Origin: Raillietiella orientalis
Lineage: Eukaryota
Direction: 5' to 3'
DNA length: 64,000 nt
Assembly (NCBI GenBank): GCA_036172245.1
Contig: JAYWIR010000001.1
Span: forward strand, 2,604,001-2,668,000
The position numbers and the translations under genes were made by a program. Each line of letters starts with the position of its first letter. Position 1 is the first letter of the stretch. Below, one piece after another: positions 1 to 64,000 of the stretch. The notes beneath the pieces were generated by a model. The model was not told the origin of the DNA and made no database searches. It saw only the letters and a list, made by a program, of their open reading frames with translations.

Positions 1-600
1 CGTGTTAAAGAAATCACATTATCGAATCAAGTAGCAAATATATTTAAGCATGATGCTGCAATGGCAACAACCGAACAGCTAAGAACTGAAGGGAAAAAAT
101 CAGTTTCAATTCTTAATAGTACTTTTCAGTACATTTTCTGATTAAGATCATCAGTTCTTTGTTTACTATATTTCTGTCCAAAAATGTCAAAACATGCAAT
201 TATGCTCCTCAAATGGGAAAGGCTTATGCTTTCTCATTGAGAAAAATCACGCTGAAAATCAGAGTCCACTGAATCCATAAGGGTTAAGTGAATCAATTAA
301 TTCTTAAAATGCATTTATTTATGTATTGAATGTGTATTAAACCATGGCTAGTTCCATACTAATGTACTTCGAAATTCAAACTAACTTTCTTTAAGAAGTT
401 AATTTTGGCATCGTTCCATGGAAACAAAATGACCAGCAATCAGAGAATGTAACAGATACAATAGGAAATCTTTAAAAATCCTGTTCACATTCACAAAAAT
501 CATTACTTGCAAATTTGAAGGCATGCAATGCTTTATTATTATTCAATTATTTAGCCAGCCAGCATAACCAGTAGCAATAAACTAAAATGTAAACACTTAC

Positions 601-780
601 TTCCAACTTATATCGCAAATCACACTCAAAACTCTCCTTTGTAAATGCTATGTATTCAAATAAAGAATTATCATATTCTACAAATGAAATTGATGATAAT
701 TTGTTCACAGAGAGATCATCTCGTTTTAGCTTAGTTAATGTAGCAAGACGTGTAAGACCACCAGTAACCTTTTGAAATCG
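601..780 (-). CDS. WDFY3: WDFY3 exon 37 (last in window)
   Basis: RFQKVTGGLTRLA...; donor GAA|GTAAGT. Confidence 0.85.
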
Positions 781-3700
781 CTGAAAATAGTATGTAGAGA
801 TTTAATTCAAATAAAATGTTATAAACATACAGATTGTAGCTGAAAGTGAGTTTCACCTGGGATCTTGCCAAGATTTCTATTTTCGGTTTCAATGAATGAA
901 TTCCAGACTTTCAATGCATGTTCTTGTATCAGAGCATCCAAGTAGACATGTATGTGAGAATCAGAATAAAATGGAACCTTGAAAATCTACAAAAACCTAA
1001 GTAATTCACATTAAATGATCAACATAATAAAAAAATCAGTAAATAATTAACGTATACAGTGTAATGGAATTAAGAGTAATGACAGAACTGAGAAAACAAA
1101 GACAAAAAGCACTTAAAATGGGCTTTTACATGAAGTTTTAGAAAGAAATTTGCTGAAGGTGTAAATAGACGCAATAACAGAAAAAAAAATACAAAACAAC
1201 ATAAAAGAATTATCACCAAAATGAAATTCTAGTTAAGAATGTTTTAATCGTCTACCAATAGACTAAATTAAAAGACAACAGTGTTTTCTCTTAATGCAAT
1301 TTTATCTCATTACAAATAAATCTGATGCACTGATAAATGTTAGAAAAATCGCCTACCTCCTCAACGAGAGATTTTTTCTGTATAAGGACTTCTTTAATCA
1401 ATTCTTGTGCATAAAAAAGAATTTGTTCTCTTTCACTCTCTGGATAGTTATCAGAATATGGATTGACGTGCCATAAGGTATTTGTTTCCAATCTACACAG
1501 TCTTTAAAAACAAAAACGTTTGCTAACAGACATTACCTTATTGGAGCATCATTAATGATTTGGGACAAGCAGTATAAAAAACAAATAAAGAATTCACCCT
1601 CTTGATTACTGGCAGAAAATATGATTGATCTGGTAACGAATATAAAATAAGAAATTAAAAAAGGGAAATACCTTTCTTTGTAAAATTTTTTTAGTATACA
1701 CAACATACTAATTTTCATGTATTTGCTATGAGAAATCAAAAACAAAATTGTCCGGTTTAGACTATTATGGATGCTCTCGATATTCAGGTTTGCTTTAAAA
1801 ATTTGAGATTCAGAATGTGACAAAAGTTTCACAATGAAATCCCATACTTCCATTGATGCTTTCTCAAAAGTACCTAAAAATCACATAACATTAATTGTCT
1901 GAACCCAAAGCTTTATTAAATATTTATTGAGTGAAAAGCTTAAAGATCACTTCCTTAGAATGCATGAAAAAATATCCATAAAAAACTTAAATCAGCTACC
2001 TCTAAAATATACCTCTCTGAAAAATCTATAGAATATGTCTTAGTCGATTTCTCGTAAGCCAGTATTAAATTCGGTTACAGAAAAACGTACGAATGGAAAC
2101 CAGATACACACAAAAACGTAAAAAAAAGAAAAAATAATAATTCAGTAACTAAATTATTTAAATTTGCAACTGCAGTGCGATTAAATGAAGAATATACGCC
2201 ATATTCACACTATGCTATATTATCCATGGAAACTTTACCTCAAGCACTAGAAAATACTGATATATGAGATGTCCTGATAATCATTTTACACAACAATCTC
2301 GATGGAATTACCGTACGTGGCATTAAAAAAATGCATACATTATGATTTTCCTCAATTTTGCCTATTTCAGCAATCTTATATAAAGTGTTGATCACTTTAT
2401 ATAAGAAAATTTCAGTTTCATGTACAAAAATACTTAGTTTCATCATCTGACATTTTATGTGTTCTAAATGACCACACTAAAAAGTGGTTAATAAAATACG
2501 AGAAACTGTGTGCACTTCTATTCAGAATCTTCCTACAGAAGCTGGACGATTTTCGAAAATGCTTTTTAATCATTTAAGCTCACACATTCTTGTTTTTTTG
2601 TTATTTACAACGATGATCCTTGCTTCAGATAAAAACTATTCCAATATGTAAATAGGAATTTTAGATTCCAGCAATAACCAGAATTAATTTTCTCCTATTT
2701 TGCCCTTCATTTTCTCTTGTTTTCACCAGCAATTAATTATCAAACACACAGGCTTTGTATCAAAATATTCTTTGAAATCACTTTTACTGTCATGAAATAA
2801 AAAACGTTCTATCACAATACCAAAATTACGAACTATAAACTCAAGTTTAGAAATGCAGTAATAAATAAATAAATAGATAAAATATGCTGTTTTTCAGCTA
2901 CGTGATTATATTATTATTTTTTATTTATTTCTATTATTATTTTTTCCAGAATATGAGAACTTCCGATATTTTTTGATTTGCCAGCACTAAGATGCTCCCA
3001 TAGTAAATTGGAGTATGGGGTTTTCTTGAATTGGTTAGTAAGAATTCAAGTATCATTTTCAATAGTGCTTAAAAATATCAAGGAATTCAGTTAAGTGAGG
3101 AGCAGTCAATTGATCACTCAAAACCACCTTTCTACCTCTATTTCCTTAAGTCATGAGACTTGTGAAACAACTGAAACTGAAAGCATATAAACCCTATGAA
3201 AAAGCATCCTCAGAAGTCAAACAAACTAACTGCACCATTTGAATGACAAATAATCTAAAATCAGCTAACTGGGAATAGACTTAAAAATACTCATAAATCA
3301 TGTAGTAAAGACTAAGAAGCATCATGAGCAACAAAAAGTGAATTATAACAAACATACAATCAATCCCTATTCAAAAGCAGCCTGTTTTTTAAGAAATACA
3401 TCAAATATGCCATCCAGAAACCCACAAAAAAATTCCAATGCTTTATAATGGAGCATGAATCGCTAAATACATGAGACATATATAAATTCCTCCTATATAT
3501 TATGAACATACTAAAACTAGTTTTTCACGGTACACAAAACATACATGCACTAATATAACGAATATTCTTCGCTCATGTTACTTATACATGTTTGAACACT
3601 TGGAAATATTTCATATCAGCATTAATGTGTAATGCTTACTTCAAGCATGTAACCCAAACCATATTAACAAAATGTTTAAAACTTTATACGAATTGCTTAG

Positions 3701-6700
3701 TGAATGTAAATGAAGTTATAAATTTAGCACTGAAGTTTTAAATACTAAATCAGGATAAAAATACCATTTACATCCAATACCTTGCCACAATTTATCCACT
3801 ATTCTCATTACTAAATAGAACAAATTATGAACAAGATTGGTGTGAGATCCAGCAACTGTAACAGGGAAAATCCCAGATCCGATCGTCCCAGACATACAAA
3901 AGTATTCCATAATAGTTAGTAAAAGCTGCATCTGGATATCCAACAAGTGTGGGTGATCAGTGGCTTCAGGAACAACCTAAAATTCGAAAGTCATAAAATA
4001 AATGCAACATTATTAGCAAACAACGACTGCAAAATAACAGCTCAATATTGTATAAGGAAAAATATAACTTAGAATTTATAAATATCGACGGTATCCTGTT
4101 TGCTGAAACAGGTCATGAATAGTTCGTGCATTTCATAATTATTGATATCTTTATGTATCAAGCAATTATTTTTGTATGAAATCTTTAATTGCTATGGCCA
4201 AAGCATCTGCCAATTAAAAAACAATATTTGCTGATGACCTTATGATAAGGCAGCTTTGATAGTGGAGATTTCACAAACAAACCCAACAAAATTTTCATGA
4301 ATCCAGTATCGTTCAAATGCTGAACAGGATCTAGATCCAAATGACTCCAAGAAGCCAAATGCTTTTGAATTTTGTGGGAATTGTGAATGTAATTCATTTC
4401 TGAAACTAATTCAGATAAATTACAGTTATTTATGAATGCTAATTACTCAGACGTAAATAAGCATCTAATAATTATTATTTTAATTCAAATTTGAATTAAT
4501 TACTTAAGCAGCTTCCGTTAAATGAATTGCTGTAATTTTTTTCTAGGGTAATGTCGTTTAATTTTCTTGATTTCCCAGAATTCCCTGCGATAATTTTGTC
4601 AAACAAACTCTTCTAAACTCCCAATGCACCATAACATGCAGTTCTGCAATATCCCTTGATTTCATTACATGAGAAATTGTCTTTTTTCTGTCTGTTTTTA
4701 TTGCATTAAATCTGGTATAAGAGTTCCGTTAATGATCATAGATCTATCATTCATTTGCAATTGTATTTATTTATTTAGCATTACGAATATCCTTTTCCAT
4801 GCTTTTTACATAAAGTCAAAGTGGTTTTAGTTGTAAAATAATTACCGCATGCAAAAGATTTAAACCTTCCGAATTGAATACTCGCACGGAATCTGGAAGT
4901 AAAAACACATGGACAACGGCCGAATTAATCCTAAAATCAGGCTTAGTTATTGCAAATTATGCCAGCAAATACATATAAATACCGAAGCTCACGGATTTTC
5001 CATAATATACAATGCTTTCTAGAAGTTCAAGTTGAAATGAATACTTTCCTCGTTTAAATTATCAGCACCACATGAACCATAAAACAATCTGATTCGAATT
5101 CTAGAGTTTTGTTAACCTACGAATATTTGGTATTTTCAAGTGCATTTACTTAGAGTCACTACTACCCTCCTCCCTAAATACGGAAGTTTGCTTTTTCTTT
5201 TTAAGAATTTTACTTATGCTATTTCTAGACTAAACATTTTATTATGTATAATATCCAACATCTTTGCCTCATGATTGGAGCACAGATACAAAAATGAAAA
5301 TGCATTTTTATATACAATGATAAAAAAATCAATTCTAATTCTATCTGCATGGCAATAAAAAGCACATAACCAAGCTCAATTCTCATTCTATATTTTTGCC
5401 TAAAAGTATAAATGCTGATTTTACACTAGCTATTATTAGTGAACATGAATCTGTGTTGAATTCTGATGTATCCATGGTGAAGACACAGATTAATCTTAAA
5501 GTTTATGGTATTCTCCAAATGCAATGAACGAATACAGAAAATGTAATTCAAAGTATCACAAAGTGATGTAGTTTCAAAATCTTAAAATTAATCTCAACTC
5601 ACTTCTAAAATAATATCCAAAGCTGGTGACGTTTTGGAACTCCCTGATAGAGACAAGGAATCAACAACAATAATTTTTAAAAAATCCAAGACCAAACTTT
5701 TACAGGAAGAAATCATTAAAAGTTTCTCTTTCTTAGTTAGGCCTGAATTTGGCATAGCCATCTGAAAAAATTCAAATAGTGCAGCTTGTTTTCCCATAAG
5801 TAGTTTAATAAGCTTACAGTGCACGTTGGTTTACTTCTCTCGGGTTTGATTAAGTTGCTGCTTTCTTTGTCACTTTTATATGGCAAGCTTACATATACCA
5901 AAGAAGTCAAAATATCAGATGACATAAAAACTTGCTTATTTTCTGTACTGCTGTTATGATATAGATATAAAAGTATTTGGAGTATTGCCATTGAATACTC
6001 ATACAAGCATTCAGGAGATCTAATTTTGCAGAATTGAAAATGGGGAATCAATTTTTCAGACAACATTCAGAATTTTTCAGAATGTGATATAGAATGACAA
6101 ATCAGCTTTAGTAAAATTATATTTATGAGCAAATTTAAAATTCAAAACAAATTTATAATTCAAATAATTAATATTTCAAAAGAATTTAATGAAGAGCATG
6201 CAAAACATCAGGAGAACCCCAAGAAGTAAGGATAAATATTTTGTCTGCAACTTTCTAAAAAGATGATAAACTTCAAATACCAATTTTCCCATGATCGTTA
6301 AAAATCAAACTTTACTGTACATTTTAGCAAAGATATGAGAAAAGTAATCATAAGATGTACTCATAAAAAATCGGCGATAAATAACATTAAAAAAGATGAG
6401 GATAAATGTTTTGAATTCACAAGTTGTTAAATCAAATAAGACTCGATAAACTTATCTACTCATAGTTCAACAGAAAGATTTAGAAAACCGAACAAAAACT
6501 CTAAAATATTAGCACAAATGCACAATAACACTGCAGATAACTGCAACAGAGAAATGACTGAACTAAGAAAACAATTATACTAGAAAAATCTAATAGATTC
6601 GGATAAAAAGTAAGCAGTCTCCAAAAGTTTACACATGAAAATCATCATAACAGACAAATTAATTATGTTCGCTATGCAAGAACCTTTGATTTCAAGTTTG

Positions 6701-9700
6701 TTCCTAAAGTATTGAAGTATGCACTTTCAAGAGATCAAATCTAAATTGCAAAGAACTAAGTTAAAAGTCGAAATCTTCATCCCAACAATATTTTGATTAA
6801 GCAATCAAAAGCACTGGAAAATAGAATTTGGCATGATCCATGTTTACAATATGATTTCACAATTGATATTTTAAATTTAATTTCTCCGCGAATTTCAAGT
6901 AAATAATACATTATTAGTCAAGTTGGTCTCTCGAGTCTTAATTTTGTGACTTACTCATTAGTTATTTCATTAAGCAGGCTCCTAAGCATGCTCAGTAAGG
7001 ATACAATTGCTTCACCACATAAACTAAGATCCTTTAACACGTCAAGTGCAAATTGATGGCTTTCACTTGGTCCATAAAGGAAATTTAATGCTGAATCAAT
7101 ATCTAACTATGGAAGAGATTGTTAGTGCAATCGATCATATCGATAGTTCAGTAATTATGTCACTTAGATTATAAGATTCAAAAGCAAAACAATGATGCTT
7201 TTAATATACTTACTTTTTTACAATTTGGTAAGTGGCGAATAGGCTGCCCCAAAATAATAGCAAATAAAATGAAATATATATCAGGTATGTGTATGTGGTT
7301 TAACAAAAGTCGATTTAAATTACGAAATCCCGGTATATGACATAATAGGTTTTTTATTGCTTTGTCGTAATTAGGATTGACTTGATCTAAGGTTTTATCT
7401 CGAAGCACCATCCCTAGATAAATAATGAGGGTTTATGTGATATCATGATATTTACCTTCAGCATCTACTCGAAACTGGAAATTTGCTTCTCTAATCCATC
7501 CACCATTACATGAACCTTCTTGAAATTTTTGTAATAAATTTCGATTGGCAAATAAAACCGAGAGAATTTTCAGAGCCAATATCACGGTTGTTGAATGAAT
7601 ATTTGATTGAAGGAATAAGGTGATCCAATCAAATCCCAATGCACGAACGAAAGTTTCCGAGAAACTGTGAAGGCCAAAATAGGATGATACCAAAAAGATC
7701 GACAATTTATATAAAACTTACGCGGAATTTGGACCTTTATTTGTATACATTAGACTGTGTACAAAACACAGACACTTATTTCTTTTCTTTATGTTACTAA
7801 TGTATACCTTAGGAATGTCATCAAAAACATCATTAGTGCAGTCCACTAGAATATTTTCATCAAATGAACAACTCGGTAAAGTTGTTATAAGGAAATAACC
7901 TAGGCTTTAAAAACAAAAGTAAATACAATAGCTATTCAAAAAAAAAAAAAAACCTTTGTATATCACAAATTCTTGGATTATTTCCTATAAGAACTCCTAA
8001 GATAGTGTAAACTATTTCCAGGACAGAATTAGAGTTTTCACTCCATTTTAAAAGTTCTACAAACTTGAGAACAAAATTCATTTCTTGCATTACTTTTAGA
8101 TTTGTTTTTTGCTCTAGAGATTCAGTTAATAATTCAAAATAATGTGCATATAGTTTTTTTTGGAGATCTTCTGGTGCACTCTTCCACAGCTACGACAACA
8201 ATATAGTTAAAAATTTTTTTAAATATAACTGTGTAAAGAATATAACTTTAATACAAGTACACAACTTTGATGACAAAAACAGATCCAAGTTACAAGTTTG
8301 GGCCAATACGTACCTCTAATTCGGCCAACAAATCATTAAAAGCGCGTTTGTTCGGAATAGAACTGTATTCTTTGGAACTATCAACTGTTCCAACAAGATT
8401 AAATAGCAATTGAAGTGTGTGATTATTCATTAAATTCATCTTCTTGTAAATGAACAATGCAATAGTCTGAAAACAAAAACAAACACTAATTACGCACTAA
8501 TAAAACACTAATTAACTATACAAAACTAATTTGCAAATGATGAAAATTAATCTTCCCACAGGTCTGGAAGAATTAAAATAAAATGTACACACTTAATCAT
8601 CAAGGACAATGTCAGTATAATTCGGTAAGCTTAAAAGGTGGAAATCGAAATATCAAGTGTACACACATACAGATCTAGATCCCTAGGCAGATTTTCCATA
8701 AATCTGTATACTGTATTGTATACAGATTTACGAACAGAGTACAAATATAGGAATTTTTCAAGCTCTGATTAATTCATGATTTAGAAAATACATCATCGTC
8801 AATACTGAAAAATAATTTCTTAGAAGGATTGCTTAATACTTGATTCTCACCTCTAAGAAATACAAACAGAATATTTAAAAACAAAACAATTTTATAAGTC
8901 TGGAAATTTACAATCAAGTTAACTTGGATGTAGACTTCTGTGAATCGTTGAATTTTTTTTTAGATACTAGAAAAAACAAAACTGAGAAGTTAGGGAAAAC
9001 AGAGGATAAGTCACATGATCTATACTGAAAACACACTTTTGCTTAGATGAAACTACAACTTCATTCCAAATTATTGGAATCCCACTTTCTTTTGGACACC
9101 ATGAAATTTTTTAGAATTCATATATACTTTTAACATGTAGGTAGAGCCATTAGAAAGAAAACTTTAGAGAGCAGGGTAGATGACCAGCTGAAACGCACCA
9201 CATATTCAATGATACATCATCAATGTCTGCACGGAGTCAAAGATCAAACTTGATGCCCTTGTGTTGTTAATATCTGAATTAAAAAGCTAGAGATTCTTCA
9301 AAGACGACTTCAGATTTTCGAAGTATGTACTAATAAAACAATGATTCCAACAATTTTCGCTACATCTCAAGTTAGAAGTTCACCATTTACATAATAAAAT
9401 GAACTGTAAGAAATAAACATTTGCAAATTTATATTTTAAAATATCAAAAAGGTATTTCCAAACAAATGTAAAACTAAATCTACAAAATCGTTGTATTGAA
9501 ATAGGCAATTAATTCAGTTTTTTATTTAGAAACACTTTTAATTATTAAACATTAGCTGTTTGTAAACATGTATCCGTAAGAGAAGGACATGACTTATCTG
9601 ATCAAAAAAACAACTTTATGAAAGCATTTTCCGTACTTTGTTCATATCAAAGTTGCATTTGAGAACATACCATTTGAGGAATTATTAGTCTTTATAATAC

Positions 9701-12700
9701 AACAAACTTTAGATTCACTTACTTGATATCCTTTAATTCTCTCCATTTCCAGTGCTGCAGACCTGTTGCTTTTGATCACACATACCAATGCTTTTAATGC
9801 AGCATAAAGGCCTTCAGTATCAGTAACCATTGCAATTAGCGCTGCAAACACAAATATTAATAAAATCATGTATCAACAATTAATATTATTCATAAATCAA
9901 CAATTCTTAAGTATTTGCTTAATTAAGATCAATACACTTAGAATAAAACGATTTACGATAACAAATCATAGGTATGTTGTTTTTTCTGGAAACTTTCATG
10001 CTTGTCCATGCAGAATCCTGAGTGCTTTGGTTACGGAGTTGTCCCCAATACAAAAAAAATACTATAGTCATTTGAAGAAGCTTTTTTAATCACCATCAAT
10101 TATTAAATGGAGAATCTTCTTATCATACTTTGAGTCTTATTGTATTCAGTGCCTGATACACCATCAGTCTCACAAATAATTACTGAGAACAATTTTTTTT
10201 TTTTTTTAAAAAAATAATCATAATGCTGTCTGCTAAAATTTCAAATGCTTAGATGAACTGGACTGTTTGGACCTCAGTTAATTTACTCTGGTTATGTATA
10301 GTTTTTAATTCTGAACTTAAAACAATGCATTCGTATTTGCATTTGCACTTTGTACACTATAAAAACCTGACAGAATAGTCCCATTAATAAAAAAGAAAAA
10401 AAAACTGATTGAATAATGCTAAATTGAAACTCGAGTGCTAAAAGATAAAAAGACACCGTACCCTAAAAGAAAGACATTTCTAATTTTGCGTAATGGAAGT
10501 AAAGCCATGAAATTTAAATCATGAAAACTGAAAACACTAAACTGACAAGGCTTCTGAAAACCTATTGAGTCAATGACTTGCAAAACAACGTAGGTTGTAA
10601 GTGGTAAAAATAAACACAAAATTTAATACTTTTTGAGATGAAGGTGATTCTTCATAATAAGACATGAGAGCATACCATAAAAGTTCATTTAATCATACTT
10701 TAGTCTTCCATAATATGGTTAGAAAAAAAATATGCATGAAAGAAAAATCGTATGCAATATACTAAACAAAAAGCACAAATAATTTACAGCTGTTAATCAA
10801 AATGCAGAAAAGAGCCAATGGAATCTGTATTAGCTTAACAATCCATGATTCTCAAATTCAGAAAATCTCATGCAACCAAAAGTACAGTTCTTTGTTTAAA
10901 TATCAAGATAAACAAATAAAATGAACCATGGTTGTCATCATCTATTTACTAGAAAACCCCCAAAATTAAAATATGCATGCAATAACAATTAAACATATAT
11001 AATATATGCTTCACCAAACAAAAAATCAAACAATTCTAATTTTCTAAAGTGCACAATTTCTGAATAATAACAATCAAATTTGTATTGATTAGTTTTCCTG
11101 TATGCCTCCTGTAACTCACCAAGCATAATATTGCATCCACCAACACTACACACAGATTTGGCAATAGGGAATGGGCAGAAAACTCTTACTCCAAGGTATC
11201 CAATGATTACTGCACCTAAGCATCTTGCAGGCCCATAGAGATGCCCAGCAGAATTATGAATAACAGTTACAGGAGTTATGGAATCACTGGTAGGAATATT
11301 TAACTAAAAATCGGAAATAAAGCACAATATAATAAAATACAACAAAAGCACATGAATCAGTTACTTGTTTGGCTATAGCTTTTGTATCATGCTTGCTATA
11401 TACTTTGCGGATTCTTGACATTGTAAGTTGGGATGCAGCAATGGCATTAATGCCAAATATTATTTTTTCTTCTGAAACTAAAGACTCTAGTGCTTTGTAC
11501 TTCTGAAACACTTTAAATAGAACATGAAATAAATACACTTGATACTACACCAGATAATCAAACTTAATTCTACAACAGTCACAAATGTTAACAATGAACA
11601 AATAAGAAATTTTTCCTTAGTCTCTGTTGTAAAATCTGACCCAATGATACATCACATTACATTCTTTAATTAATAAATAAGTATAAAAAGATGATTTTTC
11701 ATTAGCTGCATAATCAGTAAAATGCCCACAAAAACATTCAGAATATCAGAACTTAAAAATATGTTGCAATTATATGAATCTGCATTTTTAACACAAAAAC
11801 AAAGTGATGAGCAAAGTAAGAATGGGATTTTTAGTACACAAATTCTGAGCCTAATTTCTAAATACACTGAGTGCAAAAAAAAAAAAGATACTAAATAAAA
11901 TTCTTAAATCAATTGCATTCAAGACTAAAAAGTAATTTATTATTATGAATGAAAACTTTTATCCATTAATTTTGAGTATAATTTTCAAAATGACAATACC
12001 AGTTAACTCTGGTGCCTGAAAACTGCCCAAATAACTTGTTCCTAGGTGGAATATGGACAGTACGTTTTGATGAGTCAAAATTTCTTCAATTAAATAGCAA
12101 GGTCCCTTGAAGAAAATAAATCGCAACATGTACCATTTACAAAATACAAACATACTTGTTTCCAACATAGCTGACTAAACTTTCGAAGAAATGGTGGAGT
12201 ACCTATATATGCATACACGAAATTTGTGTGTGCTATATGCATTATATTATTTTCAGGATTTTGAGATATGTAGTGTAACTAAAATGAAATAAAACATTAA
12301 AAAATATAAGAATATCAATCAGCTGATAAATATATAAACACAGTAGATAAATATTCTTATATTTATCTACTGTGCTTATATTCCAGTGCAAAACTCAAAA
12401 ACAAATTCAAACGCTACACTGATTTCTTACTAATTAGCCAGTAAAAAAGTAAACAGTAAAACTTTCTTGTGATTTTAGTATGCGCTACATGAAGCAAAAT
12501 GCATTTTAGCTCATACTTTTTATATACATATTTATCGATATATTTTTTAAACGTTCAAGAGGCATTTGGTTGCACTAATTTCTTTTCTGAATCTAATTTG
12601 GCTTAATTTTTTGTTGAAAAGATGGAATATCATGAACAACATAAAGTATTAGAAAACATGATATAAAATTTGTAAATAATTGCTTTGATTTTCACAAAGA

Positions 12701-15700
12701 ATTACCATGAAATAAGCTATCAGCAGTGAATAAACTAAATCCATGCTTACACCAAGAAACAGAAACTTTGAAATGCAAATTACTAAATGTATAAAACTAA
12801 TATCATCTTTTAAAAACTCAAATAAAATGTAGATAAACACAGCCATTTGAAAAAAACAAAATGATCTATGATCAGGGAATAGGATGAATTTTATCATATT
12901 AAGTGAAAATTAGCTTATGCTAGTTGCAAAAGTTTAGTAGCATTTGAGCTTGCAGCTTCAATGAGAACTAAAAAATGATTTTCATATACAAAATTTAAAT
13001 AAAGCTGCTCCTAAAAGCCACAATGTATCAATTTTTTTATACTGATTATCTACATATATCAACATTATCGTATTTTTTTATTACAGGAAAATATCATCAA
13101 ATTTGACACTGATGTCAACAAACCTTACTTTGAATGGTTTCTCTTGAGAAATGTGTTGACCATCAATATAAATCTGAAGTGTTGCGTTCTTAAGAACTGT
13201 TCTATTCATTGTTATTACAAGATGATGCCAATGTTTCTCTTTGATGATCTCTGCTAACCCAATTCGAACTGCCCAGTCATTATTATCTGTATCTGGTTCC
13301 CAGTCGACATTTAAATCTTAATGAAGTGAATTTATATTAAAATGTTGTCCATTATCGATAAAAGTTCACTTTCGAACACAAACAACAATTTAGATTGAAA
13401 TTTTCAACATAAGTAAATGTCTTCATAACAAAAACCAGCATTTAAGAACTACATTTGCTACAATCTCAAGAATTCAATTTTGTTTTCAAAAATCGCATAA
13501 AATATCAGACAACTGTCCGGGTCAAAGCCATGCTGGCACTTAAGAAATTGGATGCTGCTTTCCAGTCGAAATTTCCTTTTGCAAAGAACTGTACTTAGTT
13601 TACATTAATTAATTAACGGTTTTAAATAATATGCATCTTTCAGCATTGTTGGCAAAACTTAATACATTTGATTACTCTGCTCATTCGGAAGATATAAAGA
13701 TACAGCAATACGACCCAAATAACGAATAAGATAATAAAAACTTAAATCAGTATTTCCGAATGATTGAATCACAATTCATATAAAAATTACAAAATCGCAC
13801 GGACTAGCCACTGAAAGAATAAACTGTCCATTTATTTAAATGAGTCCACGTTATTCAGATAACTTAACAGAATTGCACATAAATTACAGTACACATAACT
13901 TACAGCATATCATAAGTTACAAAAAAGGGTGCTGAGCTTATGATGACCTCAGCAATGGATGATTAAATGAAAACAAAAATCAAAACAGCTACTTAACAAG
14001 TAACCAAAGTAACTAAACAATTAAAGATCCATATTATGATTAATCACACCCCCAAATTTATTGAAACTGAAATTCCAACGAAAACATAGCTGTTGAAAAT
14101 CAATCCAAGAATCATCAGTACATATCAAATGCTATCAAAAATGCCATCAAACAAAGCAAAACACGAAAAGTCTAGGGCTTTTGGGAGTTAAAGTTAATTA
14201 TTCAATACGATCTTAAGTTAGTATCATAAGCAACAATTACATGGAGAAAATTCTAGCAACAGATTTTTGGTTGACCTTCAAAAAACTAAAGAAAAATTCC
14301 GGGAACTGTAACGTAAACACACCGATTTTTGAATTTTTCCATGCAATTTAAAGAGAAAATAGGAATTCAACACAAAATTCAAAATCCTCATTGCAAGAAT
14401 GTGCTCAAAATCGTAGAAAAACAGGATTTAAGTACATAACTAAATTCATTAAATTCTGAACTAAACTTAGACTAAAATTTGCCAGCGAGTACTACATGAC
14501 TTGAATATTTTCTTGTACAAGCAACATATTTAGTTTATTTAGTATTATTTTTTCCTTGGAATACATCTATCAGAAAAATCGACAATATTAAATACTTTTC
14601 ATAATTCAGTGAAATGTCAACATAATGAAGTACTGGAAAAAAAAAAAAAAAAGAGTGTACAAAGTGCATTAACACTACTATTATTTGTTTGTGCTGAATA
14701 ATGAAACAGGACATTTTTGTCATATACTGTGTTGGAGGTGATAAATTCATATGGCACATTTCAGAAAGGAAAAATACAGAATACATGAAAATTTTACAAA
14801 ACCACAAAAGCATTTTGGATGGAATAGACACTCTTTTGAAACCATATCTGTTTCAAACCGAATTCCAATTCCTAACAAAAAACAAAAGCATTCTTCATAA
14901 CAAGGCTACACCAAAAAACTTCATAACTTGAATCTATAGGTGCTTCCAAAGCTTTTTTCAAATTGGCTGTGGGTTGAAACACCGATAATTATTGGCAATA
15001 CATCTCCAAATAATACAACAGATTTACTCAATTCTTTCCATCCATTTGCAATGAAAGAAAAGCATTAATTTGATTATTGAAATCCCTAATAAGCATTCGT
15101 AATAACGGGACAATCCATTACTTTGATAGTTATAGCAGCTGCTTTCATTTAAAAACACTTTAAAAACTAATAAACTTTCTCAAACTTTATTATTTGTTTG
15201 ATAAGATTCTGCATACTATCATTATTGTTCAATTGCATCAATTTTTTTAAAACAAGTACTTAGTAAAACGAAATGATGACTATATCGGTATTCAAAATTC
15301 AATAGTTCTGCAAACTTAGTTTTTCAATTGCATTTTATTTATTGCATTTTATTTTATTTATTTATTGTTTTAGATAAAATCCATTACCAGAAAATGATTT
15401 TTCCTGTGTTGATATTCGAAGAGCTTTATCTTTTGCAGACAACATAATCTGGAAACATACACAATATTTTTCTTTGGAATTAAGGTACCGAAACAAAGTT
15501 AGTAGCCTTATTGGATGAGAATCCACCTTGGGATTGGAGAATTTTTCTATACAAAACCAAGAAGAGTACGTGAACCCATTTTGTGGTGGAAAGGTTCTGT
15601 CACCTGAAAAAGCAAGTTTAATTACAAGCGATGCAAACTTTATTCATGTGACAATCAATAAATCAGTCATCCATTTAATTTTAAAAACAACGATGACTGA

Positions 15701-18700
15701 TTTTAAACTGACAAAGTTTTCAATAATTTTTGTTTCTGTACATAGCCATCATTGTAAGACATGTTTTGATTAACCATTAAAAGCACGTAATGATTTATTA
15801 TCAACCTTTTCATAAGAAACACTGATTTAAGTTATACTTTTTAAGAATACATACCAGAGAACAAGCTACCTTCCGAACATTTAGGAAAACAAATTCTGTT
15901 AATCTTAATTACGTACAGCAAAATTTTCAATTCCTAAATTCTGAAAACGGCTTGCCAGCATCAGAAGTGAACAAATATTTTGAATAAATGGAAATTAAAT
16001 GCAACACAATCATTAGAGAAAATATAATTAAAGAAAGGAAAAAATGTATACAATATCAGGTAATTTTATACAAAAATTACAAATATTAGTTCACTGGTAC
16101 ATTAATGGATACATCCAACAAATCTTAATCAATAACTCAGTATTCCAACATTTGGAGCTCATAACAATTGAATGCTGATATAAATCATATTTTCTAAATA
16201 CTGTGTGCACAAATTACTTCATTCACAAATTCAAAGTCTCACTTTTATGCATGAAAAAAATCACAAGTATTATTAGCAAACAGAAAAAGAAAAATCCACA
16301 TGGATACACAATCAATGAGGTATGCAGGTTTTTCTGTGTTGGTGACGCTTGTTTTATGATTAAAAATTCTAAACAAATGATAGATAATAATCATAATAAC
16401 AGTTAATAATAATCATTTCATGGATAAAAACATCGACATGAATATAAATTTCAATAATAATCAGAAACTTTATAATAAATTTGTGAAAGCAGATAAATTT
16501 GTGTATAACAGATAACAGACAGAGTACACAATTTTATAAAGTACTTAAAAATGTCAATGGATAAACTATCTGCAAACACTAACAGAATATATTGGAAAAA
16601 AAAAAAAATCCATATTTTTAATTAAAGAATTTGAGGAAATTGATTCAATATGGAATGCTGAAGCATTCCATATGGAATCAATTTCTTATTTATGCATACA
16701 TCAAATGTACAGATATGGTCCCCATTAAATGGAATCCAAGACATCGGAATTATCAGAGATTATAGAATAAGCTATATTTTTATATTATTAAAAATTAGTT
16801 AATTATGGCATGTTACCTAATATAATTAGGAAAAGATATCAAAAAGCTACCTGAACCAATGCCTCCTAAAGTATTTGATTCATATGCTAATCCTGTCATT
16901 CCTCGCAAATTTCCATTTGCTGATCTTGGAGCAATATTAGGAAGATATAAAGAGCCAAATCCTTCATATACCATATTGAATTCCACAAAGGGTGACAAAT
17001 TCTCTGGCTCTAAAAAAAGTTTCCATATCAAACATTGAAAACTCGTAATTAAAAATATCAAAAAATTACTTTAAAAATACATCCCTTTAAATTGTAATAT
17101 GCACAATATGCAAACAAAAAAGAATTTAAGAGTTTAATTCCAAATAGTTTTCGCCATTCTAACATTCAACACTGGAGTGCTTCATCCTAATGCAAACAGA
17201 ATTTAGATTTATACTGTGATACGAGATTCATAATAACTTTTTCAAAGACATTCGAGTTTTATTCGATCTTATTATTCTGGCGTACTTATCACATCTAGCA
17301 ATTACAATTTCTGAAAGTGTAATTCTGGTTCATACTTTGACTCATAACTGATATTTTTATACGCTACTGACTAATGTATAATTGTTAAGTCTTTCATAAC
17401 ACGATCCTCAGCTAGTGAGATTTGGGGAAGATTTCTGTTGAAAGTAAAAAAAACAAAAAAGACTAGTTAAAAACACTGAACTTCTGATAAGATCAGTTTT
17501 TATGCCTCTAATCAGGCAAGTAAATTCAATCTGATCAACAAAACGATAAGTTTATGATACATTATGTTAAAAAGCATGAATGTATCCTTCCAATCTGGAA
17601 GAGAAATTTTTTGTACATCAATTAATATAAGAATTCTAATGTTTTCCGGCCATATTAACATCAGTTTCAAGAAAACTTCAAAGAAAGGCGCAAATTTCAA
17701 GTTTACAAATATAAATGTTCAAACAAACAAACAATGCTTGCATTTATAAATTTTCTTTATGTCCTTTTTTGAAGTGAACAATTAAGTCTACTTTAAATAT
17801 TGGTTTTACTTCTATTTTGTCTAGGTTTCTTTATGATAAACATATTTTTTAAATTCCACCTGCATAGAGTTTTAATAAAAATTCTTTAATATGAGGATGA
17901 ACAAAACTTGTAACAACTTTTACTACTTATGATAACTGAGAGCGAATGCAAAGTATTTTGATGGAAGGAATTAAAATGGAAAGTATTTTATGACTAAAGA
18001 TTGAATCGTAAGCTCGAACTGCCTAGAAATCTTGTTTACCACAAATGCAAAGTTCATATTAAAAATAAAGTAATAAAGCATTATAAAACATATAGAAGTT
18101 CCATCCAGCTCATGGATCACAATTCTAAAACTTAGGGAAGCATTACCTTTTTGTTTTTAACACATGCACACACAAAATCACCAAAAAATTCTTAAACACA
18201 GAACATCTATTGACGTGTTACCTTATACTTTTGAAGCTGCTAAACAATTTTTCGGGTGTGCAAATAGAAAAAATATCAGAATTTATATTTTACACACGAC
18301 AGCATGAAACTTTAAAGGCATTTAGCGTACAACATATTGTGCGAATAATATACGCTAATCAAAAATTGAACTTCTGGTGTTAATTTGGAATAGTGGATAC
18401 ATGAATATTTGCTACTAACCAATGTAAAGTTTTATATTCACACAACAAGCAAGAACTCATTTAAAAATATTTCGCTCGGGTAGCAAAATTCATATGAAAC
18501 TGAAACTGAAAAATGAAACTGAAACATGTAATGAAATAGCAGTCTGATATTTTTGTAAATCCGTGTTTGCAATTTTTCAAATACTGGATTTACACTTGTT
18601 GTGCAATCATTTTTCTTTTTTTCAAATACAAGTTAACATGCTAAACATGTTTTTTTTTTTTTACAACGGCATGAAAAATCACATAAAATACACCATATTG

Positions 18701-21700
18701 TGATAATGAGTTATAGAAACAACGGAAGAATATAAATACAACCAAAGGCGTTCTTGCAGATGAATGATGAAGTGCTTGTTTCCGTGAAGCTACACATTTT
18801 ATACCTATTATTCTAATCTTAAGATTGGAATAATTCATTATTATGAGAGTTTCAAACTGAGAAACATGACAAACTGAGAAACTGATTTCAAACTGAGAAA
18901 CACGACAAACTTGGCAGCATTACCAATCAGACAGATTGCACATGGATTATTTAGACAATATGACTCTTCTTATAATCCGCAAAACAGAAAAAAATATTGC
19001 TAGAGTCCGTAAGTGGACTAGAATACTCATGGGAGACTGATCCATGATCAAGACTGTTCATAACTTTTAATAGAACTTTTATTATGCTTAAGAAAGCATA
19101 TACTAGATACCATGCTCTGTAGGTAATGCAAAACTCAGAGAACCCTGCAACATTTATTCAATAGACACTTCATTGGTTTCGAGGTAAATCCAAACAAAAA
19201 ATACGACAAAAATTAAGCAACTTCAGTTTGCAATATAGCGAACGAAATTACAATGATCATACCAATATTCTTGTAGGTTGCCATAGACGCTAATGTTTTT
19301 ATTCTAGACAAGGGAATAAGGGTTCCTTTTACTTGATTTTCTGCAACTTCCTCTTCATCAATAACACAACGCAATGGGTTACCAAATCGAAGGAAAGTTC
19401 TAAAAGTGAACAAGAGCATCAAGCTTATAAGAACTTAAACTGAGAAGAGCAGGGCCAATGCAACATCACACATATGAAGCAGCAATGAGATTTGAATGTG
19501 ATCACCGCTGAAACTTTAAGGTTTTTCTACAGAACACTTGTAATGACTATCACAGGTTCAATCAAATCAGCACTCATTCAATTTTTAACCTGACAGGTAA
19601 TTTCAACCTTTCAAGTTTCAATAAGCAATAGTACAAGGTTCAAATACAAAAGCGTTGCTATATTGTTTCATTAAATACTTGAATCTTTCTGTTATATTTC
19701 ATCAACTGCACTTTTCATTATCATATCTCTTATTTGCATACAGAACCTCAAATTCCAATTTGATAAAACTTTCTACTCGTGCATATTAAGTACTGTTTTC
19801 TTATATATTTATTAAATATAAAGCAACAAATTAGTGTGCAACAAAATTGAAACATTTTTTCTGAATTTTGCAAACAATAAGATAATCATGAAATAATATA
19901 AAACTGAAAAGCTAACTACTAAAAACTTTTCATCCATTTTGTCTAATCACAAGAAAGCAAAAATATTGAATTGAAATTGAAATCACCAACATAAAATACA
20001 TAACACTTTGAATGATGATCTTTTTTCTTCATTTTGAACCCAATTGTTCTACCGTTTACAATTTCCTAAAATCCAAAAGTTTGATGCAAGCAAACATTGA
20101 AAGAATTTACTTTAATAAGGTAAATGAAAAGGCTACACAAAGGGAGAAATTATACATATTTGTTTTGAGTTTACAGATTGTTTGCACGTGTTTCAAAGCT
20201 CATAAGAAAATACCTAAAGTATTATGAATTTTTCGAGCACAGTTCAGAATTGGTTAGTTGCATAAAGAACTGATGTGTTTATACTAAATATTACCGTAAA
20301 TCAAAAGGTTCCATTTTGTGTGCTGCAAGGCGTTCTAAAATGTACTGTATCGGTGTATGCAATACATCTAATTCGTTTTCAAGGGCACTCTTGAATATTA
20401 GAAGTAACTCATTCAAGAATCCTGTTTGTGACATGATTTGTTGATTTCTTTCTGATCGCATGAGAGATTTCAGCATTTCTGCTATGAATAATTGAAGACT
20501 AATAGTGAGCTGAAAAAGTTACAATTCATTCATTACATTTTTCACTAAAATCCCAACCAAGAAATTTGAAACGATGAAATTCATGAAAATGTAACTCATG
20601 ATGTTAAATTGGAACAACATTGTGCAACTATAAAAGTAATTTTTTTAAAATTGACTTGAGATATAAAAAATATACAACACTCTGAAAACTAGATCACACT
20701 TTCTAAGTTTGTGTACAATAAAACATTAAAAACACATGCACCAATGAGGCAAAAACGCACACACATACAGACACACGCAAAATAATTGATAGTTTCTTGA
20801 ACAGACTTGAGAAAAACTCGAGGAATATTTTATCATATTGCAAAAGTTCTTCATGCCTGCAAACTAAACAAATAGCATTCTAGTTAAAAGAATCACTTCA
20901 CAATCAGAAACATATTGAAGGAATTAACTGGAGGAATTATTTATAATGAATGAAGATCGGATACTATCTAGGTAGACTGCTTGCCATTTACCTTTAGACG
21001 ATTATCAGATACGAAATCTGTGCAAATCACAATTACGATAAAACTCGAAGGAATTAAAATATTTTAATTGTTTTAACAAGTGCATAATTTTACTTTAATT
21101 AATTTCCATCATAATTTCATGATCTTCACACCTGCAAGATCTTATTCTATTTTGAAATTCGAATATTGCATTCTATGCTTGATTATAAACAAAGAAAAAT
21201 ATCCACTTATTAAATAAAATAGAATAGTTGTTGTTCAATTTAAGAAAGTCCTTTGATTTTTAAACCCTGTGATATTTAAAAAATTCAAAATTGTTCATAA
21301 TTCTTTACAAATTTAAATTACCAAATGAAAACTGTTTTTTCTTATTTATAATAAGTAAATTTTGCATCACCATAAACATAACAGAATCTGGAAAGCATGC
21401 CAAATGCACCAAAGATATACTTCTATTCCATAAATCAAAAAATCCTTTCCGAACTTGAGAACACTAGAGAAATTTTAAAATACATTAATTGGAGCCAATA
21501 CTCTTGTTTCAGATGAGTAATATTGTTTGATATACTTCAATCAAAATGGGAAGACATAACAAGACTTCTGTGCAAAATCAATTAAAGTTCTTATACAGAC
21601 AACAAAACTATTAGACAAAACAGAGAACAGGTGTGAGACAGATGTTTAAAAACAATAAAAAAAAGTCCAGGTTAAACATTCAACATGGACGTAAATCGAA

Positions 21701-24700
21701 TCAGAGCAACTCCAAATACAAATTTACCATTTATGCAACAACCAGATATAAGTAGCAGTGAGCATAATGCAGCTGTTAAGTAATAAAATACAGACTCTTT
21801 AAATTTTAACAGAAAGCTTCGCTCATGTGTTAAAATTGGTGATGCATAATCAACAATGCAAGGTTACGCACTTGTGACTATTGTACATAAAATTAAGCAG
21901 AAGACTCAAGAGCCTAAACAGATGGCATCATGCAAGAATAGGTTTTTGTAAATAAATTTTGATTTCAAGTAATTCCTAGCTTGCAGTAAGTAAACTTAAT
22001 GAACAGCCTTCAAAATTACACCAGAAAGAGAATCAATAAAAGTTGATAAAAATAACTGAGATAATGAATGATCCTTTGTTACATTTTGTCCATCTTTTAT
22101 ATTTCCCTAGGTAACAGAAAAAACCATTGGTCCAGGAATCATAGCATCAAGTTTTTGGAATATCAGAAACTCAGTGATAAGAAGTCTCAAGTATCCATAA
22201 TTTTTTACACAATAAGAATGTATGAAAAGAGAATGCGAACAGTCACAATCTTTTCTTCAATAATATCAAAATAATTTACAGACAATCAATAAAATGTTAA
22301 ATGTAATCAATCAAACAAAATGTCATCAATAAAATGCCAATAAAATGTAAATGAAATTGTTAATGTTGATAGCATGTACATACATTGGAATCTTCATTAT
22401 TGCAAACTGAGGGAATCAAGCGTAATACAGTAAACAAAATTCCAGGATGTACTATGATTATGTGTGACATGATGGATATGTTGAATGGTGTTCCACATAA
22501 TTTGTTGCGTTTTGAGTCAAATGTATTCACATTCTTGAATTCAAATGAATACGATTTATCAAAATTATCCAATGCTAAGTCACAAAGAAGTCTGAAGACT
22601 TTACAAGCATATCCTAATTTTAGTGGGATCCTGCTTGGTAATCTGAAACAAAAAGACAAAAACATAATTTAAAATACTCACTCCTTTGAAAATAGCTTAA
22701 CTTTAGAATTTTTAAATATTTACTTTACCTTTGATGAGTGTTATTTTGATTTATGTAATTACATGCTGCTGATTGCAGCACTTGAAGAATGCAAGAATAA
22801 ATTTTGTAAACAATATAGAAGAACAGTCACTTACTCTTCAAAGAAATTTTCGGCAAAAAAGATGTCTTTAAAAATTTCCGTCTGATCAAAGGTGATCTTT
22901 TGGCAACATGGTGGCATTATTTTTTCAAATGAAAAGCATCCAAACAAACGTAATGTATGGCACAGATTAAAATTCGACATCTAATTTGAAACACATAATT
23001 ATTAGGCAGTTAACATTAGCTTTCACTTGATAATTTGATAATGAAATAAATGCTTGACAAACTATGCCTACCTCTTGTTGGAAGTATTTAGCATTTCCAG
23101 GCTCAAATCTCATTGCCATACATATGGTCTTAAAAATACTATGTAAAATTATTAAAAGATCTTGCTGTTGAAATCTGCTGTGAAGTGATTCATCATCCAA
23201 CATATGTTCCAACGTCACCAAAATATTTATCAAACTTGTAAAGCCTCCTACTTTACGAAAAAGAACTCTTACACGATGGTTTGCCTTCAAGCAATTAGAT
23301 AAAATCATTAAAATTTCAGCTTTCGTTTTCAGATCCTCCAATTTAATTAAATATATGGTTTCTAGGAAAAGTCTAATCTCCTCTTCACTAGGTGAAAGCA
23401 ATATTGAACTCTGAATTACACCTGCAATCAAAATACAAACTCAGTGTGAACAAATGCTCAGCACTTTTGTATTAGAGAAACATATTATTGTCCTGACACA
23501 AAGAATGAAATTCACTTAGTTCTAAAAGTAGCAAAAACGAAATTTTGGGGAAAAATGCATCTTAAACTAATTATTATTTATATCTATATTTATATCTATT
23601 TAATCAGTAAACACATCCTTCATCATCATGAATTAAATTTGTTGTTTCAAAAAAAAAAAAATCAAATAAAAATGCAATAACACAAATTCCAATCACAAAA
23701 TGATGCTCTGCTACTTATCTTGACATGCACAAACACAAAGCTAAGATCCTTTGATATCATGAGACAGTATAATAACTGTTCAGAAAACTCTGAAAGATTA
23801 AGTATACACAAAAATCACATTATATTAGTTACATATGCAAACTCCAGATAGGTATTTAAAAAAGAAAGGATCGGGAAACACATCTGTCTGCATATCATTC
23901 AGCATCATGTACTTTCAAATACAAAATTCCATATCAAATTGAACATACTACGCATTTGATGGCTGCATATGATATGTATTTCAAACTTCAAGGGATGTAG
24001 GGTTTATCGCAGGTTATTGTTTATTGTTATGAATTGAACACATTATCAGAAAAGTTTCGTATTTGAATAATGGAATAAAGAACTTGATTATTTTGAATTT
24101 GAGATTACAATAAATGCGTAAACTTGATTATATGCTGTGAGGTTATTAAAGAAAGTGATATAAAAAACATATAACCTCTCATCACTTCCTTTATCAGTTT
24201 TTTTAAAAACTGGAACCTGATTTACTCTTTTGATTTACTCTACATATGTTATTTACTTTCCATTATGGATTACCATAATTATAAAATTATTAATAAAATG
24301 AATAATGTGTTAAAAAAGCAGTTCAGATATTACATGGATTTTACAATGCAGGAAACTGTTTTCTAGATTCGTCAAAATAAGCAGTAAATTATTCATTTAC
24401 AGACTTAAACGTAATTTGTATGACAATTTTCTAACAACAATTTAAGGGATTATAATGCAACGCTAAACCCTGGAAAGATCCCCACAAAACCTTTGAGAAA
24501 TCCTCAAAATCTTTAAATGATATCACTGAATATTTTACACAGATATTTGATAACAACTTGGCATGTGCTTGAAACATAAACAAACGTTTTAATAGACTAA
24601 TCGAAAGCTTTATAGGAATAAAAAACAAAAAAAAACATTAATGTGGTTGTATCAAAAAAGAAAAAAAGGGCAGAAACTCCGAAATATAACCATTATTAAG

Positions 24701-27700
24701 GTAATTTACCCAACAGCAGTGACAAATTCAAGTTATTCAATAGAGGTAATTTATATTCACAAAGAATTAATTTTAATAATTTTCTTTCAATGTGTAATGA
24801 CCGAAAATTTTCGAGACCCAAAATCAATTTATTGAAAATATGTACCAAAAGAAATCAAGTCTATGTCGTTTGTGAGATATCAGTATCAATAATTTTTAAC
24901 TCTAAATTGTACATTCTGATGCAAAGCATACACTTCAGACTCATTATCCAAATTCATCCAGTATATGAACAACTAAAACCAATTGATTAATCCAACTTTA
25001 AGTAACTTACTGTAAGCCAGTTTTCGGAACGTAGGCAATAAAATACATTTTTGCAAACAAACATAACCACCAATGTCTTTAAATGCACAAATATTTGCCA
25101 TACTTCCAGTTAGTAAAATACCAACCATTTCTAAGATCAAAGAACACATCTGTATAATTTCCCTCTGGTTATCATCACTCTCTGAATAGCATAAAATGAT
25201 TAATTTTAATTGCAATGCTATAATTACCTGATTTAATCACACATTCTAAAAATTTTCTCATTAAAAATAAGAGTAGCTCAAGAATTCCTACTTCTTTGAA
25301 GACTTCTTTAAAAATGACATGGGATCTGGAAAAACAATGCAAAAATCAAACACAAAGAGAATTAAGAATGATCTCATTTATAGAAATATGAATAAGAGAA
25401 CTGAAACCCCAAAATTACATGTACACAAAATTACAGCATAATGATATACCCACCTACCTTATATGAATACATTAATATCATAACTGAAAGTAGCTCATGC
25501 TATTCCTGACTCACAATTGCACTAAATATGATTCTGTGAAAAGAGTCAAGAAAAACGAAATTCAATTGAGATTTGCATGTGCTCTTGTTTGATAACGAAA
25601 ATTCATCGAAAAAGCCAACTGCACTGCTAACACCAACCTCATAAGTGAATAATTTACAAGAGTCATTTGTATGCACATGAATTACTTTTTCCATTTACTC
25701 TTTTTAGTGTGATGTTTTTGTTTAAATCTTTTGCCTCTCAATACAAATTTTTATTCAAAATAGCCAGATGAAACGTGGATGTATTGTCAGCTGATGCTGG
25801 CAAAACATGTGTTGAACATTGTACATATTTCTTGGGATAACATTGAGCAAATGCTTTGCCAGTATCACTGGAGCAATCACTAAAAAAAGATGTCCAACTG
25901 TTTTTGCATTTTTTTCCTGCAACTTTAGCAACGAAACGTGCTTGGTCACAGTGATAAAAAAATTCATGAAAGTTTAGATTGTTTATTCTATCTAGAGAGC
26001 TGATGCATAATTCACAAAATGATATTATTAATGTAATTACAAATCTGAAAGTTCTTTAATTATTTCTTTAATTAAGTGTTCAAAACTTACTAAGGGGATG
26101 CAGTCAAAGTTCCAAATAATTTGAAAAATGCTACTAACTTCATTATATGATGCCTGTTATATTCCTTGTCTATAAGGTATTTGTGGGAAAACGGCTTAAC
26201 ATAACTGCGTCTATGTTTTTATGATCACCTTAGCAAGAATTATAGTGTTTCCTGGCTTCTCATGAACGATCATTAGCAGCAGAGTAATTGATGCTGCCTG
26301 CAAAACTTTGATCGCATTTACTGCACTCTGTAGAAAGCACAGGCTTTTAACTGTTGACATTTTATTCAAGAACTGATTTTATTTATTTTTGTGTATTTTG
26401 CATGTTTAGATATTTCCAATGTAAAATGATTATAAGTTTCTTTACTGCAGTTATCTTTTCGAATCGGTCTTTTCCTTTCACCAAGAGTTGCAAATATATA
26501 ATGCTGTATAATATTATTTTAAATATAAAATATAATTTTTAGAACGAATGCTCAAATACAATTGAGTAGCACACCCTGAAAATATTGGAGAAATCGAAAA
26601 ATGAAATCAGCGGAGAAAAACATTACTTATATATAAACAAAGTAAAAAAAAAATTAAATTGTGAAAGATTTTTCGCTATTTCGATTTTACAAAAAATTCA
26701 GGAATAAATTCAAAAGTTGACTACCAGTGCTTATAAGGAACTGGAATTTCTCTTTCTGTTTCCTATATGGCATGCTGATTATTTAACTATGCTAGAATTA
26801 AGCATGCAGCATCATTTTTACTCACTTCAAAATTTTCAAGAAGTTTTTCAGGCATAAATGTATGAAATTATTACTGACTTGCTGATTCCTCATGGTTACA
26901 GATAATGCAATAAGTTCCTTGCATGGAACAAATTTCAATGTGAAAACGATGAATTCCAAAATCTCAAAGTATTTCATCTAAAAAATTCACAATAAACTAC
27001 GAAATACAACATTCTAAGGCTTTTTTAGGATTTAAACTTAAAAGAAAACTATTTCCACAAAATCCAGATTTTAGGATTTCTCAAGTCAGAGCACTCTTTT
27101 GGTAACTGTGAAGTGTTCTGATCCAACAAATTAACTAATTTCATTTACTTTCAAATTTGCTAAACATTCCTTATTTTTTAAATAAAAAATTGAAAATGAG
27201 GAAAACTTTCACCACATCAGAGACTCTTTAAACTCTTAGAGCTCAAAACAACTTAAAAAAATATAAGCAATAAAAATATATATTCTATTCCAAAATGAAT
27301 ACATGCGATAAAATAAGTAAAAAATGCAGTTCTAATATAATCATACAGTAGTAATACAAACTTGTACACATTCCGAATTCAGGTGAATTTTTTCTGCAAA
27401 CTGAGATAAGGGATGTTGGTTTGCAATTATGAAATAATTGGCAGGATCTGCTTTGAAAATATCAAGAATTGCTTGTAAGACAGAGTGGCAAATCTGTTCA
27501 GCTGTGGATTGCAAGAAAAGCTTTTGCAAGGCATTGAATGAGTAGATATTTCTTATGCTGGCACCTAAAATAAGTCAAGCACTAAAACTAGCATTTTTGA
27601 TTATTCTATGAAAACAATTCCTAAACATGATATAATAGATTAAGTTTTCGTCAATGGTAGCAAACTACAGAAAAAGGGATGCATGTATGCATTGTTTTCA

Positions 27701-30700
27701 TAAGGTCTGGATAAAAAACAAATGCCATCCTAATTTCCAACAATAATGAAATCATGTTATCGAATAATTACAAAGCATTAAAGATAATATTCGCTAATTT
27801 CCTGGAAATGTAGTTATGAAACTTTAAACTGATTTAAAACTTCCTGTACACACATCATGAATGTTTTCAGTTCACAGACAGTATACATGGCATTAGATGA
27901 TTGCCTACATATTGTCTTTTTATATTTTGTGTATAAATTTGGATGTGTTAATTTTTAAACAAATGTTTAAATTGATATGGAGAGACATTAATACAACTAT
28001 TAAGAACTACATACACAAACTATACATTATGTACTGATGAATGATGAATCATCAAGATCATTGTCAAGGGCACAAAATTACTGAGGTTATTCAAGTATTT
28101 GCCAACCAAAAAAAACATCAATGTGTTGACATACAGGGATAAATCAAATGCAATCTTTACGACTTATTATCAAGCTAAGATTTCTCAAGAGATAGAATAA
28201 GGCATTTATATTTATTGTATAAATTCAATTGATGGTAACTTAGATTCTTTGTAAGCAGCTGCTTTGAATACATGCAACCTCTTCATTTCTTTACCCTTCA
28301 AGATGCAATACTTAATGGAACAATCTCTAAAAGTCATGATTATTTGTAAGTTCTCTCCTTCTGTCTTAGTGGCGAAACTTTGACTACTCTACAAAGAATA
28401 CATATAATGTTCAATCATGGAGAAATCGATTACAAGCTAAAATTACAAATAAAGCCAATCTACCATCCTAATTTAACTATCATTTTGGTTTTCGCTGGTG
28501 TTTATTTATCTAAGTTCTTTAAAATTTCGAAACATGAAGCAAAAACATGTCCTAAATGCTATGCTAACTAGATATCAATGTGCTTAATTACATGAAGCAA
28601 TTTATAGAAACCTTGACCAACTTGTAATTCATTTCCTTCTACTTCAGTGCCTAATTAAATCGGGTTGAAAAACAGGGAGCATCAATTTTTCTAATTTTTA
28701 CTAAACTGCTGCTAATTAATTGAAGTTTTCGTCTACAACTTAGAACAATTAATTTTTCAATCATCAATTTTTCAGAATCGGAAAGCACGCATATTTATGT
28801 AATTGCTCGAAAATACTCCTCATAAACATGCTTAAACAATGTTAACTAGACAGACTAGAAACTTTTGCACTGTATTTATAAAAAGTAAATTTATTTTCTT
28901 ATCTAAAATTCTGCATATTCTTTCTTATCTAAATATCAGAAAATTCTCTTGAGATTCTTCAATAGGATTATTCATGTTATCTTTCATGTAAGAATCCTGC
29001 TTATGGTATCAGCACTATTAAAAGGACAGTAATGTTAAATGTTTCCTTTCACTGCAATTGTCATTTTAAACACATGCACGCCTACATTTCACTAGAAATC
29101 AATAAGATTATCTGAAGCATTCAATGCTGAAAGGATAAAGCTGAGCAATAAGTATTCTCATGATTACTATGAAAGAAAAGTATGAGTTAAACTCCCAGTA
29201 TTAATATTATAGTTAATTTTTGAAACCCCCAAACATTAAATACTGGACTTTAGAAAAATCAAACCTTTACTACAAGGTTGTGGCAGGATGAATTCTGGCA
29301 TTTGATACAGAGATTCTGCTATGGAATATGTAGGTTTCAATTCAGTAAATCCATAATAACACATAGAAGATAGCATATGAATGAAATTTGTTGCAGCATT
29401 TTGTGCTTCCAGTGATGAATCTTGCTGTAAACTGCAAAACAAAGTTGCTCACAAATGTTATGCTTTTTTTATACCTAAGAAAAAAGTCAATGAGAACCGA
29501 AAATCCAAAACAATTCTTAAAATCTTCAAGTAATAATTGTGAAACATCACTTGAATGTTTGAGAAAGCAGAATATGGTTACAAACATTTCGATAATATCC
29601 ATGGAATTAAGATGGCTTGCTTTACGCATATTGTCTATACATATTGACAGACAGGCTTTACCTAAAATACAAAAAGAAAAATGATCAGAACGAAATAAAA
29701 ACGAAGTACATTTCTGCTCATTTCTTCACAAAACAAAATTAGGGTCTCGTGATATCAATTTAATTAGTATCCAGTTTGGACTTATTTTTTTACATTTACA
29801 TCATTGAAAAAACCAATTTTATTTGGCTAACAAAAAATAAATGCAACAATCCAAGAATGTCATTTTAATAGCATACAACACGTAAAAAAATTCTTACTAT
29901 GAATGTATTTAATAACAAGAGGACTAAGGGCATGCCTAGAGATAGTCATTAGTAATTCTGCTGCACTTTTTCTCCATATATCATTATATTGTGGACACCA
30001 ACATGTAGAAGCACCAAATAATAAATACAAGTCATCTTTTTGCGCTAATTCTTCTGCTGAGCAAGAATGCGTGCAGAGTCTAATTAGAAGCTGAAATACA
30101 TATATGTTTGCAAATGAAAAAAATTTTAACACAAGATGGCAATGTTTAACATAATCTATCACAAATGAGAACGATTCATGTCTTTAGACATTAGAACACT
30201 CGCAATGTGGAAAGAAGTAATTCAATTTACAAAGACAAAAGCCTATGGAGGAATAAAAAAATGAGAACAAGATGTAATACAGGAAGCAGCCATCTTAATT
30301 TTCAGTTAGCAAGGGAATGTATATGAAAGAACTAAAATATGCTGCTGCAGGCTTTATGCACAATGCTATGAATTGTATCTGCAAACCTGTGGGGGGAAAC
30401 ATACATATATATATGTATGTATGTATGTATACATATTTACATCATAAAGATTATTGTTCCTAATACATCAAATGCACTCTCATTAATTTATCATTTGAAT
30501 GCATAAATTCATTATGAAATACAATTACTCGTCAAATGTACTAATTTAAACTTATTATGAGTGCTAAACACACCACATTTTTCAATGATTAGAAACAAAT
30601 TACTAATACAATACTGTGTTCACATTTAATTCTGCCTCAATTTCACCTGTACCTTGCAATGGACATAGGATCCGATTCAAATTAGATAATTAAAATTTTT

Positions 30701-32982
30701 TTGATAGTCCAAAGAAACATAAGACTCAAGAGAGCACTTTATTCTTATTTTCTGTAAATGATAATTTTTGTGCTTTCCGAAAAACATGCATTTTGCATTT
30801 TGATCATTAAAAGATAAAGAAAAAATAAAAAAGAACATGCTCTCCAGTTATCATGACCAGTTTCCAAAAATATGAAACAAGTTGTAACCAAAATAAGGAC
30901 CATTTTGTGGGAGATGTTCAGCAATGTCAATTTTTTTTTGGCATTAACACACATTGTATACTGTTTTCATAAGTTTCTAGAAACTCAATGCTGAGTCAAT
31001 AAAACCTTTCAGGGAATAGCCCAGCAACTAGCCCACGAGGATATGTCTGCAAATATGTGTTTGGTTATTACTAGCGACAACAACTGTATATGCTAGACAT
31101 TAGTTTCCTCTGCAATGCTTAATATATATTGTTAGCAGATCAAAAGGGAAAAAGGAACCACAACAAGCAACTCTTATGGATGTTCATTGGATTATTATGC
31201 ACAGCAAAAAGTCAAAGAACCTTCAACAAAACATTCGTCAAACAATTCGAGGATAATATCTGAAAACAATTCACTTGTCACTTGTGTGATGTAAAATAAA
31301 AAATCATTCCAGAAAACCACATGCAGCTGGATAAAATAGCTCAGTGTGAGGTTCAGAATTAAAAGTACAAATAACATTTGAAGTGGTTCCAGTTAAAAAG
31401 ATGTAAAAAGATAACTTCCAGCTTAGAAAGAACATAATGCTTGAAAGACGAATAATGAAGACTTTTTTTTCAAGGGAAAGTCTTTTACCAAAACAATGTT
31501 GTAAAAAAAGATCCAAAAATTCGTTTTAAAGGATAACAAACATCACATCATTATGTGTCTTATAATACTTATGTTAGAATCAAAATTTTTATTAGTTTTT
31601 CATATAGAGCCACCAAGCACATATTGAATCCGGTTATCTGAAACAATATTCATCCCCCAAAACCAAGTTCCAATAATATTTTACTACACTGCATGCATTG
31701 AAAGTTCCATAGAATTAACTACCTGGACAAATATCCGAACAAAAGCCATCCGATTCTCTTCAGATGATGATTCCACTGATTCAGAAATTCTGTCTTTCAT
31801 TGAAGGTAGACCAAAAAATAAACACAAGCATTTCACTAATGTAGAGGGAACAGATAAGGATGCCATTTTCTAATGATAATAATAAGAATAATATGAATAA
31901 TTGATTCAATGCTAGTGTAATTTTAATCTATTAATGCTAGTAAATATGAATATTAATGACAAACTCTACATAAATGACAAACTTTACATATGCAAAAAAA
32001 AAACACTTAATAACAAAATATGGCATAAAAATCATACAATCAAAAGCTACGATTACAGTTTATGTAGTTTATCATTAAATATGCCTCAAGCAAGAATGAC
32101 TAAATCAGAAAACTTCATTTTTCCCTACAAAAAACAAGGTTTTCAAGGAAGTGGTCAAGCATATCTACTAAACTTCATCCAGTGTAATTATGTTTGCTAT
32201 ATTTCTTTTACCAAAAACTTATGGATTAATATTTGTATAAATGCAACAAGAAATACCTCTTTTGTGACTACGGATGCATTTAATAACAAAATTGTCTTTA
32301 TTGCAAATCTATACTGAACAAAAATTGCCTCAAAAAACACACAATTGCACGCAAAACAGTAGGAGAGGATATGATTTGATCACATTATTTAGACTGATTA
32401 CTTGATTTGATAATATTATTCACATTTTTTGGTAATGAGATAAATTTTGAAATACATTTGGACAAAAATCATTGAATTTCATATTTTTAGGATTTTTATA
32501 ATACCTCAATAAAAATCAAATCTCCAGCAGCTAATAAATTCAAAGATAACAATAACATCCAACCATTACTTTCATCTTCACACTCTCCAATTTCTAAATA
32601 ATTAATTATTGCCAAACTAGCAGAAGTGGATGAATGATCTGCAGCCCTTGTTCTTATTTCTGAGACTAGAAAGTTTGATGCATGTTCACAAAACATAATG
32701 CTATCAGGGAATTTTTCCAGGATATCTGAAGTAGGACTGCCTCCAAATATCTGTTGCAATCATTTTAAAATGCATTAACAGAGCTCAATTACAACCAACC
32801 TTATTGAATAGTGGTAACATCTGATAAAATTTTTCTTTTTTTAGGAAGTCATCTGCATTCTTTGGTATGCTAGTATATTCACTGAATAATTTTCTCAAGT
32901 GACTGATGCCAACAACATTTTGAAGCACTGAGGTATTTGAATGAAGAACATTTGAGGAAACTAGTCTTCTCATGTAATTCAT
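601..32982 (-). CDS. WDFY3: WD repeat and FYVE domain-containing protein 3 (Alfy/blue cheese ortholog), N-terminal ~2,184 aa in 37 exons; PH-BEACH-WD40-FYVE C-terminus lies outside the window (left)
   Basis: Spliced translation follows WDFY3/Bchs collinearly, e.g. MNYMRRLV..GISHLRKLFSE, EIRTRA..GWMLLLSLNLLA, SVPSTLVKCL, AEELAQKDDL, FRKVGGF, MRFEPGNAKYF, LKSLMRSERNQQIM, GDRTFPPQNGFTYSSWF, IHNSAGHLYGPAR, EGLYAALKALVCV, LNRTILF. All 36 modelled introns are GT-AG with matching phases; exon lengths sum to 6552 nt. Confidence 0.95.
831..986 (-). CDS. WDFY3: WDFY3 exon 36
   Basis: IFKVPF...IQEHALKVWNSFIETE...QLQS. Confidence 0.83.
1357..1492 (-). CDS. WDFY3: WDFY3 exon 35 (alternative in-frame acceptor at 1501)
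   Basis: TLWHVNP...EVLIQKKSLVEE. Confidence 0.82.
1537..1629 (-). CDS. WDFY3: WDFY3 exon 34
   Basis: SIIFSASNQEGEFFICFLYCL; follows a stop-free 42-nt intron. Confidence 0.8.
1672..1873 (-). CDS. WDFY3: WDFY3 exon 33
   Basis: DFIVKLL...HNSLNRTILF. Confidence 0.87.
3781..3976 (-). CDS. WDFY3: WDFY3 exon 32
   Basis: NLFYLVMRIVDKLWQG. Confidence 0.9.
5603..5761 (-). CDS. WDFY3: WDFY3 exon 31
   Basis: VLDFLKIIVVDSLSL...LDIILE. Confidence 0.87.
5818..6019 (-). CDS. WDFY3: WDFY3 exon 30
   Basis: EYSMAILQILLYLYHN...FMSSDIL; donor chosen by phase (ACT|GTAAGC). Confidence 0.83.
6955..7106 (-). CDS. WDFY3: WDFY3 exon 29
   Basis: LDIDSALNFLYG...LCGEAIVSLLSMLRSLL. Confidence 0.88.
7214..7413 (-). 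CDS. WDFY3: WDFY3 exon 28
   Basis: CHIPGF...HIPDIYFILFAIILGQP; follows a 42-nt intron. Confidence 0.9.
7456..7664 (-). CDS. WDFY3: WDFY3 exon 27
   Basis: LGFDWITLFLQSNIHSTTVILALKIL...FQEGSCNGGW. Confidence 0.92.
7722..7904 (-). CDS. WDFY3: WDFY3 exon 26
   Basis: LGYFLITTLP...RNKCL; follows a 49-nt intron. Confidence 0.87.
7954..8189 (-). CDS. WDFY3: WDFY3 exon 25
   Basis: LWKSAPEDLQKKLYAHYFELLTES. Confidence 0.9.
8314..8466 (-). CDS. WDFY3: WDFY3 exon 24
   Basis: NHTLQLLFNLVGTVDSSKE..SIPN..AFNDLL. Confidence 0.92.
8699..8730. repeat. Perfect inverted repeat (13-bp arms, 6-nt loop)
   Basis: taaatctgtatac-tgtatt-gtatacagattta. Confidence 0.85.
9723..9841 (-). CDS. WDFY3: WDFY3 exon 23
   Basis: LIAMVTDTEGLYAALKALVCVIKSN...MERIKGYQ. 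Confidence 0.94.
11120..11303 (-). CDS. WDFY3: WDFY3 exon 22
   Basis: IHNSAGHLYGPARCLGAVIIGYLGVRVFCP. Confidence 0.94.
11365..11510 (-). CDS. WDFY3: WDFY3 exon 21 (acceptor uncertain: 11510 or 11486)
   Basis: LVSEEKIIFGINA...IRKVYSKHDTKAIAKQ. Confidence 0.85.
12000..12105 (-). CDS. WDFY3: WDFY3 exon 20
   Basis: GPCYLIEE...LGTSYLGSFQAP; follows a 50-nt intron. Confidence 0.9.
12156..12278 (-). CDS. WDFY3: WDFY3 exon 19
   Basis: LHYISQNP...YAYIGTPP...LCWKQ. Confidence 0.9.
12332..12381. repeat. Near-perfect inverted repeat (23-bp arms, 4-nt loop)
   Basis: atataaacacagtagataaatat-tctt-atatttatctactgtgcttatat, one mismatch. Confidence 0.9.
13129..13316 (-). CDS. WDFY3: WDFY3 exon 18
   Basis: WHHLVITMNRTVLKNATLQIYIDGQ; AAG acceptor. 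Confidence 0.88.
15388..15603 (-). CDS. WDFY3: WDFY3 exon 17
   Basis: GDRTFPPQNGFTYSSWFCIEKFS...HPIRLLTL. Confidence 0.93.
16636..16685. repeat. Near-perfect inverted repeat (24-bp arms)
   Basis: gaaattgattcaatatggaatgct-ga-agcattccatatggaatcaatttc, one mismatch. Confidence 0.9.
16851..17009 (-). CDS. WDFY3: WDFY3 exon 16
   Basis: PFVEFNMVYEGFGSLYLPNIAP...GGIGS. Confidence 0.92.
18850..18911. repeat. Short tandem duplication (~36-bp period) built of caaactgagaaac units
   Basis: tttcaaactgagaaaca(t/c)gacaaact occurs twice. Confidence 0.8.
19263..19399 (-). CDS. WDFY3: WDFY3 exon 15
   Basis: FLRFGNPLRC...IPLSRIKTLASMAT. Confidence 0.92.
20295..20509 (-). CDS. WDFY3: WDFY3 exon 14
   Basis: LKSLMRSERNQQIM...LERLAAH..EPFDLR. 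Confidence 0.93.
22384..22642 (-). CDS. WDFY3: WDFY3 exon 13
   Basis: ACKVFRLLCDLALDNFD...IIVHPG. Confidence 0.9.
22835..22980 (-). CDS. WDFY3: WDFY3 exon 12
   Basis: MSNFNLCHTLRLFGCFS...; phases match neighbours. Confidence 0.85.
23072..23421 (-). CDS. WDFY3: WDFY3 exon 11
   Basis: HRVRVLFRKVGGF...AMRFEPGNAKYFQQE. Confidence 0.93.
25011..25181 (-). CDS. WDFY3: WDFY3 exon 10
   Basis: LILEMVGILLTGSMANICAFKDIGG; follows a 46-nt intron. Confidence 0.88.
25228..25325 (-). CDS. WDFY3: WDFY3 exon 9
   Basis: SHVIFKEVFKEVGILELL. Confidence 0.88.
26826..26977 (-). CDS. WDFY3: WDFY3 exon 8
   Basis: MKYFEILEFIVFTLKFVPCKELIALS...LKIL; donor AA|GTGAGT. Confidence 0.88.
27362..27564 (-). CDS. WDFY3: WDFY3 exon 7
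   Basis: ASIRNIYSF...ADPANYFII..QHPLSQFAEKI. Confidence 0.92.
29265..29431 (-). CDS. WDFY3: WDFY3 exon 6
   Basis: LQQDSS...YGFTELKP...FILPQP; follows a 43-nt intron. Confidence 0.9.
29475..29661 (-). CDS. WDFY3: WDFY3 exon 5
   Basis: KACLSICIDNM...IEMFVTIFCFLKHSSDVSQLLLEDF. Confidence 0.92.
29898..30090 (-). CDS. WDFY3: WDFY3 exon 4
   Basis: LLIRLCTHSCSAEELAQKDDL...WRKSAAE...KYIH. Confidence 0.92.
30401..30436. repeat. (AT)n/(ATGT)n microsatellite
   Basis: atacatatatatatgtatgtatgtatgtatacatat. Confidence 0.8.
31723..31869 (-). CDS. WDFY3: WDFY3 exon 3
   Basis: KMASLSVPSTLVKCLCLFFGLP...IFVQ. Confidence 0.92.
32505..32750 (-). CDS. WDFY3: WDFY3 exon 2
   Basis: IFGGSP...GWMLLLSLNLLAAGDLIFIE; follows a 49-nt intron. 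Confidence 0.92.
32800..32982 (-). CDS. WDFY3: WDFY3 coding exon 1 (ATG at 32982)
   Basis: MNYMRRLV...YQMLPLFNK; donor AAG|GTTGGT. Confidence 0.9.
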
Positions 32983-35039
32983 TTCATAATGTTATAAATT
33001 AGTTTTAAGTCATATTATTATTACATTTTTTTGCTTTGATTTTAGTTTCAGTATATGTGCTTTTCTTTGAAACACTCATATCTACCTTAATCCACATTAA
33101 TGTAACCTAGAATTTTCTGATATTTTTTTCTAGAAATCAATCACTCGATAAGAAACAATACACTAGCAAATTTTTTCATGTGCAACTACTTATATAATTA
33201 ACTACTCATACAACTTTCCAAATGTACCTAAAACCTGAAAGTCAAAGAAATTTTTGAATTCCCTTTAGAATTAATTGCGTAACTTCATTTTATTTTAATA
33301 TTTGGAATTTCATCTACCACCACCATGAAAGACCAGGGTCTTCTTTGACAAGAAATTGCATCACATAAAACATGATATGTTCGAGACCATACTTCTACCA
33401 TGAAGTTAAATAAGTATAAAAACTAATTAAACATCAATATTTACATTCCAAATTACTGGAAACACTGACACAATAACTGTTCTCCATAAAGTACACCAAG
33501 TACTGATAATAGTTGGTGAATTCATTTTACTTTCTGGAAATTATGAATCAGTAACTGCCATAGACACATGTATAACTATACCCTCTGGCAAGGGTAATCA
33601 GCTTAAATCTATATGATTGCTTGTAACATAAATCATAATCATCGACATTTGGCAAAAAGTTATGTAACAACATCAATTTTTTTTGACATCATTATTAACT
33701 GCAGAATGAAAAATGCACAAACATGAAGCATGTAAAGCATAAAATAAATTTCTTTTACAGAAATGATAACAAATAAATGAGAAGGCTGCTCAATATATTG
33801 AAAGTAATGTATTACACTCCAGAGTTCATCAAATCACTAAGGATGAAGAAGCTGAGTAGTACTTGTTTGTGAGTTTAAACTTTGGAAAACAATCAAAAGA
33901 AACAAACTAACAAATGGGATTCTTGTTGTTCATAAGAACATACTGATGCTTAGTTGACCAAAGACAACTCCTTGCATAAACTCAACATCTTCCAGTTCTG
34001 AATGATGCTTGGAAACATGCTTTATGATGTACTTGTTGCAAAACTCGAGAACAGAAAAATCCATCTACTGTATTCTCCAGAAATCTCAACTGCAAATTAT
34101 GCTTCATTTGTCAGCAAAGTTGAATAATAATTTTGTGTGAACTCGGTTTTTCCTTCATGAGAATATATATTCAGCATTGATATTACAGCATCTAAGGTTT
34201 ACAAAATCCGACCGAATACTCTACTGTATTTTTGTCTTATGAGAAGACTGCTTAATTTATTGAAAGTGACGTATTAAGCTCGATAGTAAACAAAAAACTG
34301 ATGGGCAAAACAATTCATCAAATGACTAGTGATGAATACGCTGATCAATACTTGTTTCTGAGCTTGTACCTTGAAAAGCAACCAAAACAAGTCATGCAGT
34401 TTGGTTGTTCTCACAGGACTTAATGGGAAAGGGGACAGCAAATGGATGTGAAAACATGTCACTTGAAATATCATGCACGTAAAAGGCATATACAACCTGT
34501 CTTTAATCTGGTAGCAAATCATCAGCATTCTACTTTGGATAAACAACAATCGATAAATTCGATTATAGTTTAAATGACTAGAATTCAGTTTTTTTAACAA
34601 AGCTGCTCAGTGCATAAACAAGGAGCAAATCATTACTCAAAAATTTGTCACTTCCAGAGTGAATCTATCCTACTACTACCCAATTCGAAACTTCACTTGC
34701 ACATTTTCTCAAAAAAGACATGACTTACAGAATTCTAGGATAACTCAAGGGATACAATTTAGGGAATACTCTCAATACAAACACTAAGGCTGCTACACAT
34801 TTGTGGATGATGGCGAGCGACATATCTTCGGCAGCAATTCCCTAAATAAGTTCGGTTTGAAAGGAAGATTAGGTTTAATGTCACAGCTACATAAACATAG
34901 TAATACCAATTCTCTTAATTTTATAATCTGAAAAGTTTATTTTGAACTTTCAGTATTTAGGCAAGGGCAAACTTGTAAGCTATTTCCATTTTCTTTTCCC
35001 ACTTTGCTTCCTTTTCTGAGCTAAATTAACAAGCAGCAA

Positions 35040-35480
35040 TCACACGCAATTGCTGTACCTATTTTATTTGGTTGAGGTACTGTTTCAATTCCCTTTTCCC
35101 AGCATTGCTTGCGCTTCTCAAAGTAATCAGTTTCGTAATTGAAAGATCATGCTTAATTGAAAAGTAATGCTAAGTTTTCACGAAAAGACATTCCACCAAA
35201 AAATGCGGTGCTTGATGAAGGTGAAATTTTCAGGCCACGAAAAACAAGAAAAATGAAGTTCATTAAATGTAATTCATTTCGTTTTGAAAACCACAACTTT
35301 ATGCATTATGCTCCACTTTTTTTGAAACTCTCCTTTTGACGATAGTGGAGGCGAGGAAAGGCAAAAGCCTTCCATAAAGTGAGAGTTGACACACGTGCAA
35401 AATAAAAATTTACTTTGTTTATCGTGTTTTTGATTTGTGCATTGTCGATGTTGCTTTGTCGATATCTACAGTAAACTGCC
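35040..35480 (-). promoter_or_regulatory. Putative WDFY3 promoter / first non-coding exon region
   Basis: CpG frequency rises here, ~2.1-2.5 kb upstream of the ATG; a good acceptor (tttctttgactttcag|G) at 33234 suggests a spliced 5' UTR. No TSS is directly visible. Confidence 0.35.
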
Positions 35481-38400
35481 ATAAACTGCCGTCATCATAC
35501 AACATGTGAATGACTGCAGTGGAGGAGATCCAAATGATAATTCAGAGGAAGCAGGCTTGCAAATTCTAATTAACTGTGATGATTTGCGTCTCAGTAAAGA
35601 AGTTGAAATATTCGTTGAAATAAAAAGAATACCACATCATCAAAGCACGACTTCATGTATAAATGAATGAATAAATATATATAAATGAATTCGTCAGATT
35701 GAAATTCTGTGAATTTTGTGGCTGGACTCCCAAAGGAATCGGAAAGTCCAAAAAAGAATTTTCGATTGTACGAATGTACTAAAATATTAGTTGTAACGCA
35801 AATCGACTCATCGCTTTACTTTCTCGTCTTCAAAATGTCAATGGCATTAGAAGTGGAGTATTAAAATTTCCAGATAATCGAATAAATAAGTAATTCGTAA
35901 TATAGGAATTGATTTTCTTATATATTTTATCATGCCTTCTTGCATCCGATAAGCTTTGAAAGTACGATTCGTAGAGCTTCGCGTAGTAAATAAAAATTTT
36001 ATTCCAGATCTGTAAATTCAAAATCCACCAGTATTTTTCACTGCTCTAAAAGAATATTACTATTCTGTGCTATACTGTCACATTATACAAGCCCCCCCCC
36101 CCCGTATAATCTTGTCCGATAGTCCCCCAATAAGATATGTTCGTGTTTTCCTTTCTGTTTAAGTCCATTCCTAAAACTTGAAATATGGCGTTGGAACGTT
36201 CTCTTGCCTCATTTGTAATTATTATGTTTGCACTTGATCTGCGTCTTTAGTAATTTCCGCTTCGCAGAAATTGATCTCCTTTTAAGAAAACTCTTCTGGA
36301 ATGGTCTTCACATCTTCGATAATCTCTTAGTAATGAGAAAACATCCACATTGATATTATTCAATGGATCAAAGAGATGGTAGATTGATCAGGCCGAACCG
36401 GAGTGATGATGGGGATTAAAGGATCCAGTATATTTTTGCAATCCCCTTTCCTTATAAACTGGCGTGTGGACTTGCATTAACGCGAGCGCGCGAGAGACTT
36501 CATCCACTTCGTTCTCTGATTGAAGTCGTTTTAGTATAACTGTGTGCCCTTTGGAGTATTTAGAGTGTGACAACACAGAACCTATTTTTGTTTCTTTCCA
36601 AATAAATCGCTTTTGCATGCTCCAGGCGACTGTTGTCTTAGCTTTGCTTCGTTGAGACGCTGCTTTGGGGTTTCTGCTCGGCTTACTGGCGAGAGGCCAC
36701 TCGATTGATTGTCATTCGCTTAATGGCTCGATGCCATCCCAAAATATTGAGACTGAGATTGGTAGAGACCTTTATTTCCCTTCTCTTGTTGATGGTTCTG
36801 AAGCTTAGTGTTCTCTCTTTCTCGCATACATTTGTCAAGCGCTGTAAACAATGGGTGGAGCACATCAGGAAAGAAATGACGTGTTTCAACATACGCTCCT
36901 TTAAGGAAATCTAATGAAGACACGCTCTCAGTATGGAATCCTACAAGCATATATGCAAAGAAATGAATCCAAGCACCATGTGGTCTAAGACTCCTTCCGC
37001 TACCAGCCAGCACGCTTTAGAACCAATTTGAAGATTCCATTCTACAAGCATACATGCGAAGAAGCAACCCGTATCAGAGCACGTCATCAAAGTGATCATC
37101 TTTACAGAGCAAGACATACCTAGGCGTTCCTCGAGACCGCCCTGTACGCAGTCTGTTGTATATTTTAAAGTCATCGTGTAGGCTAAGCTTTCTAATAGGT
37201 TTCGATAGGGAACGAAGTGTGTAAGCAGATTTTTGTGGTCAGATTAGGCTAAAGTCCTTTCAAATTCACAAACGAGTGGTCACACGGTTCAAGAACAGAG
37301 TACGTATTTCAGCAGATTTGTGGTTGAGAATCATTCGGGTCATTCTTAACTTTGGCAGTGATGAGAAACGTTGATGCAATCGATGCTCTTCAAGAAAGCA
37401 ACTCGACGATGTGATCGCGCATGTGCATGTGTCAGCACGAAAACTTTCAGGTCTTTCTGTTCCTTCACGTAATTGTCTCCTCTTTTCGATGCCTTTCATC
37501 CTATGAGTCGGATGTGGATGGCGGAACATATGCCAATCATAATTTAAAAAAAATTCTTACGCGGATCGGTTTGCGTCTTTCTGTGATATTGAGCTTCTGG
37601 AATCGAAGAATTAAAAAGCATCTTCTGCATCACAAGTATCCAAGGAAGCAGAATGAAAGCATTTCAGCTTCTGTGAACGCATGTTGTGAAACTTGGATTC
37701 TGTTTAATAGAACATGGGCCCAACTTGATCACAGAAGCAGAATTTTCAAAGCAGTTTTGCTTTTTTGAGTTCTCCTCCGTTTAATTGAGTCCATTAATCC
37801 CTAAATTTCCTCTGATATGCAAATGAGAGGAGTTCGATTTTTCATGATTTTTTTCAATCCTCAATCCCTACGTTCTTGTTCTATGCCTAACTGAAGATCC
37901 CTCTTCATCTACGATCGATTTATTTTTATTCTGGTACAGAAATGAGAATCATTTCTCCACGCTCACTTGAATCAGCATCTTATTGCTAATGTCATACCGA
38001 GAAAAGAATGGCACCTTCCCAATCACAAACAATCAAAGCAAACCTCGTATGGTCTGAATTTACCACACAAGATTCACGCCGTGGCCAAGTAGCAGCTTCC
38101 CGTCAAACCAGAGTGGGGCTGAATTTTCCAAGGCTTCTATCAGGTATGCACCTTCTATCAGCGAAAACGACCAACCGTCAACTGATGAGGCGTTTTAGGA
38201 CAAATCCGAAAAAAAAAAAAAAATTCACTGTCGTGTTTTTCTCATCACAACCGAGATGCCATCTTTTGATTGGCGGATGCAGGTCAAAATAAAAGAGGAT
38301 GGGAAGAGAGAGCAAGAAAAGGTGAATGAATTTGGTAAGTTAAGGCGCAGCAGAGATACCTAGATGGATTGATGAATGCGTGGATCATGAAGGGAGGTAC

Positions 38401-41400
38401 AAAAGTGCCCTTCACGAGGGAAAGAAGGCATCCTAAAAGAGAAAGGAGGGAATAGGAAGTGAAAAATTCATAAAAAGTGGATTGCAGGGAGATTGGAAGT
38501 CGCAAGAGAAGAAAACTCTCAATATGTAACAGCAAGCAGAAAGAGCAGGATGGAAAATCAAGTGATAGGAACAGTATCCATAATGGAATATGACCTTTCA
38601 GGTTGATTGACTACATCAGAGTCCCACTGGGACATTGGCGCCACTGGTTTTCTCCAGTGAGAATGAGGCTGTGGAGAGATAAATGAGGTGATGGAAGAGA
38701 AGTAGAAGAAGAAAACACTGGAACAGAACCCATTTTTAAGACTAAAGGAGAGTCGTCTGGAAGGAATTCCATGCTGAAGTATTCAAAAGGTGTTGATGGC
38801 AGAGTCAAAGAGCATGAATCGATCCCAGCAAGTGAAAGTCACAGCATTTTGGAGCTTATGCACCAAGATGGTTGAGGAAAGCTACTTCCAAGATCGAAGA
38901 AAACGACATCCTGGGTGTTCCCTTTCAGCAAAGCTCACGAACACCTGGGGATGCGGCTTAGGATTATCCCCGTCAGAGCCTTCCAAACAATATATCATTG
39001 CAAAAGTAGAACCAAATGGACTACGTGCCGGCCCCATGACAACGCTTCTTCGCAGCGCAGGAGAACCTTCCTCTCATTTGACCTAGTGTGCTACCAGCGG
39101 CTGGGAATGTTCAGCAAGTCGAAGTGAACCGCTACGAACAATGAAATTATTCAGTCAGCAAAGACGTGTCGTCATTTATTAATGGACCGAAAATGGCGGA
39201 AAGAGGATCGTTTTACGCAAAGGAATCAACGGGGCGGCTCGGCCTAGCCAGTCTCCTTGACAAGGCAGGCAACTTCGCTGTCGGTGGTTGGTTTTGAACT
39301 GCGGACCCTTCCGGATATGGCAGTGGAAATTCCCTTCCGAAGAACGTCGAGTTCGTAGGGAAAGCACTGTTAAGAATCTGGCGCATCCGGCGGATCCCAT
39401 GTTCGGAGGGATCGACAGAAAGTGGAACAAATGCAACAGGAATCCGCGAAATGACAGTCTTGGGTGGAGTCGGGGGGTGGGAATTCCCAAGAAGCAGGAG
39501 GAGCACACCAGAAAGAGAAGTACCTTCTCGAAAATACAGCGTTCCCAGGGTGCGCATTGCAAGCTCCAAAGATCCAAGCTTGCCATGAAGGAACATTCAA
39601 AAATCATACGAAGAGTCGAAGAGAAGAGACGAGCGGAGAGAGCGAGACTCCACCCTCGGTTTGCTACATCATCCCGTGTCAAATGTAGTTCCCTGAAGAA
39701 AAGTCTTGAACAAATGGGAAAATAAGTGAAGCACACGAGTGCAAAGTACAAGTGGGAGGATGGTGAACTGAAACCACGTAGCATGGGAAGAGATCCTTCG
39801 CGGAAGTCTGGAGTTGCTGATGTTGCTGACGAAGGAAGGAGGAACGTGAGGAAGGGTAAGGGCGGTTCACGGAGTTTGGAACGGAGGACTTTTTGAAATT
39901 GGTGGAGGGAAGAAAATGCAGGTAAGCAGATGGCGAGAGGAGAAAGAGAAGTGTCGCAAAGGGGAATGTGAAAGTCATGGTGGAGATTAAAGAGTATGGA
40001 AGGATGGAGTGAGAAGTGGCGAAGAAACTGGGTGGATCCTGAAGAAGAAGCCTTGAGAAATCGAAAGTTCACCGTCAAAGGCTACTAGACTTGTCTAGGC
40101 CAAACCTATCTTGAAGCCTCTGGAAGACCTGCAGGAGCTGCAGTGGAAGCATCAGCTCCTGGTCTTCGCATTCACCTCCAGCTCTGCAAGAACTGCGTTG
40201 CAAGAAGCTTCCTCGTATAGCTGCCCGTTTACAGAAGGGCCATCTTGCGCTTTCCAGAGTCTCTTTGATGTGAGGAGCTCCCGTGACAAGACGCTTTCTT
40301 TCCATACATCCCTGTCTTGTCCTTTCTGGACAGAAATTTCAGGGAACGGCACTTGTTGTTGGGGAAAAGATTTCCTATAAACTACCAGAGGGCAAGTTGA
40401 TTAGGACGGCTTCTATTTTTCTCTTTTCCTCGGCGTCTCTGTAACCAGTGATGAGAACGAGCGGTTCTGGGGATCTGATCAGTAATCCCCTTTCTTTCTC
40501 TCTTCAACGTCAGTTCTGCAGACAAAGGAGGTGTAAGAGTCGTAGGTATCAGGGTTCGTCTTTCCCTTGTCAACAGATTTCTTGGTTTGCTTTTTCCCTT
40601 CACAGAATCCCTTCTCCTTGCTTTCCCGTTTCCTGCAGCCAGGAGCACAACGAAAACCTTCCCCATACAGCATACGGTGCACCATTCGTGTTTGCACATT
40701 TGTGTTTATTGTTGCCAATGATTCCACGTCGGGACCCACCATCTTTCCTTTCCTTCCTTTTATACCTCACTCCTATTTCTCGTTTCGCTTCTTGCATTGT
40801 GACCTAAGGGTCTCGCGTACCGCTTCCATGGCTGGCTGGGAAGGAGGCTGGGCTACCTCATCATCGCAGCTTTCGACCCGCATGGAAAAAGGTCCACCAA
40901 GAAGTGGTACTTACGCAGCACTGCGTGCACGGAATGGCAGTGCGAAGAGTCTCGCCATTGTTTAGCCATCCGAAGCATCCTTCCGCATGGTTTCTCCTTT
41001 GAAGCCGGTTGCTGCACCTCTCATGACGACAAGAGACGCCAGAAAGCTCATGATCGAATCACACTGAGATCTGTAGCTTATTGATGGTCGCTGTTTACCA
41101 CTCCTCCCTGCTCCGTAGCAAAAATGTAAACTTTCATCCAAAGGATTAGAAAAAAAGATTTTTCTCTAGGACGTCTGGAAGATTGCCTGGAAGTCTACTG
41201 ATAGCTTCGACCCTGAGAAGGGAGCAGCAGAAGCAACAGCAGCTAGCGGGGACCTCGAAGAGCATGGCAGCCATCTTGCCGTTGGAAAAGAGGGAAGAGC
41301 TTTAAAGGGGATGGATGCGAAGGCATGCCAAGAGCACCTTTTCCCTTTTCCTTTTTGCAAGTATCGGGTTCTGGGTGGTAATTTTGACCCCAAAGTGGAA

Positions 41401-43169
41401 CCTGCAGAGGTTTCCGCGATCCGTTTACGAGAATCAAGGGGAAAGCGGTTCAGTTTTAAATGCGAAGCAGAATGTCTACGCCCACCCACTCACTGTAACC
41501 TCCTCCTGGTCCCTCCCGAGGGATTTTCATTCAAAGCAGGACGAAGTATTCCTTACTTCCAGTTGCCAGTTCTTTCAGTGAGCTGTTTGACGGACGCCTT
41601 GGGGACAGCAGGAGTCTACTCGAGTTCTACAGGGAATCTCTTTCTGCAAAAAGGATTGTTTGTTTTTTTCAAGGAAAGAGAATCTCGGTGAACCGAGGCA
41701 GAAGATGGAGATCCAAGGACCTCCGTGCCGATGGATCCAAGAAGAACCGGCTGCGAGTCGAGCTTTGGGAAAAGTTGCACTAACACTCGCCAAGAGAATC
41801 AGGTCAGATGGACGGAGCCTCATGTGGCAAGAAGTCGAAGGTTCCTCTCCGGTTTGGGTGGTCCTCGAAGCTGCAGCTGACTAGGGTGAGGCGCCGCGGA
41901 GCCGTGCGACGCTCTTCCAGAACCCAGCCCGAAATCTTCGGTTACCTGCTTAGCACGAGAGACAAGCGGGGTCGGCTTCCTGCCCTGGGGTCGTCTAGAC
42001 GGAACTCGCCATGCCGGGAGTGGAGATTGGGCAAGCAAGGGGATGCCGGACGGTGCAAGTATGTCGAGCCGACCCCCTACCCACGCGATGTCCACTTCTT
42101 CGCGATCCGCATGCGGGGGTCGCAGTCGACCGTTCCGGATCGCCGTCTGCGAAGGAAGAATCCAGAAGAGGTAACCCGGGTTCCCGATTCACCCTCGATT
42201 CCACGAATCTCTAATAACCAGAATGACAGAGAACTTGGCCTCTGGGCCTATGGGGTGCAGACGGTGCATCAGACCACTCGGCGGGAAGAAGGGGAGTCGA
42301 GCTCTCGGAAGCTGTGCGGCTGGAAGACGGGGTGAGAGAACCTGCCCCCGTATCAGATGGAGTTGGCTTGTCTCTAGACATCTTCCAAGGTCACCTGAGG
42401 TAGTACGCGAAGTCCGCAAGCGCGCTGCCCATTATACGCGTTACACTCTTTGCCTGTTTTTCAGGATTTCAAACCGGGAAGACGGGAAGGTGGGACCCAT
42501 GGCTTCTCAGGGCCCGGGGAGAATACCTTCCAGAAAGAAGTCCCCACTTTCGCCGGCCCCACACTCCCCTTTCTGATCGCCCACAAGAGCGAGAAAATTC
42601 AAGCAGCGAGCGCTTCTTCTGAAAGAGAGCGTTGGAAGGCTCAGGCGGTTTGGCGGCGGGAAGGGACGCGTGGAACGCAAGGAAGAAGGTCGTTGTGTGC
42701 TTCCCTTTCAACGGATTGGGACTGGTTGCTAGGCATGGCGATGGAGCTGCTGCCGTCAGCTATCCTTTCAGAGGTGCGTGGTCTCGCGTCGCTCAGAGGT
42801 TCCGACTGTCAGAAAGTGTCTTCAAACGGTCCCGTTTGAAGACCGCAGGAGCAGATGAGGCTGGGCCGAAAAAACACGGATCTTTCCGATGCCGAGAGCA
42901 GCGCCTCTTATGATGGCATGGAATCCTCGAGAAAGGCTCTGGATACACGTCCCGGAGAGAGGGTGGGAGTGAGGATTGAGAAATGCGCTGGAGGTCCCGT
43001 GCGAGAGTTGCTTTTCGAAAGGGACCGTGGTGGAGGACGGTCCTCGCAGCATCCAAAGTCAGCAGCGAGGGTAGATAATAAGGGTGGAGATATGATCTCT
43101 AACACTGAAGTCCGCCCTTAGCGGGTACGTGAGGGAGCTGCGTCCCGCATTCATGCAGGAAGAGTCGGA

Positions 43170-43327
43170 AAAATGTTTTGATGTAGGGGGTGTGTTGGAG
43201 GGTCTAACTGGGTAAGGGATGGTTTATTAGTTCGGAAGATTAGGTTGATGTTGATGTTTATTTGGAGTTTATTGGGGTTTGGTTATGAAGTTATTGATAA
43301 ATTTCATTTTATAATGATAAAAGGGAG
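43170..43327 (+). pseudogene. Candidate nuclear mitochondrial insert (NUMT), ND5-like
   Basis: Abrupt G+T-rich island (4 C in ~157 nt) in GC-rich flanks; open from 43173 under the invertebrate mitochondrial code (TGA=W): MFWCSGCVGGSNWVSDGLLVRKISLMLMFIWSLLGFGYEVIDKF. Confidence 0.55.
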
Positions 43328-44307
43328 GTGCATGTGGAAAGTCGAGACCGCAGCGCCCCCGGCATGGCTGCTTTCCAGAGCGACCGATGGCCTGCCATTA
43401 CGATCCATCTCCCTGTCTCCGAGGGGCTGAGCAGACCAGATGAAAATTTCCTGAAGAAACTCCTGCTCTCCGAGCTCGGCGGGAATGCACCCGTCGGTTG
43501 CGGGACAACCAGTGATGGGCGACTTATAACCTTGTTCCGCATGGAACCCAAACCGCTGGAAGGACCCAGTCTTTGGAGGGAGAGGTTTCCGGAAGCTGCC
43601 GAGATGAGCATCCAGTTGAACCCAGTCCCACGTGCTGGGACCCGGTGACCTCCTTTCCTCCGAAATGTAAGCGAGGGACGCACAGTCCACTAGGGATTTT
43701 GCTGCGGATCGGCAAGCCACCACTTCCGTCTCGCAAGGTGGCTTCAGACTCTCGCACACGCGGGTTTGCCATTCCAGACGGCGAGGGATGTCCAGACAGC
43801 AAGATGGGAAGAAGGCAGGGTGGTGGTGGTGGTGATGAAAGAAGGTCTTCCGGGTTCTTTTTCAATTTTCCACAGGAAATGGCAGGGAGGAGTGCCCTCG
43901 GGCGCACGGCAGTCGCCACGGTTCAGTTCTGTGGGTATGCCTGCCCACATTGCACGCGCATCACGGGTGCTCGAGGAATTTTCGAGCCCTGACCCAAGCG
44001 AACGCATGCCCTCTAAGTGTGCGTGGTGGGTGTTTTTTTTTTTTGTTGGCTGGCAAGAGGGCGCGAGGTTCACGAGTGCTCCACAAACAAAGCACGTCCT
44101 TCAAACATTTGCCCGGGGCGGGCGGGGATGGGGGGGGGGACAGAGAGAAACCTTTGCTTCCCGGAGAGCATCCACAGGGGGTCGGGAGATTGCTGCGGCT
44201 ACCTGTGCTCCTCAAAGAGCACGGAAGACGCCGCTCGGGCGGATGCCTGGAGTCTCGCACGCCCACGGGTGCATGAGCCTCCAGCAGGCGCTTCACGCTC
44301 CCCCTGC

Positions 44308-44328
44308 AAGCAGCAGCAGCAGCAGCAG
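44308..44328. repeat. (AGC/CAG)n trinucleotide repeat, about 6-7 units
   Basis: aagcagcagcagcagcagcagcg. Confidence 0.8.
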
Positions 44329-45856
44329 CGGACAAGGCCTTCGGACGTGATCGCCGCTCGCAAGCGACTGCTAGGCGGCGGCGGCGGCAGCGACACGCAC
44401 GCTCATGGCGTGGGACGGGTACACCCGGAGGGAGGAGGATTCGCAGGGGCCTTCATGGTCTCGCGTGCCTCGGGTATGTTTCGTCTAGCAGGGCGATGCG
44501 ACCGCCAGCAGGTTTTTTTTCTTTTCTTTTTTGCGGAGCCGAGGTCGCTTGCGAAGAGTCGGTTCAGTTGCTCTCGTGCGTGCATCCACCACTCCTGAAG
44601 CTGTCTCCAGGCTCTTCGAGGACTCGCGAATAACTTGAAGTCCACGGTGGAGCATGCACGCACGCGCACTCTCGCTCGCTGCCGCCCACGCTGCCACCCC
44701 GAGACGTGGGGGAGACGAGGAACCACCGCTACCTCTTTGTCCCCTGTAGCTGCCGGAGATCGAGGATGTGACCGACGTCCCCATTTTCCCGGAAGGAAGC
44801 CCGAAGGTCAAGGCGCCCCTTCTCCTGGGCTGCGATGTTTCCTGACCTCATCTGCTGCGAGGGGACGGGTGCGGAAGCTCCACGGGGAGCGGCTGTGCGT
44901 TGTACCGCCTCCGCGAGAAGCGGAGGCCCGTGGATGCCAGGAAGGCGGGAGGACCCCTAAGGAACGGACAGGAAGGAGGAACTCGCGTCCCGGACACTTC
45001 GGCGGGTTCCTCCGCGTTGCAAGGGCGAGCTGTTCCCCGTTCGTCCCTCCCTATCCTTCCTGATTTCATTTCCCCTCGCTGTTTCCGCGAGGGCGAGGGC
45101 CCTTCTCCCCTGCCACTTCCGGTTCGTTCCTTCTAGGCGCTTCCGCTTGCTGCACGTGGCAGGCGGCAGGCCTGCAAACCGACCGGAACTTCCAGGCGAG
45201 TTGTCCCCCACACACAGGTGGCACGGGATCCTTGCGCTCACCTCTCCTCCCGCAGGATTTGGAGGCATCCCTGGAGGGACACCTAAAAGTTTCCAAGTCA
45301 CACGGCAGTTCTCCAGTGGCCGCTGCTGCCGAAGGAGGTGCTCGCTTCGGGGTCCAGGTCATGATTGAATGAGCGCTGCGGGATGGTCTGTCGCGATCCT
45401 GCACCGAGCGCGGGTTCCGAGTTCTCCATCAGGAAGAGGGACTGCAGGGAGAGTGGGGTGGCGGATTCCGGAGATCCACTTTCTTCTCGAAAGCCGCCGC
45501 TTATCCTCCTCCCCTTTCTGGAGAGGGGAGGGCTCCATCCTCACCAGCGGGGTCGAAGTCTCCATCCCGAGGAGGAGGAGCAGGTCCGGGGAGCAGGCGA
45601 GGAGGAAGAGGAGAAGGGATGTTGCAAAAGGGAGGAGAATTAGGTCGTGGAGGAGGAACAGGAAGAGGAAGTGGGAGCCTCAAGCTTCCCAGAGAGGTGA
45701 CGAAAGGAAGGGGCGGGACAGGATGAGAGGCAGCCTGACTCTGTACGATGATTGGGGCAGGACGTATTAGGCACCGAGTATTGGGTTCTCTGTTCCCTAC
45801 TCTCCGGGAGAAAGGGCGCCTCTGTGGGTTGGGAGATGCCCAACCGCTTTCCCGCC

Positions 45857-45883
45857 TTTTTTTTTTTTTTTCTTCGCTTTATT
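45857..45883 (-). terminator. Candidate polyadenylation signal of the dati-like gene
   Basis: Minus-strand AATAAA at 45878-45883 followed by a genomic A15 run, ~1 kb after the stop codon in GC-rich sequence. Confidence 0.35.
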
Positions 45884-46864
45884 TGGACCGAACTAGGAAG
45901 CCGCGCGCCGATGACGACCGCTTCTGGGCTCCCCCGCGCTCCTCCACCCCGGAGCCTCCAAGGAGACGAGACGGAAGCGCCTCCGCGCGCCACCGGCTCG
46001 CGGGGCACTCTCTCTCTCGAACCAGGGATGAGGGGAGGTGAACGACAGAGAGAGAGAAAGGAGGACAAAGGGCGCTTCGAATCCGGTGACCTTGGGGGAA
46101 GGAAGAGGCCACCCCACCATCGTGTGTCATCGCATGTTCCTTCGTCCGCCGGGAGCGAAGACTCGGGGAAGGAGGAGGGTGTGGCGGTGATGAGCGGGGC
46201 AGAGGGCGGAGGGAGGTAGCCGGGGGGGAGGGGGGGAGGGAAAAGCCGCTCTAGGCGTCCTGGAAGGAGGGCATCGGGGACTCTCGCAGGAAAGCGGGGA
46301 GGGTGCTCTCCCACCCGCTGCTCCTTTCCCTCAGTCTTTTTTCCTCGGCGATTCCCGTCCGCTTCCCTGCGCTGTTGATTCTTCCTTGATCTCTGCACGC
46401 TGAGATCCAGCAGACTTCGATGCTGAGCTTCTCGGAGAAGAGGAGCTTTTAGTCCGTGGGGTCAGAAGGGAGCCGAGGGGGCTTGACGGAGGATGACGGG
46501 AATCCGGTCGCACCTCTCGCCTTCAGGATGGCGGACGTTTTCTGCCCCGGAGGCCACGCAAAGACACCTCTCTTGGGCGAAGACCGGACCGATCTCAGGA
46601 TCAGGGAGGCAAAGGGAGGGAAGCAGGGCAAAGTAGGGTCTATCCAGAGGGCGGCGCCCTCTTCCAGCGAGCTTCGTTCACCGCACGTTCCCTTCTTCCC
46701 TGACCGCCCGGCAAGCGGAGACGAAGAGGGAGCGGGAAGGGGGGGGGGGTGAAGAGCTGGCGCAAAAGGTCGCGGGACCCGTCACGCCTCGCCTCCCAAC
46801 GAAGAAGGATACCAATGGGGGGAAGGGAGGGAGAAAGAGGAAGGAAGGAAAAGAAAAAAGCCGC

Positions 46865-47646
46865 TCACTGTTCTCCTCGCGGCTGCTGCTGCTGCTGCTG
46901 GAGGTGCGTCAGGATGTGGTGCTGCTGCTGGGTCTCGGAAGAAGGCGGATGGAGAAGGTGGTGGTGGTGGTGGTGGTGGTGATGGTGTTGACGCTGTCCG
47001 TACAAATGCTTCTGTCCGGGGATGGGAGATGGCGTAAGGAAGTGACCCAGGGTGATCCTCGGGTCGCCATGAACCAGCAGGGCGTGCTCCAGCCTCGACC
47101 GTGGGAACCCGAGCGCCAGTTCCTCCTCCGGAGACGCGTCCCCGGCCGAGGGAGAGCGCAGGCGAGGTATTGGCGAGTCTCTGGAGACCGCCTCCGTCTC
47201 CGCCGCCGCCGCTGCAGCAGGTGACGGTGAATCAGGAAGGCCGGAAGGAGGAGGGATGGCGGCGCTGCCGCCGCCTTCCGGCGAGCCGCGCTGCCCGCCC
47301 ACTGCGTCGGCGGGTCTTTTCCTCGTCCTGGTGTCCTCCTCCTCCTCCTCTTCCTCCTCCTCCTCTTCTTCTTCTTCCTCTTCCTCCTCCTCCTGATCCT
47401 CTTCTTCTTCCTTCGCATCTCCTCCCGCTCTCCTCCCCTCCTGATCTCCCTCCGAGGCAAGGAGAGGAAGAGGAGGAGGAACTGGGGTCCTACTGCTGCG
47501 AGCGGAGACGCCGTCGTCCGGCTCCTCCCCGTCAAACACCGGCGCCTCCTGGAGGCAGCTCCCCATGGCAGCCCTACTTAGCAGGTACTGAGCGGGAAAC
47601 TGGTGCTTGGGGTCCATGCGCAGAGCCTCCATGTGACCGAGAAGAC
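46865..47646 (-). CDS. dati: dati-like terminal coding exon with poly-E, poly-A, poly-H and poly-Q tracts
   Basis: [26 protein letters not shown] then low-complexity tail; TGA at 46865-46867 (overlaps a possible donor CA|GTGAGC). Confidence 0.82.
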
Positions 47647-50600
47647 CTGTGACGAAAGGTGACGTGTGATTGCGCCGGGATAACGAAATTCAGGGACGCG
47701 GTGAGAAAAGGAGGGAGAGGAAGAGGAGTGGGTAGAAGTGGCTACGGTGAGATGCAGAAGGATGGGGTGAGAAGGGGGTGGGTAACGGATTTTCCCCCCT
47801 CCTTACCTGCTTCGTGGTAGAAGACCAAGTGACACGAGGAGCAGGGCCAAAGGGCAGGGGCCCGGCGGCCCCCCTGAGGGTGGCACGCAAGGTGCTTCCG
47901 CAAACTTCCCTCGTTGACGTAGTGCTTCCCGCACACGGGACAAGGGTGGAACGCGGACCTCCTCTTCCCGTGCAGGGAAGGCGCGAAGGCGCCGTGTCGA
48001 TGACCTGAGAAGGAAGAAAGAACACGGTAGGACCGGAGGGAGAGCGGGAACAGAAAGAACCGAGGCTGGGCGTCTCCCACTGGCTTAGGGGTGAGGGGAG
48101 AAATTGCGCCCATCCATCCACCCTCGCGTACCTCCACTGGTGCGCGTCCTCTACCGCCCCTGCTACCAGACTTCCCTGTCTGGAGGTAAACCCTGGAGAG
48201 GCTGAGAGAGGCGATCCTGTTGAGCAAGGACGGCCACGGGGAGCATCCTGCGGAACTCCCTGCGTTTCCTGTGGACTGCCAAGCTTTCGCCCCGTTGGGA
48301 GGCCTTCAGATTGCGAATAGCCGTCACTACGGAGCGAAGGGCCATTCCTCGGAATTCGGGCGGCATCGGTTGCCGCGGAAACCCCTTCCTCAGTTCTTAG
48401 AGAGAGCTTCCTGCACGTTAAAGCAGAGGACCCTGGAGGAGGATCCCTGGGAGAGCGCGCTGATGCACTCCACCGAACTAACCCCTCCTCCCCCTTCTTT
48501 CCTGCCAGCCCGCCTCCCTGGGAGGCGTGTCAGCAGGGAGCTGCGGAAGGATTCCGGAACCGCTGGTTAGGAGGCGCTCCGTGGAAAGTGCTGAAGATAA
48601 TCGGGGCGCGACGGAGGAGTGGGAGGGTGGTGGACGGGGAGAAAAAGAGTTGAAGCAGCTACGCTCTTCTTGAGTTGAATGAAAGCGCTACTCCGAGCCG
48701 AAGATGCGCCACTTCCCACCAGGGGAGGCGAGCGGTAGGGAAGAGGTCTAAAAGCGACTGTTCCTATGGCCCACGACCCACGATTCCCCTACTGCCAGGC
48801 AAACGCGCGCGTGTGTCACCCAGCAGTCGAAAGGGAGAGGCACCGCCCCTCTGTCTGCTCCACGGGAAGGGAGGGCAAGTCGGGCAGAGTGAGCGGGGCG
48901 GGATGAGAGGCCAGGTTTGCGGGCGAAGAGCCCCGAGGTCGCAGGGTGGGAAGCTCTCTGCAGGCGCGCTTTTCTCCCGAAGCCAAACTCGCCGGGGGCT
49001 ATCTCGGAAAGAAGAGACGATGCGAAGGGCAAGAAGGAGTTGGCGACAGCAGCCGCCGGACCGGAGAGCGACGGCGCGTGTCCGCTGGAGGAATTTCAAT
49101 GTGTGCGGCGGCGAGGGCGGCGAAGGAATTTCTCCGCCGCCCCTGGGCGTCAGAGTCCTGCTGCCGCGCTTCCGCCGCCGCCGTCGTCGTCGTCTTCTTT
49201 CTCTCTTTTTCTTTCTACTTTTTTTTTTGTCTCCCTGTGGTCGAGAGCAGCTCCTCGTGAACTTCTCAGAGTCGTTTGAAGACACCGGCCTTGGGCCAAA
49301 AACTCGGACACCTTTGGCGATAGCATGAAGGGAGGGGAGAGCGCGCGCACCTGCTCGGCTCCTGGAGTGGGACGGAAGGCTTCCCTGAGGTGGATGCGGC
49401 TGCTCTCCAAAGAGCGCCAAAGAGCACCGCCCTCTGTGGAGGATATCTTCCTGGAGAATCGCGAAGAGGGAGCGGCGGGACAGAAAAACGAGAACCGACG
49501 CTGTGTGCCGTGTGAGTCGTGCCACGCCCTCCTCTCTTCCCCCGTTTCCCGCAAGTGGCGTGTGCGTGCCTTCTTTGGGACTTTGGAGCGGCGGTTTCTT
49601 CCCTTCCACGCCTCGGGGGAGCGGGAAGCTTCCCGAATGCTTCCGGGACACCGGATCCGATACGGACCAGAACATCTCCAAAGTCTCTTCCTACTCCCTC
49701 TCTCTTACGGACATGCACAGTGAGTGTCCAGGCATGGAGGGAGCCAGAAACAACGGACCCCTCCCCCTCTGACCTCTGCGGCTGGAGAAAGAAGAAAAAG
49801 GAAAGCAGCGGCCAGCGGGAGCGGATTAGCCCCGAAAGATCCAATGAACGGCGAGCTTGCATTTCTTTTTCTGGACAATGATTTCTTTCAGGAACGACTG
49901 GCACACTCTTCCAGGGGCTGCAGCGTGAGGGGCCGCCGGCCACTCGTGTTTTCCACAGCCGTTGCGGCAGTGGACCGATCGAAGCGCACGCGTGTCGCTC
50001 TGGGAGGAGGGAGCCTTCGTCCTGCTCGCGGAAAATCCCAAGCTTCTCCGAGTGCTGGAAGCACGAATGCTTCCGACGACGGAGTTCCTACAGCTCCAGA
50101 GAGCAGGAACCCGCTGCAACAAAACTCCACACTCCCCGCGGCGGCACTACGCGGAGGAGCGAGCAAGCAAACAAGGGATCGAGGAGAGTGCGCGGGACGT
50201 CGAGGGTGGCCACCAACGCCACCGCACGTGGTGGGTCTTGGGGCAAGCGAAACACGATGAACAGCCCCAATCTTCGAGCAACATGCACTTTGCCTTACCT
50301 ACGGCAAAGTGGAGCTCTCCGCGTGTCGCCTCCGAGCTCCCGAAGCCGCAACTCAGAGTGCAGCACTGGGCACCAACAGCAAAATTCACAAATATCACTC
50401 GCATCAATTTTGCAGTCTTCCGCTTTATCAGCGTAGCGCGCGCATCATCATCGTTTTGTTCTACTTGAACCGATTTCCCTCATTTAGCACTTCCGTCAGT
50501 AAACTGCCACCTAACGCAGACAGTTTGCCATGCAATGTCTTGTCATTGGCGCTGGTTTCAACCAGGAAATCTTCCTGTTTTAAAACAGGGCCAGATTCCA

Positions 50601-53600
50601 GTCTTTCGTTCAACTGCGTAACGCAAACTCCAGTCTCTCGGTCTCCTGCTAAAATTGCGCGCTGCGTAGGAGCTGCACCGCGCACCATCTAGGCGGCAGC
50701 AAAGGATGAACAGCAATACAACCATATTTTGGAGTATTCAAAATTTCTTTTGAAACTATCGACCCATGTACAGCAACAACTGCAACTTTTGGTTTGGAAT
50801 TCCTAAACTGTTCCTCCCTTACTGAAGATTTTAGAGAGGTAGGAATTCATAACTCCGTGACGTTTTCCTCAGCAATAACATGTATTGGAGATTTGTATTT
50901 GTCCACGCCCCGAAGGTTTCGGAGCCTTATTATACGCTGTTACTATCTTATTCTCTGACGTTAATAACAAGCCCAGTGCACCACCAGCGAATTCCAGCGA
51001 CCCCATGAAAAGAACTCTCGTTCTGCTAAATGTTTCTGCTTAAGGAAATCAAGAATTTTCTGCTAATTTGCCGCTTACAGTCTCCACTAATTCTGCAAAA
51101 TCATCTTTGTATTTAACAGCCATATCAGCAAAAACTTAGACTCTAGAATAAGTGAACCCATGCTCCCTTACTGCTGCTGCATCAATACGTATTTTCCTAT
51201 CCACAGGCTGCGAAAACCGCGCTCGCGATTCCTTCTGGCCACGGAGTTGCTTTCGTAATGGCCTTGCCGTGAGAGCCGCATATTCGGAGGTGCTTCGCTG
51301 CATACTTTCCCGCTCCGTGTTAGCGGGATGATGGGGGAAGGGGGGGATGAGGGTGCACGCTGGAAGTGGCTCAGGGAATGTCCCAAGCACAGGAGCTGAG
51401 GTGCCACCACGTATGAAACAGCTCCAAATCGGAAGGGCTAATCAGACATCGTTCAAGAGCCAACGATATGCCCAAGCACGAAGATCCGATCGAATACTGT
51501 GATCGTGTTTTACGTAATTCACGTGCTACCGACGGTCGAAACGCATGTTACCTGGGTCTTCTGCGAAGCAGGAGAAACAGCTCTATGTTCCTGTTGGCGC
51601 CAGGACTCAAGAATAAGGCCAACAAGAAAGAACCCCCAGAACACATAAACCCTTGTGCAGTCTCGCTTGATACGCCCCCTTGCGGGTGACATAGGAAATT
51701 GAAAAGCTTGATCTCTAGCAGGGATGATGATGGCTGGTGGCGGAATTAATGGTTCGAGGAATCACGGTAAGGACGAAGACGCTTCCAACAAAACAAAAGT
51801 TTCCTTCAGATGTAATGGATGCATCACCGAAGAGTTTAGACAACTGTGAAGGAAAAGAGGTATTCTTCCCTATGAAAGGAATATACATTTCTGGTCTAGG
51901 AATTAAATTTCCAAAGAAACTACTTTAAGAAGAAACTCAGTACATTCTGTCTTTTCAAGAGGAAAAAGAAAAGCATTCTTTGTCTCGACTAGAAAAACAA
52001 GCAAACCAACCTTTCGAAACGCATTACAGTTTCTCAGTTTCCTAACGGAAGAATTCTGCAGCAGACAAAGAAGAATGGGGGATGCAGATATGTCTGCGAA
52101 ACGTATTAACTGGGATGGTCACGACTTGACCTGCAGTCGATCCGCAGTCGTGATGCTGAAGAAACGGCAGCACTGTGCTTCGGGCGTATCTTACATACCA
52201 ATGTACGCACTCATACCTCATCTATGCCTCACTTATCCTGGCATAAAAAAAGCATGCTGGTTTTCACGAGAATGGTTGGTTTCACGTATTATCCCGAAAC
52301 ACACTCTTGCACATACAGCCCGTGAAAAGACAACCGATAATCAAATGGCAGTAACTAATTCAGCAAAAGGGAAACCATCATCTGGAATGGTGAAGAGCAA
52401 ATTGGACTTTGAAAAGTGCAGTTTTTTTTTTTTTTTTTCCAACCCTTTCCATGTAATCATTCACGTGCGCATGGTGCACAATGTAAGAGCTGACCAAATT
52501 TCTTCAAAGTCATTTCAAGCTAGTGCTCAAGTATTTAAACTCCCAAACAGACAAAGTTCAGTACAGAAATTTCTTCCCTTTCGGATCGTCCGGGATTCGG
52601 AGCAGCATTTCGCGTTAAAACCACACTCCTGGATACGGAAGAGAAATTTGGGAAGTGAAACCGGCAGCAAATTACGAGAACAACTGGTTCAGCAGTCTCG
52701 CATGGAAATGAACTCGAGTCCCTTCTAATGAGAGGCAGTCTGGAAGAATCTTGTCTCTTTCAGAGCGGAGAGCATTCACGAGGTCTTTGAGAATCCGTAA
52801 GGTAAAGGTGTGGTCGAAGAATCCCATGAAACCACCGTGGTTTTCCCATGTAACAGATAATGGAGTTTTGTTCAGACAGAGAGCCAGGCTCTGCAACAAC
52901 ACTCAACCAGCTTGTACTGTTTCGAGCGATGCAAACCCAGGCTACCAATAAAACACGGACGAATTACGAAGGGGAGTTGATGTTTCGGAAGAGAGAGACA
53001 CGGAAAGAAACAGATGGACAGACATCCTCGAAAAGAGTGGTCTCAAACTGTTTGCAAGCACCTTGCGAAGCCAACCGGCTACTAATCTCTGAGCAGTCTT
53101 CAGTATCGGCGCCCTCTTTCGCGCTGCAGCCAACAGTGTCGAGCGGCACCACATCCTTACAAGACTCCTGCGCCTTCAACTTGATGTCCCGCTTGGAGAG
53201 AGGGGAGCCCTTGTACGGATGCGTGATGTCCCGTAAGGAGCATTCACTTGGAAAGATGGAGAAACACACACACAACCGTGCGAGTTTGCCATTGTGTTTC
53301 GGGTTTCGGGACGCACTTCAAGAATCTCCTGAACGTACTGAACAAAAAGCACAGCGACCATACATCCTGAGGAACAGTCATCGTAACATCGCCGTTCCAT
53401 GTCCTTCGAGAGAGCTCTGAGGAGCACCCCTCGCAAGGGGAAAGCATCATAGCCGGGAGCGTTTACAAGGACGCACCATTCCAGTATGTGTGTGAAGCGC
53501 GCCAAGAGACGGTGGCACGAATACATCGTACGAATTTCGTGGTTCGAGGAAAGTGGCCTCATTTGAGGGCAAAGATGGAGAGTTCACGTTTTCCCGTCAG

Positions 53601-56600
53601 TAACAATCGATATGTCTCCGCAGAAGCAGCAGCTTTTCACAATGTGGCCTGCAGGTTTGCTGTATCTCGAGGCGAGAATAAAAAAAAAAGTTCCGATGTC
53701 GCCAGCTGAGAGAGGTCAAGATCAGCTTAGGATCGGAGAACAATGGCACCTGAAGCAGCTACAGAGTTCCCAAGTTCTTCTAGGCTCTGGAAATTCCTGC
53801 CAAGTTTCTCTCTTTTTCGAAGGAGTGAGCGGAAAGAGATGAGAGCTCTGTGAGCAGTGGTTTCACAGTTTGCTATCTGAGAACTGATGGCTGCTGCTGA
53901 TGATGATGGGAAGGGGACAAGCGCTTCTGCGAGGTGAGAGCGTTGACCAAGACGAACATTTTCGAATAGTGGCTGACCCCATTTTATCTGATTAGGAGCT
54001 GTCACCCTTCCATGAGAGTTATCGTGTCAAAGGAGAGAACTCGTGCTTGGATTCATGAAATTCCCTCAGGCACTTTCCTGTGCCATCACAAAAATCATTT
54101 CCAGGCGCAGGAATCATTGCCATTTCATCTCACGCGCTCTCAAGTCTGTGAGGATGAAAATCCTGTTATGTCAGGATCCACTGAGCTGGTAATTTCTCCC
54201 ATCAAGTTCTCATGGGCCGCACATCGGAGACGAAATTCTGGGAGCACCTGCTCAGCTCCTGCCACAGAGAGCCCACGGTGCTCCACTCCATGCTGGCAGA
54301 ATCTTGAGTAACAGAAGGGAGTTCACTGGGATGAGACAAAGGTGAGATGCGGACAACAGTTGGCTCCATTTCCAGGGTATCCAACGGTCAAGGAGCAGGC
54401 ATCTCGACCGCTATCGTGCCGAGCAGCTTGGGTTGGTGGCTTTTCTGGAACTCGAGGTCCAGCGGTGCTACCAAAGAGTTGCTCAGTCTGAGTGCCTCAG
54501 GCGGCATGCGCTTTCACTGCTAGGGAGAGTCGCGACGCTCCTGGGAATCGGCGCTCACGCTTTCCAGGCTGAAGGCTCCACATTTTTATCCCACTCGTTT
54601 CGTTACTCTCTTCCACACACTCTTCCTCACCTCTCTCTCTTTCCCTACCCTCTTCCCCCCCTCTCTCTCCAAACCTATGCTTCCCGTTTGTCTCGCTTTG
54701 CTTTGGCCTCCTAAATTTAGTGTTCGTCTAGGAATTCCCGATTCGCATCCAGGAGAGAAACCTGTCTCTTGGAATCTGAGTATCTGCTCGCTGATCCAGT
54801 CCTTGTGGCATCCAGAAATTGGAGCCTCGGAAGAGGCCACGCTGGTCCGAAGGTTTAGGGGAGCTGCTGTAAGATCATCTCCGGTGTTCATTTTCGGTCT
54901 CCCCGTGATACACGCGGAAGCATGAAAGAACATGTGATTCCCCCCCTCCTTCCCGCTTCGTTTCGCGAAGTGCCGGCAAAGAGTCGAGCAGTGAAGGAGT
55001 GCAGAATTTTAAAAATAACCCACAGATCAGGTTGATCGATGTTATTGCCCTGCTTTTTTGGAAAGAAGGATAAACCATGACGAGTCTTACGGAAAGGATC
55101 GTGTGAATGGCCCGAATCCTCTCTCGTAGCTCGGTGTCAAGGAAGATGGTTTCATGGAGATGTGCTCCCTTACATGGTGAGGGTGACGGGGTCAGGTCAA
55201 GTTAAAGAGCGCTGCTGCTAAGAGGAGCAGGTGTTAAGAAAAAGCAGAGGTTCAAGTGGCGCAGATGAAGCGCCAATGCCAAGCAAGCTTTTTGGGAGGT
55301 GGAAAAGTAGGAAGCTGGGGAAAGAAAGCGGATGTAAGCTTCGTGGAGTTCCAGGAAACAACCCGTGCACAACAGGAAGGGAAAGCCGAGAAGCTATGAT
55401 GCAGAGGACTCAGAGGATGCAGCTTTAAAAATCGGAAGCAACGGATCAGGAAGCCAAGTTCTTCCAGGGAGAGAAGAGCATCAAGCTTGAAGGCGAGCTG
55501 GACGAAAAGCGCCCAACCATGCGGCAGAGCGACGCAATCTCGTGCAGGACGGCATCAGAAGAGATTTCCAGTAGCCAGGCAGAAGGAGCCAAGCTGAGGA
55601 TCATTACAGAACGAAAAGCCGCTCGAGAGAAGCAAAACGAGAAGATGGGGGATGCTCGCTGAGGCAGATACGAACGCTGCCACTTCGATCCTACATCTCG
55701 TTCCGATTGGCTGAAATCTCATGATGAGATGGATCTCCATCCCAACGAGTAGGCTCAGAGTGCACATATCGAACTCAGGAAACACTCGCTCGTTGCTTTC
55801 GCTCCGGCTTCCCAAGAGGTAGTCAAGCGGCCCCTCTCCTGAAGCGGAGCAATGTAGTTGACCATGGCGGTTCAGGCGACCCTACGTTAGAGGTGAAAAG
55901 GCCACTCACAGGATCAGTCTTCTGCCTCAAGTACTCAAAGATAGATTACTTCGCTGCACCACTGGATTCTGACCAGTGCAGCAGCAAAGTACTTAAGAAA
56001 TCATCAAAGCCTCAGCAGTCTCTTCTGGAGCCAGCTAGAGGACAATGAAGTCATCACGATCCTCTAGCTGCCAGCTGAATTCTCTAGCTGAATTCTCCTC
56101 TTTAGAAAGAACACCCGAAAGGAAGAAGCACTCATGATGTTTTCGCTCCCGCCTCTGAGTGATCGGGAGCGAAAACATCATGAGAGGCCCTCTCTTCCTT
56201 ATGAAACGTCCAGAACCCTGTTAGAAGAATCCTGCAGCTGGAAGATGGAGATCTGCTTGAACTGGCTTGAAATCTGCCTATTCGAAGATGCCTCTGGAGT
56301 GGCGCGCTGCCACGCATGACCGTGCTACAAGGAAACGTCGAAAGCTTGCTCAGAGGAAAGTCATTGGTGCTGAAGACCAGATGCGTGTTAATCATCCGTC
56401 GCTAGAGAAGGGAATCGATCATCTCAGGAGCATCCGCCACCCGTCCTCGTCGTTTCGGACTCTTCAGCCAACGCACCGGACTATCGTAAATCCATTTCCA
56501 GCTCCCTCCTCTGTCTTCGGTTCAGAGAAGAGTCTGCACGCGGAGCACGGGAGGCGCTCGGGTTCCCGCTCTCGCGAGCACCCGGAATGACGGAAATTTC

Positions 56601-59600
56601 ATCTCTTCCAGGCGCCAGCACTCCTGCAGTGCTCTGTGTCCTCTCGGCGTGCTGCTCCTAGAAGAATGACTTGCGGGCTGACGTTAGGGGGATCGTGTCT
56701 TGAGGGAGATCCCCTCCGTCTGCATGCAGTCACTCTGTCAGCCTTCCCAGATTCCATCTGCACGGGTCTTCTTGTTTGCTAACTGCGCCTCTCGTTCCCC
56801 CGGACAACGACGGCGGCGTGACGGACCTGCCGAGCGCGGCGCAGCCACTTGGGTGCGCAGCGGCGAATTCCCGGAAGTATCAGCCGGTGCAGGGAGTCTC
56901 GTCAACTCGGTCGCGCGCCACCACTCCACATTCGGAGCGATCTCCAGGGCAACAGAGCCGCCTCAGTCCCGCGAGGAGCAGATCTCCTCTTCCGCAGTTC
57001 CCGAATCCTGGTTCTCCTCTCTCTAACACCCATTTCAAAGGCTCTTCAGCTGCTGCTGCGCGCCTGAGCTGGGAGTGGGAGACTAGAGGCGCCTTACTTC
57101 TCCGTCTTCGAAATGCCGACCATTTTGAGATTTCAGTTTTCTTCTTCTCCTTCTACTTCCTCCCTTCCTCCTTCCCTTCTCCGTGCAGTGGATCATCCCG
57201 TTTTCGCGCATTCCTGAATGAACTCCGGAAAGCACCCCTGGGTTTTTCCTTCAAAATTTCATTTTCTAAATTTCATTTAACAAGGATTCTTCTTCTTCTC
57301 GTCCCAGATTTTTCATCATCCCTTAATTAAAAATTCGTCCATGTGGCAGATTACTGATGGATGTTTGTCTAATGGGATGAACCCGAAGGCCCTGACTAAA
57401 GGATGGCGTTGCGTGCACGGGGTGCGAGTGGATTTTTGACAGAACGGAGGGGGGAGGGAAGAAGGAGGGGACGGGAGGACTGATGGAGCGGGGCCGTGAA
57501 GGAGGCAGAGGCCCAGACTCCTCCTCGTTTCCACCCGCACGTGCGGAAGGCGCGCGCGCGGGGTGCCGCCAGCGGAGCGCAGAGACTTCCCTCGGGTGCC
57601 GCTCACGAGATCGACCGCGTGGTTCAGTGCTGGATGGGAGGAGGGTGCGCCGCTCCGTTTCCGTGAACGTGGTGGGGGTGTCCAAACCGATAGGGGGCAG
57701 AACGACTCCTAATGTTCAGGGCAATTCCCGAGAATTCCTGAGGGAAAGGGAGACGTCCGGTCATCCAGTCGATCTACTCCGGAATGGAAACTTTGCCAGC
57801 ATTCGGGCGCTGCTTTCCCGGATGCGGGCACGGAAGGACGCCACCGCAGGCAAACGGAAGTGGAAAGAGAGGCGGAAAGAGAAAATCAGAAGTTTCCTCG
57901 TTCTATTTTCCTTATTTTCCTCTGAGGGAAAAAATGTGTCTCATTCCTCCATTGTGCATGCGTGCTTTCCTGTGTGTGCGTGCGTGTTCGCGCCGGATAC
58001 CCACGCTCCTGCATTGATTAATCCGGACAGAAACGCTCAACCCTTTCTTCGCACACGACGGATGAATTAATGAGGAGAAGATGCACCTTCGAGAGCATCG
58101 TCGCAATCTTCCGCTGTGTGCTGATGATTTGCAGCGCTCTTCCGTGGAACCCCGCAGCTTTGGTTGCAGTGGCGTTCCGCAAACTGGAGCCACCATCCAA
58201 AGTGCTGACCATCTATTGCTGATCTTTTCCCTCTCGGGATCTCCCGATCTTTAGGCTAAGAAAAAGTCCCTAGGAACCGTAGCTGCTGGATGCAGCCCGT
58301 GGGAGGAAAGCCTCCGTTTTCTTGAGGAAAAGTGACCTTTGCGTGGAAACACGCTGTGCACGCTCATAAACACTGGAAGTGTGAGAACCTGAGCGAAACG
58401 TAGCAACCTCTTACGATTGGCTTTCGAAGAGTGGTCCACGGGCCACTCTTCGAGGATGCAGTCACGAGAAAAACAGAAAGTCGGAATTCTCGTCTGGAGA
58501 TGCAGGGCTGCAGAACTATCTCGAAGCAGCTTCTTGGAAGCTTTGCTCCTGGTCATCGAGTCTCCATCACGGTGAACCTTCTTCCTGAATTCCATTTCCA
58601 GTCATCGCTAAGTTTGCCTGTGGGTTCACTGGAAGCTGAAAGCAGGAGCTCTTGCGAAGCTGAGCGAACGCTCCTGCAGTGAGACTCAATCCACGTATGT
58701 GCCATTTCTGTGCGGCAGCTTTCGCGAGGGACTGGTGCATACGAGGATATTTTCGTAAGAGAACCAGCATTGCTGAAAGAATCCACTTCGCTGAAGGATC
58801 GAAGAGGGAGCAGAGCTCTCATTCCCTTACACCAGAATCACATGTGCCTAAGGGAACCGCAGAAGTCTGGAGGCGAATGCCTTCTTCCCGACTGAATTCC
58901 AAGCGAACAGACGACATGTCGAACCCTTTTTCTTTTCGGAGGAGGTACGGAGAAAAAACAAGAAGGAAAAATCGAAAATTTCGAATTATCCAGTGCCGGA
59001 TGATGACTCATCTCTGGGACAGCTGATCGCTGAGGTGTATCCCGTATGCGTCCAGACTACAGACATGAAATCGGAGCCTGAGGGAATTTTCATTCTTGAG
59101 ATGCATTCACAAGTTGGAGCTCTCTTGGAAAACGAAAACTGTGAATCAACTGAATTCTTCTTTCGGTTCTCATGGAGGTTACGAGGTGTATTGTGGAGCT
59201 TTCGGGCTGTTCTCCGAGGAGTGCTTCGGGAAAGAACCACCACGCTTGGATCCACTTCGCCGTCGTCCCCTTTAAAATCTCAACCAAGATAAAGCCAGAC
59301 GCGGATATTCATACAGGCACTTTTCCTGCTCGTTCCAGTGCTTTGCTTTCCGGTATTTCTGTGATGAGGACCATGGAAGAAGGCGGTTTCCATAACCTTT
59401 CGAGATGATCGTGTGAAATTGTCATCTCAACTACGAGAGGGCTGTGAGCCCGATCAGCCAGGAACGCTGGAGCTTCCTTCCATTATTTTCCTTAGCTACC
59501 AACAGTCAGCTGCTCACGCATCCACTCTGTAGCAGAAGCGGTATCGACTGGTCGCTTGAGGCCCACCCGAAAAACTCAACATGCTCCAGAGCGGGCTAAT

Positions 59601-61664
59601 CAGACAGTTTAAAGGGATGGACATTTTAGGATGGAGGTTGCGAAGAGAATCCCCAGGAATCTCCAGAGTCCCTATGCGGAATCCAGGCAACGCTCGTTTT
59701 CCTTGCAGCTACATTTAGTACGTGTGCACCAAGATCCCCACCTTCGGGTCGTTTTCTGCTCCTCACAGCTTCAGTAGAGGACACGAGGCCGCTGCACGCC
59801 TTCATTTTCCAGCAGTCTCCGTACAGCGGTGATCAAAGACAGCGGCAGTGCCGAGAAAGGCGTCAGGATAGTCGCATGGAGCCAACTGGATTTTCCCACT
59901 TAAGGAGACTGCTCGAAGTCGGCCACCACCACCCCAAAAATAAAGTCTCAGGAGCTCACTGGCTCCCTGATCTCTTCAGGATCGTCACTGGCCAGATCCT
60001 CACTGGATCGCATTTAAACCCCTGCCCTTTGCTGAGTTCCTCACTTGGATTTGCGGGCAAAGGGAAGGCGAGCACTCCATGCGCTGGACCAGAAACATCA
60101 CTTCTCCCTGCAAGAGCCCCAAAGACTCCACCCGTCTTCTCTCATCTTATGACGCTTCAGCATGCCGTCTTTGGCTACTGTCACTCTTAGGTTTGCCCCA
60201 ACCTCGGTTTTGCAGCTCACAGAGATACTTGCAAGTGCACCGTCCCTTTCTTCCTCAACGACCACTTCAAGCTTCGGTCCCACCCTCTGCACATCTCCTT
60301 GCCTTGCTTCTTCTTCCTCGTACAGCATGGAAGGTCCTGCAGCAGTAGCTGCTACTTTCTAACAGTGCGGAAAAGATGAGTGTTCCTTCTCTGTGAAAGG
60401 CGTGACGAAGATCGACAGGCGGATGCCGATCTCTTAACAATGTGGACCGGATGAAAACAGCCTGTGTTGACGACAACCGATCCTTGACCCCTGCCTGTGT
60501 CTGATTCGATGGAAATCATTGTTCCAAGCCACTCGGAGGAGGGAGGGAGCTTAAGCACCACGGCGGGCTCGAGCGTCGCTGATTGCCTTCTACAGCGCAC
60601 CCACTCTACAATAGGGTTGATTTGAGCTCCGCGCCTACAACGTCCTCGAGGATGCTTCCTTCCTCCGCATCCTGCCTCTCTCAGCCTGTGGCATGTACCG
60701 CGACGTCGATCCCAGAGCCACAAGCGCTCAGAGATAGATAGTTTGGGGATCCCAAACTTCATCCTCGGCCAAACCGAATGCGCGTTACCACCAGAGCGCA
60801 GGGAGATGAGTGGACTGGCGTGACCGCGGGAGGAGCAGGATGAATGCCAAGAAGGACGACAGGAGGCACGTGGTGGCTCTCTCGGGAGAGCCATCGGCAA
60901 GGGAGAAGGGAGGGAAGGGAGATTGCGGTGCCGGTTCCGAGGAGGGAGGATGTCTCCAAGAAGGAGCGCCCGCGAGTCTGCACCTCCACCTCCTCCATCC
61001 TGTCCATGGAGAAGGCGCGCAGCTGCGGTGCGGAAGGAATGGGGCGAACTCCTTCCCAGGAGCAGGGAGTGCGGCGTCTGAGGGAAGGGAAGAAGCGCGC
61101 GCCGCTTTCAAGGAAGGTCGGGGACTCAGCAGCGGCCGGACGCACCCCGCCTGCCACAGCGCGGGATGAATCCCGAGCTCTTCCCTCCCCTCCGCACGTC
61201 CCTTTGAGTCCTCTTCCCGAGAGGAGGAGGGAGAGAAGAAGGGAGGGGGACAGAGAGAAAGAGAAAGAGGGAAGGGGGGAATTGGCCTACCTAGGACTCC
61301 GGGGACGCAAGATGGCTCCTCGTGAGCGTACTTCACGTGGTCCACGAGGGCATCCGTCGTCAAGAAGAACTTGCTGCAGATCGGGCATGAGTGGGCGTCG
61401 GGGCCCCCGATGAGGGCGGCATGCTTCTGTGGAAGGAGGAGGTTGTGCAAGGAGGAGCAGGAAGGGGGAGGGGGCGTACCTTGGACACGTGGGTGCGCAG
61501 ACTGGACTCCGTGGCGAATCCTTTACCGCAGACATTGCAGTGGAAGGGGCGGTTCCTGGCCCTCTCGATCTGCGCGTCGTGGTTCCGGAGGTGCTGCTGG
61601 AGATTGCTCAGCTGGATAAAGGCCCTTCCGCACTCTGCGAGATGGCACTTGTAGGGGCGTTCAC
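46865..61664 (-). CDS. dati: C2H2 zinc-finger transcription factor, datilografo (CG2052; LIN-29/rotund family) ortholog, 3' part in 4 exons; N-terminal exons beyond right edge
   Basis: Exons 61480-61664, 61291-61426, 47807-48004 and 46865-47646 join with GT-AG introns and matching phases. Motifs [103 protein letters not shown] match my recollection of Drosophila dati. Confidence 0.85.
47807..48004 (-). CDS. dati: dati-like exon (finger plus half finger)
   Basis: [30 protein letters not shown]...[14 protein letters not shown]; pyrimidine-rich acceptor, donor G|GTAAGG. Confidence 0.92.
50382..51021 (-). pseudogene. fmt: Bacterial methionyl-tRNA formyltransferase pseudogene, Wolbachia/Anaplasmataceae-like, 3'-truncated
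   Basis: (ACG)[11 protein letters not shown]...[10 protein letters not shown] /frameshift/ [16 protein letters not shown]...[31 protein letters not shown] /frameshift/ [19 protein letters not shown]...SGPVLKQE...LHGKLSALG...YADK. No introns; start codon lost, in-frame TGA at 50847-50849, several frameshifts. Confidence 0.92.
51049..51245 (-). pseudogene. rplT: Bacterial 50S ribosomal protein L20 pseudogene, C-terminal half
   Basis: [13 protein letters not shown] /5-nt insertion/ [17 protein letters not shown] /deletion, [31 protein letters not shown]; stop lies 27 nt before the fmt start on the same strand. Confidence 0.88.
52075..52400 (+). pseudogene. Possible heavily decayed alphaproteobacterial FtsQ (POTRA region) fragment
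   Basis: Across one frameshift reads [31 protein letters not shown], reminiscent of the FtsQ pattern W(I/V)K.A.V.R.LPNTL.I.I.ER.P.A.WQ; resemblance by eye only. Confidence 0.3.
61291..61426 (-). CDS. dati: dati-like exon (one finger); NAGNAG acceptor CAG AAG
   Basis: [35 protein letters not shown]; follows a 53-nt intron; donor G|GTAGGC. Confidence 0.9.
61480..61664 (-). CDS. dati: dati-like exon (two C2H2 fingers)
   Basis: [62 protein letters not shown]; acceptor ctcag, donor AAG|GTACGC. Confidence 0.93.
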
Positions 61665-64000
61665 CTGAGCAGCACCACAAGAGATTGCAACTGAGGGGTG
61701 GACGGAGGGGACGGACGCGGTGCGGCGCGCGCGCGTGCGTGCTGGTCCTCCTCATGAGCTCCCTCCCCATCCGAGAGGCGTCCTGGGATGAGGAGAAAGG
61801 AGTGAAGGAAGACCTTCGAGACTGCTGCTATCGCTTTCATGGGCGGAGCCGATCCTTTTTAGATGGAAGATGGTGGTGGAGGTGTGTGTGTGTGCGTGGG
61901 TGGGTGGATGGATGGGGGCAGCAATAACCACCATTCAGAAGAGGAAGGCCTCACGAGAGGGATGGTAGCACCGGAGATGGCGAGGAGGTCGGCCACTCGT
62001 GTGGGAGCACACTCGGAGAAGGAGATCCTCCCGTCTCGCGGTTCCGTGGAACCCCAAACGCCTCCGCGATCCTCATACCTCCCCCCTTTTTTTTCTCTCT
62101 CTCCACTTGTCCCAGCATGGCCTGTGTGCACTCTGACTTTTCAAACTCCCTTCCCGTGCTTGGGACAGGTGACGGGTGAGGCAGGATGGGGTCATTTGCA
62201 CGCGGCCGAGGTGCTTCTGGCTACGCAGCGCTTCTGCAAGCGAGCAGCAGACCCCATAGCCGTGGAGACGAGTGAGCAGCTGCTCACCACAGAGAACCCC
62301 TCAGTGAGCTCCTCGAGAGCCACTTCGATGGTTTGAGGCTTCGTGGTGCAGTTTGCACATGTGCCGAGCTGCTGGACGCTCAATGAACGACACGGTGACT
62401 CAAGCACAGCTGCCGATGCATCTCTCTTTTTTTTTCTCTCCTCTCCTACCTTGCAGGCGTGTAAGTCAACCGAGAAATGCACAGATGACGTCATGAGAGC
62501 TGGTGGCAGGCGTTGCCACCAGCTCTCTCGTGTATTCACGCAAGCGAAGTTCCACGATTCATCCCGTGGATCCGTCAGGAGCGGGCACGTGACCGCGAAC
62601 TCCCGGGAACATCCCACTGCAATGCACGCTCCAAGCTGAGTTTGCGCGTCTCCAGGCAGCATCGTCCCCAGATGGGGGTGCGCACGAGGAGCTGCTGCAA
62701 ATCCAGCGCATCTCTAGCAGCGCTGCACCGGGTTGCGCAGAACCAAAGGGGGCTGGATACTCCCCCGAAGGGAGGGGGAGAGTGGGAGCCGAAGGAAGCG
62801 CGTCAGCAGGAGTTCCCCTTCATCCTTTCCTAGGAGAGCATTTGAACACTCTGAGGACTTAAGAAACTACTCATTTTGCGGAAAGGAGCACGCAGAGAGC
62901 TCGGACTTGCGCACTCCACCCTCTTCCGCCTCGCGAGCCGAAAACAAAGGTCGGAAGGTGTAGGAAAGGGAATGCGTCCTTCACCGACCTGACTCTACTA
63001 AGGTTGCTGACGACACTTTTTGGAACCTCTCGATAGAGAGGGAATTCCAAGTACTCGTCTTGGCCTGCTCCCTTTCGAGTAGGCCACACCTGGTTTTATG
63101 ATGCAAATGGTCCATTGTTCCTGTGAACAAAAGCGTTCCTCTCTTTCAATAGTTGGCCTGGAATTGAAATTTCCTTTCCGCCTTTTGTCTTGGCTGAGGT
63201 CCTTGGTATGGGTCGTGCGTGGTGCAAAGTCGTGTTGTCCCCCTCTTTTGAAAGTCACCAAGCTGCACGGCTCGACTGCCCCTACTCCTTTCGCTTCCAA
63301 GCAGCACTGTGTGAAGCGCAGCTCGCTTTGAAGGGCTCGTTTCCCTTTTGCAAGAGGGTCACTCGAAAACTTCGAAATGGATTCGGGGGAGATGCTATTG
63401 CTGCAGCCCCATCCGTTCCCACGGCTCGTCCCACCAAGGGTGTGCTAGTCCTTCCTGTAGATGCATCGTCTTCCCTCCTTCCCATTTTTTCGAGGGAAAC
63501 ACCGGCGTGTTCCTCTTTCCACGAGTGCCCTGCGTGCTTTTTTCAATCCTTCGCAGATTTCGACCTGGAACCTTCTGGTGTTTTTCCAGTCCTGACGCAA
63601 GATTGCACGTCTTCAAAGATCCCTTGATGAAGCGTGTTCTTTCTTGATCCAGTGTCTCGCTCCTGATGTTGAGGAATAGCGAGGGGGGCTGGGGGTAGGT
63701 TCTGCAGCAGCTTCGAAACCCCACTTAACGAGGCGCAGCCACAGCAACATGTAAAGATGCTGCTACGCCAGAATCTGAACTTCGCACTCTCGTGGCAACC
63801 GTTACCGGAATTCTTTCTCTCTGATTCCGTCTCCGAAGAGTGATGCCGTTACTTTAGTGAAAACTTTCATAGAGTTGGTTGAAGGGTTTTTCTGAATTTC
63901 TGTTGCGCCGGGACATCTCGATCCATGTGCTACGATTTTCATAAGGATTGGAAGCAGGGAAGTGCCAAATCTGATGGACTGACGCGATAGAAACGAACAA

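Follow-up and report, generated by a model that had tools for sequence, protein, structure and literature searches.

A decayed rplT–fmt fragment, very probably a nuclear Wolbachia transfer, in an intron of the host gene dati

Remnants of two bacterial genes in the dati intron

The window, the whole stretch of 64,000 nucleotides that was analyzed, carries exons of the zinc-finger gene dati (datilografo / ZNF384-like), which are 85–92% identical to insect dati proteins and have Pfam matches to C2H2 zinc fingers. Within a dati intron of ~13.3 kb, on the same strand as dati and flanked by GC-rich host DNA, lies a short insert made up of the 3' part of rplT (ribosomal protein L20), a spacer and the 5' part of fmt (methionyl-tRNA formyltransferase) (Table 1). 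The dati exons are 2.4 kb and 10 kb from the insert, one on each side and on one contig, and in this single assembly the insert appears linked to the host intron at both of its ends. The intron bounds proposed in an earlier, sequence-only reading (48005–61290) fit the exon map (61668–61295 and 47987–47567).

Table 1. Features of the insert and of the surrounding host gene (window coordinates)
Feature	Position	Strand	Basis or remark
Host dati exons upstream of the intron	61295..61668	-	tblastn bounds, not splice sites
Whole Wolbachia-derived insert (rplT 3' part, spacer, fmt 5' part)	50386..51237	-	~852 bp; local DNA alignment, blastn
rplT (L20) remnant	51049..51237	-	L20 residues 50-121 plus stop codon at 51051-51049; residues 1-49 missing
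In-frame stop within L20 remnant	51136..51138	-	alignment path and sequence
rplT–fmt spacer	51022..51048	-	27 nt vs 12 nt in Wolbachia contig L097; insertions of 8 and 7 nt
Former fmt start codon, now ACG	51019..51021	-	ATG in L097 (DNA alignment)
fmt remnant	50386..51018	-	residues 2-214 of 302; frameshift-aware alignment, Pfam, NCBIfam
In-frame TGA stop within fmt remnant	50847..50849	-	Cys at that place in Wolbachia Fmt
Mutated catalytic-loop stretch	50704..50727	-	AVHPLLPP vs Wolbachia NIHPSLLP; coordinates counted from frame 50649-50846
Host dati exons downstream of the intron	47567..47987 (47987-47805, 47650-47567)	-	tblastn bounds

The extent of the insert was determined by local alignment to the Wolbachia metagenome contig L097 (positions 4217–5089), which gave 626 matches in 825 ungapped columns (75.9% identity) with 75 gap columns; blastn of the window against the Wolbachia contig gave 72.7% identity over 761 nt (E 8e-125). 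Its edges are sharp, as identity beyond 50386 and 51237 drops to 8/40 on one side and 9/40 on the other. There were no repeats at the insert ends and no bacterial families among the reading frames flanking it. All of the features that the sequence-only reading had listed for this site, two adjacent, co-oriented and broken frames 27 nt apart, were present, on the minus strand; the insert that it had bounded at 50382–51245 is therefore upheld, although both of its edges were moved to those of the DNA alignment.

The rplT remnant is identical to the L20 protein of L097 at 46 of 74 positions in a frameshift-aware alignment, and its score against Wolbachia L20 (126) was far above those of 30 shuffled sequences (mean 34.9, maximum 51). 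The motifs of L20 are spread over three stop-to-stop frames of the minus strand (51168–51437, 51136–51441 and 51049–51135), and the DNA alignment reveals an internal loss of ~34 nt and two insertions, one of 5 nt and the other, in frame, of 3 nt. The match to the NCBIfam rplT family TIGR01032 was weak (E 0.031, 14.5 bits versus a cut-off of 65.65). A functional ribosomal protein L20 was rejected based on this score and on the missing N-terminal residues, the frameshift, the stop and the ~34-nt loss.

Motifs of Fmt occur in the minus-strand stop-to-stop frames 50869–51039, 50649–50846, 50461–50688 and 50295–50444, and three consecutive fragments match the NCBIfam fmt family TIGR00460 at profile positions 1–43, 70–115 and 116–183 (E 0.015, 2.3e-8 and 6.3e-20), with fragment scores of 14–72 bits against a family cut-off of 201.5. 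Two of the six fragments that were searched against Pfam match PF00551 (E 6.3e-7 and 2.7e-10), and among the same six fragments there was no match to PF02911. The remnant is without the last 88 residues of the protein, which constitute most of its C-terminal domain. The motif NIHPSLLP, whose Asn we take to be the catalytic residue of Fmt, is found in all of the Fmt proteins that were compared, whereas the window reads AVHPLLPP at that place, within a wider 13-residue stretch that was set against its Wolbachia counterpart. A functional methionyl-tRNA formyltransferase was likewise rejected, given the scores below cut-off, the absence of most of the C-terminal domain and the changed catalytic-loop motif.

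Decay of the insert

Over both genes together the reading frames are disrupted by six frame-shifting indels, two in-frame stops, the ATG-to-ACG change of the fmt start codon and truncation at both ends. Four of the frame-shifting indels were located in fmt by DNA alignment, near 50895–50899 (-5), 50683–50684 (+2), 50479 (-4) and 50436–50437 (+2). Mismatches between the insert and Wolbachia DNA are found at all three codon positions (21.3%, 17.3% and 33.8% at positions 1, 2 and 3), and changes from AT to GC outnumber those from GC to AT (116 versus 68; binomial p 5e-4). The GC content of the insert is 43.8%, compared with 37.8% in the aligned Wolbachia DNA and with 61.8% and 53.0% in the flanks (49886–50385 and 51238–51737). 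The insert evolves free of bacterial selective constraint; as judged from its sequence, it is predicted to make no L20 or Fmt protein and bears no sign of function. The frameshifts, the stops, the lost start codon and the AVHPLLPP reading of the catalytic motif had all been described in the sequence-only reading, and each was recovered in the alignments.

One possibility raised by these data is that the host has co-opted the fragment, which might now act, for instance, as a regulatory element within the intron, be transcribed into a non-coding RNA or contribute a cryptic exon to dati. The fragment is on the same strand as dati, it survives as a recognizable block, and its fmt part has fewer stops than a uniform neutral simulation at the inferred divergence would predict, with one seen in 214 codons versus 3.4–3.8 expected, a shortfall that is not significant (Poisson p ~0.11–0.15). 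We consider co-option very unlikely, as the fragment has no open frame, differs from Wolbachia at all codon positions and, like the rest of the window, has no match in Rfam.

The decay is also what decides whether the insert could be bacterial contamination. Since it is real and heavy, and affects both genes, a live symbiont is excluded as the source of the insert, which agrees with the argument made in the earlier reading. It is conceivable that reads of a co-sequenced Wolbachia were mistakenly assembled into the dati intron, given that the junctions come from one assembly and that the GC content of the insert is unlike that of either flank. However, rplT and fmt are single-copy essential genes, and to have both of them truncated, frame-shifted and interrupted by stops would be impossible in a live Wolbachia; the DNA is ~24–27% diverged from L097, a B-like contig and the one live Wolbachia contig that was compared, and the excess of AT-to-GC changes fits residence in GC-rich host DNA. 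Misplaced or not, the fragment is a dead copy and not DNA of a living symbiont. We therefore regard an assembly artefact as highly improbable.

Wolbachia as the donor

When translated continuously, with each break marked by X, the fmt remnant has 68–72% identity to Wolbachia Fmt and 42–46% to that of Mesenet, Ehrlichia and Anaplasma. In frameshift-aware alignments it was identical to a Wolbachia pipientis Fmt at 148 of 213 positions (69.5%), compared with 46.3% for Ehrlichia canis and 43.4% for another bacterial Fmt, taken from the open search described below. When 180 references were ranked, places 1 to 56 were taken by named Wolbachia or by sequences located inside the Wolbachia clade of a quick 80-row tree. 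When the best fragment was used in an open protein search, 61 matches were obtained, the top one being a Wolbachia Fmt (66%) and the other 60 having 39–57% identity. Consistent with these similarities, the query nests in the Wolbachia crown in both the quick tree and a 45-row maximum likelihood (ML) tree, and a position outside all Wolbachia was rejected by the AU test (delta lnL 40.5, p 0.0053).

The order of the two genes was compared with that at other fmt loci. In the Wolbachia contigs L096 and L097 it is rpmI, rplT, 12 nt, fmt and purH, and the insert is colinear with both contigs over rplT, spacer and fmt. These two contigs are near-identical, B-like and not F, and their Fmt proteins are 83–89% identical to named Wolbachia Fmt. 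No L20 gene was near fmt in any of 95 other proteobacterial fmt loci, although for four of these (L016, L037, L038 and L060) the upstream DNA is too short to allow a judgement. The adjacency was thus seen in two near-identical Wolbachia contigs only, in a survey with Ehrlichia, Anaplasma and Rickettsia outside it.

Taken as a sequence-based assignment, Wolbachia is supported as the donor. The alternative that the insert came from another member of the Anaplasmataceae or Rickettsiales (Mesenet, Ehrlichia, Anaplasma or Rickettsia) could appeal to the composition of the adjacency survey and to a first genome scan in which the matches listed were from Proteobacteria only, at 44–56% identity. Those generic matches reflect a conserved motif, however, and the much lower identity to these genera than to Wolbachia, together with the AU result, renders such a donor extremely improbable. 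Both L20 and Fmt have eukaryotic mitochondrial counterparts, and retrocopies of host MTFMT and MRPL20 could in principle produce two similar pieces. Against this, the pieces are 27 nt apart in Wolbachia operon order, the DNA is 73–76% identical to the Wolbachia contig across the intergenic spacer too, and no eukaryotic MTFMT-like protein was among the 13 named matches of the 61 in the open search; a retrocopy origin, to which we give next to no credence, is excluded by ranking and synteny, the tree being one without eukaryotic MTFMT. Several claims of the sequence-only reading are borne out by these comparisons: the phylogeny of corrected Fmt that it had proposed placed the query inside Wolbachia, the rplT–fmt adjacency that it had given for Wolbachia is present in both contigs, and its two-gene argument against retrocopies is strengthened by an alignment that runs through the spacer.

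The strain of Wolbachia can be assigned with less certainty. In the 45-row ML tree the query groups with supergroup F sequences, in a clade of 13 rows with support of 100/97, within which its best identity is 72% over 205 columns. The top identities, 68–72%, are all to F-clade sequences, whereas those to supergroup B clusters are 59–64%, and the quick 80-row tree excludes both B and E (SH-aLRT 97). Based on these sequence data, the donor was probably a supergroup F strain. It is rather unlikely that the donor of a real transfer was supergroup B or another Wolbachia lineage and that decay moved the fragment toward the short branches of the F clade. Such attraction would be in keeping with the long branch of the query in the ML tree (0.49), with the 205–213 informative residues available and with the AU test, by which a grouping of the query with supergroup B was not rejected (delta lnL 15.65, p 0.121). 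The F labels of the Cimex, Mansonella, Madathamugadia, Melophagus and Menacanthus strains were taken from passages of PMC12693587, which also warn that some assignments to supergroup F may be noise. A supergroup F donor is favored by the free ML placement, the identities and the quick tree.

Origin and significance of the insert

In view of the above, we consider it very probable that the insert is a nuclear Wolbachia transfer that has decayed within the dati intron. A piece of Wolbachia chromosome, of which ~0.85 kb is left today, presumably had one breakpoint in rplT and the other in fmt and was captured where the host germ-line DNA had itself broken, most plausibly by end joining, after which it would have become fixed in the host. 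The estimated age of the insertion is ~0.12–0.15 neutral substitutions per site. As non-functional intron DNA it would then have gathered frame-shifting indels and stops, lost its start codon and undergone substitution at every codon position, while its composition drifted toward that of the GC-rich local DNA. A similar course is known for NUMTs, the nuclear copies of mitochondrial DNA, which are likewise captured at a chromosome break, keep the donor gene order, decay neutrally and take on the local composition, although the donor here is a facultative endosymbiont and not a mitochondrion.

The insert is a further case of transfers that, in the parts of the literature cited here, are common, well described and catalogued by the thousand. 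In filarial nematodes, past infection has been traced by means of nuclear Wolbachia transfers (NUWTs), for which supergroup F is a frequent inferred source (PMC12693587). As described there, these NUWTs resemble the insert in being fragments of Wolbachia chromosome that entered a host nuclear genome and then decayed, in being assignable to a supergroup by phylogeny and in recording past or present infection; they differ in that our host is an insect, not a nematode, and in that a single 0.85-kb fragment stands against a genome-wide census. For termite and cockroach genomes, portions of bioRxiv 10.1101/2025.03.16.643567 report Wolbachia as the leading donor, accounting for 103 of 168 sub-orthogroups, pseudogenes in roughly tenfold excess over intact genes (2,494 versus 289), frequent transfer of genes for genetic information processing and, for one large insert, a supergroup F source. 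The insert resembles those cases in comprising Wolbachia-derived pseudogenes of information-processing genes. The large Wolbachia insertions of Glossina morsitans and the gene transfer between Wolbachia and the mosquito Aedes aegypti (PMC3998919, PMC2647948) also involve endosymbiont DNA in an insect chromosome; those inserts are very large or span several genes, or their genes are transcribed, whereas the insert is a small, old and dead two-gene scrap.

The insert records past or present Wolbachia infection of the host: at some time Wolbachia, probably a strain of supergroup F, came into contact with its germ line. With its clean edges it could be used as a marker for presence/absence scoring in relatives, to date that exposure. 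For annotation and contamination screens, it serves as a reminder that contamination need not be the explanation for a short Wolbachia-like match within a host gene. More tentatively, the insert may be a fixed molecular fossil of a supergroup F infection, a possible but in our view doubtful reading; it would date back tens of millions of years, given ~0.12–0.15 neutral substitutions per site, and the insect lineage concerned may since have lost supergroup F, or Wolbachia altogether. If this fossil reading is true and relatives have inherited the insert at the same dati intron by common descent, it would provide a datable minimum age for the presence of supergroup F in insects as well as for the association between this host and its symbiont.

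Gene content and damage of the remnant

The bacterial piece lying in the intron of dati, the host datilografo/ZNF384-like zinc-finger gene, occupies the minus strand of 50386-51237, and all of the features that the sequence-only reading had described are present there, the L20 and Fmt motifs that it quoted being carried by stop-to-stop frames. Two of six tested fragments matched the Pfam formyl transferase domain PF00551 (E 6.3e-7 and 2.7e-10), and three successive fragments matched consecutive stretches of the NCBIfam fmt model, covering its positions 1-43, 70-115 and 116-183 (E 0.015, 2.3e-8 and 6.3e-20). The match to the NCBIfam rplT model was weak (E 0.031) and the L20 half was therefore tested separately by frameshift-aware protein-to-DNA alignment, in which it scored 126, whereas 30 shuffled L20 sequences averaged 35 and reached at most 51. 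The reading path was derived from a frameshift-tolerant protein-to-DNA alignment together with a plain DNA alignment to a Wolbachia contig.

Positions and damage of the rplT and fmt remnants (window coordinates)
Feature	Position	Strand	Observation
fmt remnant	51018-50386	(-)	residues 2-214 of 302 kept; C-terminal domain mostly lost
fmt indels	within 51018-50386	(-)	-5, +2, -4, +2 nt
fmt in-frame TGA	50849-50847	(-)	one stop
Former fmt start codon	51021-51019	(-)	ACG vs ATG in Wolbachia
rplT remnant	51237-51052, then own stop codon	(-)	L20 residues 50-121 kept; first 49 residues lost
rplT damage	within 51237-51052	(-)	5-nt insertion, ~34-nt loss, in-frame 3-nt insertion
rplT in-frame stop	51138-51136	(-)	

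The alignments to Wolbachia bear out the frameshifts, stops and lost start codon reported earlier, as well as a spacer of 27 nt between the two genes, which is 12 nt in Wolbachia, the difference being two small insertions in the DNA alignment. The catalytic loop likewise reads AVHPLLPP, as had been noted, where Wolbachia has NIHPSLLP. The remnant is neither a functional Fmt nor a functional L20. An assembly chimera with DNA of a live symbiont is very unlikely: rplT and fmt are essential, and no living Wolbachia could carry the two of them broken in this way, in keeping with the earlier argument that decay speaks against live-symbiont contamination.

Identity of the donor

When the best 75-residue fragment was compared with a large protein collection, Wolbachia Fmt ranked first at 66% identity and the remaining 60 matches lay at 39-57%. 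With frameshifts allowed, the Fmt remnant was 69.5% identical (148/213) to the Fmt of Wolbachia pipientis, versus 46.3% for Ehrlichia canis and 43.4% for P0002, another bacterial Fmt. A second search supplied a named reference set from Wolbachia, Mesenet, Ehrlichia, Anaplasma and other Rickettsiales, and among 180 references, with the remnant read through with X at the breaks, 56 Wolbachia or Wolbachia-like proteins outranked the first Mesenet protein. The Fmt phylogeny among Rickettsiales that had been proposed as a check placed the remnant deep within Wolbachia, both in a quick 80-row tree and in a more careful one of 45 rows; its terminal branch was long in each (0.56 and 0.49 changes per column, respectively). 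A tree constrained to keep the remnant apart from all of the 37 Wolbachia rows was 40.5 log-likelihood units worse and was rejected (AU p 0.0053). The donor call made from the sequence is thus backed by the identity ranking, by both trees and by the rejection of an outside position.

Wider scans were also made. Wolbachia Fmt matched 388 of 401 alphaproteobacterial genomes, none of them from the Anaplasmataceae, at a best identity of 46%, a tally that includes two unpublished genomes (G043 and G243) used for no other result; none of the top 15 loci of this sample was close to any named Rickettsiales protein. A protein scan of genome contigs with the 75-residue fragment returned at least 80 generic proteobacterial loci at 44-56% identity, matches driven by a conserved motif, and these served as adjacency controls only. 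No relative was found in viral contigs scanned with supergroup F-type Fmt.

The adjacency of rplT and fmt in Wolbachia, which the sequence-only reading had put forward, is real, since two Wolbachia metagenome contigs, L096 and L097, both show the order rpmI, rplT, 12 nt, fmt, purH. These contigs came from metagenomes scanned with the C-terminal portion of Wolbachia Fmt, which is lineage-specific, and their Fmt proteins are 83-89% identical to named Wolbachia proteins, the nearest being supergroup B clusters. Among the matches listed, a sample lying outside the genomes of Ehrlichia, Anaplasma and Rickettsia, an L20 gene was seen in the flanks of 0 of 95 fmt loci from other Proteobacteria, for four of which (L016, L037, L038 and L060) the upstream DNA was too short to judge. 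When all of the L097 proteins were compared with the window, L20 and Fmt were the only ones that matched (alaS E 0.11, rpmI E 0.20).

Two other metagenome contigs, L098 and L099, which are 98% identical to each other, looked as though they might hold further copies of this truncated end of fmt and were set aside, having no DNA in common with the window. Each carries a match of 50 nt, or 17 residues, to Wolbachia fmt residues 197-213 that extends no further (L098 4429-4478, L099 5998-6048); it scored 56 versus a shuffled maximum of 35, in contigs that an 8-mer seed had picked out of 241 million records. This match probably arose by chance after seed selection, with a smaller likelihood that it is the last scrap of another transfer.

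In the 45-row tree the remnant fell in a 13-row clade (support 100/97) together with the Fmt of Wolbachia from Cimex, Mansonella ozzardi, M. perstans, Madathamugadia, Melophagus, Menacanthus and similar hosts, its best identity being 72% over 205 columns. The strain listing in PMC12693587 gives the strains of those hosts as supergroup F. The donor was likely a supergroup F Wolbachia, an assignment that we do not consider settled because a tree joining the remnant with five supergroup B rows was not rejected (delta lnL 15.65, AU p 0.121) and because a passage in PMC12693587 warns that some supergroup F assignments of nuclear fragments may be noise.

Residence in the dati intron

C2H2 zinc-finger exons that are 85-92% identical to insect datilografo/ZNF384-like proteins were mapped on both sides of the insert, at 61668-61295 and 47987-47567 on the minus strand, and on this basis the insert appears to lie within a dati intron of ~13.3 kb and to share the strand of dati, in agreement with its original placement. 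Diptera, Coleoptera and Hymenoptera scored about equally for these exons. An open frame over the last mapped dati exon (47650-47567), at 46865-47689 (-), also has long Glu, His and Gln runs, and such low-complexity tails may explain why the zinc-finger exons alone align to other insects.

Identity to Wolbachia drops to chance directly at both edges of the insert (9/40 and 8/40), and no direct or inverted repeats were found flanking it. Among the flanking frames there was no significant Pfam or NCBIfam match and no bacterial or transposon family, one ATG11 match (E 0.007) being below threshold, and no Rfam family was found across the window. The first 38 kb of the window, which are AT-rich, are not bacterial, having only three frames of at least 120 codons. 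A 157-codon open frame within the AT-rich part, at 22967-23440 (-), resembles an exon belonging to a different host gene.

Close to the insert (670 bp) and on the strand opposite dati is a stop-free frame of 273 codons (51907-52728, +), followed in a different reading frame by one of 188 codons (52854-53420, +). The expected number of frames like the former in the intron by chance is ~2e-4. Neither had a significant Pfam or NCBIfam match, the sub-threshold ATG11 match (E 0.007) being the one mentioned above, and the single match of the 273-codon frame among 1.84 billion proteins was weak, repeated within a bacterial repeat protein and not meaningful. These frames may be the remnant of an unrecognised mobile element or a nested gene.

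Decay, age and relation to known transfers

Mismatches between the insert and the Wolbachia contig affect 21.3% of first, 17.3% of second and 33.8% of third codon positions, and protein-level constraint has been lost. Differences from AT to GC outnumber those from GC to AT (116 versus 68, p 5e-4), and the GC content of the insert is 43.8% versus 37.8% in the aligned Wolbachia DNA, with flanks at 53-62%, so that its composition has moved toward that of the flanks. Window GC itself shifts sharply, from ~27-32% over 1-34 kb to 58-64% at 44-50 kb and 61-62 kb, and this isochore-like heterogeneity is the background for reading the AT-to-GC drift. One stop was observed in 214 fmt codons where simulation led us to expect 3.4-3.8, a shortfall that is not significant, and the AT-to-GC bias would lower the expected count. 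In a simple neutral simulation, 72-75% amino-acid identity corresponded to approximately 0.12-0.15 substitutions per site. Neutral rates in insects are roughly 0.3-1.5% per million years, and from these general rates we infer an age on the order of 10-50 million years.

The transfer of Wolbachia DNA into host chromosomes is already well described. The account of 22 filarial nematodes in PMC12693587 infers earlier infections from nuclear Wolbachia fragments, which are frequently traced to supergroup F. Other cases have been reported in tsetse, Aedes and Wolbachia-free filariae. The insert works like these nuclear transfers, all of whose defining features that were tested it shares, and like nuclear copies of mitochondrial DNA. 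The original observation is confirmed, and its interpretation as an endosymbiont-to-nucleus transfer is supported. Its importance is modest: scored as present or absent, the insert offers a clean marker of an infection, probably by supergroup F, in the past of this host.
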